From positions 868,001 to 932,000 of the forward strand of contig CDLV01000004.1 in NCBI GenBank assembly GCA_001244265.2: a stretch of DNA of 64,000 nucleotides, in the 5' to 3' direction. The notes beneath the pieces were generated by a model. It worked only from the letters and a program-made list of their open reading frames with translations. It did no database searches and was not told where the DNA came from. This DNA comes from Microbotryum violaceum. Lineage: Eukaryota. Within the stretch, counting starts at the first letter, position 1. Each line of letters opens with the position of its first letter. Below are positions 1 to 64,000 of the stretch, piece after piece. The translations under genes were made by a program, and so were the position numbers.

Positions 1-1356
<1,356 letters not shown>

Positions 1357-1445
1357 GATCGTCGGCCTGAACGAGGATCTACACAAGGGACGAAGAAGGC
1401 AACAGAGAGTCTTATCAGCCACCCAACCCAAGCTCCTTTGATTTC

Positions 1446-2446
1446 CTATCCGGGATGATCACCTTGAGTTGAGTAGAGCATGTTTTCCCGGGTCCTTGTC
1501 ATTGTCTCGTTTCTTGTACCCAAGTTTGCCATCCTTGACCCGAACTCTTTTGCAGGCCCCGAGCAACGATGTGTATTCCGTAGAACCTCCGCAACAGGTC
1601 GACCTTCGCCGGGTTGACTCCAAGGTTCTCGAAGGGTAATAGGCACTTCCGGACGCCATTCGATCCCCACTGCCACTTCCGACGGATGTTGGTGATGAGT
1701 AGACGAGGGCGCGTCACCGTAAGGTCGCTCGACGACAGCGAGACAGCGTTCATATTTGCGTGGAGCCCAGTCATGCTTCTGTTAATAGATCGCACCGATG
1801 AAGGTTAGGTCGTTCACAGGACGAAACAAAACGCAGCGCAGCATGCAGCTTCAACATACCTCTGTAGCCATGAACTTTGGGAGCTCCAGGACAGGATGTT
1901 TGCGTACAAATTCCCATCCGAACCTCGGCTTGCGACAATTGAGAACAAACGGCCTGAGACGGAGCTCGTTGTGCTCTGCAGTCGTGAGGATCACGTTTGA
2001 GAAAATTGCCTCGCGCGTCGTGTTCGATAACTCTTTGTCCTGTCGAGAGGGCTCGTACGTGTGCCGGTCAAGGATCTTCTTGTCGTTCCGAGCCAGGAGT
2101 AGTGCCGAGAAGATGTTGTCAATTGATTTCTCGTCCGAATTGACGTCGTCGACTCCGTAGTAACCCTCGTCTGCCGAATCCTCGTCGGAGTCTCTCGAAC
2201 GGCTCTTTGGAGAGATTAAAAGCCCGAGACTGCGGAGGGGCTAGATATCGAGGACTTTGAGGGAACCGGGACCAAAGCTGCCAAGACTTGCAGACTGTCC
2301 TCATCCTCATCCACTTCCGAGTCAACTTCCGATGCGTACCCCTCTGGGGAGCTTTGTTCCTGCAACGCGATGGGTGGTCGGCCCCCTTTGTTTTGGAGCA
2401 GTTGGCTCATTTCTCCTGTCGACATGATAAGTGCGATTGGCGCCAT
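1446..2446 (-). pseudogene. Degenerate coding remnant of unknown, probably TE-associated, function
   Basis: Protein-like, acidic segments are spread over several frames with stops. No recognisable domain. Confidence 0.3.
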
Positions 2447-2947
2447 CTACCTTGAAGGTAAACCCCTCACTGGGCGTCGTTTGCTCGAGATGCACAGTAT
2501 TTCCGCGCGACTAAGATAGGGAGGAGTGTCTACGTGAGGACTTTATGTGTAAGAAGAAAAAGAGAGTGGGGGGAAAGACCAGTGAGCGTGTGAAGCTCTG
2601 AGGAAAGGAGCTGCTTTCAGGGGCATTCGTGAGTTTGCCGGTGTAGCCCGTCAAACGACGAGCGCCTGCGAGTTTTGGCGCGGCCCCAGGGCTTTCGCCG
2701 AATATTTGAATTTTCTCGAATAACGGTGCTAACGATTGCAGGCCTAAGGAACACTGCAGCTCACCCATGTAGTAATTATGTCATTACCGCATAAGTATTC
2801 TAGTCAGCAAGAAAAAAACGTTTGCTCCACCCTATGATATTTATTGCAAGCTACGCTTGCTGCACCTCGGGCAGACATAAAAAATACGCCTAAACAGGCG
2901 CGCGCGCAGCGCCCCTCACGTGCCTTCCAAGTCACTGCCTCAGCGGG

Positions 2948-2983
2948 GTGTACCCTTGCTACCCAGTGTACCCTTGCTACCCC
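2948..2983. repeat. 18-bp tandem repeat GTGTACCCTTGCTACCCA x2
   Basis: Direct repeat seen in the sequence, next to a GC-rich putative TE terminus at 2897-2937. Confidence 0.8.
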
Positions 2984-3143
2984 AGGGCGCCGACTTGGCC
3001 CCCCCGTTGAGGTATGCCCACCTCGATGTCGAGCTACCGAGACGTTCACTCCCACTATAACTCGGTGGAAAACCTGGAAACAAAGGCACAGTCGGCGAGT
3101 AATAGTACATTCGGATTTTTGCGTATTTTTTGAGAGTTACTAT

Positions 3144-3380
3144 TGTCCTCTGCAAGCTGAACAAGAGCGCTACCTCGAACACGTGATTCGGCACGGGTCG
3201 CGCGGAACAATTGGGGCCGGGACTGGCCGGGACGTCGACGCGTCACGACTCCGGAGACGCTGGAGAGGGCCGCGACGCGTCGCGCTCGCGCATACCGCCC
3301 ATTCTTTTGCTTTGCTCAATCGCCCCCTACTACGTATACGAAGTAACGAACTAGAAACGAGCATCCGTGACCTTGCGACA
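3144..3380 (+). mobile_element. Putative solo LTR
   Basis: TGTC...GACA termini, about 237 bp, GC-rich core followed by a pyrimidine tract. No matching TSD. Confidence 0.35.
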
Positions 3381-3899
3381 GTCTGAAACGAACGCCCACT
3401 TCGAAATACCGGATCAGTCATAGTCTTGCTGCTCCTGTCATGATGAGTCAATCCCATCAACTACCTTCCAAATCGCAGCCAACGTTTGGCGCTCCGGCGA
3501 TGAACAGCAGTATGTTTGCCGCCGATCGACACGGGTGCTTTGCCTGGACTACCGGCTCACGATCACATCTGACACATAGGTTCATAAGCTGCCTCTAGGT
3601 ACGAGTCGTGCACCTTGCCTTGGACTCCCTATCAGTCCGCATATAACGACTATTCGGGACCGTGGGTGGCCGTCGCGTCGATCGCGTATAGCATCGGTCT
3701 GGTCTGACGTTACACCGTCGTGCACCCGATCCAGCGTCCACTTCCGCTGGCGTAACGGCCATCTCGAATCCTGCGTCGTACAACTATCCATCGTCTCCGG
3801 GATCTGCTTCGTCCAATCAACCAGTTTACCGTCCCACGTTCCCCGATCCTGGACGCATCGATGGCCCATATCTAGCTCCGCCAACAAGCAACAATCTCG

Positions 3900-5615
3900 C
3901 AAGCATCGCAAGTATGGTCGAACAAGGAGGAAACAATTCCGACAGCACGGGTATTGTCTTTGACGCGGCAGATTTGCCAAATACTACTTAGCCTTCCGCT
4001 CACGATCGCCAAACGTCGCGGGCCGCACAAGTTTCCCAGCTCCGACCGGAATACCATCCAATGCTGCACCGAAAAAGCTCCCGGCTTTGACGACCGAGCG
4101 GAGGACAGCAAGTTGGACGCCGGCGAAGAGGCTGTTGCCGGAGGAGCTATACGAGCAGGCGTACTCCGCTGATACGCGCAACCCCAACAAGACGGAACGA
4201 GAACAACATAAGGCGTGGGCTGTGCAGAGGTTGTACGAAGAATTCGAATACTGCATCGAGAATAAGATTCGGCCGGACGACTTGAGACAGGTCACTTCGC
4301 CCGTTAGCCGGCTATCGGCGAGCAACCATGGAACGACTTTCAGAAAAGTCGATTCTTTGCAGCGCTTCTGATCAACGACGAGCATACCGGTAAGCCAGCG
4401 CTTCAACTTCGGCCTTCTCGTCTATCCTGACCAACTCAACGCTGAGCAATGCATTCTATAAGTACATTCAGTTCCAACCAAATTGATGCAAAGGAAGGAC
4501 CTAGCGCGCGTGTATTGGAACAGAATCTGCAGCAGTGAGGCTGAGAAGGCGGAGTGTCTCGCGGCTCTTGCATTGGAGCAGGCCGAGGACGATGCGGCCG
4601 CGCACCTTTCATCGGATCCACCGCTTCGAGCGGCCCACCTTGCATCGACTCCGCAGCCTCGAAGCAGAACGAACCTGGCCATGATCAAAAAGGCGAGGCA
4701 GGGACTGCAAGCATCCTTGACATCCTTGGTGAGAGTCCTTCTGAGTCCAAGCTTCAGATCGGAGGCCCTTTTGCTTATCGATTCTTCACCGTTTCCTTTT
4801 CGGAAGGCCATTATCTTTCGGACAACTACGGCATCGAGATGTTTGCTATCGCCTCCTCGAATTCACCCGAGACCAACAAGGAGCACTTTGTGGTCGCTTC
4901 CGTAGGCGGGGCGGCGTTTGCGCTTCGACAGGGTTGGGCCGACAAGGGGCAGGGACCGCTAGTCCGGGACTTTGCGCATTGCGTCGCAGGCACAGCGATT
5001 ATAGCAGACAAGCGGGCCGGCATTGTCAGCGCCGGTGAGTGGCGAGATTTTACCGGATCTCAGGAAAGGGCAACAGCTAGTAGAGGTCAATTGATGTATC
5101 AGCGAATGTCTGCTCACAGCTTGGAACGCACCCGTGGCCGACAAGAACGTTGAGACCAAACGCCAATGGTACAGCCTCATCCTCAAGGAATTGTTCCGTG
5201 AGTACAATGAGTGCAGCCTGCCTACTCTTCCATACACGGTGCCTAATCTTGACCCGGCTCACTGTCTTCAGAGCCCGCGCTGCGCCGACGCTCCGTACTA
5301 GACGGCGAGAAAATCCAATCGCCCAAGTTCGTCTATAATGTAAAGGCCCTCCGGGACAACGCCAGAATCATTGTTCAGCGCGGCGCGCTCCTTCGCAAAG
5401 CGGATTTTCGAAGCCCGAGTGGCAAGCTCAAGTTGTTGGGACCCGACCTGGATCGGATCATCCCATTGCTGCGTGCAGGCGAGCTGAGCTTCATGCTGGA
5501 GGAAGAGGTAATCGGGTCAAGTGCCGACCAGGCAATAGCCGACGTCGATGAAGGTGGTGACAGCGATGCTGACCGACGAACTCGGAACACGAGCTCCGAC
5601 GAGGACAGCGAGTGA
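3900..5615 (+). pseudogene. Multi-exon gene remnant of unknown function
   Basis: Consecutive protein-like segments (4087-4290, 4400-4727, 4808-5033, 5120-5197, 5433-5615) are separated by GT..AG intron-like stretches. At least one in-frame stop lies near 4458. Acidic C-terminus. Confidence 0.4.
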
Positions 5616-7122
5616 GGTGACGATGGCCGAGCGCTCAGGGCCAGCCGGACTCGTCGACGCGCATGCTGAAGGGCCAGAATTCGTTGGACAACACAGGCCA
5701 CCACAGTCGCTATGTCATAGTTTTCCTTCATATGCATCCGGCTCTTGGTGACTAAAGGCGGAGAGGGTTATTGTTCGTTGGCCCTTCGTGCCTAATCTTC
5801 CCCTGGGCCGCTCGAGACCGACCTCTCCTTGTTGACGTGGGATGTGCCAGTGACGCAATCCTGCTCACAAACATCATCCTTCTTGTTCTGTTTTGTTTCC
5901 GAAGTATTATGTAGAGTTGAATTGCCCTGTGAGAATGGAGTGCTCCCTGATCCGTGGTCCAGACGGAGCGTCTGCTTTCCGGAAGTGACTCTTTGAGCAA
6001 AGAATGATTAAACAGAATTCGCAACGCGATTCCACAAATTGCAGTGTATGTTAGCATCTTCTTATCATCTATCAGCACTAAAGTGAACGGGCAAGGGTTG
6101 CATCTGGCCGGGCTCGGTCTTCGCCAAAGTGCCAATCAGAACTGCTGGGCCACGGTGACGACCCCCGGCGATTGACTTCAAGCGGCGCGCGCTCCCAGAA
6201 GAAGCTGAGCCTGAACGCGCAAATGAAGCGGAGCGGAACACGTAGGAAATCAGTCGTAAGTAGCGAAGTAGCGACGAAGTACGTGCTTGATGAGAGGCGG
6301 GTCGTACTCGATAATATATTCGGTGAGAACATGGAAGGCTTAGGCTTGTAACAGGCTTTTGAACCAAAAAGCCCAATTGACTCCGAGACACAGTGATCGA
6401 TGCAGTGGCAAATCGGCAGCCGTACCTGGCGGCTGACTTGAAAGCGTCTGAAACTGGAAAGTTCTCGATGGGCCGCTCATACCTACCTCTTACTTGAGAA
6501 ACATCCCTTCTCGTCAATGAGATAGGCCGCCAATCCTCAGACCACATGGTGAGTGCTCAAAGCAGAGAGAATTCTTGCATTAAGTTCGCCGCATCAAGAT
6601 GAATTGTCAGTGGCATTTCTGGTGAATCCGAATGTACAAAGACTCGGCGGTATGAGGCCATTCAGCTCTCATCGCGATCTTCGAGTTAGGCATGTTCTCA
6701 GATTATGACTCTATGATATTACCCGGGCTCTGATGTATTGTCGGCCATGAGAGCCGTCCGAAGAGTGTCCCAGCATCGAGCGGTCCACTAATGGTTGACC
6801 TGACTTCCCGGATGGGTCTCCTGAAGCTCCTAACTAAGGGTTATAGTTGCATCATCATCTCTGTTTGCTGTATGCGCGGATCTAATTGATTTGACGCCAT
6901 GAAAGGTCTTGTTCGTCACCGGTGTGCGCAGTCTAGGAGGTGAGGAAAAACGATCTCCGACTTCCCGTCAAGCATAGGCTTGTTGACACCAAGCTTTTCT
7001 TAAAACACGCGCAAGTCTCAGTAGCAGGGATGGGGATTGGTGCAAAGGTTCTTTGGCCGCGCCATGGCAGAAAGTCGAGTCCTTCGAGCGGGAATTCTCA
7101 GAGAGAGTGAACCGCCCAGCCG

Positions 7123-7459
7123 TCTTGTTCGGAAGAAGATACATTCTCTATAGTGATCGAACCCACTCACCATCTTCACGGGGTAGACCTTCTAGGTACT
7201 CGAGCAGTTGCATGCGTTTTGACTGAAATGACCCTCGGCACTGGTAAGGGAAACCGCCGAGCCATCTTGTTCGGAAGAAGGGCTTGCACGCACATGCCAA
7301 CTTTGCTATTCAACCCTGTCCGAGGGTAAGAGATACATTCTCTATAGTGATAGAACCCACTCACCCATTTTCACGTGGTAGACATTCTAGGTACTCGAGC
7401 AATTGCATGCGCTTTGATTGAAAAGTCACCCGGCAAGTCACCCGGCAAGTCACCCGGCA
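7123..7459. repeat. Imperfect ~90-bp duplication (7138-7228 and 7331-7423) plus GTCACCCGGCAA x3
   Basis: AGATACATTCTCTATAGTGAT...GGTACTCGAGCA..GCATGCG occurs twice. A 12-bp unit is repeated at 7425-7459. Confidence 0.8.
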
Positions 7460-7982
7460 GGAGCCTAGTAAGGCAGGCGCAGCCCAGAGATTAGGTCTGA
7501 CAATATTTCTTTCTAGAAGACGGTGTTATTACTCTCACCCACCGCAATTGAGACGACTATAGTTTGCAAACACCATTTCCATTGTTTCAACATTAAGTTG
7601 CTCCACTAATTCAATTTACATCAGAAGCTGGTCTAAACGTCCGAGAAGTATTCGTCTTCCTGACCAGCGAAGTCATCGCCGTAGCTTTCATCTGAAGAGC
7701 TGCTCATCTCACCGTCCTGCTCGAGGAGTTGTGCGGAGAGAGGCCCCACCTCCTTTGCGAGTTCAGCCCCGTCGCTCATATCCATCTGTGCCTCAATGGC
7801 CCGCACTTGCTGAACGTCACGGGCCAGCGGTGGAGGCCCCACGTACCGCCCCGATTGGCACCCCACCCCACCGTGAAGAAGAGTACTACGCCTCAACGGG
7901 CGAACGTCTCGCAGCCGGAGACGACGACGACGAAGAGGAAGAGGACGATGACACCAGCTGTCGCAGGGTCGCACAAGGGATC

Positions 7983-10195
7983 ATGGGCTACAAACCACAG
8001 TCCCATCAACCACATCCCATGCGCACCCACCCGGACAAGCACCCCCTAGACCACACCGGCACCGGCACCTCCTCCTCTACCCCCGACCTCACCACCTTTG
8101 ACCTCGTCAAGTTGACCCTTGGTCTAGCCGGTGCTCAATTCGCGTGGACGGTCGAAATGGCGTTTGGCACACCTTACCTCTCGTCCCTCGGTCTGACCAA
8201 ACGCGCCACTTCCCTCGTATGGCTCGCAGGACCGTTGGCAGGCTTGATCATGCAACCTAGCATCGGAGCCTTGTCCGATGCATCGAAAACAAAGTACAGA
8301 CGAAGAGCGTTCATCGCCGCCTCGAATGCCTCGGTCGTCGTCTCGACTCTTTTCGTCGCTTATGCCAACGAGATTGGCTCCTTGTTGAGTGGGTGGTCCG
8401 GCCTGGGCGATTGGGATCCCAAGCAGGACCACGTTCGAGCAAGCGCGATCGCGATTGGGGTCCTAGGCTTTTACGTTCTCGATTCCAGTCTCAACGGACT
8501 AAAGGCCTCGTTGCGCGTGAGTCGGTGATCCGTTCTACCCAAGGCTCACGACGCAGCACGGTCTGATCCTGACACCGCATCTCACCCCCTAGGCCCTGAT
8601 CCTCGACCAATCCCCAAGGCATCAACAAAACGTCGCCAACGCCTGGCACGGTCGCATGACCCATTTCGCCAACATCTTCGGCTACGGCGCGGGTTATATC
8701 GATCTAGGGCATTGGGCCGCCCTTTCCTGGGTTGGTGGAGGTCAGTTCCGTAAATTGGCCGTCATGGCTTGCGTCGTCATGACCCTCTGCGTCGCCATCA
8801 CCTGTTGGACCCAAGTCGAGCGCATTTCCTCCTCCGAGCTCCAGATAGCAAACCGGGGGATCCGCTGGTCCAGCATCTGGATCAACGTCCGCAAAGCGAC
8901 TCGCGAACTCCCCCTCTCCGTACGAAGGGTCTGTTATCTCCAATTCTTCCAATGGACCGCTTGGTTCCCCTTTTCGTTTTATTCGACGTCGTACGTCGCC
9001 GAAATACTTTATGCGAGTCTGCCGCCTGATCAAGAGGAACCTTCGACGGATACGGCGACGAGGGCCGGTTCATTGGCTCTGCTTCTTTATGCGCTCGTCT
9101 CCCTCGGGTCGGGATCGTTGCTACCCTGGTTAACGACTCTAGGCCGCAGAAAAATTGTCGACAAGCGACTATCAAGGACGTCGAAGAAGGGTAGGCTGAT
9201 GAGGCATTTATTGGCGAACATGACACCGAGGAATAAGTGGACTTTGGGGACCGTGTTGTATGCTTCTGCCATGGTCGCGACGTTTTGGGTCAAGACGGTC
9301 GAAGGGGCGATGAGTATTGTGGCGTTCTGTGGCGTTTCTTGGGCAGTGCAGTGTTGGGTGAGTACCTGGACGATGTTCTTTCGGGGCAACCTTGCTGATT
9401 TGTATCGCTTTCAATTTTTGTCCCTTTCGCCCTCGTCATGGAATCCATCCGCGAAATCGAGCCCGCATCTGCTCCAACCGCATCCTCTCTTCCCTCCTCG
9501 GAAGACGCACGTACGAGTCCCTCTCAAGCGCCCTCCCGAACAAACTACGGGAGTACGCATTTCGATCGGGGATCGAAGAAGAAACCCTTCTCGCCTCCCC
9601 CGCCACCTTTTGCGCATTCCTCTTCGCAGCTTGAGAGAGTCAGACAGGGGTTGGCGGAATGTTCACCGCTTTTATCATCGAGGCCTGAGGGGGTTTCGAG
9701 GAGTTCGCCACGTGGTTCTCAAGGACGAATCGAAGAGCGAGGCCATCGAGAAGCGCATTCCGATCCAGCCGCATCGAACTCGAGCTCTACAGCGGGAGGT
9801 ACGATTCTAGGATTCTAGGCATCCACAACCAAGCGTGTTGCATGCCACAGTTCTTCGTCGCCGTCGTGGCGGCTTGCATCTTCTCTCTATTGGAAAAGAA
9901 GCGTTCCGTAAACGAAGGGAATGGGAAACCGACTGATCTCGTGCTGCGACGCGGACTCGAACTCCTCGTCTCCGCCTTCGCTTCCGAAGGCGGAGGAGGT
10001 AGCGACTCCGAACCCACAGACGGTCTTCGAGGAGCCAACGACGTCGTATGGGTACTCCGTTTTGGCGGTCTTGCGGCTCTGGTGGGTGTTTTCTTCAGTC
10101 GTTATCTGTTGGAGATGAGGAGTGAGGCCGAGTATAAGGATGAGGTCCTGGCGTGGCCTTTTCAGCTGGTTGAGGAGGAGGAGGCGGGGGAATGA
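7983..10195 (+). pseudogene. MFS/GPH sucrose/alpha-glucoside:H+ symporter (SUT1/SLC45-like), apparently inactivated; true start uncertain
   Basis: Motifs GAQFAWTVEMAFGTPYL, WLAGPLAGLIMQP, RRRAF, ANAWHGRM, QFFQWTAWFPF and GTILGIHN..MPQF. Intron 1 is 8517-8592. Intron 2 (from 9358) lacks an AG before GTC CCT TTC. An 8-bp duplication at 9803-9818 causes a frameshift. Confidence 0.85.
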
Positions 10196-10374
10196 GGTGA
10201 AGGTCTTGTAGCTTCGGATCTTGTGCGCCATTTTTTTTCGTGTGTAGTTGCAGTTCATTTTGTTCCTGTAATCTTATACACGAATGCACAACATTCTCGT
10301 ACTTTCATCTCGAGAGGGGGTTAGAAGAGTATGACAACATTATAATAGCCACAAAGGAAGCCGCCTGCGCAAAC

Positions 10375-11901
10375 TCATGCATCCGCCTCCGCCTCCGCGG
10401 CCCCTTCCCTCCCCCTTCTGATCAACCGATACACATCCGCGGCCAAATACAAACTCCCCGCCACCACGACGCGAACCCCCTCCCCTAAACTTTTCAAAGC
10501 CTGCTCAACGTCCCCAAAGACCTGCACCTCTTGCACGTGCTCGAACGCTGGGTCACGAAGAAGGAGCTCCCTGATCTCTTCGGGGGGCGTCGGTTCTATC
10601 CAAGGCATCCCATCGGGATGACTAAAACCTACACACACGACCTTGCGGATGGATCCTCGGGGTCTTAAAAGGGGTTCCAAGAGTACCGTCGGTGGTCTCG
10701 GGGCCGAAATAGCAATAACCAACGTCGTCGGTGCCGAGTCCTCGGCAAGGGTGTGTAGGTACTGGTAAAGTTGTTCGGCTGATGAAGGGTTGTGCGCTCC
10801 GTCGATCAAGATGGGGTGTTTGGTCCTACTAAGTTCAGAGGGAAGGTTGACCCAATCCAATCGTCCTGCACACCGAGTCGCTTCGATTCCTTTTTGGTAG
10901 GCCAGAGGAGAAACGTTCGACAAAGCCGGGACAAGGGAAAGAGGACGAGAGGAGGTACGGAGCAGTTCGACAGCGAGCAGGGCAACGGCGCTATTTTGGT
11001 ATTGGTAGGAACCTGGGAGAGGGAGGTTCGCTCGGATCGAATCGGGAAGGGTTGTGGAGCGCGTTGAGGGGAGGGAAGGAGGGTGGAAGGAGATGGGAGT
11101 CAAAGGGATTGAGACGAGGGAAGAAGTGGGGGACGACGAGTTTCCCGTAGAAGCGTTCGTGATGGCGTGATGAGGTAGAGCTTCTCCAGCAATGTACAAA
11201 TTCGCCTCTTGTTGTTTTGCTATTCTTTTGACGACGTCTTGTACTTCCTGATGCCTCTGCTGTGCCAACACGACCTCGGTCCCCTTCTTGATGATTCCCG
11301 CCTTGACCTCCGCGATCTCAGCGAGCGTATTCCCGAGGAACTTCTGATGATCCAGTTCGATCGAAGTGATGATGGACATCAACGTCTTGTCCGCCGGAAC
11401 GACATTGGTCGCGTCTGTGGCTCCACCCATCCCGACTTCGATGACCGCGAGATCCAATTTGGGTTCGGTCGAGGCAAAGACTGAATAAGCGGTCGCGGTG
11501 AGGATCTCGAATGGGGTTGCACCGATTTGCTCGAGCTTGTTCGTGTGCATAACCTGAGCTTTGGTTGATTCGTAGATCTTGCGAGGGACGGTCCGGTCGT
11601 GGGGGACAGTAAGACAGTCCCATTCGTCGACCAAGTGGGGGGAATTGAACCTTCCCACGCGAAGACCGGCGACGGTGAGCACCGAGGAGAGGTACGATGA
11701 TACGGATCCTTTACCATTCGTTCCGGAGATGTGGATGATCGGTGTCGAGAGGTGGGGCGAGTGGAGGCACGAGAGAAGGCGGTGAATGCGAGCCAGTCCG
11801 AGCGAGATGCCGGACGATGACATGTCCGACGCAGAGGGAGAGTCGGGAGAGGAGAGAGCCGATGTCGAGGGACCGTTGGATTCTTGATTGGAGCTGGACA
11901 T
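10375..11901 (-). CDS. FOL3: Dihydrofolate synthase / folylpolyglutamate synthase (FolC, Mur-ligase family), single exon
   Basis: IHISGTNGKGS, GRFNSPHL, EVGMGGATDATN, LDH..LG.TL.EIA..KAGI, DGAHNP and GSLYL motifs. FOL3 rather than MET7 is a judgement call. Confidence 0.9.
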   Translation of the reverse strand: MSSSNQESNGPSTSALSSPDSPSASDMSSSGISLGLARIHRLLSCLHSPHLSTPIIHISGTNGKGSVSSYLSSVLTVAGLRVGRFNSPHLVDEWDCLTVPHDRTVPRKIYESTKAQVMHTNKLEQIGATPFEILTATAYSVFASTEPKLDLAVIEVGMGGATDATNVVPADKTLMSIITSIELDHQKFLGNTLAEIAEVKAGIIKKGTEVVLAQQRHQEVQDVVKRIAKQQEANLYIAGEALPHHAITNASTGNSSSPTSSLVSIPLTPISFHPPSLPSTRSTTLPDSIRANLPLPGSYQYQNSAVALLAVELLRTSSRPLSLVPALSNVSPLAYQKGIEATRCAGRLDWVNLPSELSRTKHPILIDGAHNPSSAEQLYQYLHTLAEDSAPTTLVIAISAPRPPTVLLEPLLRPRGSIRKVVCVGFSHPDGMPWIEPTPPEEIRELLLRDPAFEHVQEVQVFGDVEQALKSLGEGVRVVVAGSLYLAADVYRLIRRGREGAAEAEADA

Positions 11902-12359
11902 GGGGCACTCGTTGAGAGGCTTGTGGTATACAGTGTCCGACCGTGGTGAGCTCCGACGATCGATTGCGGAGCTGGCTGCGAGGCTCCACTTGCTCTCCTA
12001 ACGCCCTCCACCCGCTCTCCTAACGCCGATCAGACCACGCGACCGTTCCGACTTTCTCGGCGACTTCTCCGATCCCTTGGGAAGCTGTGTCGGAACGGAT
12101 TCAATCTTGCGAGTGTCCGATTCGGGCGGGTAGAGGTGAATGCTAAAGGCAAAGAGAGAGGCCAATGACGTCCGCTGTACCTTTTCCCAAGCTCGCGCGC
12201 GGGTCTGTTTCCTGGGTGTTTCCTGACTAATGCCACACCCGCATCGGCCACTATTCACTTCCGGTTTGCTCCCCTCTCTGTCTCTCCCTCTTCACCATCG
12301 ATCCTAATACTTCCCTCAGCCTCTTCCTTTCCCTCCCCAGCGGTGGATCTCCCCCTCCC

Positions 12360-13146
12360 ATGGTCGCCGCCTCTCGTCGTTTCGTCATCGCAGGTCAGTC
12401 CCCGTTTCCTCCTCGCCGCGGCGGCCATCACGTGACTTGCCTCAACTCACCGTTCCTCTGTATCCCTTCCCCCAGGCCTGGGCAACTACCCCTACCCACT
12501 CACACGTCACTCTATAGGACAAATACTACTCAAAGCCCTTGCCCACAAAGCGGCCTCCCTACCCCATTCCTCCGGAATTCCCCACCTCAAACTCGATTCC
12601 TCTAAACACGTTTGGTCTACGATCGTCACCGTTCATTCTCAGAATGCTGCGTCCGCCCAAGGGGGGGATTGCCTGCCGTTCGAGTTGATGTTCTGTCTTC
12701 CTAAAAGGTTGATGAACGTTTGTGGGCCTGTGATCGTTGAATCGTCGAAGAGTTTCTTGGGGTCGTCGGCATCGGCATCGATGGTGCATTCGAAATCCCG
12801 AGTGGACGGATGGAAGATCTTGACCCTTCAAGACGATCTCGATCTCAAACCTGGATCGTTCGAGATTCAGCGAGGGGGATCACCAAGAGGTCATAATGGA
12901 GTCAGGTCCGTCGAAGGCGCTTTGGGCAATCGGGATTTCAATCGGATACGACTCGGGATAGGCAGACCAGAGAACAAGGCCGAGGTCGCCTCCTATGTCC
13001 TTGAGCCTTTAGGAAGAGATGAGGTGCAAAATATCGATTGGGATGAAGGTACACAACGCGGTGGAGAATTGGTCGAGCAGGTTTGGCTCGACGTGATGCG
13101 GATAGCCCAAGAGCACGCTTCGAACAAGCCATCAACCTCGACGTGA
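12360..13146 (+). CDS. PTH1: Peptidyl-tRNA hydrolase (bacterial-type Pth1); exons 12360-12393 and 12476-13146
   Basis: The spliced frame gives GLGN...TRHSIG, P..LMN..G, DDLD, GGSPRGHNGVRS and RIRLGIGRP. Canonical GT-AG intron. Confidence 0.92.
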
Positions 13147-13217
13147 ATTCCGCCCATCTAGCAACAACTACTCAGACACTTCATCGCATGATGCAAGGTG
13201 CAAATTTTGATACCCAT

Positions 13218-17970
<4,753 letters not shown>

Positions 17971-18152
17971 CGTACGTCGATGCAGGCGCAGCGCGGGCGA
18001 GGACAGGAGGAGAAGGACGCCAACAACGATCGGTGCGCCAGTCGCGTTCTTTCGGGTGTGCCATCCAGATCGGCACACCTATGCGGGTCAAATTAAGCCT
18101 GCCAAAAAAACTAGGTCGCGCAATGCGTTAAGGCAGCTTTACTACCTCTATA

Positions 18153-19691
18153 CTAGGTTCGGCAGCGCGCTCCGCGCGCCACCTCACACCGTAACCGTTG
18201 ACCTGCAATGTGATGTACTTGGTTGCAACAGCTGCGGTACTGTTGAGTCACGGGAGCGTAGTGGTTGAAGTCGGGAGAGAAGCGCGCGATGACAATCAAA
18301 TGTACAGAGCCTTCATTTCATCATTGAACTACTTTTTCGTTCTCCGGGAGGCCGATGATGGGCTCAGACCGTCGTCGAGACCCGTGTCGAGTGCGTAGAC
18401 CTTTTCACGGGTGTCGCAAGCTTGACTTGCGAGCTGCCAATCGAACCGAACCGTACATGTTGGAATATCCTTTCGACCAGCTGGAAACATCGACGGGGCT
18501 GCATCAGCGCCTCTCGTTTCATCACTGGGAGCCCGCTGATCGGCTAAGACCGTCGTCGAGACCCGCGTCGAGTGTGGAGCAACGCCATCCCGGTGATGTT
18601 GAGACTCTGAAGATACTCGATCAAGAACAGTGTGATTCGTCTTCTTTTTCGACCTGTAGAACGTTTGAGCGTCACCCGGCAGCAGGTCGAGCACCATGTC
18701 GTTGATGTGGTCCACCTGCAAATTTTTGGGCGCCAGTTTTGCTCGCTCTCGGAAGTATTCGACTTTTTCGCGTATCGACATATTGTCCAGTTCGAGCGCG
18801 GGATGGGGTAAACGTGTCTGATTAACCCGGATCTGTTCCTCGTGGTCGCCGGCAGGAGAAGTTCACGTGGGAGCGCGATGAAGTCTTCTGTTTTGCTTGC
18901 CAAGCCGTCCCCAACTCCGAAGAAATCTGCAAAGCGCTGTGCCTTTGCCTGTTCCGTTTCGGTCATGCGGTCTGCAGCGGCCACAAGCCAGAAGACGCAT
19001 TGTTGGTTTGCGCTCGCACCGTGCCGTTGTTAGTATAGGGTCTAAAGGTCAGGCAAGGACTACTGCTTACAGAGAGATCCCCGCAGAAGTCAGCATTCAT
19101 GATGCAAGCGTCGACGATTTGTGTAGGCGATGACTTGGGAATAACGGGAAGGCATTGCTTCGAATCCCCTGTGATGTTACAGTCCAACCAGTCAGTTAAT
19201 CATGCTGCCCAGCGCTTTTCTTTGGAAAGATTGGCACACACCTGCCAACACGACGGTCACTCCACCGAACCGAGCCGTTGAGGATCTGCCACGGGATGGT
19301 GAGCCGCAATTCACGGAACCTGTGTGATGTAACAGTCCAACCGGTTAGTTAGTCATGCTGCCCTGCGCTTTGCTTTTGAAAGATTGGCACATACCTGCCA
19401 ACGCGATGGTCACCCCACCAAACCGAGCCGTGGAATAACGGGAAGGCATTGCTTCGGATTTCCTGTGATGTTACAGTCCAACCGGTCAGTTAGTCATGCT
19501 GCCCTGCGTTTTGCTTTTGAAAGATTGGCACACCCCTGCCAACGCGATGGTCACCCCACCGAACCAAGACGTTGAGGATCTGCCACGGGATGGTGAGCCG
19601 CAAGTCACGCAATCAGAGCCTGTTTTCTTGCGTGATTCGACTATCGGTATTCTTGCTGTTGTCCAGTGTAGCAATGGCAGTGAAGACTCAC
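18153..19691 (-). mobile_element. Helitron remnant (Pif1-like helicase part and 3' terminus)
   Basis: FGGV..LAG / GD.KQCLPVIP (motif III), LAPKN..VD.IN..VL and EYLQSLN. The 3' end is a hairpin GCGCGC-3nt-GCGCGC (18165-18179) followed by CTAG|T. Confidence 0.85.
19135..19570 (-). repeat. ~140-bp tandem repeat (about 3 copies) of the Helitron helicase motif-III exon+intron unit
   Basis: GGAATAACGGGAAGGCATTGCTTCG...TGAAAGATTGGCACA...CCAAC recurs. Confidence 0.85.
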
Positions 19692-20256
19692 ATTTAGTGT
19701 GCCGATGACCCGGATTCTCAACCGTACGAAATCAATCCTTCCGCTGTTTCACTGACTTTCAATGTCTGTTTTTCGTATCAGTTTTTCCGTCATATCTAAG
19801 ACTGCACAGTCATGTCAAGGGATAACTCACGCATGCAGTGTCACCAGCTGACAGTGAAGAAACAACTCGAGGGTGACATTCAAAGAAGACGTGTTGAAGG
19901 GAACTGCTGCTTGGTAGTTTTCCATTAGCTTCTGAACGATCCCACACCAAGAGCACAGTTGATCAAGTTACTTACTCGAATTCGTAGCTATGTTGCATGC
20001 GGCAGCCATTTCTTGATCCCGTATTCGTTGCAGAGCTTCCACGACGACCGCTTCGCATGTCGCGAGCTCGAGGTGGCGATGGGATGAGGTGCGATGGGCA
20101 TGGTGTGAAGAGCAGGAGGGAGAAAGATGGAGAAGGCTGCGCCTCAGTTTGAACCGGACTCATAGAATGTCGTGGAAGGCCGCGGAACGTCGTGGAGTGA
20201 AGGCCCGTGACACGCTGGCGGGGCCCCTAACGGCGGCATTGGCGCACTGGCCGACG

Positions 20257-20960
20257 CTACCCGAGGTCTGGAACTGCTTCAAAGCGTGGACGAACGAGTC
20301 TCAAGCTTGGAGGTGAAGAAATGCGGGCCCGTTGTACTTGCCGTGCGACATTGAGACTGCCTGCTGCCGGTGCAGTTGACTTGACGAACCAGTTTGCGCG
20401 ACGTCGTCTTGATCGGTTTCGCGCTGCTGCTTCTGGCGAAGGCATCGTTGCCGCTGAGCTTCGGCGATTGTTCGAGGTTCCTGGCGGCGGCGTCTGTGCG
20501 ATTAGAGCGGGAGTCGGGTTGTGCGGAGGGGCGCCTGCAGCCTCGCGAGCGGCGCGCTCAGCTCGCTCACGTTGCCGACGTCTTTGCTGCCCCTGTGCTC
20601 TACGTGAAGGTTGTCGTTGAGGAAACGGCACATGAAAGTTAGCAGATGACATGTCGGCAGTTGCAGCGGTTGTTGGCGGCGGCGTCTGTGTGATTAGAGC
20701 GGAAGTCGGGTTGGGCGGAGGAGCGCGAAGGCGGCGGGCATCCATACATTCAAGTTTTTACTGTCCTCATGCGCGAGGTCTGGGCTGATAATTTCCTCCC
20801 CCTTTGCACATAGCGCGAAGCAGCCTCGTTGGCGGCCCTCTCAGCCTCGCGGACGGCGCGCTGACCTCCCTCACATTGGCGCCGTCTCGGCTGCCCCTGT
20901 CCTCTCCATGAAGATTCGTAGTGGAGAGTCTTCTGTACGTGAAAGTTTACAGATGACATT
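20257..20960 (-). repeat. Internally duplicated Arg/Pro-rich ORF fragments, possibly a Helitron N-terminus
   Basis: MSSANFHV / MSSVNFHV and PPPNPTSALITQTPPP / PPHNPTPALIAQTPPP duplications. A further homolog lies at about 27410-27560. Confidence 0.55.
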
Positions 20961-21179
20961 TCGACAGTGGCAGGAAGTAGATGCTCGAAGTAACTACGCT
21001 ACGATGTGGTAGACACGCAAGACAGGTCGTCTGAGCCAGAGTCATTGATTTGATGGAAAATGGAACCTCGGCGAACGTAGAGGAAACGGGCTGTCACTGG
21101 CCGACCCCTGCTAAAACCACGCTAGCTAGCTGGGCCGGGGGACGCGGTGGACCGAGAGCTGCTGATGATGTCACGCCAC

Positions 21180-23812
21180 GTAAGTCTTCACTGCTATTGC
21201 TACAGATGGACAACAGCAAGAATACTGATAGTTGCAGCGAATCACGCAAGAAAACAGGCTCTGGTTGCGTGATTTGCGGCTCACCATCCCGTGGCAGGTC
21301 CTCAATGTCTCGGTTCGGTGGGGTGACGATCACGTTGGCAGGTGTGTGCGAAACTTTCAAAAGCAAAACGCAGGCAGCATGACTAATGACCGGTTCGACT
21401 GTAACAGCACAGGGGATCCGAAGCAATGTCTTCCCGTTATTCCACGGCTCGGTTCGGTGTAGTGACCGTCGTGTTGGCAGGTATGTGCCAATATTTCAAA
21501 AGCAAAACGCAGGGCAGCATGACTAATGACCGGTTCGACCGTAACAGCACAGGGGATCCGAAGCAATGTCTTCCCGTTATTCCACGGCTCGGTTCGGTGT
21601 AGTGACCGTCGTGTTGGCAGGTATGTGCCAATATTTCAAAAGCAAAACGCAGGGCAGCATGACTAATGACCGGTTCGACTGTAACAGCACAGGGGATCCG
21701 AAGCAATGTCTTCCCGTTATTCCACGGCTCGGTTCGGTGTAGTGGCCGTCGTGTTGGCAGGTATGTGCCAATATTTCAAAAGCAAGGCGCAGGGCAGCAT
21801 GACTGACTGACCGGTTGGACTGTAACATCACAGAAGATCCGAAGCAATGCCATCCCGTTATTCCACGGCTCGGTGCGGTGGAGTGTGGACCGTCGTGTTG
21901 GCAGGTGCGTGCCGATCCGTGCAGCTGTGCAGAACGGACAGCGTGGTCAGCGCGATGGCCAACTCGACGCTGGGCTCGCCCCACCACCACCTCCGCAAAG
22001 GCGAGTGCGCCGGGCTCGAATCGCGTTCAAACCCCTCAAGCCCCACGTTTCGATCCGCGACGACCTCGGCCCGCAGACGGCCGTGTGCACCCACTGCAAG
22101 GCTCGGCACTGGGAGTGCAAAAGGTCCAAGTCGACCAGACACTTCAGCGCGTGCTGCTCGCAGGGCAAGGTGCGGCTATCTCCCCTCCCCAGCCCAATTT
22201 CGAGTATCGGCAGCTTCTTGAAGGCTCGGATAGCGGTCAGTTGCTCCGTCCAATAACATCTCTCTGCAGTATGGCCCACATGCTGAACTGTGTGATGCAC
22301 CTACACAGACGCTAAAGCATTCCGCGAGAATGCCCGGTCTTACAACAACGCACTATCCTTTACTTCGCTCGCTACCCACTGGGACCAAACCCAAGTGGGC
22401 ACTCTAGGACCTCCCGTGTTTCGCGTGTTCGGCCGCCTCTATCATTGACTCGGTGCCCTGATCCCTGCCGTGAATCAACGCCCAGCCTTTGCCCAGACAT
22501 GGCTGATCGACCCGGCCGAGGCCACCAACACACGACTTCAAGGACCCGACAGCACAGAGACTCGCATACAAAGTTCAACGCTGACCAAGCTAGAGTCCAT
22601 GTTGCGCACTGGCAATCGCTTTGTGAGGGAGTTCGCATCGGCCAAAGCCCGCGCGGGTTGGGATACAGCCAATGAGTGGGTCCTGCGCCTCTGTCTACCA
22701 CCTGGCCGAGACCGACGCACCCACAACCTTCCTACGTCAAGCACGGAAATGGCGATGCTTATCTGCGATTCCGGCACCAACACGGGAGATCGTGGACCGC
22801 AAGACCTTATTCTCCAGGTGCACGGTGATCGATGTCCCGATGGTCGGCCCAAGTACCAAATCGTTAGCTCGCTCCATCCGTCCGCGATGCCTCTCCGTTA
22901 CCCACTACTCTTTCCTGCAGGGGAAGATGGCTTCCACCCCAACATTCCTCTTTGCGGTTTCAACCAAGCTGGGCTGCCCATCGCCAGAAACCGAGAGCAG
23001 ATCGACAATGGTGTCCAATTGCGCGAGCTACTTGCCGGCCTTGGTCCAGATGAAGAAGACGAAGAGGAGGACGAAGACCGCGACAATGAGGATGAAGACG
23101 GCGAGGAAGGGGACGAAGAGGATGGTGATGGCGAACGTACGCGTCTTCGGCTCTTTCTCTGATGTTCCATTCTACCGAAGGCGCAAGCACAGACTGAAAT
23201 TGAACTTTTGAACACCTAGGACGAAGGTCAAGTAAAGGGGTCGAGGTGGCGAGTCTCGCGTTCACAATTCTTTGCGCACTACTTGCCAAACGCGACGAGC
23301 ACTTCTCAATCCCGCATTGCACCCAACGTCCCCCTGGAGTTCGTGAATTACGGATGTACTCCCAAGTCAAGACCGATTGACTCAACACATCCGGTTACAT
23401 CAAGAGAACCTACGCTTCACCACGACCCAAGGCATCAACGGCTTGACCCCGAACCAAATCGCGACATCACGCAGCGATACCAGGATGCGATGGCGTGCGT
23501 TGTCAAACATGGAAAGCCTCCGCTGCTCATCACGATGACGTACGACCCCGAAGCGCCGGAAATCAAGGCTGCACTGGGGCCGATAAAGCATGCAACCGTC
23601 CGGATCTCATTGCACGAGTGTTTGAAGCCAAGTCCGGCAACAAGCGACATGCAGGCTGTTTCGGCAATGAATGTAAGATGAATGGATTTTGTTTCTTTGC
23701 TGTATTTCGTATTGTGTTTTCTTAACCTCTGCGCTGATATCATGCAGACTGTTCGATTATCCTGCTATTTTTTGAATTTCATCCTCCCGTTAATTTAACG
23801 GGTTCCCACTGG
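21180..23812 (+). mobile_element. Rearranged Helitron: helicase fragment, Zn finger, Helitron N-region, Rep motif, 3' end
   Basis: CTHCKARHW..CCSQGKV, YNNALSFTS, AFAQ, NLPT..E.A, YPLLFP.GE.G and YQDAMA.V..GKP.L.ITMT...NRPDLIARVF. The terminal hairpin CCCGTTAA-T-TTAACGGG (23786-23802) is followed by CTGG|T. Confidence 0.88.
21342..21904 (+). repeat. 140-bp tandem array (4 units), each a 72-bp GT-AG intron plus a 68-bp exon
   Basis: Units start at 21342, 21481, 21621 and 21761: GTATGT...GACTAAT...ACAG, then GGGATCCGAAGCAATGTCTTCCCG (GDPKQCLP). Confidence 0.92.
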
Positions 23813-23827
23813 TTTTTAAAATTGAGC

Positions 23828-23935
23828 AAAGGACAAAAATGCCCTCGAAAGATAGCGAAAGGACAAAAATGCCCTCGAAAGATAGCGAAAGGACGAAAAT
23901 GCCCTCGCTTCTTTTCTAAGGGACCAAAATGCCCT
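23828..23935. repeat. 30-bp-period array AAAGGACAAAAATGCCCT, resembling Mutator-type subterminal repeats
   Basis: Four copies of GGAC.AAAATGCCCT. Confidence 0.75.
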
Positions 23936-24889
23936 GGGATTCTCGACTTCTGTAAGACTTGATATATCAGCTCATATCCAAGAGGGTAGCTTCTTGTAGT
24001 CGTTGTGATCAGCGCCGTATACTCAGAATCCCCAGAGATGCCGTGAGAATTCAGTTATCACGGTCGCAAAGTCAGGGCCCTATCGCGACTGAAGCGAGTC
24101 CAAGTCGAAAGCGAACGATGAGTATAGACCGCAGTGGATTCCCATATGATACAGACCAGCATGCATTCAACTTGTAGTAGCATTGACACTTTTAACGCCT
24201 GATGCTCATATTCAAATGGTCTTATCTATCGCACGTAACTCGATTGTGTCCGGGCCTTTTGCAAAGGCCACAGATCATGCGCGCTTGGACCTCTCGTCCG
24301 CACCCCGGATCCTGCGCTCGATCGGACGTCGTGTACGCTTGGAGAGATGTGACGGAACGATAATGACACCCTCTTCTTCGCCAGTTGAGTCACCATCGTC
24401 CACTTCACCGCGACCTCATGACGCTCACGAGGAAGACGATGCAGCTTCCATTCGGCCCGAGATGGAACAGGTTGGAGCGGTGTCGCGTAAGTCTGCTCTT
24501 GCTGTCGCCGGTGTGTAGCAGCGATCGGTGACTGTGGGCTTCATTGAAGACAATGATGGTCCAAACATTGCATTTTTTTTTTTGGAGATAGCAGTGGCAG
24601 AGAAGGAGCACGGAGGATCTTGGACACTTGCTCACGACGCGTGTCAGACTTGCGAATGTCGAGCTGAAAATGGTGATCAAGCGCACATTGATGGCCCGCA
24701 TCTGTGAGCTCCTTCTTTTCGTAGAGACTGCCCCCCTTTCTGAAAGAATGTTCCATTGTCGAAAGCCGGTGGTGACTTCGATGTCGGAGCGAGAATGTGG
24801 AAGGTGGCCAACGTCGATTCGCGAACTCGCGCGCCTCGACGCGTCGACGATCGATGAGGCCCCCTGACTTTGCGACCGTGATAACTTGG

Positions 24890-26640
24890 TACTCATTCGC
24901 ACAAATCTAGCCGTCTTGCAGTTGACGGTGCCTTGCTTGTTTCGCATCTCGTGACCGGATCCGAGCAACGTGACTACCGATGCACCTGCACTCTCAAGGC
25001 GCCGCCATCCTTCGTCGAACGAGCTGCCAAAGTCCATCGCATAGATGGTTCTTGGTGTAGTCGTTTGCATTCGACCCCAGAGAGTTATCGACGTGACACT
25101 GCCTCCGTGGAAGACTGCGACCTCTTCGGTCAAGTCGAGAAATTTTGCGAAGGGCGTTGCGCCGTTTTCTTGAGCGTGTGCAGCTTGTAGCCCGGCAGCT
25201 GGGCATGCAAGGCATGATTCCTCGGCAAAGTGTCCCGGAGATCGTCCAGTGTAGGTATGTCGTACTTGAGTCGGAGGATCATCATCATGTTCCGCATCTC
25301 CGCCGAATTCATGCCAGACTCGACGGATTTTGACTTGCTTCTCATCCCCCCTTGATGTAACCCATCATCGTCTCCGTTCCGCAAGCCGAGTACTCGCGAA
25401 GCGGCCCCATTCTCTTCATAACATCGGGAACGTGCATAAGACGATGATTCGTGGCGGGGAACAGATGAAGGAACTCGGGATCTCGATCATAGAGAAGCTT
25501 CTCGTGCAGTAGCAGCGTCTGTTCGATGAGAACATAGAGGTAGGTGTACGGGATGGGAACCTCCTCGCCCTTTTCATCGAACTCGTACATACGAAGTTGT
25601 TCGGGCCGGTCGACGTCCGGTAGGCGATCGAAAAAGTCAACGGAGTCGTCGATGAAGACATCGGTCTTCATCGCCGCAAACATTCGGATGGTGAGCGCCG
25701 TCAGTTGCTCGAACTCAGGTTCCTTGAATTGCTGGTACGAAAGCGGTCCCAGGTCACGCAAGATGAAAAGTTCCCGTTCGATTCCTTTCCATTTCTTCCT
25801 TTCTCGGCTAAGGGCCTGACAATCACACCCTCCACTCTCGCGAAGTACGGCCGAGACAACAGCTGCGCACAAGTCATGCGAACGATCGCGTCGGAGGACA
25901 ACGTCATGGAGTGCTTGCGTGCCTTCGAGTCCAAGTCACCGACGAGGATATTGATGAAAGTGCTGCCACTGTTGATACCAATCAGATGCATATAATCCAA
26001 TGGTAGGAACATGGAGTAAGCATCCTTGAACAGGTCAAGCGCCTCGATCGGAGCTTCGCCTGATATCCCCGTACGACGCCGCAGTGATTCGAGCTTGGTC
26101 GGGTGTCGTTTCATTGCTTCAACCACCCGACGGTAGTGCTTGTAGTTGCGCTCGTTATCCAGTCGAACGTCCCGTCCACCAGGGATTTGGAATGTCGTGG
26201 CGGTGTCGACAAGCCCAGCCCACTCGGGATGGTCGAGCACCGATACGATCACTCCCTCGTCGTTTTCGAACGCTTTCGCATGAGGAACACAGAAAGGCAG
26301 ATAGCCTTTGGTGTATCCAGGTGCGTAATGAGGTAAGCTGATGATCGAGCAGATCAAGTACGAAGCGAGGCCTCTTGCTCCCACAAGGTTCCAAGGGCTG
26401 CTTGCTCCAGCGTGTCGGCTATGCAAACCACGATCCTGTCTCTGCAAAGCACGTGCCTGTCCCGAGCGGCTGAAAAGGATGTACGCTCCCCTTCGAAGAT
26501 GTGAAGCTGTTGACAGAATGTTTCGAGGAATGACTGCTCGTCTTTGGGTTTCTGAGGGCCGTTCACGGAGATGACAAAGTGCGATGATAGCTTCCAACGA
26601 AGTTCGAGGGGCAGGGTATGGTATAGCAAAGCGGTCGATC
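24890..26640 (-). pseudogene. CACTA/EnSpm-like transposase (Transposase_21 and DUF4218-like), frameshifted and 5'-truncated
   Basis: LP.ELRWK...GPQKPKDEQSFL, IAD, LDYMHL, KWKG.E and HRLMH.PD.MKRMGPL...E..MG.IK motifs across frames. Confidence 0.78.
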
Positions 26641-26675
26641 AAATATGTAATGGAATGATAAGGGGAAACGATGGA

Positions 26676-26835
26676 ACCGAGACCGAAGACGAGGGAGACG
26701 AGATACGAGACACGCAAGAGAGAGCGACCGGAACGGCCGAGAGACGAGAGACGAGAAAGGGGTCCCAACCGAGAAACGAGACCGAGTACGAGACGAAACG
26801 CTGAGACCGGAGACTGGAGACGAGAGACTTGAAAC
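26676..26835. repeat. GAGAC(C/G)GA-rich array, probable DNA-transposon subterminal repeats
   Basis: More than 10 degenerate GAGAC/GAAAC+GA units. Confidence 0.65.
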
Positions 26836-27137
26836 ACGCAGAAAGTGAGAACCAGTTAAGATGCTGTATTGGATCCTAGAAGTGGTCTGGCTAAGAACAA
26901 GAAGCAAACTCCCCTCAAACGTTCCGACCATTCAAACCGCTGCGCTCCTTTCATTCCCCTTCATCCCTTCGTCCGCGCATCCGACCCGGTCTTCCACTCA
27001 AATCCCGTCACATGATTCGTCGCTGACAGCCAAGTCCGAGTCACCGAAGTACTGAGTTTATCCGGGACCGCTTAACCGCTGAGAAATCTGCCAAAACCGG
27101 CGTTTGGTAGATCCCTGCCCGGACTAGTGGAAATTGA

Positions 27138-27400
27138 AACGACTCCCGACTTGGCCCTCGAAACGACTTCGGAACTCGACCCTGCTTCGACCGATACGAC
27201 TTCGGAACTCGATCCTGCTTCAACCGAAACAATTCCGCTACAACCGCTGCTTCCGACGGAATTCCAAGTACCACAGACCCCCGCTAAAACCGGAATGACT
27301 CCTGACGGGGCCCGCTATGTCGGAAATGTCTCCCGCGGAATCCCGAGACACCCTGAGTCCGGCCCGCTATGTCGGAAATGCCTCCGAGGGGATCCCGGGT
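27138..27400. repeat. 33-bp repeats (ACGACTTCGGAACTCGA.CCTGCTTC.ACCGA) and 20-bp repeats (GGCCCGCTATGTCGGAAATG)
   Basis: Direct repeats visible in the sequence. Confidence 0.7.
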
Positions 27401-30367
27401 ACCACACTTCTCGCCAAGGTGTCGCTGCCGCTGAGCTTCCGATCTGCGATTGTTCGAGGTTCCTGGCGGCGGCGACTGTGCGATTAGGGCGGGAGTTGGG
27501 TTGTGCGGAGAAACGCGAGCTGCCTCGCTGGCGGCGCGCGTTCAGCCCTGCTCAGCCTCGCTGCGGCAGGACCCCCGAAAGCCCAGCCAGAGGCGCATGC
27601 GGAAAAACGCCCTTTTTTGGCCTTTTTGTCAAAGTTTTTTTACCCTATTTTGGCCTCAAAATGTCAAAATTTCGCATGCGCCTCGGAAATGTTATCAAAA
27701 TGTGTTCTACATGCTCCAAAAATCGCTCAAAAGTCCTCGAGGGTGGGTAATACCCAGGCGCGCGGTAATACCCCCCAGCCGGGTATTAACTTTGACATGG
27801 GTAATATCTGCTTGGATGGAGTGCTAACAATAAAACTACCATCTCCTTCAGTAAAACCTACTAACCATTCAAGAAAATTCTGAGATGGTAAAGGTTTTGT
27901 ATCACCAAACCGTTCAACAAAAGCTTCTGTCCTTTTTTTTTACAAGGCAAAAAAAAGGAAAGAAAGCAGTAAAATCACTATTCCCCCGGCCTCCGGGTTT
28001 CCGTACGTGCAGCATAGTTATTACCGGGTTCGGGGGTTATTGCCACCACAATACCACCTCACGGATGTCTAGAACTTCTCTGTAACACTCTTTGCCTCTG
28101 GCAGTGGATGAAACGGACGAGTGAAGGAAGACAGTGTATTATTCCAGGTTCAAAAAATTGGGCCGAGCTTCATCATCCATCCGGTCAAAGATGTACTCCC
28201 GAGACTCCTCTCGACCAACCCTCCGATGTATGCGACCAGCTGAGGCCAGGATGCACCGCAGATCCACAATCTCGACCGCTCCTGAAGCATGTTGAACTCA
28301 AGTGAAACACAAGTTCTGATGCTTTTGCGCTCCTACTGGAGACGCAGCCTTCCGCTTTTGCCGCTTTGGCGTCGGCTTGGCAATCGGGGCCTGTTCGATC
28401 GCGTCGTAGACGGGTTGCAAGTGGCTCAAACCAAGCGACCGTACCTTCCCAAGCAGGAAGTTCTGTGAAACGATAAGAACGTGTCAGGGTTGTAGGTCCA
28501 CCTGGCACAATCAGGTGGGAATGTATGAAGGAGCAATATACCACTGCACCAAAAGGCGTGGCACCTCCACTTCAGTGAGCGCATATTGTCCTAGAAGTGA
28601 GATGGAGCGAAGTTCAGCATCTTTCATCTTTCATCCCAATCGCACCACCCTACCTCTGCAAACGTCAATACATCGAATACATCAACTGCTATACCAGCTA
28701 ACGACCCGATGCCCGACCAGGCACCGCCTGTTCCGGGCCGCGGCCCTCCGGAGCCGGCAGCGACGGGACAACCACGTGGTGACGCGGGGGCGGAGGCCGA
28801 TGCCGCCGAGGGACCAGCGAACCCCGGCCTAGCGCTGTACCAGGAAAAGCGTGATGAAGAACAGAAGAGGAAAGATGATGTCGCGAGAATCCTGAAGATG
28901 ATCAGTGTCGAAGATGACACACACCAGGGCACCCGCATCCTTGTGCTCAAAGACGCACTCGGCTTCGGCAAGGACCGGGCCACCTCCCTGCGCTTCAGCG
29001 CTCTCAATGCAACGAAACCAATCGCCGACACGTCTGGTGCCGTTCTGGAAGTCACGTTCAAACACACGCACGCGAGAAGTCCGAGGTGTACTCGAAGGTG
29101 CTCCGTACCCTGTCGCCCGACACCTTGTTGTGTTTTAACCTGCCCGCAGGAGTTATCCTCCCGCCCGAGCCCCAGAATACGCTCCAATCATCCATGGAGT
29201 CGCACCAGAATCGATCAGCCAAAGCGGTAACACCCGATTCAAGTTCGTGGTGCGCTGCGCTGGCGCAGTGGCGCTTGACCACGTCCACGACGCGGCGACC
29301 AAGATCGAGTGGAAACGCTCCTTTGCCCAAGTCCGCAAGCGCTTGGCGTTCGTCAAAAACGTCGTCGAACTGCGTTTCATTATCAGTCCTAAGGCCGAAT
29401 ACACGAACGACGACCTCTGGAACAAACTGCAAGGCATTGTCGCCAAGCTTACCGGGGACGGCCACAAGTGCGACTTGCTCCAACTCCAGCAGCCTCTAAC
29501 GGTCGTTCAAGGCTCGTACTTCGTCGCTCGAGGAAACTACGCGGCCATCGTCCAGTTCGACGACGACGACCTGTTCAAGAACAACGGTGCTCAACTCCGG
29601 CAGGTTCTACCGACGAGGATCGACCTCCGGGGACGACTCGCAACACTCACGCCCCTTCGCCACGACTATGAGGCCGAAGCCTCGTGCCGCCGATGCGGTG
29701 TTGTAGGCCACTCCGACAACTGCGTTCAAAAGCCGGTCCAGCGTCAGCAGGCCGCCCAGAAAAACAACAACAACCAAAGGCCACAGGCCAAGCCCCAAAG
29801 CAACATCGAGCAAACCTCGACCCCCCGAAAACAACGCAGAGGTGATGTAGCCTCTCCCTCTCCTCCAATGTCTCCTGTCGCGTCCAAACGTTCAAAGAAG
29901 AACGCATCTCACACAAGGGACACTAACAACTCACCACGAGTCTACCCTACTCGTTCACAAAGCTTTTCACCTACAGCATCCGCCACTCGCAGTTTCATTG
30001 TCGCCGCAAACCCATTCGCAAGTCTGGCCGGCGACGTGGCCGAGGAGGCGCAGGAGGAGCCCGCTCAGGCTCTCGAGGACGCAATGAGCGTAGTCGAGGC
30101 ACAGCTGGAACAACAGCAGGAGATGCCGCCGCTGGAGCCTTCGGATCTGTCGGATCTGCAGGACCGCGGAGCGGAGGGTGTTAGAAGTGGGGTCTGAGAG
30201 CCTAGCTCATTGCTATTAGTCTTGGTTAATACTTTATTCTGCGCGCGCGCCTATCTTTGTCTTTGCATCTTTTTTCCTTCTGGGTTCCTTCTCCACGCTA
30301 TTCTCATCATCTCACTCGTGTATCTCGGAGCTGAGTCGTGGAGTACCTCTTAGTCCTTGTTGCAACA

Positions 30368-30377
30368 GGTTATGAGC
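30368..30377 (+). promoter_or_regulatory. Primer-binding site (half-tRNAi-Met type)
   Basis: GGTTATGAGC directly after the 5' LTR. This PBS type is used by Copia/Ty5-like elements, and the gag ATG lies inside it. Confidence 0.75.
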
Positions 30378-33300
30378 TCAACGGGCGAATCCGACTTCCC
30401 CAACGGGTCGGGCAATCACTTGTATCTCAAGGACACACAAGGGTACAGGAGCTGGTCACAACGTGCGTTTATCAATCTTCGAGCCGACAAAGTATGGGAT
30501 GTCGTCAATCAATCCATCGACTCCCTTGTCGCGGACTATCGGTCCACGCTCGTTATCGCACATGCAACTGCGTCCGTCGCGCCAGTTGAACCAGCCTCCT
30601 CCGACTTTAGCGGGCTTGGGGGGGGGCTCTGGTTCTGCGCACTCGGACGCCTCGCCCAGGCTCACCAGCGTTCAAGTTGCGGACAAGGTCGCGGAATATC
30701 GCGAACGGGTCATCCGCCGCAACGATTTGGCATGCAAGTACATCGCCAATTCGATCTCTGAGGAACGGATGTCTCACTTGATTCATCTTACCTCGGCGTA
30801 CGAGATGTGGGACACCCTCCGTGGTCTCCACTCTCACGGTCGCCCGAGTCGCACTATGGACCTCCTCAACACTCTAGCGCAACCTTACTCTGGGGATATT
30901 CCTTTTAAGGAATTCGTCAACAAGGTCAAGATCGCCATGACCGATTTTCAGAACCTCGGAGCTCCGCTTCCGCATTGGCTGTTTGCAGGCATGCTCGTTT
31001 GGTCGCTCCCAGCCCAGTATGACTCGATCGTTGGGAACCTTGCCTCCGACATCGACATCCACATGGATTGGAACACGTTCTATCCGAAACTCCTGATGAA
31101 CGTCGAAATGGCTGATTCCCGAAACAAACAAAAGGAATCGTTATCCGCGCGGATAGTTGACAATACTAGCCTCGTCGCCCGTATTTCCACCACGGCGCAA
31201 AAGGACTACTCCAAGTCGTATTGTTCGCGCTGCAAAGCACTGGGACACGAGCGTGGTTGGCGTCTCTGTCCAAGCAGGAACAAGGATGCGAGCGCTCCCG
31301 CTTCCTCGGACTCAAATTCGAACGTAGCTGCCATTGGTGTAGATGAATCTGCATTGATGACCTACACTTTCCCCTATTCGTGAACGATGCCACGTTTTCC
31401 ATGGATCATTGACTCGGGTGCTAATGTCCATTGCGTTGGAGACAAGTCGGTCCTATCGGACGTTGTCTCTGAGCCTCTCAAAATTTCTGTCGCCAATCAA
31501 TCTCAAATCGAATCTCCCGGTCATGGCTCAGTGACGTTTCTTACCTCATATGGCGCTCGTATCACCATTAAGAGGGTCTACTACATGCCCGGTGCTCAAT
31601 GCGGTTTTATCTCCATCGACCGTCTGTTGGAATCGATGATGTACGCTGTTGGTCCCCAAAACAATCTCATTTTCAGCATCCGCGGCAAGTCGATTCTGCG
31701 CTCGCTTCCTGGTCGGGGGTTTGTCATGGATGCAGCTCCCGTTCAGCCTATCATGTCATCCTCACCGCCTTCAATGGTCGGAGCTAATCGTCTCACTGGA
31801 ACCTGTACGTTGATGGAAGCACATCGGAAGTTGGGCCATCAATCTCCTGCGGCGATCGTTTTGGCCATCAAATCCGGGGCTATCACTGGCATCACTCTGA
31901 AGGACGAAAAGGTTACTCCTTGCTTCTCGTGCATCCAGGCCAAGTCAAAGCGATCACCCTTCTCCAACAAGAGTACCGAAGCGCCTCATACACTCTACCG
32001 CGTCTTCATTGATCTCGGGTTTGTCAAACATCCCAATCACCATGGCGATACTATCTATCTCGCTATTGTGGATCAGTATTCGACGGCTAAATGGACGATC
32101 GTGCTAAAGGACAAGAGGGCTGAGACAATTATCGAAGCATGGTCGAAATTTCAAGCCGAGTCCGAGCGTCAAACGGGTCAGAAAATTCAAGAGGGTCAGA
32201 TTGGACAATGGTCGTGAACTCGACAACTCATTGTTCCGGGCTCTTCTTGAAAAGCAGGGCATCATCGTGGAATTCACGGCCCCCTATACTCCGGAGCAAA
32301 ATGGTCAAGTAGAGCGACTCAATGGGTCTCTCATGGGTCTCGTTCGATCAATGCTCCTCGACTCCGGTCTTCCCATGCGATTCTGGTCAGATGCTCTGGC
32401 CGTCGCGACATTTGTTCTCAATCGTCGACCACATCCTCGTATTCAAGGAAAAACGGCAATCGAAGTTCTTCTCGGCAAGAAGCCTAGTCTTGCTCATCTT
32501 CAGCCATTCGGATCTATGGCGTTTGTCCACGTTCCCAAGGAGCGTCGCTCCAAGCTTGCACCTCGCTCCATTCAGGGAGTTTTCATCGGGTGCTCCGGTG
32601 AATACAACTACCCTGTCTGGGTCCAATCGTCGAAACAGGTCTACGTTTCGCGTCACGTCACATTCCTTGAGACTCTTTCCGTCGTCACTTTGTCTCAAGA
32701 TTGTGCGGACGCTTCTGATCCCGTTCATCATTCTCAACCTCCTCATCCTCCTCATCCTCCGCCAGATGTGTTGCCGTCTACACCAACTTCACCTGTTGTG
32801 GATCCAACTTTGCCGGATCCACAGCCTCCTCCGGTGGTTCCAATTGGAGTTGGTCAACAGGGGGGGTATCTTGCAGTCGTTCCTCAAGAACCACTCGACG
32901 GTGAGGCGGAAGTCGCTCTCGCTCCTCGTGAAGGTTACGCCATCGTTCGCACTGGTCCAAATCCTGGCCAATTCGAGAATGTTGATCCTTCCAACATCCT
33001 TCCTGCTGGTTCTCGTCGTCGACCTCAACCTCCGGAAAATATACTTCCCATCATTTCGGCTATCATGGTCGATGTCTTGGATACTCCACCCATGTTCCAC
33101 GACAAGCTTTCTTACGATGCCTACTGTGCTGCCGTGTTCGCCGAAGAAGACATCGAGATACCCAAGACATTCGAGGAAGCCATGAAGTCACCCTATCGCA
33201 ACCATTGGAGTGCGGCAATGGTCTCAGAACTTCTACAATTCGATCATCATGGAGTCTTTCAGGAAGTCAAGTGGCACGAAGGAATTCGGGTACTCGGCAC

Positions 33301-34718
33301 GATCTGGGTCTACAGTATCAAGCGCGATGCAAACGGCAAAATCATTTGTTTCAAAGCTCGTCTCGTTGCTCAAGTATTTGCTCAACACCCAGGCATCAAC
33401 TACCATGACACCTACGCTCCTGTCGCTCGTTCTTCAACAATTTTGTTCTTGATTGCTCTGGCTGCTGCTCAGGGCCTGTATCTCGAACAGTTCGATTTCG
33501 ACTGCGCCTTTCTCAACGGCAAGATGACCGAGGATGTCTATGTTCGATACCCAAAAGGATGGAATCATCCTCAATCCCCTGGCAAGTGCCTCAAGCTCGT
33601 GGGTTCCATGTATGGCACCAAACAGGCGCCCCGTGAATGGTATCAAGCCGTCAACAATCTCATGGTGTCTCAAGGCTACATGAGGGCAACTGCCAATGCT
33701 TGCCTCTACATCAAACATTCGGGCACTTCGTTTGCTGTCATCACTCTCTATGTTGACAACGGTCTCATCGCGTCCAACAATCAGTCCTTCTTGAACTCCG
33801 AGCTCGGATCGCTTCACAAGGCCTTCCAGCTCAAGCGTCTCGGACCCGTCTCCTACTTCCTGGGCTTCGAAATTCATCGCACCAAAGATTACATCCTCGT
33901 TCACCAAAGCAAGTATGTCCGCACTATGCTCGAGAAGTTCGATTTCGCTTCTCCATCCAAGCGCCATGCAATCACGCCCATGGACGATCGCCCCTCGCTT
34001 CGAATTGATGCTACTCCATTTGTCGATGTGTCATTGTACCAATCGGCTGTGGGTTCCCTGCAGTACGCGTCCACTCGATGTCGACCCGATATCGCGATTG
34101 CTGTTCGTGCCGTTGCTCAAAAGAACTCCTGTCCAACTGTTGACGATTGGGCTGCGGTCAAGCGTATATTTCGCTACCTCAACAGCACCATCGATTTGGG
34201 AATTCTTTATCGAAACAGTTCCACAACTCGATTGATGGTCTACTCCGATGCCTCGTTTGCGGATGACCCGGAATCTTGCAGATCGGTGGGAGCCTATGCA
34301 TCAATGCTCGCTGGCGGCGTTATCTCCTGGCAGTCGAAGCAACAATCTATGATCGCTACATCCACTACCGAAGCCGAAATCCTCTCTGCATCCTCAGCCA
34401 CTCGTGAAGCAATCTGGCTCCGTCGTTTGGCTGGTGATGTCGGCATTCCACAAGCACAGCCTACTATCATTCAAGAGGACAACGCCGCATGCATCCAGAT
34501 CGCCAAGGATCCGGTCGATCACATGCGAACCAAGCACTTTGACATTGCTCATTTGTTCGTTCGAGAACGGGTTGCTTGAATACTGCCCTACCCACGTCAA
34601 TGCCGCGGATATTATGACGAAGCCTTTGGGATTTCAACGCTTTGATCAACTTCGTGCGCTACTTGGAATGGTCTCGTTAGTCTCTTTGACCGGTGGGAGT
34701 GTTAGAAGTGGGGTCTGA
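30372..34718 (+). pseudogene. Copia gag-pol (gag CCHC, protease, integrase, RT, RNase H), disrupted
   Basis: CSRCKALGH, WIIDSGA, HRKLGH..C..C, DNG.E, PEQNGQVER, KARLVA and YSDASF motifs. Lesions: frameshift near 30620, TGA at 31381, frameshift near 32188, YVDD>YVDN, deletion near 34575. Confidence 0.92.
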
Positions 34719-35394
34719 GAGCCTAACTCATTGCTATTAGTCTTGGTTAATACTTTATTCTGCGCGCGCGCCTATCTTTGTCTTTGCGTCTTTTTTCCTT
34801 CTGGGTTCCTTCTCCACGCTATTCTCATCATCTCACTCGTGTATCTCGGAGCTGAGTCGTGGGGTACCTCTTAGTCCTTGTTGCAACAGAGGGGAACCAT
34901 GGGGAACACACGGAGCCGAGTGACGCGGAAGAAGGGCAATCGCAGTCGGCCGAGACGGGGTCTGTGCCTGAGATTGTTTCGACGACTCCTGAGCATACCC
35001 CTGAGCTGACGCGGTCCCGATCGGCCAGTCACCATCAGCTTGATATGGATGGCCTTCCCGACGACTGGATGAATTGTGTGTCGGATCGCGAGTGCAAACA
35101 GGATGCCGGTCTGTACGATGAGATCACCGAGTTGGACCGCACCCCGTCTGTGACCGGTTGGATGCCTTCGCCGTCTCCAGGTCTAGTGTTCGATCCCGAG
35201 CCCGAGCCCAAGCAGGAGGTGGACGAAGGAAGTTCCCAGGGTCTTCGCCGGTCCGAGCGTATCCGGCGTCTCACCAGCGTCGCGCGCACATCGGACTGGA
35301 ACAAATCGACTGCTGCGGACCCGCTCCCCTCACCCACATTCGGACCTATGTTGTCCATCAAGGGAGCTGCTGCTGCAACGAAGGCGCGATCGTA

Positions 35395-37499
35395 ATGATT
35401 GAGTTCATCATCATGACCTGGAACGTCAACAGGGGCTTCAATACCCCTGAACGACGTCGTCTGCTTCTTTCGTATCTCACTTCGCTCACACCTCCCCCTT
35501 CTGCTATCCTTCTCCAGGAACATAATGCTCCTAAATCACGACAATCTCACATACGCCACAAGTATGCCCAGTCCCACCAGGGCAAGGCCTACTTTTCTGA
35601 ACACTGCCTCACTTTGATTCCAAGCTCTTCTCCTCTTCTTGGTGGTCATCGTCGCACACGTCAGTCTCTTGGCGGGCGCTTACTCGTGACCGCCTTCGAT
35701 GTGCGGGGTTCGACAGACGTCGTCGAACTCAACAATACCTACGCTCCGGTTCAACCCGCCGAGCGCCTCCTCTTCTTCACCTCCCTTCACTTACGGGCGA
35801 CCGTCTCCTCTCACATTCGGTTCATCGCGGGCAATCTCAACGACTGCCCTATTCCCGCGATGGATCGAGCGCAACAGGGTGGACCGCCCGAACACCCACC
35901 ACTGGCCTGTGCTTATGTCGCGGCTCGACGGGGTGTACACGGATGCCATTCGGCTTGTGCACCCACTGTCGCCGGTGACTACGCGCCCGCATCTCAGCAA
36001 GGACGGCCAGCTCATTTCGCGCGCGCGCATCGACTTTGTTCTGGTGCAGCGGCGACACGAGCGACGGATCTTACTGCTTCCACTCTGTACAATATCCCTC
36101 GATCCATGTCGGATCATCGACCGGTTACGGTCACATTTAGGCTGCGCGCAAGTGGTGCCGAGGTCGAAGAGGAGCTCTGCCTTCCCCAGGCGGCTCATTT
36201 TCTGACCCGCATCAACTCGTCGACCTTCAAACACGCCGAGTTTAAGGAGTTCGTCACTCCTCTCCTTGAGCAGGCACCGTCTGGGGATCCGGTCGCGGAC
36301 CTTCAGCGCGTACTCTCGGAGTCTCGGGTCCAAACTCTCGAGCTGTCTCAGCGTCTGTTTCGGGAGCGCAAAGCCCTCGAGATGATGCTGGTATCTCGAC
36401 TGCAAGACATTGAGTCTCGTCAGGTGCTGAGCCCCTTTGACACCATCGACTGGACGAACACCCACAACGCTCTCACCAAACTTGTGAACGAGCGAGCAAG
36501 GCAGTCCCGGATCAGGGCGCACGTGCCCGAGATTGCATCCGAGGAACGTCTCAGTCGTCCGGTACATGCCAAACTGGCTGCTCGGTCCCGGGACGTGAAG
36601 TTTCAGAGTATCCGGCTCGCTGATGGCGAGCTCACCACTGACATTGAGCGCGCGCTTGAGCACACCCATTCTCATTTCCAGCAGCACTACCTTGTCGAAG
36701 CGAAGGATCCGGAACAGGTCGTGATGATGCGGGATGAGCTCTTGGGACCCATCAGATCAGCAAGACCTTGTGACGACCCACTTTCCGACGCTCGCTTCCT
36801 TCGGCGCTTCTCAAATTCGCACGTCGACATTCTTGCCGAGCCCATCAGCGAGGCCGAGGTGCTCGCAGCGATTCGAACCACATACGAAGGTCGATCTCCG
36901 GGTCCTTCAGGGGTCCCCTATGAGATGTATCGAGCCTGCCCCTTGCTTTGAGCCCCTCTCTTGACTCGAGCCTACAACAAGCTGATTACTCGAGGCTCCC
37001 TTACTCCACAACAGAGCCAGGCCAATGTGCGCCTCTTGTTCAAACACAACAAACCTGGTGCAGCGCGGTGCAACCTCAAATCGTATCGTCCGATCACCTT
37101 GCGGGAATGCGACTACAAGATCTTCACCAAGGTCTACGTGGCTCGTCTGAACCGGCTCCTCCCTGATGTTCTTCCGGCCGGACAGCATGGGTTCGTCAAG
37201 GGGCGAAGACCAGCGGACGCGGCTTTGCATCTGAGGCTCCTGATCGACGAGATTAGGGGTCGTGGTGCAGAGTTCCCGACAGCAGCGCTCCTCTCCCTGG
37301 ATCAGAGCTCGGCTTACGACATGGTCGAGCACAACTGAGTCTTTGCGGTGTTTGAGGCTCTCAGCGCGTCTTGCGGATGCTCTACAACGGCGAGACGTCC
37401 ACAGCGCGGTACATTGTCAACGGTTTCCTTACCAAGACGGTGCGACTCCTGTGCGGTCTTGGCCAGGGCGATCCTATTTCTTCTTCTGTCTGAAATTTT
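35395..37499 (+). pseudogene. LINE ORF2: apurinic endonuclease and N-terminal RT
   Basis: TWNVN.G, LQE, NTYAP, G(N)LND, RIDF, SDH, SPGPSG.PYE.Y, YRPITL, QHGF and GLGQGDP motifs. Several frameshifts and stops. Confidence 0.9.
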
Positions 37500-37561
37500 A
37501 GGAACCTGAGGCCCAAGGCACAATGTACATAAGCACAAGAGCCAAAGAAGATAGTAAAGAT

Positions 37562-37751
37562 TGTTCCAGCATTGCAAGACTAACCTGAGGCCCGAGGCAC
37601 GATGTACGTAAGCACGAGAGCCGAAGAAGATAGTAAAGATAGTTGGAGAAGAGAGAGAAGCGCTAAGGGCACGCGCACTTGGAAGGCTAGAGGCGCGCGC
37701 GCGGCTAATATCAACAACTAGATACTAAACTATTCTAAGTGGGATGAAACA
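37562..37751 (-). mobile_element. Solo LTR (190 bp) abutting a 59-bp older fragment of the same LTR (37503-37561)
   Basis: TGTTCCA...TGAAACA termini and an internal (GC)n tract. 37503-37561 matches 37582-37640 with 5 G>A changes. No TSD. Confidence 0.7.
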
Positions 37752-37844
37752 GTAATACCCTTTTGACATGAAATGTGGTATTCCAACCCTTCCTTGATTC
37801 TCTCAGTCGACGCAACATTGCGCTGACTATCACTCTTCGCAAAC

Positions 37845-37972
37845 GCCAAATTGGTGATGCATCGAGTCTGCGGACGAGGAGCCAGCTCCGGCCAAATTGG
37901 TGATGCATCGAGTCTGCGGACGAGGAGCCAGCTCCGGCCAAATTGGTGATGCATCGAGCCTGCGGACGAGGA
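37845..37972. repeat. 46-bp tandem repeat x2.8 at the 5' junction of LINE-2
   Basis: GCCAAATTGGTGATGCATCGAGTCTGCGGACGAGGAGCCAGCTCCG starts at 37845, 37891 and 37937. Confidence 0.92.
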
Positions 37973-40900
37973 CGCTGACTGCGGGCCGAGAGCCAATCCG
38001 TCATGGAGGCTTTGGAGGCACGCGGTGAGCACATGAATGAGGCCGAGCGCGATGCGTATGCTCTTGCCAAGTCGCAGTTGGACCAGTTGGCGGTAAAGGA
38101 GGCTCAGTGGCTGCGCATTCGTGCGCATGTGCCGTCAGTCGACTCGAGGGAAGGTCAATCGGCAAGCATTCGCACGCGCCTCAACTGCCGGAGTCGCCAG
38201 ACGAGCATCGTCTCGCTGGAGGATGTGGATGGCACCGAGACCGTTGACATGCAGGAGGCGCTGGGTATTGCTTCACGGCACGCACAGTCGCTCTTCACGC
38301 CGGACCCAGCTCGTGGCGACCCGACGAACGCACGTCGGTCCCTGCTCGACCCTATTCGCGCAGCGAAATGCTACGATGACGACCGCTCGGACCCTACGTT
38401 CGGTCGTCGGCTGCCTCGTCAAGCGAGAGTGGCGCTTGACGAGCCCTTCACCCTCCTCGAGGTTGAAGCGGCGTTGAAGAAGACGGATTCGGGGCGATCA
38501 CCGGGGCCCTCGGGCATTCCGTACGAGCTCTTCAAGGCGCTGCCAGCCTACTTTGCTCCCAAGCTGTTGGACTTGTTCAACTCGATTTGGGATGGCGGCA
38601 AAATGACAGCATCCTTGGCAGAGGGGCTGGTGCGGCTCTTGCCCAAGAATAAACCGGGGGCCAATCTGAAATCACTGGGGGCATACCGACCGATCACATT
38701 GCGCGAGACGACCTACAAGGTCCTCAGCAAGGTCTTGGTGGCGCGACTCAATGGGGTGCTCGGCGAGCTTTTGCCGCCGGCGCAACACGGGTTCATGCCA
38801 TCAAGACGTTCAACAGACGCGGGAAGTCATCTCACTCTCCTTCTCGAAAAACTCAAGTCGCTAGGCACTGAAGTTTTCCTCGAGGGCGCCCTCTTGTCTT
38901 TGGATCAGCAGAGCGCGTACGATCGGGTCGATCACGCCTGGATCTTCGAGGTCTTTGAGGCCTTTGGGTTCGGTGAGCGTTTCATCTCGCTGCTGCGTGC
39001 TCTCTACGATCCCGAGACTCTGGGGGTGCGCTACCTTGTCAATGGGTTCCCCACGGACTTAGTGCGGTTGCTGTGTGGTCTCGGTCAGGGGGATCCCCTC
39101 TCGTGCCCGGTTTGGAACATCACGTTCCAGCCCTTCCTCGACGCCCTCGTTCGGCGCGGGATCGCGCTCGACCTGCAGAAGGTGTGGCTAGGGGCCCGCG
39201 TGCGCAGCTTACGCATCTGGCGTTTGCCGACGATGCTGTGGTGGTGGTGGAGTCACCGGCGGCATTGTCGAAACTGGAAACGCTGTCGCAGACGTGGTAC
39301 GAGGCAACCAACGGGAAGAACAACATGGACAAGACGCTGGTGCTACCACTCGGACCGAACTGGCTTCGGGACGAGACTGCGCAGGCGTTGCCAACGGTGC
39401 AGGAGGGGGAGAGCTTCAAGTGGTGCGGCTATGCCTTCTTTCGCCACGATGACTCGAAACTGTTTTGGACCCATGTTCTTGACAGGATCAAGACCAAGAC
39501 CCGCGCCGCTGGAGACCGGACACTTTGGCCGAGTGGGAAGGTGGAGCAGGACACCCACTGGCGGCTCATGTACGACGTGACACCGACGCGCAAGAGGCAG
39601 CATACTCAGGGTCATGCCTCTTCGCCGACGTGTCTGTTCTGCGGCAACGATGCAGCGGTCATCGAGACGGTGTCGCACTACTTTTTCGAGTGCGCGTACT
39701 CGACCAGCTTCTGGGGCGGGGTACTTCGCATTCTGTTCGACAAGCTCGGCATCGAGGATACCGACGTCGATCCGTCGACGTTCACTCCGGAGCAGCTGAC
39801 TATGGGGCTCCCCCTTTTGCAGGGTCGTGGGAGAACGACCTCGAAATGGATGTGGGTTCGGCTGGCTTGCGCGATCGGCTTCCAGCGGCTGCACCTGCTC
39901 CGCTGGCGCGTTCATCAGCGGTTCGAGCTGGACAAGGTCGTGGCCCCTCCCTCGCTCCCCAGTGCACTCAGAGCGTTCGAGCGAGATTTTTTCTCTCGAG
40001 CGGGCTTTGTGGCTGGGGCTCGAGATTGGGAGGTATGATGACCGAGTTAAGTCCTTCCTTCCCATTTTCCTCCCCTCCTTTCCTCCCTTCTTTTTCGGAG
40101 GTCGACTTCTCTTTCAGAAGCTGACTGTCTCGAAACTTGTTGCGCAGTGGAAGGCTGCGCACCTCTCTCTCTCTCTCTCTCTACACTTTGCGCAGTAGCG
40201 GTTTTCGTTCTTGGATGGATCGGCAAGCCGGGTCGATCGTCTTTGCGTTGGAGGCTTTGTGAAGTTTTCCCCTCTCCTTTCCCCCTTTTTCCCTTCCCTT
40301 CCTTTTCTCGTTCCTGTTGCTCAGTCGTTGACTACGCTTCATCCACTTCTCCTTTTACTCCTAAGCCGTGTGTTGGATTCCGTCGAATGGTTCGTTCGTT
40401 CGCGTTGGTCAAGATCTACGGCATGGCTCGGGACGAAAGGTCGCTCGTCTTTTGGTCAATATCCTCGCGTCAAGGCGAGGCTCGTTTTGTTGTATTGGAT
40501 CGCTTTTCGCTCGGCCCCGACGGCTCAACAGCCAGCACTCGAGATTCAGCCAAGGGAGGACATCAGGCGCTGTCGGGTGACGAGTAGCTGGGGCTTGGCT
40601 GCGGCCTGTTAGTCCCTGGGGACCTCTATCTCCGGCTTCGACCCCCTCCCTTGGCCCCTCGGGTGTGTTCCCCTCCTCTCTGTCTTAGTATTCCTGATTT
40701 TCCGTGTTTCCAGTCGTGAATTTCTGTATATTCTCCCCCTTCTTTCTCTAGGCGCTCTTGCCTGGTTTTCGAGTATCTTCGCTCCCGCCCTTGGGACGTG
40801 AAGCGGCAGCAGTACTCACCGCCCGTTGGAGTCCGTGTTAGGTGCTCGGCGGGCTTTGATCTGCGCAGCACTGTTTGCGCGCAGGGGTTTGACTTTCACC

Positions 40901-41010
40901 CAACTGCTTGCCGTCATTGCTTTATAACCTCCTTTAGCTCTTTTTGTAGCGGTCCCAGCCAATCCGAAGGATTGAAATTTATGAGCCCCATTCAAAAAAA
41001 AAAAAAAAAA
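37937..41010 (+). mobile_element. 5'-truncated L1-like LINE-2: RT, C-terminal Zn finger, long 3' UTR, poly(A)
   Basis: SPGPSGIPYE, YRPITL, LDQQSAYD, GLGQGDP, AFADD (frameshift near 39200) and CLFC..ETVSHYFFEC. Stop at 40038, A17 tail at 40994-41010. Confidence 0.92.
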
Positions 41011-41639
41011 GCGCACCTGCTCCCCCTATCGGAACTCGTAAATCGCCAAAAGTTGACCAAAACGTTCGACACGATCGGCTCCTTCGCGTTCACGAGGGAG
41101 CGCCTGGGAGTTGTCTTGTGCATGTGCTCGAGCTCCATCTGCTTGCACTAGGGATACTTCCTCAGTGCGGTACACTGATGAGATAAGAGAAGCGAGGAAA
41201 CCGCGAACAAGCCATTTGCAAGGCAGCATCCGCACACTCAAGTGCATCAGCTCACAGAGAAGAGGTCAGATAATTCACATCGCAAGCAGGTTGTGCTCCT
41301 TGAGTAGAACATGACTGACAATGATTTTTCACTGCGTCCTGTGGTACTGCCGAGCCTTGCTTTCGACACGCGTGACCCTTAACGGTTGAGTCGCTCCCGC
41401 TCCATGGCAACTTAGCGATCAAGATCCATGCTATTCGATGAAATTGGCTATGTGTAAGGTGTAAGACCGCATATGCGAATACTTGAGACGCTGCCAGAGG
41501 CTTGTGTGTCGTTTGACAGCGCCGTGTCGTCGATCTGAGCGAGCTGAGCGCCGACTACGTTTGAGAGTCCGGGAGAAGACTTAGCGAGAATCGTGGAGCA
41601 ATGGGCGCAGTCGCGGACATTTTCTCAGTAGTCGTGCAT

Positions 41640-41785
41640 ATTAATAACAGTAACTCAAAATCTAATCAAGCTCTGTGAGCCTGCGCATAACCCGCGCGCG
41701 CGCCTACCCCTTTGCCTTTTTCCGTTCACGTGTTCAGCCCTTCTCCCACCCAACTTTCTGTCCCCTGCCACACGGAAGCTCAACA
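41640..41785 (+). mobile_element. Probable LTR remnant
   Basis: AT-rich stretch, (GC)n tract, pyrimidine tract and a TCAACA end, the same layout as other LTRs here. The 5' end is not defined. Confidence 0.35.
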
Positions 41786-43030
41786 ATGGGAGGATCTGCA
41801 TCCGGGAATGACGAGGAGATTCAAAGTCTGAATGGGAAGGGCATGCTGAGCTCAGCTTGGAGTAATTGTTCTGACTCAAGGGTGTGCTTCGCCACGTTCG
41901 GCTCAGGTTCGGGCTGATTCGGGCTGACTCACGTTCGGGCTAAGTCGGCCAACTTTTCGCTGACGTGTCGCCTCGGTCCACGCCCTGCAGCCAGAAAGTA
42001 CCTCGATGCGGATGGCATGTACGTACGAAACGACAAAGGCGATATGAGCTTGTGTGAGTTTACTTGCAAGCACGAGCAAACTGACAACGTCCCTTAAGAT
42101 CGGCTTCGCGTAGGTCCCGGCAATTTCAACGAGCAGAACCCGACCACCGACTAGCTCTGACTTTCTTGCACCACTCGTAACATTCCTCGACCCAGTAGGT
42201 GATGCAGTAGCGGCAGAGATTAGAACACCTGTTCCGGTCCAAGTGTATGGGCCGCTTGCGGAGATCAGCTTGGAATGGTCTCACAGCTAGCAACTGCCCG
42301 AAGAACATCATCCCAAGAACGCGCGCAGACTCGTCTGTGCCAGAACAAGCACCTACACTATTGTGGAGGAACATGCTGCTTCGAAGCAATAGGAATCGTC
42401 AAGTATGTAAGTAACACGCGCCGGTCCTTACCTTGACTGTGCGCTCGCTTGCGCGCTGACCAATCACTTCTCCCTCGGCCCTTGCAGAATCGACATGTTT
42501 ACTTGCGGTCACATCGGATGACCGGCTCTAGAGGCCCGGGCCCGTCAAGAACCAAGAAGACCAATCAGAACCTCAACAAAAGCCTACAGATCATCTACCA
42601 GAGAAACCTTGGCAACCGTCGAAACGAAGAGGAACAAGACAAGGATCAGGGACAGGACAAAGAAGACGTCAAGGAGTTGGAACGCAATTGAAGGACTTGA
42701 GGAAGCGGAGCACGCGCGGCAGCTGCGGATGATTTGGACGCCAACAATCCAAACCATCCGGCTACGGGTCAGATATGGTAACGAAGGTAGACACTTGCTA
42801 GCACTAATACATACCACAATATGTACTACAACATCTGGCATGCAATATAAAATGGCTGCATAAACATTAGTAATATGAACGCGAGCATTAGTAATTTATG
42901 ATACAGGCCCTGATGAGTAAACCAATGCCAATTGAGCTCGCATTAGCAATTAATGATATAGAACCTATTGAGCAAGGTGAATTAAGCTCGATCACGCTCC
43001 CGAAAAGAGCCCCTATTGAGACTTTTTGGA

Positions 43031-43210
43031 TGGTATTACCCATTAAAAATGGAAATACCCCGAACCGAAGGGAATACCGTCTGCTTGGGTAATACCATAT
43101 TCACGTGGGTAATACCCATCTGAATGGGTAATACCGCAGCCCAGGGAATACCCATCTGACAGGGGAATACCCATCTGAACAGGGAATACCCATCTGAATG
43201 GGTATTCCCC
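43031..43210. repeat. GGG(T)AATACCC(ATCTGA) subterminal repeat array
   Basis: About 9 copies of the motif, which also occurs at 27745-28060 and 37752. Confidence 0.8.
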
Positions 43211-43589
43211 GCCAAAAACGTCGCTCAGTGACATGTGTGGCTACGCCGCGCGGAAGCGAGGGTCGGGGGCGCGCTGCGCGCGCCACTTTTTAGCGTGCTT
43301 ATATATATAGCCAGAGGTGCTTGAACGTTTGAACGAGCAGCCCACGTCGATCGCGCCTGATTAGCTCGACGACTGTTTGACCTTGACCCACTACCAAGCT
43401 CAACACCTGGTCAGTGCTCCGTACGACTTTAGTCGATCCCGCCTCTTGGACCGTCGGCGGCGACACGCCCCACGCACAACAGCACCATACAGCTCCCGAC
43501 ATCCGGTCGATCGTCGACTCGTGGCCCACCGGCGCCGACCATAGCGACCCAGCGCCGTTCAGTCAGCACAGACCAAGACCCGGAACGAG

Positions 43590-46500
43590 ATGATCGACAA
43601 GCTGGTGCAATACGTCTTGGAGGAAATCGCCATGGACGGCGATGAAGGTCAGTGCATAGCTCCCTCCTCCCCGACGACGATGACCGGCCACAACACACCA
43701 GCCCAGCCCAGCCCAGCCCAGCCCAGCCCAGCCCAGGTAGCCCCAGCCCAGGTAGCCCAAGCCAGGTAGCCCAGGTGGGGTGGGGGTCTCAACCGCCGTG
43801 GAGTGGATCCCGGCTTGGACGTGGGCTTCTTGAGTGCGCTGGCTGGCTTCGGCGGGGAGGCTTTTAGACGTCATGATCGATCGGGCTGTCCCAATAATGC
43901 TGCGAGACTGTCCCCGTGCCCGTGGATTGAACGAGCAGTCCCGTCGCGGGCGTTACAAGGACCACGCCCGCCCTCACTTAGAACTGGACACTCGGTGTGA
44001 TTTCTCGCTCTCATTGGCTTGCCGTCGTCGGTGAAACTCAGCCTCGTCACTCTGCCCGTCGCCCCATCTTCTCCCGATTTTGTCATCTCCGTTGATACTG
44101 TTCGCTGATCTGTCTTGGTTCGACAGGGACCGACATGACCCGACTCACGTCCTTTATCCGAGAAGCTTCGACCACGACCATCTCATTCGACCCCTCCTCA
44201 CAAGCCTCAACCTCGCAGGTAAGACAAACCATCGACGACGCCTTTGTGTCGTATGTCTGGTCTATCCTCACCGCACAAGAAGACGTCCACGTCGGCGTGC
44301 TTGAAAGGAGGAACGAAGTGGCCGAAGAGGTCGCCCAAGCCGCCTCAACGAGCAGCAGCCCGAAAAAGAAGGGCAAGGCCAAGATCGAAGGTGGAACGCC
44401 GACGCATACCATGCGCTACCTCGACGATACTACCCCTTCGAGGGACGAGTTCATGGAGCACCATGGCTCGGAACTGCGCATCGTCGTCGGCGCCGATACG
44501 GCGTGGCTCGCCATTACGGGCTCCTCAACTCGACTGACCGCGTTGACACCACCCGTCTACGCGCTCCTGCAATACGTTTCTCGAGGGCGCGGTGATGGCG
44601 CAACGGTCGTGACCATCGGCAAGCACATCGGCTATGACCAGAAGAGCACGTTCCACTTTGTTCGCGTCGCGGTCCAACTCGGCGTCGTCAAAAAGTTCCG
44701 CACCACCGATCACGGTAGTTGGACGAACCGCGTCGTGCATGTGCGCTACCTCGACCGATCCAAGGAATGGAAGATCCACAACCTCAACGAATCGGCCGAG
44801 GACGAGGAAGAGATCAAGGCCGGCAAGGGAGCTGACGCGGAGCACGACGACGACGACGAGAACGCACTCCTCGAGGCCGCTGGCGCGGCAAGGAGGATGA
44901 GTGCGATCAGTCACCGCCACATCAATACCAACTCGGAGATGGTACTCAAAAGGATTGTGCGAGCACTCAAAAAGCGCGAGGGCTACTTCATGCCCCATTC
45001 GCAGATTGCACCCACGATCGTCAGTGGATCCTAGGCTATTACCACTTTCATGTCCTGAATACTGACGAAGCTTGCCGGATGCGCCTTCACATCATCGACC
45101 AGGGTCTGTATCACTATACCTGCAAGGATTTACGACGACTGAACAGCCTCATCACGATGATGGCCAAGGACGGCGTCATCGAGAAGCTCGTGGTCACGGA
45201 TTTTTCGGGTCGATCGAATGCGCAGACTCCATGCGTGCGCCTCGTCGACGTCGATGCCTATACCGACGGCGAAAAACCTGGACGCATGTTCGAATTTGAC
45301 GAGGAGCAACGACCCGAGGACGATGACTCGCCCCATGCCTACACTTTCGTTCCGCTGGACCGACAGATGCTCGACCTTCTCGCCGAAGCCGGCGCCGAAG
45401 GTGCAACCTGCGCCGACTTATCGGTGGCGCTGGGCGGCATCAACATGAGGACGATTGATCAGACATTGACGAGGCTGATGAGAGAGTCGTTGGTGTCTGC
45501 GCAAACAAAGGACTACTGCGTCAAGATGATGACCGAAACCTTTGGAAGGGAGAAGCGTTCGAGGTTTTTTACGGCTGCTGGCTACGTTGCCCGGTGCCGT
45601 CAAGACGGAGCCGAGGTGCGGGACGGGGCCAATGCGCTCGACTCGGACGTGGTCGGAACGTGGCAACCCATCGAACAATGCTACGACACCCTCGAGAGCA
45701 AGAGAAAGTGGACCGGTGAGCTCGATCTCCGTTCCGGGGCCACCGTCAAACGAGGCAAAGGCAAATTCCACGCCATGGAAGCGAGGGAAACGTTGTGGAC
45801 TCGAACCGGCATTGCAAAGAGGGTCCAGGCACCCCGACGTGCCCCGATCAAGTTACCGAAACCGGTCAAGGCTTCCAAGATGGTCAAAGCGTCTAGAAGT
45901 GAAGGTTAGTCGAGTTTTATCGAGTTTATCCGCAACTTGAACGAAAATACACTCCCGTTTCTTACCTTTACTGTGCTCATACTTTCACAGCTGCCACAGA
46001 TGACAATGCTGAGGGCGGAACGCAGTCAGCGAGTGAAAACGTATCGTCGCCGGCACTCAAAGGCCCTCGTGGCCGCCCTCGCAAACAACTCCTAGAGGAG
46101 GGCGTTCTCACGTACTACGATAGGCGCAAGCTCGAAGACGCTGAGCGACAACGACTCGGGATGCTGCCTCGCCAGAAAGGCTGGAAGCGGGACCAAATCA
46201 AGGCAGATCGAGCCGAGTTCGTAGCGCGACAGGAGGCCGACAGGATCCAGAGGGGGCTTCCTACGCCCTCACCACATCCCGTAGTCGAGAAGAGATTGAA
46301 AGGGACCGGAAAGAACGCGGCGTCCACAACATCGGCCAAAGACATGGCGAACGAAGCGATGCCCGTCTCTGGCGGACCACCGGCCGAGGATGATCAGTCC
46401 CCCGATCATTCCTCGTCCGACGGAGCCGAGGAGGCTGCAATAATGCTCGGCCTTCGATCCCTTGCGAAAAAGCCCCGTAGTACCGTTGAGACTCTGGCCT

Positions 46501-49500
46501 GTACGCACCAAATCTCAGCCGAGCATGAGCCCATCCCTGAAACAGTGGCCGCGGTTAACACGGTCAGGCGACGCGGCCGGCCTCGTTCTCGTCCAGTGGA
46601 CGAACCGGTGACGTCTCCCGTGTCGGTCGAGCGTTGCATTGATACCGTTGTATCTTCTGTTGTGTCAAGCCTGGTGGAGGAGCCCGTAGTTTCACCCGTG
46701 GCCAAGCGTGGACGAGGCCGTCCGCGAAAAGCTAACAAGGCCGGTGAAGTGCAAGCTACTGCTCCGCGCGACGAGCCGGACGACCCCCAACGGCCGCAGC
46801 AATCACAATCCGCCTCCGCAACTGATGCCCCACTCCTGGAGCAGCCAACTTCGTAAGTCTTCATGGCATTGTAGGTACAAATACGCGTGGCTCGAACTGA
46901 TTCGGCCCCAAATGACACAGAGCCCCGAGAAGGCCGACGAGGGCGTCGGCAGCTTCATCATCGCTGGCGGAACCTATTACCCCTTCGCGCCTCGTTGTTC
47001 ATAAGCGCACACGCTCCGGGAGAGACGACCTCGACTTGGAATCGACGCATGCTGCGACCCCCGTGCCCTCGAATGCACCCGTCGGCCGTTCTGACGCTCC
47101 AGCGGAGGATAACGGTGCACAGCCAGCAAAAGCGCACGGAAGTCCCGCAAAGAAGCGGCGCGTCGACTTTGCCATCAAAGAACCGTCTCCGCCCTCGAGC
47201 GCATGCCAGGAGTCGTCGCAGCGAATCGAGCGCCGCGGCTCTCAGGTGGTCGCGCGATCAAGTATCGACGCTGCCCGGCCGTCGGGCACTCCGACTGTCT
47301 CACCCGGCCACTCGACTCCGACTGCGACGGCCCGCTCCTCCCAGCAACAAGGACGCTCTTCCGTCCTCGTCACCTCCAAGCGTCGCAGCGAGATCCTGTC
47401 GTACATCGAACACGTCGGAGGCATTACTGAACTATTCTTCAGGCTCAATCAGGCGATCAAGGACTTTGTCGAGTCTCGATCAGGCGATGATCGCACCGGC
47501 ATGATGGATCGCAAACATCTCGCCAGGCTTCTCGGCTCTTTGGTCGACCGGGGCTCGCTTCGGCGCCTTGTTGCGCAGTCAGGGGGTGTGGCGTCTCGGG
47601 TTGAGGTTTATTACCTGCCATCAGTTGACGTAGATGGACCGCAAATACGCGAGTTTCTGGCAAACCTCTCGACCCGAACCGGCTCGACCCGTGGCAAGTT
47701 GGTGATGCGTTCGGCCACCGAGACTGCTCTTATCAACAGTCAACTGCCCCACGACGACGCTTCCCGGCAGGTCGACAAGAAGGATGTGCCCGCCGCCGGC
47801 TCTGAGCGAGAGGTCATCCGCGTCTTCTTCAGACAAGCACCAAGCGTTTTGGGCGCTCGCTTCGGGGTTTACTATGGCCGTTACGCCCGTGCCCGGCATT
47901 TACACTCGTGGCTGTGGAGATACCTCAGTGAGCTCTCCGAAGTCGAGCAGACGTCATCCGGTCTAGTGCTCGCCATGGAGCCCGATCCTATCATCGCGCA
48001 CGAGCTGTTCGAGACCGAGATGCCTCTGGGCGACTATCTTCGAGTCGTGCAACTCCCCGTGGAATCGGAAGAGCTTGACGATTTTGTCCGAGATGCGCTC
48101 AGCTTGACCACGCGATTGAAGGACTTACCCCCTTCCATCCTCGCCGTTCTCGCGCCTCGATCAGCGAAGCGGCGGACCAGTCTTTGGGCGACATTGCAAG
48201 AGCTGATGGATCTGGAGTTGATTGCACCCCTGGCTCCAGCCGAGGAAACCTCGGACGAGGTCTCGCTTCTCGCCTCGCTCCGAACGCCTGCTCGCATTAA
48301 GTTTGCCACCCACTGGACCATCCTTCGACTCGTTCCCTTGTACAAGTTTGCAACCTCCACCAAGCCGCTCGTTGACACCTGCAGCTTCACGACGGGCGAT
48401 GACGCGCGTTCTTACTGGTCCCGGCTGCGGAGACTGGCATTTCCTTCATCGAAGCCCTCGCCTGCCGCGATCGTAGACGCGACCCTGGCGAAAGGATTTG
48501 CGCTGACGAACCCTGCGTCAAAGCGCATGGCGCAGTACATCAGCTCCACGACCAAATGGTACGACCAGTACATGTTGCTGCCCGACCAGCGACGCTTCCT
48601 CACACGCCTGCATCGCTACGACCACGATCTGATTAACGACAACGTGCGGATCGCGCAAGTCGCCGACGATCTGCTCGCCCCCGTTCCGGTGGTGGAAGCG
48701 TTCTGGCGCAAGCTTGACCACCGAGGGCGGGTAGCGGGTGAGGGCCCCATGGGCAAGCGTCATCGACGGCAGAGTAGCGCTCGTGGGCGCGGGCGCGGTC
48801 GTGGCCGAGTAGTGCAACGCACTCAGCGGAGCATCAAGAGAAGGCGCGTTAGGGCGGAGGGTGGATCGCAAAGTTCTCGCAGCGACAATGAAGACTTGGA
48901 TGAAGCGGCGGAAGCGTACGGCGCGCGGCAAGCTCTCTTGAACAAAGCGAACGATGCAGCGGCCCAGCGTGCGCGCGACTTCGACGCACTGCTTCAACGC
49001 TTCAAGTCGACTCACAGCAATGTCGAGCTCGATCCGGAAGTTGTCGCCTACGTCAGGAACCGGTTCTGCGCCGCAGGCCGTCATGCTATCGACCTTCGAC
49101 AAGTTGAGCTCGAGCTTCGTGCCTTGTTGCCGCCGATCGACATAGACCACCTCGACCCATCCTGCTACAAGTCAATAGTGCCGCATGCGGTGTTCTCCGC
49201 CAGTCGGTCTAGTCAGGATCCGTATGCCATACCTCGATTCTTCAAGTCGATGCGTCGCAAACCGAAGGCGAGCGCACAGGCGATGGAGGCCGTCGGCAAC
49301 GTCAACACAGAAAACGCTGGTGCGCTTGCGCCATCGCCAAACCCGTCGACGTCGGCGGCGCACAATCCACAGAATGAATTCCTAAATGCCCCAGCTCGCG
49401 AGGTTCCCTCGATCGCGTCTGGACATCGACTGCCGCGCAACTTCATGCGTGAAGATCAGATCGACCTGCTTTTCGACTGCGTAGCCATACTTAAAGCACG

Positions 49501-51481
49501 TGCCGCGCACCTCCGGCGCAAGGTGATCTTCACGCCTCTTGCAAAGGTGTTCCCGGCCCCTGCTTACGGCAAGCTCCGCCAAGTTTATGGCCGTCGCATC
49601 GAGACCTCTCCTGCCGATGCGGCTTACTTCGACCGGCTGCAGGCATCCTGGTCGCAGACTTGGATGGAGCACGGTGGGAATCTCCCCGACCCTAATCCCA
49701 CTGATCCGGCCGATTTCGATCTCGTCGCATTCGTCAGGTTCTTGCGGAAACATGTCGACAAACGAGCTCTGTGTGTTCTTCATCCCTCGCTCGGCAGGCT
49801 CCCGTTGGCGCTTTGCTTGTTGCTGACCAAGACATCTCCGTACTTTCATGGCTCGCAGTCGCTTGGGAGCTCCAGTCGCCAAGCCGATCGCCCTCGTCGA
49901 GTTGCCCGAAACCTCGGAAGAGCTCGACGCATCATTCGAGATCGATAGGAGCAATATCTCGACCTCGGCGGCGATGCGCTGGGTCGAGTTTTGGTCCCGG
50001 TCTCAGGCAGCGAATCTGGTTCGAGAACGAGCAGCGGCCAACGTCTCGTTCGCGACTTCATGCAAGTCGATTGATCCTCCAGGAGCGGCAGGACCGGATC
50101 TTCATCGCTTCAATCTGGCCCAAGGTGTCTTGAAGGTAAGATGAGCTCTGTCCTGTTCGTACTGATGCGCAGTGCTGATGCGCAAAATCGAGAAACGTCG
50201 CTGCCCTACAGATGGTTCTTGCTACGTCGCGGTCCGTCTACTCCGAGGAAACAGCAAAAGAACTATTGGCCCTTTTCGAGCCTTTCATTGATCAAGCCGT
50301 CGCCGATCTGCTCCACGGCCAAGTCATCACCCGTCGCAACAAGGACTCCAGTCGTCGAGGGCCAGGACGCAACTTCATCTTCTCCGAACGCTTTCTCGCC
50401 GCCCTCGATGATTCGCCTGCCCCTCACCGCCTACGCGACGCACAGAACATGGAGCACGAACTCGTGCAAGAGGATGCGAGTATCCTCCCCCTCGACGTCT
50501 CGGACGGAGCGATGCTTACGCTGGTCCGGATTGTGGCCCTCGACCTAGCCACCCTCGAGATCGACACGTCTCCAACGCAAGAGCTACGTGATCCCGATGA
50601 CTACCAGACACGCACCAAGGATGACGAAGCGATCGAGTGTCAGGTGAATGTGACTGTCAGACCTGGCATGACCTTTGCACGGCCCACTACTGCCAACGAC
50701 TTGACCCCACTTTCCCGCCCCCACTCTGGCTATACCGACGACGCGACCAAGCTAGCGAAGGCCCGCGGATTACTAAACGGGGCCTTGCACGCTGACGAGC
50801 AAGCTGCGCTCGAGCTGCATGGCGAACTCGTCAATGCTGGTCGTGATGGTCTTAGCGCGACTGCGGCCATGGACTTGCTTTCGATCTTTCCAAACTTGGC
50901 GAGCTTTGAACGCGCCGCCAGCGTGCTGGTCTCTACTGTCCCACCCTTGGCTTTTTGGGCCGGTCTCCGGGTACCTACGCTGATCGCCTCGCAAGAGCTT
51001 TCGCGCTGGTGCATTCGACTTCCCAACCAAGTTACCAACGAGCCCAGCGATCCCGAGAACACCGAGACGCTGGCGCCTTTCGTCTTCCCGGCACTTTGGA
51101 TCGATATTCGTGGCGAGACCGTACTGGGTATGTGGGTACGAATCGCATCATGGGTTCGAGGATTGATATCGCGGCACGCTGGAGCTACTATCGTCAGTTT
51201 GTTCGGTCTTGCGCCGGTGACCGTTTGGGAGCGGCATTCACTGACATTGGCCGAATTTGTCACGACCGTAGAGTTACCTCGCCGCAGAATGCGAGTCCAT
51301 AAAACTGCTCACCTTCGTCGAATTGATGACTGCGATTGAGACGCTCGAGCTAGAAGGGTATGTACAGCGCAAGCCTTTCGAAAACGCTTTCCACGCTGCT
51401 TCGGAGATGAGACCAGTCGGCGCGGCTTTGCAGCCCGGCTGGACTGAGGCGCGGTGGTTCTTGGCAGACAAGTGGTTCTGA
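43590..51481 (+). CDS. TFC3: RNA polymerase III transcription factor TFIIIC B-block-binding subunit (tau138/Sfc3/GTF3C1), multi-exon
   Basis: Exon 1 MIDKLVQYVLEEIAMDGDEG is a typical N-terminus. B-block winged-helix segment at about 44550-44750 and three AT-hooks. Introns include 43648-44126, 45020-45101, 45905-45990, 46853-46920 and 51193-51271. Ends WFLADKWF-TGA. Confidence 0.85.
43698..43775. repeat. (CCCAG)n microsatellite in TFC3 intron 1
   Basis: About 8 perfect units, then GGTAGCCCA variants. Confidence 0.9.
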
Positions 51482-51823
51482 TACCCATCGAGTGTGGCAC
51501 ACGTACGCGTGCTTTCTGCTTGCCTCAATTCTATCTACTTGGGTATGCCCCATTTCCCTACGCTTGTATCTATGGCTCGAATTTAAGGCTTGTATTCAGG
51601 CATCATGGGACTAATAGCTGCCCAGAAGACCACCCATCTATCTTGCCGGCCGTATTGTTCTTGCGCAGTCTACGTTTGGTTTTCGGTCCACTGCAATTGC
51701 AGCGACATCGTGTTGTATAATACCAGTCGAAACGGCGGCAAGGCCGCACCTTTCTCTAAGGTGCCCATATATCTAAAGAACGGTTTCAGGTCCGATCTAG
51801 ACGCACCCAGTGCTTGAATAAAC

Positions 51824-52260
51824 ATGGACAACAACAACAACACCAACAACGCCAGCCCTGCTACTATACCACCTCTTCGCCCTGACCCTCCCGATCCTCC
51901 CGGCCAAGCGCCCGCCACCATCACCAAATCATATTCCGCCGCGGTCGGCGCCCGCTCCGCTGCGAAGCACGGCAACGCCACCGCCAACGCCTCGACTGCC
52001 GTCGCCGCCCATCCCCTGATGCACAACATCGAGAATTGTGTCATCATCAACACCCCACCCTCAACCTCGGTCGAGCAAGTCCTCCTCGCGCTTGACAAAC
52101 ACTACCCTGGCCTTACCGGCGCAGCGTCATCAAGGGTCAGCGCGGCCTCCGCTTTCCAAAGGCCGCCGATCTCGACACCCTGGTTGCCAACGGCCTTACT
52201 GTTGGCAAGACTCTGTGCAAAGTCGAGAAGCTGTACAGCTCTACTAAAGGAGGTGTTGTA
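51824..52260 (+). pseudogene. Truncated LINE ORF1 N-terminus
   Basis: PDPPDPP and SYSAAV motifs typical of LINE ORF1 starts. The frame degrades after about 52120. Confidence 0.5.
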
Positions 52261-52429
52261 CAATGCACCCTTACGGGCTTTTTCTCCGACCCCGAGGGCC
52301 TCCGCCTATTCGATGAGCAGATCGCTGCCTATGGCACGGTCCTCCGCCGTCGCATCCAATACACTGGAAAAACGAAACACATCTCTGGGGTGTACGACTT
52401 TATCCTTGCAGCAAGAAAGGCCAAAAAGA

Positions 52430-52857
52430 CGACCGTTTAGACCGGTGCCGCACCTGGCCGGGAGGTTCGCCATGGTTCGGCGCGCGCGCGCGAAGTTTTT
52501 CACGGTGTGGGACCTCGAGGAGGTCCATAACGGTGTGGGCGCTTGAGGTGAGGTTGGTCACCGTGCATTCACTCGGTCCAAAGGTGGCACCTTGGTGCTC
52601 AGGTTTTCGGATTGTGCCGAGGTTCTCCAATTTCAGAATGAGGTTCTCCGACTTCGGCGTCAGGTTCTACAACCTCGGTGGTAGGTTCGGTAACTTCGGA
52701 ATCAACTTCTCCAACTCCTTGCCGAGGTTGCCAATGGTTCAAGACCAGGGGTCGGATTGCGCACGGTTCGCTTCGTTTACCAAGGGTGGAAGACCGGTCG
52801 AAAAAGTTTGCACTCCTGAAACCTCCTTGATGCGGTGGACACGTTCATAGTACACTG
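52430..52857. mobile_element. DNA-transposon end with AGGTTC-rich subterminal repeats; Tc1/mariner-like CACTG|TA terminus
   Basis: Repeated GGTTC/AACTTC motifs ending ...GTACACTG followed by TA. The partner end was not found. Confidence 0.4.
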
Positions 52858-53559
52858 TACTGTTGGATCTTTTTTAACTGGCTGTAGCATAGGATTTCTG
52901 GGTATGCAAAACTGAGTAGTAAAACCGAAGATCTACTGAGATACAGTGGGCAGTATGGCACACGGCAGAAGCGACGTCCGTTCGTCTTTGACTGATAAGC
53001 ATCTGTGTACAGGACCGATCCACCTGGCCTCCGGCTTCAGAGTCCATTCCTTGCGCCAGAGCAGCTCGACGGCGTGCGGGAGAAGTATGACTCGGTCATC
53101 GAGCCGTCCCTTAGGTCCGAACATCCGCGACCATCCTCCGAGTCTCCCAGTAAGTCGCAGCCGATTCGCCATCCTCAAGGCGCCAGCCGAGGTGTCATTT
53201 GATATATTTATGTGCCTGTGGTATCTGCGCGGTTGCCCGTGCGTTTAGTCATTAGTCATTTTGATATTGGAGTTCGCTCTGTTTAAGTTAGTTAGGGAGC
53301 GCGCAGGGCTTCCTTCCCGCGCGGCTGTTTACTCTCTCCTGTCGGAAATCTATCTTCCGCGCTCGCACCGTTTCTGCGACAGTGACGACCTCGATCAAAG
53401 ACCGGTCAGTCTGCCCGATAACGATTTATTGCGCGGGATGGCCAGAGCTTTATCATTGATTGGACCGACTTCCTTTTCCTCTCCAAAAAACAGTGTAGAA
53501 AGGGCTCGTCCCATGGGTCGTGTCGACGGGGAAGCAAATCCGTGCGTTCGGCCTGGAAG

Positions 53560-54057
53560 TCACGCCCCCGGCGACCGATAAGTTGCCAAGTGGCTTAACG
53601 AATCCGAGGTGTCCGCCGCTCATCGAAAGCCTTCCGACGTCGAATTTCCAGCGTGGTATTGGAGAAAAACAAATCGCATCTTGTACCACTCGAAAGTACG
53701 GTATGACGATCGGATCCGAGCTCGACGGGTCACCGTGCGCGTCGGCGATTTTGTCGTTTTTGGTGCTCCATCGGATTCAAGGGACCGTGTCGTATTCGCC
53801 CAAGTCGAAGCAATATTTAGCGTCGGACGAGACGGAAAGTTCACCTTGCTCCTCGTCACCTGGATGGACGAGAGTCAAACGCGTAATCTAGGCTACCTTG
53901 GCCAGGTTAGAGTGCTCCTTTCCACGCGGGGACTGTGGAGCGACCGAGAGTCATCGGGCTCGATGCCATCTCGAGCGAGCAAGGTGTACCGATTCTGAGG
54001 GATTACACAGAGCTGGGACTGCACATCATAGTCCCTTACCAAGTTTCGACAATCTGA
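53560..54057 (+). pseudogene. C-terminal beta-rich (BAH-like) fragment, as found on CACTA/Plavaka-type transposases
   Basis: VTVRVGDFVVF...FAQVEAIF...LLVTW pattern. Confidence 0.35.
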
Positions 54058-54208
54058 TGGAGTGTTCATGTGATCTAGGGTCACTTGCAATGACGTCGCA
54101 TGAAAATTGCTCCAGTCTTCAAAGCGCTCTTCCTGCCGTCGGCCTTGTCGGAGGCACGGACACTTCGATGAAATCGATGCAGCAACCTTGCTCCAATCTC
54201 GTCAATGC

Positions 54209-54340
54209 TTTTTTTTTTTTTTTTTTTTCGATGCCACCTGTTGATAAGAGAGAGACTTCGCTTGGGAGTGTGATTGTGAAGCCTAGGGGTAGTTCATTAA
54301 GCTCGAAACCCTCCACTCTGTGGAGGGGCTTGTACCTTAT
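54209..54340 (-). mobile_element. 3' end of a retroposed element: poly(A)20 plus stem-loop
   Basis: T20 at 54209-54228. Perfect hairpin CCCTCCAC-TCT-GTGGAGGG at 54309-54327. Confidence 0.55.
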
Positions 54341-54859
54341 CCGCGCGTTTGGCTCAGTTGCCTATCGAAATTTGGCCCAGAAAACTACCACCTTGCTGTA
54401 GCATGGCAAATAAAATCAATCTATACAATCTGTTTCACTAGGCGCATTCTTATGCTATTCTTTCGAGCGTCTACCCAAGGAAAGACTCTTACAAAGCCTA
54501 TTCATTGAGCTACAGCGGTGAGAAGTCGTTATTTTCGTCTTGGAGCTGGCTCGCGCACGGATCCAGAGGGACGGTTCTTCGCGCCGACGTGAATCAGCCA
54601 GTCGCGCCTCACCGGTCTCACCTTTGGTCCACAACGCCAGTCCACGACGTCGCTACCGCCCTCATGATCCACCATGCCCGTACAAACGCCAACACCTGTC
54701 AAGGGCACACCTCGTCGTCTCCATCAATTGAGTTCAGAGAGTCGCCCTTACGATCAGCTTCGAGGGCAAAGCCAACGACATCAAGGGACCATCACTCAAC
54801 CAACACAACCCCCGAACTGCCTACCCGTCGCTCTCGGGCTGCTTACTGGAGATCACGAT

Positions 54860-55380
54860 TAACTCAAAAAGATCGAGTTGGCCCGATTGAGTTACGCAAG
54901 AAGCTCAGACTCCTCTTGGTCGACAACTTTGGCGAGGACTTTGTCCCCGGCCGGTGCAAATCGAAGCTCTCGCGGGACTTTTCAGCATGAGCGGTTCAAG
55001 ACTCGAAATCAGTATGACACTGTGTTCGTCATTGCTCCAACGGGTTCCGGGAAGAGCTTGATATTTCAAGCCATGTATTTGGTCTACGGACGCCGGGCTG
55101 TGACCATAGTTGTCAGTCCTCTGACTGCACTGAGCCAACATCAGGTAGGTTTTATTTGGTTGGCCGTTGAGGCGACGCCGGTGCTGAGTCCCACGGTCTT
55201 GATTGAGATTGTCGGCCTGTAAAGGTATCAAGAGCGAAAGAAAGCGGTTGTCATATGCAAGGAAACATGGGGTGACGGAGAGCTGTACCAGCAGTTGAGC
55301 GATCTCTCCCATACTGTCTCATTCATCTTTATCGTACGTGTCCATTCAATCCGCCGTAGGTTTTTGCATGCTCACAACCC
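54860..55380 (+). pseudogene. RecQ-like SF2 helicase, N-terminal fragment
   Basis: Q-motif (P)RPVQIEA, Walker A APTGSGKS and motif Ia VVSPLTAL..HQ. Two frameshifts near 54948 and 54983. Truncated before the DExH box. Confidence 0.8.
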
Positions 55381-55396
55381 CCGTACTGATAGCTTG

Positions 55397-55826
55397 CTAC
55401 TGAAACTCCCGACAGTCTCCAGAGATGCACAATGGAGACAAGCGCTGAACTGAGCTGATATCGAAGGACTCGTTCCGAGAACGAGTTATAAGAGGCCTTG
55501 CCGCGTTTTTGTATACTGATCTGACATGCTGGAGTGTTACCCACCTGGTTGGCAATCCAATTATTGATTCGACCTCGTGCGTCTGGGCCGTCGTCGCGGG
55601 CGAGTTGTATGATGAGATCAAGTACATGCTTGAGCTGGGTCCAGTTACTGTTGAAGAGCTTTGTCCTATGATTGTGAACACGATCATGTTCTGTTGATGG
55701 GCTGAAATACCACGAGAGGTATTGACATAGTGAGAGCTTGTGAAGCCGAAACCGAGCGAATAGATCCGCCCGACGGCGGCGATCCTGGCGAGTCGTCGAG
55801 TCATAGCGTTTGCGGTTGCGCGTCAT
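55397..55826 (-). pseudogene. N-terminal fragment of a helical protein, tentatively DUF6589-family-like
   Basis: L..YL..YF...HR.KLF...W..L..VLD.I......GR..NWI pattern, recalled from basidiomycete TE-associated proteins and not verified. Confidence 0.35.
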
Positions 55827-56499
55827 TCTGAGATAAGCGCGGTGTTGCACCGATAACAAGCGAAGAGCATAGTACCGAGAAGACGAGTGATGCGGAATGG
55901 GACGGGAGAGAAACCGATGCGCACACGCCGAAGGTTTTATGGCTCTATAAGGACGGGCCATATGGCACACGCAAGGATGCCGTACGGGCTCGATGAGGTC
56001 GCACTACAGTAGAATAAATCTGCTGCCATACGGAAGCCATGGTTGTCCGCCCAAGAGTCGCGTTCAGTCGCAGATAGTACTCCGGTCTACAGGGCTGATC
56101 ATTGTACAGTGGGTTTCTACCCTTGTCACACGACTGTGTTTTCTTGCATTCTCAAGCTCAACATCGCGTACGAGGCCGAGCAGCCTCCGAGCAGCCTCCG
56201 AGGGGCCACTCGGTCACTCGGTGCTTGTCTGCGGCTTGCGAGTGGCTCCGGCCGTGCCCGGGGGCGGGGGCTGAGACCGACCGGTTGTGAGAGAGGAGGC
56301 GAGAGGAGGCGAGAGGAGCCAGCTGGAGCGGCCCTGGCGCCTTCGCGGAGCCCCACCCTCTCTTTTGTTTGCCCATTTGACAATCCCGGGCACAACACAC
56401 CTCTCGACAGTGAACACCATTTCCGTTCAGTTGAGGGACTTGGAACAAGTCATGGAGAATGGTGGGTGCTAACGACGTCATGGTTCCCGGCCAACCTGG

Positions 56500-58416
56500 A
56501 TGGTAGCGACTCTTTGCGGCACTCGGACCCACGCCCGGCCGTTGGCTCGCAGTCGCGTTGACGTGAACACTTTCATCGTGTCATCATCCTCATTGCCATC
56601 ATCCACAGACTTTGTTCTGGAATGGTCCTCTCAGCGAGCTTCTGCCGGCTATGTGTGCCGGTACTGTGGTGGCGAGCGCATGTGGTATCGTCGCGCCGTT
56701 CGACACGCCGCGACCAAGAAGCACCTCGACGCGTACAACAGTCGAGCCGATCCCGCTGTCAATTGGACCAACCGGTTACTGCAACCCACGCCTCAGGCGC
56801 TCTCGAGCAGCGACGAGGCGGACTTGGTCGATTCCAATCAAAATCCGGCAGAGACCGGAACAGTAGGCCACTCTCTGCTTGCTGTCGCTGGCGAGATCAT
56901 CAAGTCGTCTGAAAGCGTGCCTGCTTCCAGTCCGTCCCCGCCAAGTGATCACGAGGATTCCGTTCTCGACCACGCCCTCTTCCTTCCAGAAGGCAATTGC
57001 TCGTCCTATTCCCAGGGCACTGGCTCCAAGTCCGACAGCGAGGTCGAGATCGATGGCGGGGCGGAGGAAGAAGAGTCGGATGACTGGGTTAAGACTTGGG
57101 CCACTGCGGGCTCCACCAGTGAGTGGGAACGAGCAATGATGCAATGCCCCTCGTAAATTTTCCACTAACGCAAGTATTGCCCAACTTCTGGGCTGTAGCT
57201 GTGGTGACAGGCAGCCCCGCGATGCCCACACGGCTGGGCGTGCGCAACTACACAAGCGTACCTGATTTGTCGCATCCCTGGTATCCCTTCCCCAGTCAGA
57301 ATGTGCGCCGATCTACTTTCTTTGCTCCGGAATCACGCGATTGGCCAGGAGCTGACCCCCTTGCGAACATAGATGATGATCATCGTCGTGTTTCTCAGAT
57401 CCCACAAGGCGTGCAAGAGCTGGACGACATGACATCAGCAACTTTGCCACTCGCGCTTGGTGCAATTTGGCGCACCGGATATTATAGAAAACGAGCTAAA
57501 TGTCACTAAAAGTGCGCTTTTGGCACTAAAATGCGCTAAATGGTACTAAATTGCACTAAAGCGCGAGTGGCAAAGTTGCTGATGATGCTTGCATTTGCCA
57601 AGGCCTTCGGCGTGCAGGGTCTTCCTGCGGCGTCTTCCGTCAAAAAGTTTCTGGCCAACTTGGAAAAAGAGATTCCCCTCTTCAAACCCCGCCAGTATAC
57701 GAAGGAGGACGGACGCTCTCTTCACGTGGTGTCGCCTCGCGATTATGTCGCTGCGGTAGGTCCCTGCCATTCCGTGTCAATGGTCGAATGCCTTTGACTG
57801 AACCGTTTCCGGGAACGAACAATTCTGCACAGCATTTTGCAACGCCTTCATTGGCCCCTCTCGTGCAGCATTATCCCGAGTTTCAGCCTTCTCAAGTCGA
57901 TTCCGCCTATCACACTCGCCGCTGGCTCACTGACCTTCCTCCCAGATTTTCGGCCCCATGGCCCGCGTCAGGGGCGACGACTACTTTGTTGACGAGATCA
58001 TCAAGCTCAAGGGTGTTGATGATATGCACTGGTTCGTCGGCCGCTTCGTGTCCTTCGAAAGCAAGGTGCACGCTTTCGTTTGCTTTGCAGCCATCAAGTC
58101 TATCTTTCGGGTCGAGGTCAAGCTGCCCGCTGCTGGGCGTCAACTCATAAAGTGGCCACAAATGTCCCCTTCGCGATGGTGCCTGGTACCTGTCGAGCAG
58201 TTCGATCATCACCCGCAGTTGGTCTTGACGAAAAGCGGCCTCGTCCCGACCGAAGCGTACAACAAGAACCTCCCGTTCCGCCACAACCTGCTTTCAAACA
58301 TTCCGGCTCTGTTGGTGCAGGGTCGTAGTGATCCCCTCCGACATGTGAGCAGACGCCTCGCGTCTTGTGGTCTCCTAGCGGTCCTGACAAAATTGAAAAT
58401 CTTCCCAGATCCATAA
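56500..58416 (+). pseudogene. Zn-finger Plavaka/CACTA-related fungal transposase, N-terminal half, spliced, with a MITE insertion
   Basis: CRYC..RHAATKKH finger, acidic linker, PWYPFPS, GV..LP, F.TP...L.HYPE...YH..RW...PM.RV...YFVDE. The catalytic half is absent. Confidence 0.6.
57433..57584. mobile_element. 152-bp MITE
   Basis: 26-bp perfect TIR CATCAGCAACTTTGCCACTCGCGCTT, extending imperfectly to about 36 bp. Internal (C/T)ACTAAA repeats. Confidence 0.9.
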
Positions 58417-59527
58417 ATCCCAAAAAGATAAAGCTACTCTAGGTCGTACCATCAATCAATGGTACAAAGGCCAACAGGTTGCCGTCACGGAAGGGCACGT
58501 GACCTGGTGGAGTATACTGGTGCGTATATATGAAGAGCCCGCCTCCACCCTCGATCCTGACCTGCGCTTGTAATCACCATACCAGTGGCAGGCGATGAAG
58601 GCGCCGAACACTTCGAACCTTAACGATTCCAAGGCCAACAGCTTCGCGAACAAGCTCAAGCGTTATGGTGACAACCTCGCCGAAGACGCCGCGAACGCAC
58701 TCCACGCGGGCCGCTACAAGAGGAATGGGGGGTTCGATCATCAAGCGTGAGCTTCATGCTTCATGGTGAGATACATGGCATAATCGAATATTCTGACACT
58801 TGGTGACTTTTTGGGCGCGTACAAGATTTCTCTTCGACACAGTCACGGCGAAGATGAAGCGACACTCCGGCATCCGGACGGCCCCTCAAAACACACTCGG
58901 CGACCACGCGCTACAAGCCGTCTGCTCTGAAGTCATCGAGGATCCGGTGAACAACCTCAGCTTTTCCAGCCGAGTAGCCGTGAGTGGCGCCCTCAATCCA
59001 CCACATGCCGAACTTGGACTGACGAACGATCCCCGGATCGAACACAGGACGCAGTCCAGGAGATGGGTGAAAAAAGGAGGACGGAAGACCACCAAAGATG
59101 AGGAGCACATCGAGGACGGGCAACCCTAAGCAAATTGAACAAGCTCTCTGGAGCATTCGACGTGTGCAAGGGGACTCGGGCGCGACTTGGGGTGGAGTCG
59201 GGGTGGACCATGGGTGGGGCTTTCTGAGACATATAACGGGGTTTTTTAGACTTGTATCAACATGTTTTTAGTATTTGCAATGAGTGTTGCTTCGTGTGAT
59301 AAGTCTAAAGGAGCCAGAAGACAATATGTACCTACAGCACCTGGTCCAGCATTTACTACAGCGTCCACCTGGTCTCCTTATTGATGCCCTACGTGTACCA
59401 CATTGCGTCCATGCTTCTACATTAGGGCCACCCTATCGTCCCACTATGGCTTCCTTCGGGAGTCTATATCAAGCCGCCCTATGGCTGCCGTATGGCTCGC
59501 ACGTGTTCATGCCCTATGGGCTGGCCA

Positions 59528-62487
59528 TTTTTTTTTTATCTAATAGATTTCATTAACAGCATATCTATATTAATGCCTAAAAATCCTCGGAAAAGACGGA
59601 GGGAATGCAGTTAAGCACACTGGCGAGGCCAGTAGTGTGGGACTCGTTGACCTTGGAACAAAATCAACCATACCCACTAAAACCCCCTTAGGCGGTTACA
59701 GCGAAACCAGTCGTCCCTTGGACTCCTGGATGGACGCGCGGAGCTCCTCAAATGCCGTTTCGGCGATCGGCTCCAGAGGATCCGACGAAAATCGACGGCG
59801 ACGAGAGAGCTTCCAGATCGCGTGGAAGAAGAGTAGACGCAGCTCGACGGGTCGGCGTTCCGAGCGAGAAACGACCGGGCACACGAACTGAACAAAGTCG
59901 GGGTGTGGGATAGGAGTGAGCGCAGACCAGAGGCGGCGGGCAAACGGGCAACCGACCGCAAGGTGTGCCAGGGTCTCCGGAGCCTCCGACAGGCACATGA
60001 CACATGCGGTAGATCGATTGTGGAGAGAACGGCTATTCGGAGAAGCGATTTGGCTACCTGGATGAAGTGAACCTAGGGAGAGGAGGTGGGCCGTGTCTTC
60101 GGCGTCCGAATGAACCCTGCGAATCTTGCGTAGCGCCTTCCACCAGGCATTCCAGCGTTGCTCGGGGAGACAGAAAACCCTCTGATGACCGAGAGGGAGG
60201 ATAGGAGGGTAGAGGAAGGCTTGGTGGCGTTTGGACGCGTTCACAAACGAAGACGGAGTCATCACCTCGCCATCGGGTCCTCGGAAAAGCGTCGGGTTCA
60301 CCGAGAGTCGGATTCCGTGGCCTGCTGGGAAGTAGAGGACGTGTGTTGCCCACCGCTCCAGATTCGGGCTCTTGGAAAGTTCGGGGGGTTCAGCGTTGTC
60401 ACCAAATCCCAGGCTTCGAAAAAGCGGATCCATCGTGGAGGGAGCAGGGCCTTCGTCTTCCTCACTGCGCGTTCCCACTGTGGAGGAGGGTGGCAAAAGT
60501 AGGCCCACCAGATCCAGACCCACGAGCGACGATGTGGGTTGGGGCCTGATTTGGGCAAGGTAAAGGGGGTGCGTTCGTTCGCCGCCTGAAGGCGAGTGCG
60601 GATGTCGAAGAGGTGCCGAATGAAGCAGCCGTCCGGGTCCCGAAGATGAAAGACCCACTTGGCGTGATCGACCGCGAGGCGCCGAGGTAAGTCAATCAAG
60701 CCAAAGCCGCCGTGGTCGAGAGGGGTGCAGAGGCGCAGCCGAGAGACCTTCGGGGTTTCTGAGATCCGTCCGAGGCTCGACCGTGGATAGCGATCATGAC
60801 CGCGTCCTCGATCTCCTTGACGACGCTCTTGGAAGCTGGGATGAAACGATTATGGTAGAGAATCTTCGTGTAGCAGTAGATATTGATTATCGAACATTTC
60901 GCTGCGTACGGAAGGTCGTACATTGGGATGGATCGTATCCGGGCGACGGTCGCGGACTTGACCTCCTCCCAGCCCGCATCCTCAGCGATGTCCACCCCAA
61001 CCTGCACTCCCAGGTAACGAAACTGCGAGTCGCTGAGACGCCAGGACCCGAGGTGTGAAGGGATCGGACGGTCCCTGAATGACCGAGGGGGTAGAGGAAA
61101 GATTTGGCGTTGCTGAGCTTGCTGGCACTTGCCCGCTCGTACAGCTCGATCGCCCGATTGAGGTGGTCGAGGTCCGAGGTGTCGTGGAGAGCACAGCAGG
61201 CATCGTCGGCAAAGAGAAGTTCTCGTATGGTTGGGAGTCCCGGGCTCGCGATGCCCTTGACTTGTGACCGCAACTGTACGGCGAAGCCCTCAATTGCGAG
61301 AACGAAGAGCGACGGAGCCAGCGGGTCGCCTTGTCGAACTCCCGAGAGGATATCGAACGCGGCCGAGAGCCATCCGTTGAGGTAGATTGAGGCGGATTGG
61401 TTTGTATAGGTCGCTCGGTACCATTGGCAGGCTTTCGGGCCAAGGCCAACGGCGCTGAGGACTGCATCGATGTAGGTGTGGGAAAGACGGTCGTAAGCCT
61501 TCTCGAAGTCCATCACTGCGAGCAGACCGGACACCGGCTCTGAACCGGGAGCCCAGGATCCATGAGACACTGCACCTCGGCGATGTTCGTGCCAATCCAG
61601 CGGTTCGGAATGAAACCGCGCTGGGTCGAGCCGATCAGGGTCTCGAGCAGAGGGGCAAGGCGCTGGTTGTGGGCTTGGGAGATGATGCGTTCATCAGCGT
61701 TGATGAGTGATATGGGGCGTTTGTTCACCAGCCGATCCCTCTCGCCGCGCTTGTGGATGAGGTGGATGTGGGCAGTGTGGCGGGCCGACGTTCGAGAACT
61801 GGCGTCGTCGGTGGGGATCGAGTTGATGACGTCGCGGAGGATGGGGCCTGTGGCTGTCCACGTTGCGCGGTAAAACTCGACCGGGAGACCGTCGGGTCCA
61901 GGCGAGGAGTTCGACTTACACGCCTCTTGTGCCTTTGTTATCTCCTCTAGGGGGTACGCTCCTTCGAGCTTGTCCGAATCGGCAGGGGATAGGCGAGTCG
62001 AGGCGAGACCGTCGATAATCTTCTCCAAGGCGTCGTCATCGATAGCGCGATCCTCGTAGACCCCTTCGAAGTACTTGCTAGCGGCTCCAAGCATCGAGTC
62101 GGGGTCGGAGTGGACGACATTGTCGACCGAGAGGGAAGGGATGAGGTCGGATGCGCGCACTTTGCGTAGGCGGATGAAGATGGAAGATGGGCCCGCGAGG
62201 GAAGGATCAATGCGGGACCGCAGCGCCGCGCCGTAGCGCGAGTGATCTGCCTTCGCCTCCTCCGATCCTCCACGTCGGAAGCGGGCAAGTGTGCGAGCCA
62301 GAGCCTGAAGCTCGGGCAGCAAGTGTTGTTTGGTGGACGTCCAAGCTGCTGATGGGTCGTCGGGCGTCTGGAGGAGGGCTTCATTGTAGAGGGCCTGGAC
62401 AGTGGAAGTGAGGTATTCGCAGGTCGCGTCGCCCTCGATCACGTGCAAACCCAACTTGAATTTACCCGGACCGATGTCGATTGCGCC
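59528..62487 (-). mobile_element. 5'-truncated L1/Tx1-like LINE-3 (RT, Zn finger, short 3' UTR, poly(A))
   Basis: GPGKFKL, SSPGPDGLPVEFY, RPISLIN, DFEKAYD, GVRQGDPL, LFADD and CVMC..ETLAHL..GC motifs. Stop at 59696, T10 at 59528-59537. Several frameshifts. Confidence 0.93.
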
Positions 62488-62872
62488 CTATATGGACCAT
62501 AGGGCTATTCGCCTAAATGATTAGGAAGGCCGTATGCCAAGGCCATATGGAGCCATAGGGATGCCTTAAGGGGACTATAAATAGGCACCTTGTCGTCGGT
62601 CCGCTCTTCTCCTTTGGCCAATCACTCGCCGCTCGCTCGAGCTGGACCTCTCACTCGGACTTGCGCGCGACACACGTTCGTTGATCACCAGGTCACCGAA
62701 GTCTGCATGTAGCACACAAGTCCCACTTTGAAGAACGTCGCGTCGTCGTCACCACCGCCATCTCGCTGCCTACTCCGTCGCACCAACTTGTTCCAGCTCG
62801 GCTGTGCGCACGAGGTCATACCTACCGGAAGCCGCGTGACATACCATTCGCAAGGCTAAAGGCTCTAAGATT

Positions 62873-62873
<1 letters not shown>

Positions 62874-62903
<30 letters not shown>

Positions 62904-62935
62904 ATCATCATCGTTGTCATTGTCGTCATTGTCAT
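62874..62935. repeat. (GTC/ATC)n trinucleotide tract encoding poly-Asp on the minus strand
   Basis: Low-complexity run that reads DDNDDNDNDDDDGDDDDDDDKS-stop on the minus strand. Confidence 0.75.
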
Positions 62936-64000
62936 CTCGCCGACGATTACGTCGCACCACCTTGCTCTCTACGTCGGCATTTGGATCCACGTTTTGCGTA
63001 CATTCGCTTCAAGCCTACAGTAAGGCCTTTGATCACTCGTTGCAAATCAGTCGTCGTCTTCTTCCGATTCTCACCCGCCATTCGAACACCTGTGGACGCT
63101 CGTTCAAGCCTGCTCGCGGCTATGACTCGATTTGCTCCCACCCATGTGCTGCGGTGCCAACGCCAACGTTCCCATGCCCACAAACATATTTTCGCACGAA
63201 CCATCACCTCCTTGTAAGCGCTTCACCGCTCTGGCTACTCCTCGTATGATCGTGGCGATACCAGCTTGTGCGACCACGTCGAGACTCGCTGTGGTGATGG
63301 CTCTGGGGGACTGCACTTGCGCTGACGCTTTCGCTCGTGCCTTAGTTCCTCAACAGCGATGTTACAGGTGAAGAACTTTCTGTTTCGAGCCCATCTACGA
63401 CAGTCCCGGCCTTTATTCGTGCAGGGTGGAGGGCCGAGCGATCAAGCTCCTAGCCAGAAGCATGACGTCATCGCCTGGCTAAGCTTGATCAACAATCACC
63501 TTGATCTCATGTAGTCATAAGCCTTCTCGCCCATGCCATCGCCAACAAAGGTGAGTACATCCCATCAAAATACCGGTGCGCTTTTACGTTCCTTCCGAGC
63601 CCTGGGATCGTGCTTGATTGCGTCGCACCGTCACCTGCTTACCGTGACGGTCTTCTCCAATCGATGACACCGTGTGAGTGAGCTTGTGGTGGCATACTGC
63701 CCTGCTGATTTGGCTTGCTTCACAGCACTGAATTGGCTTGGGATGGTGGAACGTTCAAGTCCGATTCGTAGAACCGACCTCGCTGTCGGAGCTTCGCACC
63801 CCCTCTCGTCACGCTCGAGCTCCTTGCTTCGAAACACCCGAAGGACTGACCCTCCTCGATCTCTGTCCTTTGTTCACGATAATATACTGATACGCTATCA
63901 TGATCCAACCCATTCCTGTCCCAAACCCAGTCCAGACCTAGTCAAAGATTTGACCTTGCACAGCTGTTTCTGATGATGATCAAAGTCGGTGAGTCCACTC

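Follow-up and report, generated by a model that had tools for sequence, protein, structure and literature searches.

Organization of the Locus

We analyzed a 64,000-nucleotide stretch of Microbotryum violaceum DNA (contig CDLV01000004.1, positions 868,001 to 932,000), here called the window, and compared it with contigs from four runs carrying three organism labels. Between ~54.3 and ~62.6 kb, the window contains gene pieces, arrays of short motifs, and two inserted elements, as follows:

54295–54673, plus strand: region 5' of the helicase gene, repeated along with the helicase (joints, contigs)
54674–55487, plus strand: RecQ-like SF2 helicase remnant, amino acids 1 to ~224 (tblastn with P0040/P0042)
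55488–55826, minus strand: DUF6589-family gene remnant, exon 1 and part of the first intron (phmmer, tblastn)
55827–55927, minus strand: 5' flank of the DUF6589 gene (homology to P0001)
55928–56060, no strand: left array of CCATATGG / CCATACGG / TATGGC motifs (motif positions)
56419–58209, plus strand: zinc-finger CACTA/Plavaka-like transposase remnant, amino acids 1–407 of 1359 (tblastn with P0024, P0023)
57433–57584, no strand: MITE of 152 bp within the transposase remnant, with a perfect 25-bp TIR and termini CATCA..TGATG
58207–59126, plus strand: C-terminal part of a family X protein (~amino acids 303–523), fused by internal deletion to the transposase remnant
59430–59527, no strand: inner half of the right motif array (CCCTATGG, CCGTATGG, CCCTATGG; motif positions)
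59528–62488, minus strand: LINE of 2961 bp in the right array (Pfam RVT_1 and zf-RVT, poly-A at the 3' end)
62489–62571, no strand: outer half of the right motif array (block end at 62568–62571)

A preliminary description of positions 54860 to 58416 had named three gene fragments, all of which are present: a helicase (54674–55487, plus strand), a DUF6589 gene (55826–55515, minus strand), and a transposase (56419–58209, plus strand). It rightly took the stretch for transposon wreckage and rightly saw that the minus-strand ORF diverges from the zinc-finger gene. The proposed tail-to-tail fusion of the helicase and the minus-strand gene by internal deletion also stands, given the junction and the linkage of these genes elsewhere. 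The junction itself lies at 55487/55488, where helicase homology ends and the homolog P0002 diverges, rather than at about 55390, and the proposed right limit of 58416 falls inside a further gene piece, the fourth, which belongs to family X and starts at ~58207.

The Helicase and DUF6589 Gene Remnants

The ORF at 54863–55222 matches the Pfam DEAD domain (PF00270; E = 1.5e-6; score 28.5 bits, cut-off 26), and helicase motif I (APTGSGKS) is found at 55034–55057. The remnant contains two intron-like gaps and stops short of its family's motif II (..YDEAIKIAEWG), with homology running out at ...FRERV. The window copy has two frameshifts, since other helicase copies among the contigs carry one additional base at 54716 and another at 54978. 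The window ORF and its relatives are SF2, RecQ-like helicases, the type that AcademH transposons encode (see below). For instance, the family member P0041 matches RecQ4 in the PDB (5lst, E = 3.9e-4; 7a8r, E = 4.2e-4), and a Pfam scan found DEAD or Helicase_C on all six members scanned, only two of which reach the curated cut-off.

Upstream of the helicase, 54295–54673 is probably the left terminal region of an element that comprises both the helicase and DUF6589 genes. All four runs have a joint at the block boundary, at 54294/54295 or 54297/54298, and in run X9 five contigs carry homologous sequence starting at ~54341. Two gene models of M. silenes-dioicae, P0001 and P0072, read the antisense of 54770–54532 directly 3' of DUF6589 codons.

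On the minus strand, 55826–55515 covers the first ~111 codons of a gene of the DUF6589 family, with exon 1 extending from 55826 down to 55545 (~94 codons). The ORF itself has no Pfam match and stays below the gathering score of PF20231; what remains in the window is limited to the ~111 residues that precede the DUF6589 domain. Residues 60–165 of the ORF share 80–86% identity with the N-termini of a multicopy family (phmmer, 22 matches, the best at 82–86%). Two of the 22, P0016 (cadherin/fn3) and P0018 (ankyrin/NACHT), were taken as spurious, since they are unrelated repeat proteins that align in several short segments. In a Pfam scan of 14 of the 22 matches, DUF6589 was found on P0003 (E = 3.7e-19); the family member P0053 also carries it (E = 1.2e-60, profile positions 10–380 of 410), and the minus-strand ORF is assigned to the DUF6589 family because its N-terminus is homologous to those of both domain carriers. 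P0002 shares the sequence ..AARPL with the window piece up to the junction.

Structure-based searches gave little for this family. An ESM Atlas query with the minus-strand ORF returned no usable match, the family profile matched nothing in the PDB, and an AlphaFold2 model of P0053 from a 23-row alignment had a mean pLDDT of 43 and a pTM of 0.27. By eye only, P0053 has three candidate acidic motifs, HVTIDNIDV, ILECDGG, and FYLETLNYWLK. The paper found under the name DUF6589 only lists the domain, and a literature search joining Academ, XPG, and transposase found nothing. The DUF6589 protein is presumably the Academ transposase, an RNase-H-like DDE enzyme.

The helicase and DUF6589 genes are also linked outside the window. 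In M. saponariae strain BZ3500, 4 of the 13 helicase tags lie no more than two tags from one of 22 DUF6589 tags (binomial p ~7e-6, assuming consecutive tags across ~10,800 genes). Three gene models span both genes: P0084, of M. saponariae, contains the helicase and DUF6589 in a single model, while in P0001 and P0072 the DUF6589 codons give way immediately to the antisense of the helicase 5' region, with two breakpoints, both different from 55487/55488 in the window. The helicase and its partner gene thus occur inside one element, judging by the window junction, these three models, and the 4 of 13 tags; they are two genes of one element whose architecture would be the one already named AcademH.

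The termini of this unit are less sharply defined. Its right end is bracketed to 55871–55934: homology to P0001 extends to 55853 by tblastn and to ~55870 by eye, and from the opposite side homology to P0020/21/22 is strong to 55935 and weak to 55893. At the termini, which are only bracketed (left 54295–54298, right 55871–55934), no matching 9–10-mer target-site duplication (TSD) was found. No TIR was detected, as a repeat search of 53800–56700 scored at or below shuffled controls, and 54201–54680 compared with the reverse complement of 55827–55960 did not exceed shuffled controls under either ordinary or transition-tolerant scoring. CATCA-like ends (CATTA at 54295, TGATG at 55878–55882) were set aside because the CAT at 54295–54297 is also present in a contig that lacks the block.

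The Transposase Remnant, Gene X, and the Motif Arrays

The third gene piece contains a zinc finger (CRYCGG...RHAATKKH, 56656–56724) and lacks the catalytic core. In the family alignment, full-length homologs carry LRLFLDDMAATES, HDSPMAA, and a C(2)C motif; the latter (PCLHCPW / PCIRCRW) follows HDSPMAA in P0026 and P0024, while H(3-4)H was not placed with confidence. The whole C(2)C region is missing from the window copy.

Pfam recognizes this family poorly. The window ORFs have no match to Plavaka (PF18759) or Transposase_21 (PF02992) at E ≤ 1 and E ≤ 0.05, nor do the full-length homologs P0024/25/26 at 0.01. Relaxing the threshold to E ≤ 10, the sole match of the full-length homologs is Transposase_21, with E = 0.032 and 13.9 bits against a cut-off of 28.6. 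A search of the ESM Atlas with P0026, a method that gives leads, placed 14 of the 30 nearest clusters in a set where PF18759 is carried by 42% of the shown cluster's members and 8 of the 30 in a set where 100% carry it; scores were 0.95–0.96, and the best three clusters carry no family. The family profile returned only two carbonic-anhydrase entries from the PDB, at E ~0.9. In the searches run here, the family was found solely in Microbotryum. Judged by sequence, the CACTA/Plavaka-like label holds for the predicted transposase through its full-length Microbotryum homologs (P0024, P0026), as does the DUF6589 label through P0003 and P0053; the preliminary description had proposed both.

Fused to the transposase remnant is the end of X, a multicopy Microbotryum family with no domain recognized by Pfam. 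X is probably the second gene of the transposase element, in which it may act as an accessory gene. On contig C001 of M. silenes-dioicae, which holds the one full-length transposase copy with visible neighbors, the transposase is g00437, X is g00435, two tags away, and the ORF beside the transposase, g00438, belongs to a terminal array; no helicase or DUF6589 tag was seen among these neighbors.

The motif arrays flank both gene pieces. Across the window, CC.TATGG or CCATA.GG has nine matches, eight of which fall into the three clusters named in the preliminary description; the clusters stand, but the total does not rise above shuffled windows. Because shuffles give 7.2 ± 2.9 matches, it is the clustering of the motifs, and not their number, that exceeds chance. 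The left array looks like a terminal inverted repeat of the transposase element: 55937–55966 and the reverse complement of 62529–62558 are identical at 22 of 29 positions, a score reached by 2 of 500 shuffles. The same arrays recur elsewhere. P0020/47/48, from three M. saponariae loci, run from the region upstream of the transposase into the motif array without DUF6589, and P0022/49 run from X into an array with the same peptide-coding stretch. The putative ends, at 55928 and 62571, read CCGAAGG.. and ..CCTTAAGG, and no TSD of 2–5 bp was seen at them. When 54295–54520 was compared with the right motif array, scores were low, at 22 and 24, and carry no shuffle control. The CCATAGGG-type motif arrays may be binding sites for the transposase or an accessory protein.

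Both insertions have clean joints. An ATG duplication of 3 bp, with one additional base, flanks the MITE, which is missing in other copies in all four runs (joint 57428 to 57585); it inserted after the window copy arose, since the other copies compared lack it. The LINE is 5'-truncated, and a joint without it (59527 to 62489) was found in runs X1 and X4.

A Probable Pair of Adjoining Remnants

We read the three-gene stretch as commonplace transposon debris; a novel element with three genes is not supported. We think it likely that the region consists of two unrelated dead DNA-transposon remnants abutting in a TE-rich part of the Microbotryum genome. Remnant A (~54295 to ~55900) would descend by internal deletion from an element whose two genes faced inward, with the RecQ-like helicase on the left and the DUF6589-family protein on the right; the deletion would have fused helicase codon ~224 with intron 1 of the DUF6589 gene. 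Because of this fusion, neither product can be made. By the AcademH mode known from the literature, the transposase would have cut and pasted the parent element with the helicase assisting. Remnant B (~55928 to 62571) would likewise derive, through internal deletion, from an element of the CACTA/EnSpm/Plavaka (CMCT) type. Its ends would be the CCATAGGG-type motif arrays, in inverted order, flanking the gene pieces; inside, the first 30% of the transposase gene would have been fused to the last 40% of X, and the 152-bp MITE and the 5'-truncated LINE would have landed later. This is the order of events that we infer for A and B. Remnant A lies either just outside B or inside the outermost terminal sequence of B.

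Several observations run against this reading, among them the lack of a recognizable TIR or 9–10 bp TSD for remnant A and the Pfam scores of the full-length transposase homologs, which stay below every transposase threshold. In all four runs, a contig joins 54294 to 62569, with 22–24 other letters in between. A second copy of the flanks therefore lacks A and B as one block, as would also be expected from a single composite insertion. In addition, the gene families co-occur loosely at two places: on contig C032 of M. silenes-dioicae, the transposase g11106 and DUF6589 g11101 are five tags apart, the closest among the tags seen, and Chr12-3 of M. saponariae BZ3501 carries the helicase g03637, X g03643, and DUF6589 g03647. 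Within the window, blastn of 53.5–59.7 kb and 59.3–63.0 kb found no second copy save the MITE's own arms.

The flanks could have a different history, one that we consider unlikely, in which the block was built by deletion, rearrangement, or ectopic recombination among scattered repeats and the 'empty' contig is a paralog of the flanks. Such a history would fit a flank-to-flank contig that is not clean, the 21 filler letters of which have no counterpart in the window even when three mismatches are allowed, and flanks that are represented by two different sequences in runs X1 and X4. It would also fit the outer block boundaries, where no TSD is recognizable. However, the MITE and LINE joints are clean, and the two arrays of remnant B break off at corresponding positions, inverted, as element termini should.

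The preliminary description had proposed a single three-gene element. In this form, 54.3–62.6 kb would be one composite transposon in which a Plavaka/CACTA-type transposase, DUF6589, and a RecQ-like helicase travel together. The three pieces are indeed adjacent in the window, 54295–62568 is missing as a whole from the other flank copy, the block ends share a short inverted similarity by eye (TAAGC at the left, GCCTTA at the right), and the families are found 5–10 tags apart on two TE-rich contigs. Nevertheless, we regard one composite as quite improbable, since the transposase element appears separate, with its own arrays and its own X. The full-length transposase on C001 has X and an array ORF as neighbors, and the nearest DUF6589 tag among those seen (g00419) is 18 tags off. 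The three M. saponariae loci pass from the transposase upstream region into an array without DUF6589, and in the window the terminus-like left array sits between the DUF6589 and transposase genes. The two parts also differ in depth, by a factor of two to five: in run X1, contigs of the helicase/DUF6589 part have depths of 65–199 and those of the transposase part 38–52, with single-copy sequence at ~25–33. Among the tags seen, the three-gene synteny proposed as a check was not observed. In tag lists that are partial, drawn from clustered searches, no transposase-family tag seen lies within two tags of a helicase or DUF6589 tag, and the 4 of 13 helicase tags paired with DUF6589 have no adjoining transposase-family tag.

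There is a slim chance that 54295–62568 once moved as one chimeric unit with an Academ-type left end and a Plavaka-type right end, which we keep in view because, in the four runs with their three organism labels, the other flank copy lacks the entire block rather than single parts of it; if true, the unit would be a CMCT-type element that acquired a helicase module. Finally, that the helicase piece is a host RecQ pseudogene outside any mobile element is hardly credible: the domain match is to DEAD only and some homologs are named 'DNA 3'-5' helicase' in UniRef, but one M. saponariae strain has at least 13 paralogous helicase gene models, all with the same N-terminus and most truncated, the paralogs are linked to DUF6589 genes, and the helicase part has multicopy contig depth.

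Comparison with Known Systems

Microbotryum belongs to the subphylum Pucciniomycotina. The AcademH lineage of the Academ superfamily is said to have been treated by Kojima in 2020, in Mobile DNA 11:15. Academ is reported to reach its highest abundance in Pucciniomycotina (PMC5751038). AcademH, a lineage also cited in PMC12210899, is a DNA transposon with its own SF2 helicase that occurs in fungi (PMC10799480, PMC10045372) and makes 9–10 bp TSDs (PMC10045372). The helicase-carrying architecture, which the preliminary description called poorly described, is this published design. Remnant A resembles AcademH in deriving from a presumed cut-and-paste element that has an SF2/RecQ-type helicase beside a putative transposase, in a fungus. 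It differs in that the partner gene is identified here only as Pfam DUF6589 and in that the window copy is a deletion derivative without both catalytic cores.

The dSpm/I elements of maize En/Spm are internal-deletion derivatives of a two-gene transposon. Similarly, remnants A and B keep terminal regions and outer gene parts and have lost the middle, and breakpoints differ between copies (the window, P0001, and P0072). There is no sign here of derivatives still mobilized in trans.

Fungal EnSpm/CACTA and Plavaka elements of the CMCT clade, described by Kojima in 2025, have 5'-CA..TG-3' termini and TSDs of 2–5 bp (PMC12730594). The transposase family resembles them in its large protein, its zinc finger at the N-terminus, its DD..-type core, and its C(2)C after the second D. 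Remnant B also has repeat arrays at both ends, and the MITE in its transposase gene has the PlavakaB signature CATCA..TGATG with a 3-bp duplication. In contrast, the full-length homologs remain below the thresholds of Pfam Plavaka and Transposase_21, and the putative ends are not CA..TG and show no 2–5 bp TSD.

Giant Plavaka elements of red algae also combine a Plavaka-type transposase with extra genes and inverted-repeat arrays. Their accessory genes, PAG1-3, are of methylase/SET and ParB-like/2OG oxygenase types, and the word 'helicase' has no occurrence in the text (bioRxiv 10.1101/2025.02.11.637652), whereas X has no recognized domain.

Implications

As it stands, the finding matters little beyond illustrating how TE remnants that are nested or lie side by side in repeat-rich fungal DNA can mimic a novel multi-gene element, although its by-products may aid the annotation of Microbotryum and other Pucciniomycotina genomes. 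The absence of the MITE from other copies may point to fairly recent activity of PlavakaB-type elements. A Microbotryum family of CACTA/Plavaka-like transposases, with X as a second gene and motif arrays at its ends, escapes current Pfam models. The recurrent linkage of DUF6589 with a RecQ-like helicase gene, as AcademH would predict, would give this Pfam family a function.

Genomic setting

The window is fungal DNA. Gene calls in it come from comparing stop-to-stop ORFs of at least 110 aa with Pfam, which identified four host genes and, far from the region of interest, a fragment of a further transposon class.

Table. Host and transposon genes called with Pfam
10378-11997, Mur-ligase/FPGS-like host gene
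12436-13143, peptidyl-tRNA hydrolase, host gene
13573-16173, DEAH helicase, host gene
23220-23678, Helitron_like_N fragment (PF14214, E=4.4e-7)
44096-51336, TFIIIC subunit, host gene

Copia, LINE, and Helitron debris fills the stretches between host genes. The nearest database proteins are exclusively from Microbotryum, the top match (96% identity) being from M. silenes-dioicae. The window was also compared with contigs from four runs, two from organism A (X1, X4) and one each from organisms B (X9) and C (X12). On the left flank, contigs in X1, X4, and X9 skip 143 bases beginning with GT and ending with AG (53521-53665), so an intron-less copy of this flank exists somewhere in those genomes. 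A flank ORF at 53582-53998 resembles, by eye only, the tail of another transposase-type gene. On the right flank, opposite-strand joints around 62656-62723 in all four runs suggest a small palindrome or an inversion polymorphism.

The helicase and DUF6589 pieces

The preliminary description, made by a model from the sequence alone, placed a RecQ-like helicase, a DUF6589-like gene, and a Plavaka/CACTA-like transposase in a single composite transposon at 54860-58416. The three gene pieces are confirmed by Pfam, phmmer, and tblastn once the junction and the right limit are corrected, and the labels given to them hold, largely through longer Microbotryum homologs.

The helicase is present as described: ORF 54863-55222 matches Pfam DEAD (E=1.5e-6; 28.5 bits, cut-off 26), with motif I, APTGSGKS, at 55034-55057. 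Longer relatives amount to 7 proteins out of 3099 candidates. Six are from Microbotryum (237-495 aa), two carrying the name ‘DNA 3'-5' helicase’ in UniRef; the seventh, a JGI protein (E=8.9e-4), has the motif I/Ia region in common. P0041 (495 aa; P numbers denote homologous proteins from database searches), the longest family member known when the PDB was searched, weakly matches RecQ4 5lst (E=3.9e-4) and 7a8r (E=4.2e-4), so ‘RecQ-like’ is a fair label. The family N-terminus, MPVQTPTPVKG, corresponds to the window ATG at 54674, and tblastn with family proteins delimits the remnant to 54674-55487. The family runs on with the motif II-like ..KLLAYDEAIKIAEWG, and the window copy ends just short of it, at ..ELISKDSFRERV. 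Other copies in the contigs have one additional base at 54716 and another at 54978; thus, the window copy is frameshifted twice.

The minus-strand ORF has no Pfam match at E<=1, and 148 ORFs of at least 30 aa in 53249-59910 gave nothing in Pfam except DEAD and noise. A phmmer search of 1.84 billion representatives with this ORF returned 22 matches at E<=1e-3, 14 of them at <=1e-10 and five at <=1e-30 (55-86% identity), and query residues 60-165, of which the first is the Met at 55826, align with the N-terminal 93-113 residues of the best matches. Two matches, cadherin and ankyrin repeat proteins, were dismissed as spurious. In Pfam, whose scan took in 14 of the 22, P0003 (571 aa) has DUF6589 (E=3.7e-19), and a search with P0003 found 23 proteins, all from Microbotryum. 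One of these, P0053 (811 aa), carries DUF6589 across positions 10-380 of the 410 in the profile (E=1.2e-60). The ‘DUF6589-like’ label is right because the N-terminus is homologous to P0003 and P0053, both of which contain the domain; the window gene is only the N-terminal part preceding it. The first intron of the family begins after ..RINNWIANQ, and P0002 matches the next stretch, ..AARPL, then departs exactly where the helicase antisense starts, which sets the junction at 55487/55488. The tail-to-tail fusion reported earlier therefore stands, about 100 bp further right than proposed.

Helicase and DUF6589 as one element

Four lines of evidence place the two genes in one element. (i) Antisense read-through: in P0001 and P0072 from M. 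silenes-dioicae, DUF6589 codons (to ~223 and ~87, respectively) lead directly into the antisense of 54770-54532, which covers the beginning of the helicase and sequence upstream of it. The two genes face inward as in the window, and the deletions have two other breakpoints. (ii) Fusion: P0084 (M. saponariae Chr11-1g03190, 608 aa) joins ~340 DUF6589-family residues to the helicase in a single gene model, with the genes head to tail in the same orientation, a copy arranged differently from the face-to-face one. (iii) Adjacency: in M. saponariae BZ3500, 4 of the 13 locus tags for the helicase have one of the 22 DUF6589 tags no more than two tags away (p ~7e-6, assuming random placement over ~10,800 consecutive numbers), and the remaining nine lie 10-359 tags away.

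Table. Helicase/DUF6589 tag pairs in M. saponariae BZ3500
Chr1-2, g01480/81
Chr3-1, g05583/84
Chr5-3, g08202/03
Chr5-2, g07768/70

(iv) Copy number: X1 contig depth is 65-199 over 54.4-55.8 kb versus 25-33 for single-copy pieces. Within the window, neither a TIR nor a TSD was found for this unit.

The transposase and a probable separate element

A search with 57934-58416 for longer relatives retained 15 of 519 candidate proteins, every one of the 15 from Microbotryum, including the full-length homologs P0024 (1359 aa) and P0026 (1300 aa). Both have an N-terminal finger (CxYCGGERM..RAVRHA.TK.HL) followed by LRLFLDDMAATES.RWNPMY, then HDSPMAA, a C(2)C motif (PCLHCPW/PCIRCRW), and DPH.HMP.D.LHV..LGIVKY. 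Pfam assigns them to no family at E<=0.01, and membership of Plavaka or Transposase_21 was not obtained; at E<=10, Transposase_21 (tnp2, CACTA family) alone appears, at E=0.032. Of the 30 ESM Atlas clusters nearest to P0026, 14 fall in a set with Plavaka (PF18759) on 42% of the shown cluster's members, and eight in a set with 100% PF18759 (scores 0.95-0.96); the three best clusters are without any family. According to excerpts of Kojima 2025 (PMC12730594), Plavaka is grouped with EnSpm in a ‘CMCT’ clade, characterized by C(2)C and H(3-4)H motifs, TSDs of 2-5 bp, and termini that mostly read CA..TG, and rust Plavaka-like transposases had been filed as EnSpm. ‘CACTA/Plavaka-like’ thus describes the protein's appearance fairly, and holds as a likeness rather than as Pfam membership. 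By tblastn, the window copy (56419-58209) follows P0024 to aa 407 only, so it lacks the catalytic core.

From ~58207 to 59126 lies the C-terminal 40% of a multicopy family, here called X (P0027-P0037, 316-542 aa), Microbotryum-only in the searches made and free of Pfam domains in the eight members scanned. The right limit of 58416 proposed earlier falls inside this piece, although the fragments themselves were correctly seen. Other X copies skip 163 bases (58756-58920) and 278 bases (59045-59324), which may be family introns or indels; homologous gene models also splice around 58756-58920. Transposase and X lie between arrays of short near-palindromic motifs.

Table. Motif arrays
55928-56060, left array
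59430-59527 and 62489-62571, right array

In M. silenes-dioicae C001, X (g00435) is two tags from a full-length transposase (g00437), and the tag after the latter, g00438 (P0074), is a small ORF reading through a CCATAGGG-type array. In P0020, P0047, and P0048 (three M. saponariae loci), the peptide encoded by this array, CDLIEPVRHPC.CHMARPYRAI.., comes directly after the upstream region of the transposase; in P0022 and P0049 it comes after the middle of X. Inverted, the outermost array parts align at 22 of 29 positions, a score reached by 2 of 500 shuffles; direct orientation scores nearly as high because the motifs are near-palindromic. From these sequences, we read array, transposase, X, and array as one putative element, in which an internal deletion would have joined codon 407 of the transposase to codon ~303 of X, with X a candidate accessory gene of a CACTA/Plavaka-like element.

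Two later insertions interrupt this remnant. The joint 57428->57585, a 156-bp skip in all four runs, marks a 152-bp MITE (57433-57584) that interrupts the dead transposase gene, of which all four runs have other copies without it. The MITE has 25-bp terminal inverted repeats that match perfectly, ends in CATCA..TGATG, and has a duplicated ATG and an additional A at its borders. Its termini match the PlavakaB signature, CATCA..TGATG, as given in part of PMC12730594. The joint 59527->62489, a 2961-bp skip in X1 and X4, marks a LINE (RVT_1, zf-RVT; Pfam) within the right array.

One composite or two elements

The preliminary interpretation is half right. The main support for its single composite is that both remnants are jointly absent from another copy of the flank: in all four runs, a contig at about single-copy depth joins 54294 to 62569. 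However, this is not a clean empty site, as 22-24 other letters, not found in the window, intervene, and two elements inserted into or beside a single site in one copy of a repeated flank would be just as expected to give joint absence. Moreover, a terminus-like array sits between the DUF6589 and transposase genes; homology of other DUF6589 copies stops by ~55870 (P0001) and that of other array copies at 55935 (strong) or 55893 (weak); and contig depth is unequal between the two parts. Among the tags listed, an incomplete set drawn from clustered searches, no transposase-family tag has a helicase or DUF6589 tag within two positions, so the conserved three-gene synteny expected of a composite is not seen. 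The closest co-occurrences, with five tags between transposase and DUF6589 in M. silenes-dioicae C032 and spacings of 4-10 tags on M. saponariae BZ3501 Chr12-3, fit families piling up in repeat-rich regions. The transposase gene is thus best taken as part of a separate, presumptive CACTA/Plavaka-type element that has ends and a second gene of its own.

The other flank copy (54294/54295, 62568/62569) occurs in two sequence variants, with unrelated letters replacing the 8.27-kb block; it may be a paralog or an allele on the other mating-type chromosome.

Relation to AcademH

A helicase beside a transposase in one DNA transposon is the published AcademH lineage (Kojima 2020, cited in PMC10799480 and PMC10045372). 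Passages citing that work give low copy numbers in Basidiomycota, Ascomycota, and Mucoromycota (PMC10799480) and TSDs of 9 or 10 bp (PMC10045372); part of PMC5751038 reports that Academ abundance is highest in Pucciniomycotina and that Pfam, as of 2017, offered no model for its RNase-H-like domain. The window remnant likewise derives from an element with a helicase and a second gene, DUF6589, the presumed transposase. A profile of the DUF6589 family had no matches in the PDB, and its AlphaFold model has a pLDDT of 43. The preliminary description saw the wreck of a multi-gene element of poorly described architecture. The wreck and its internal deletion stand for helicase and DUF6589, but the transposase, with its own ends and X, is probably not a third gene of it. 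The wrecked helicase-carrying two-gene element would thus be of the already known, published AcademH design rather than a novel architecture.
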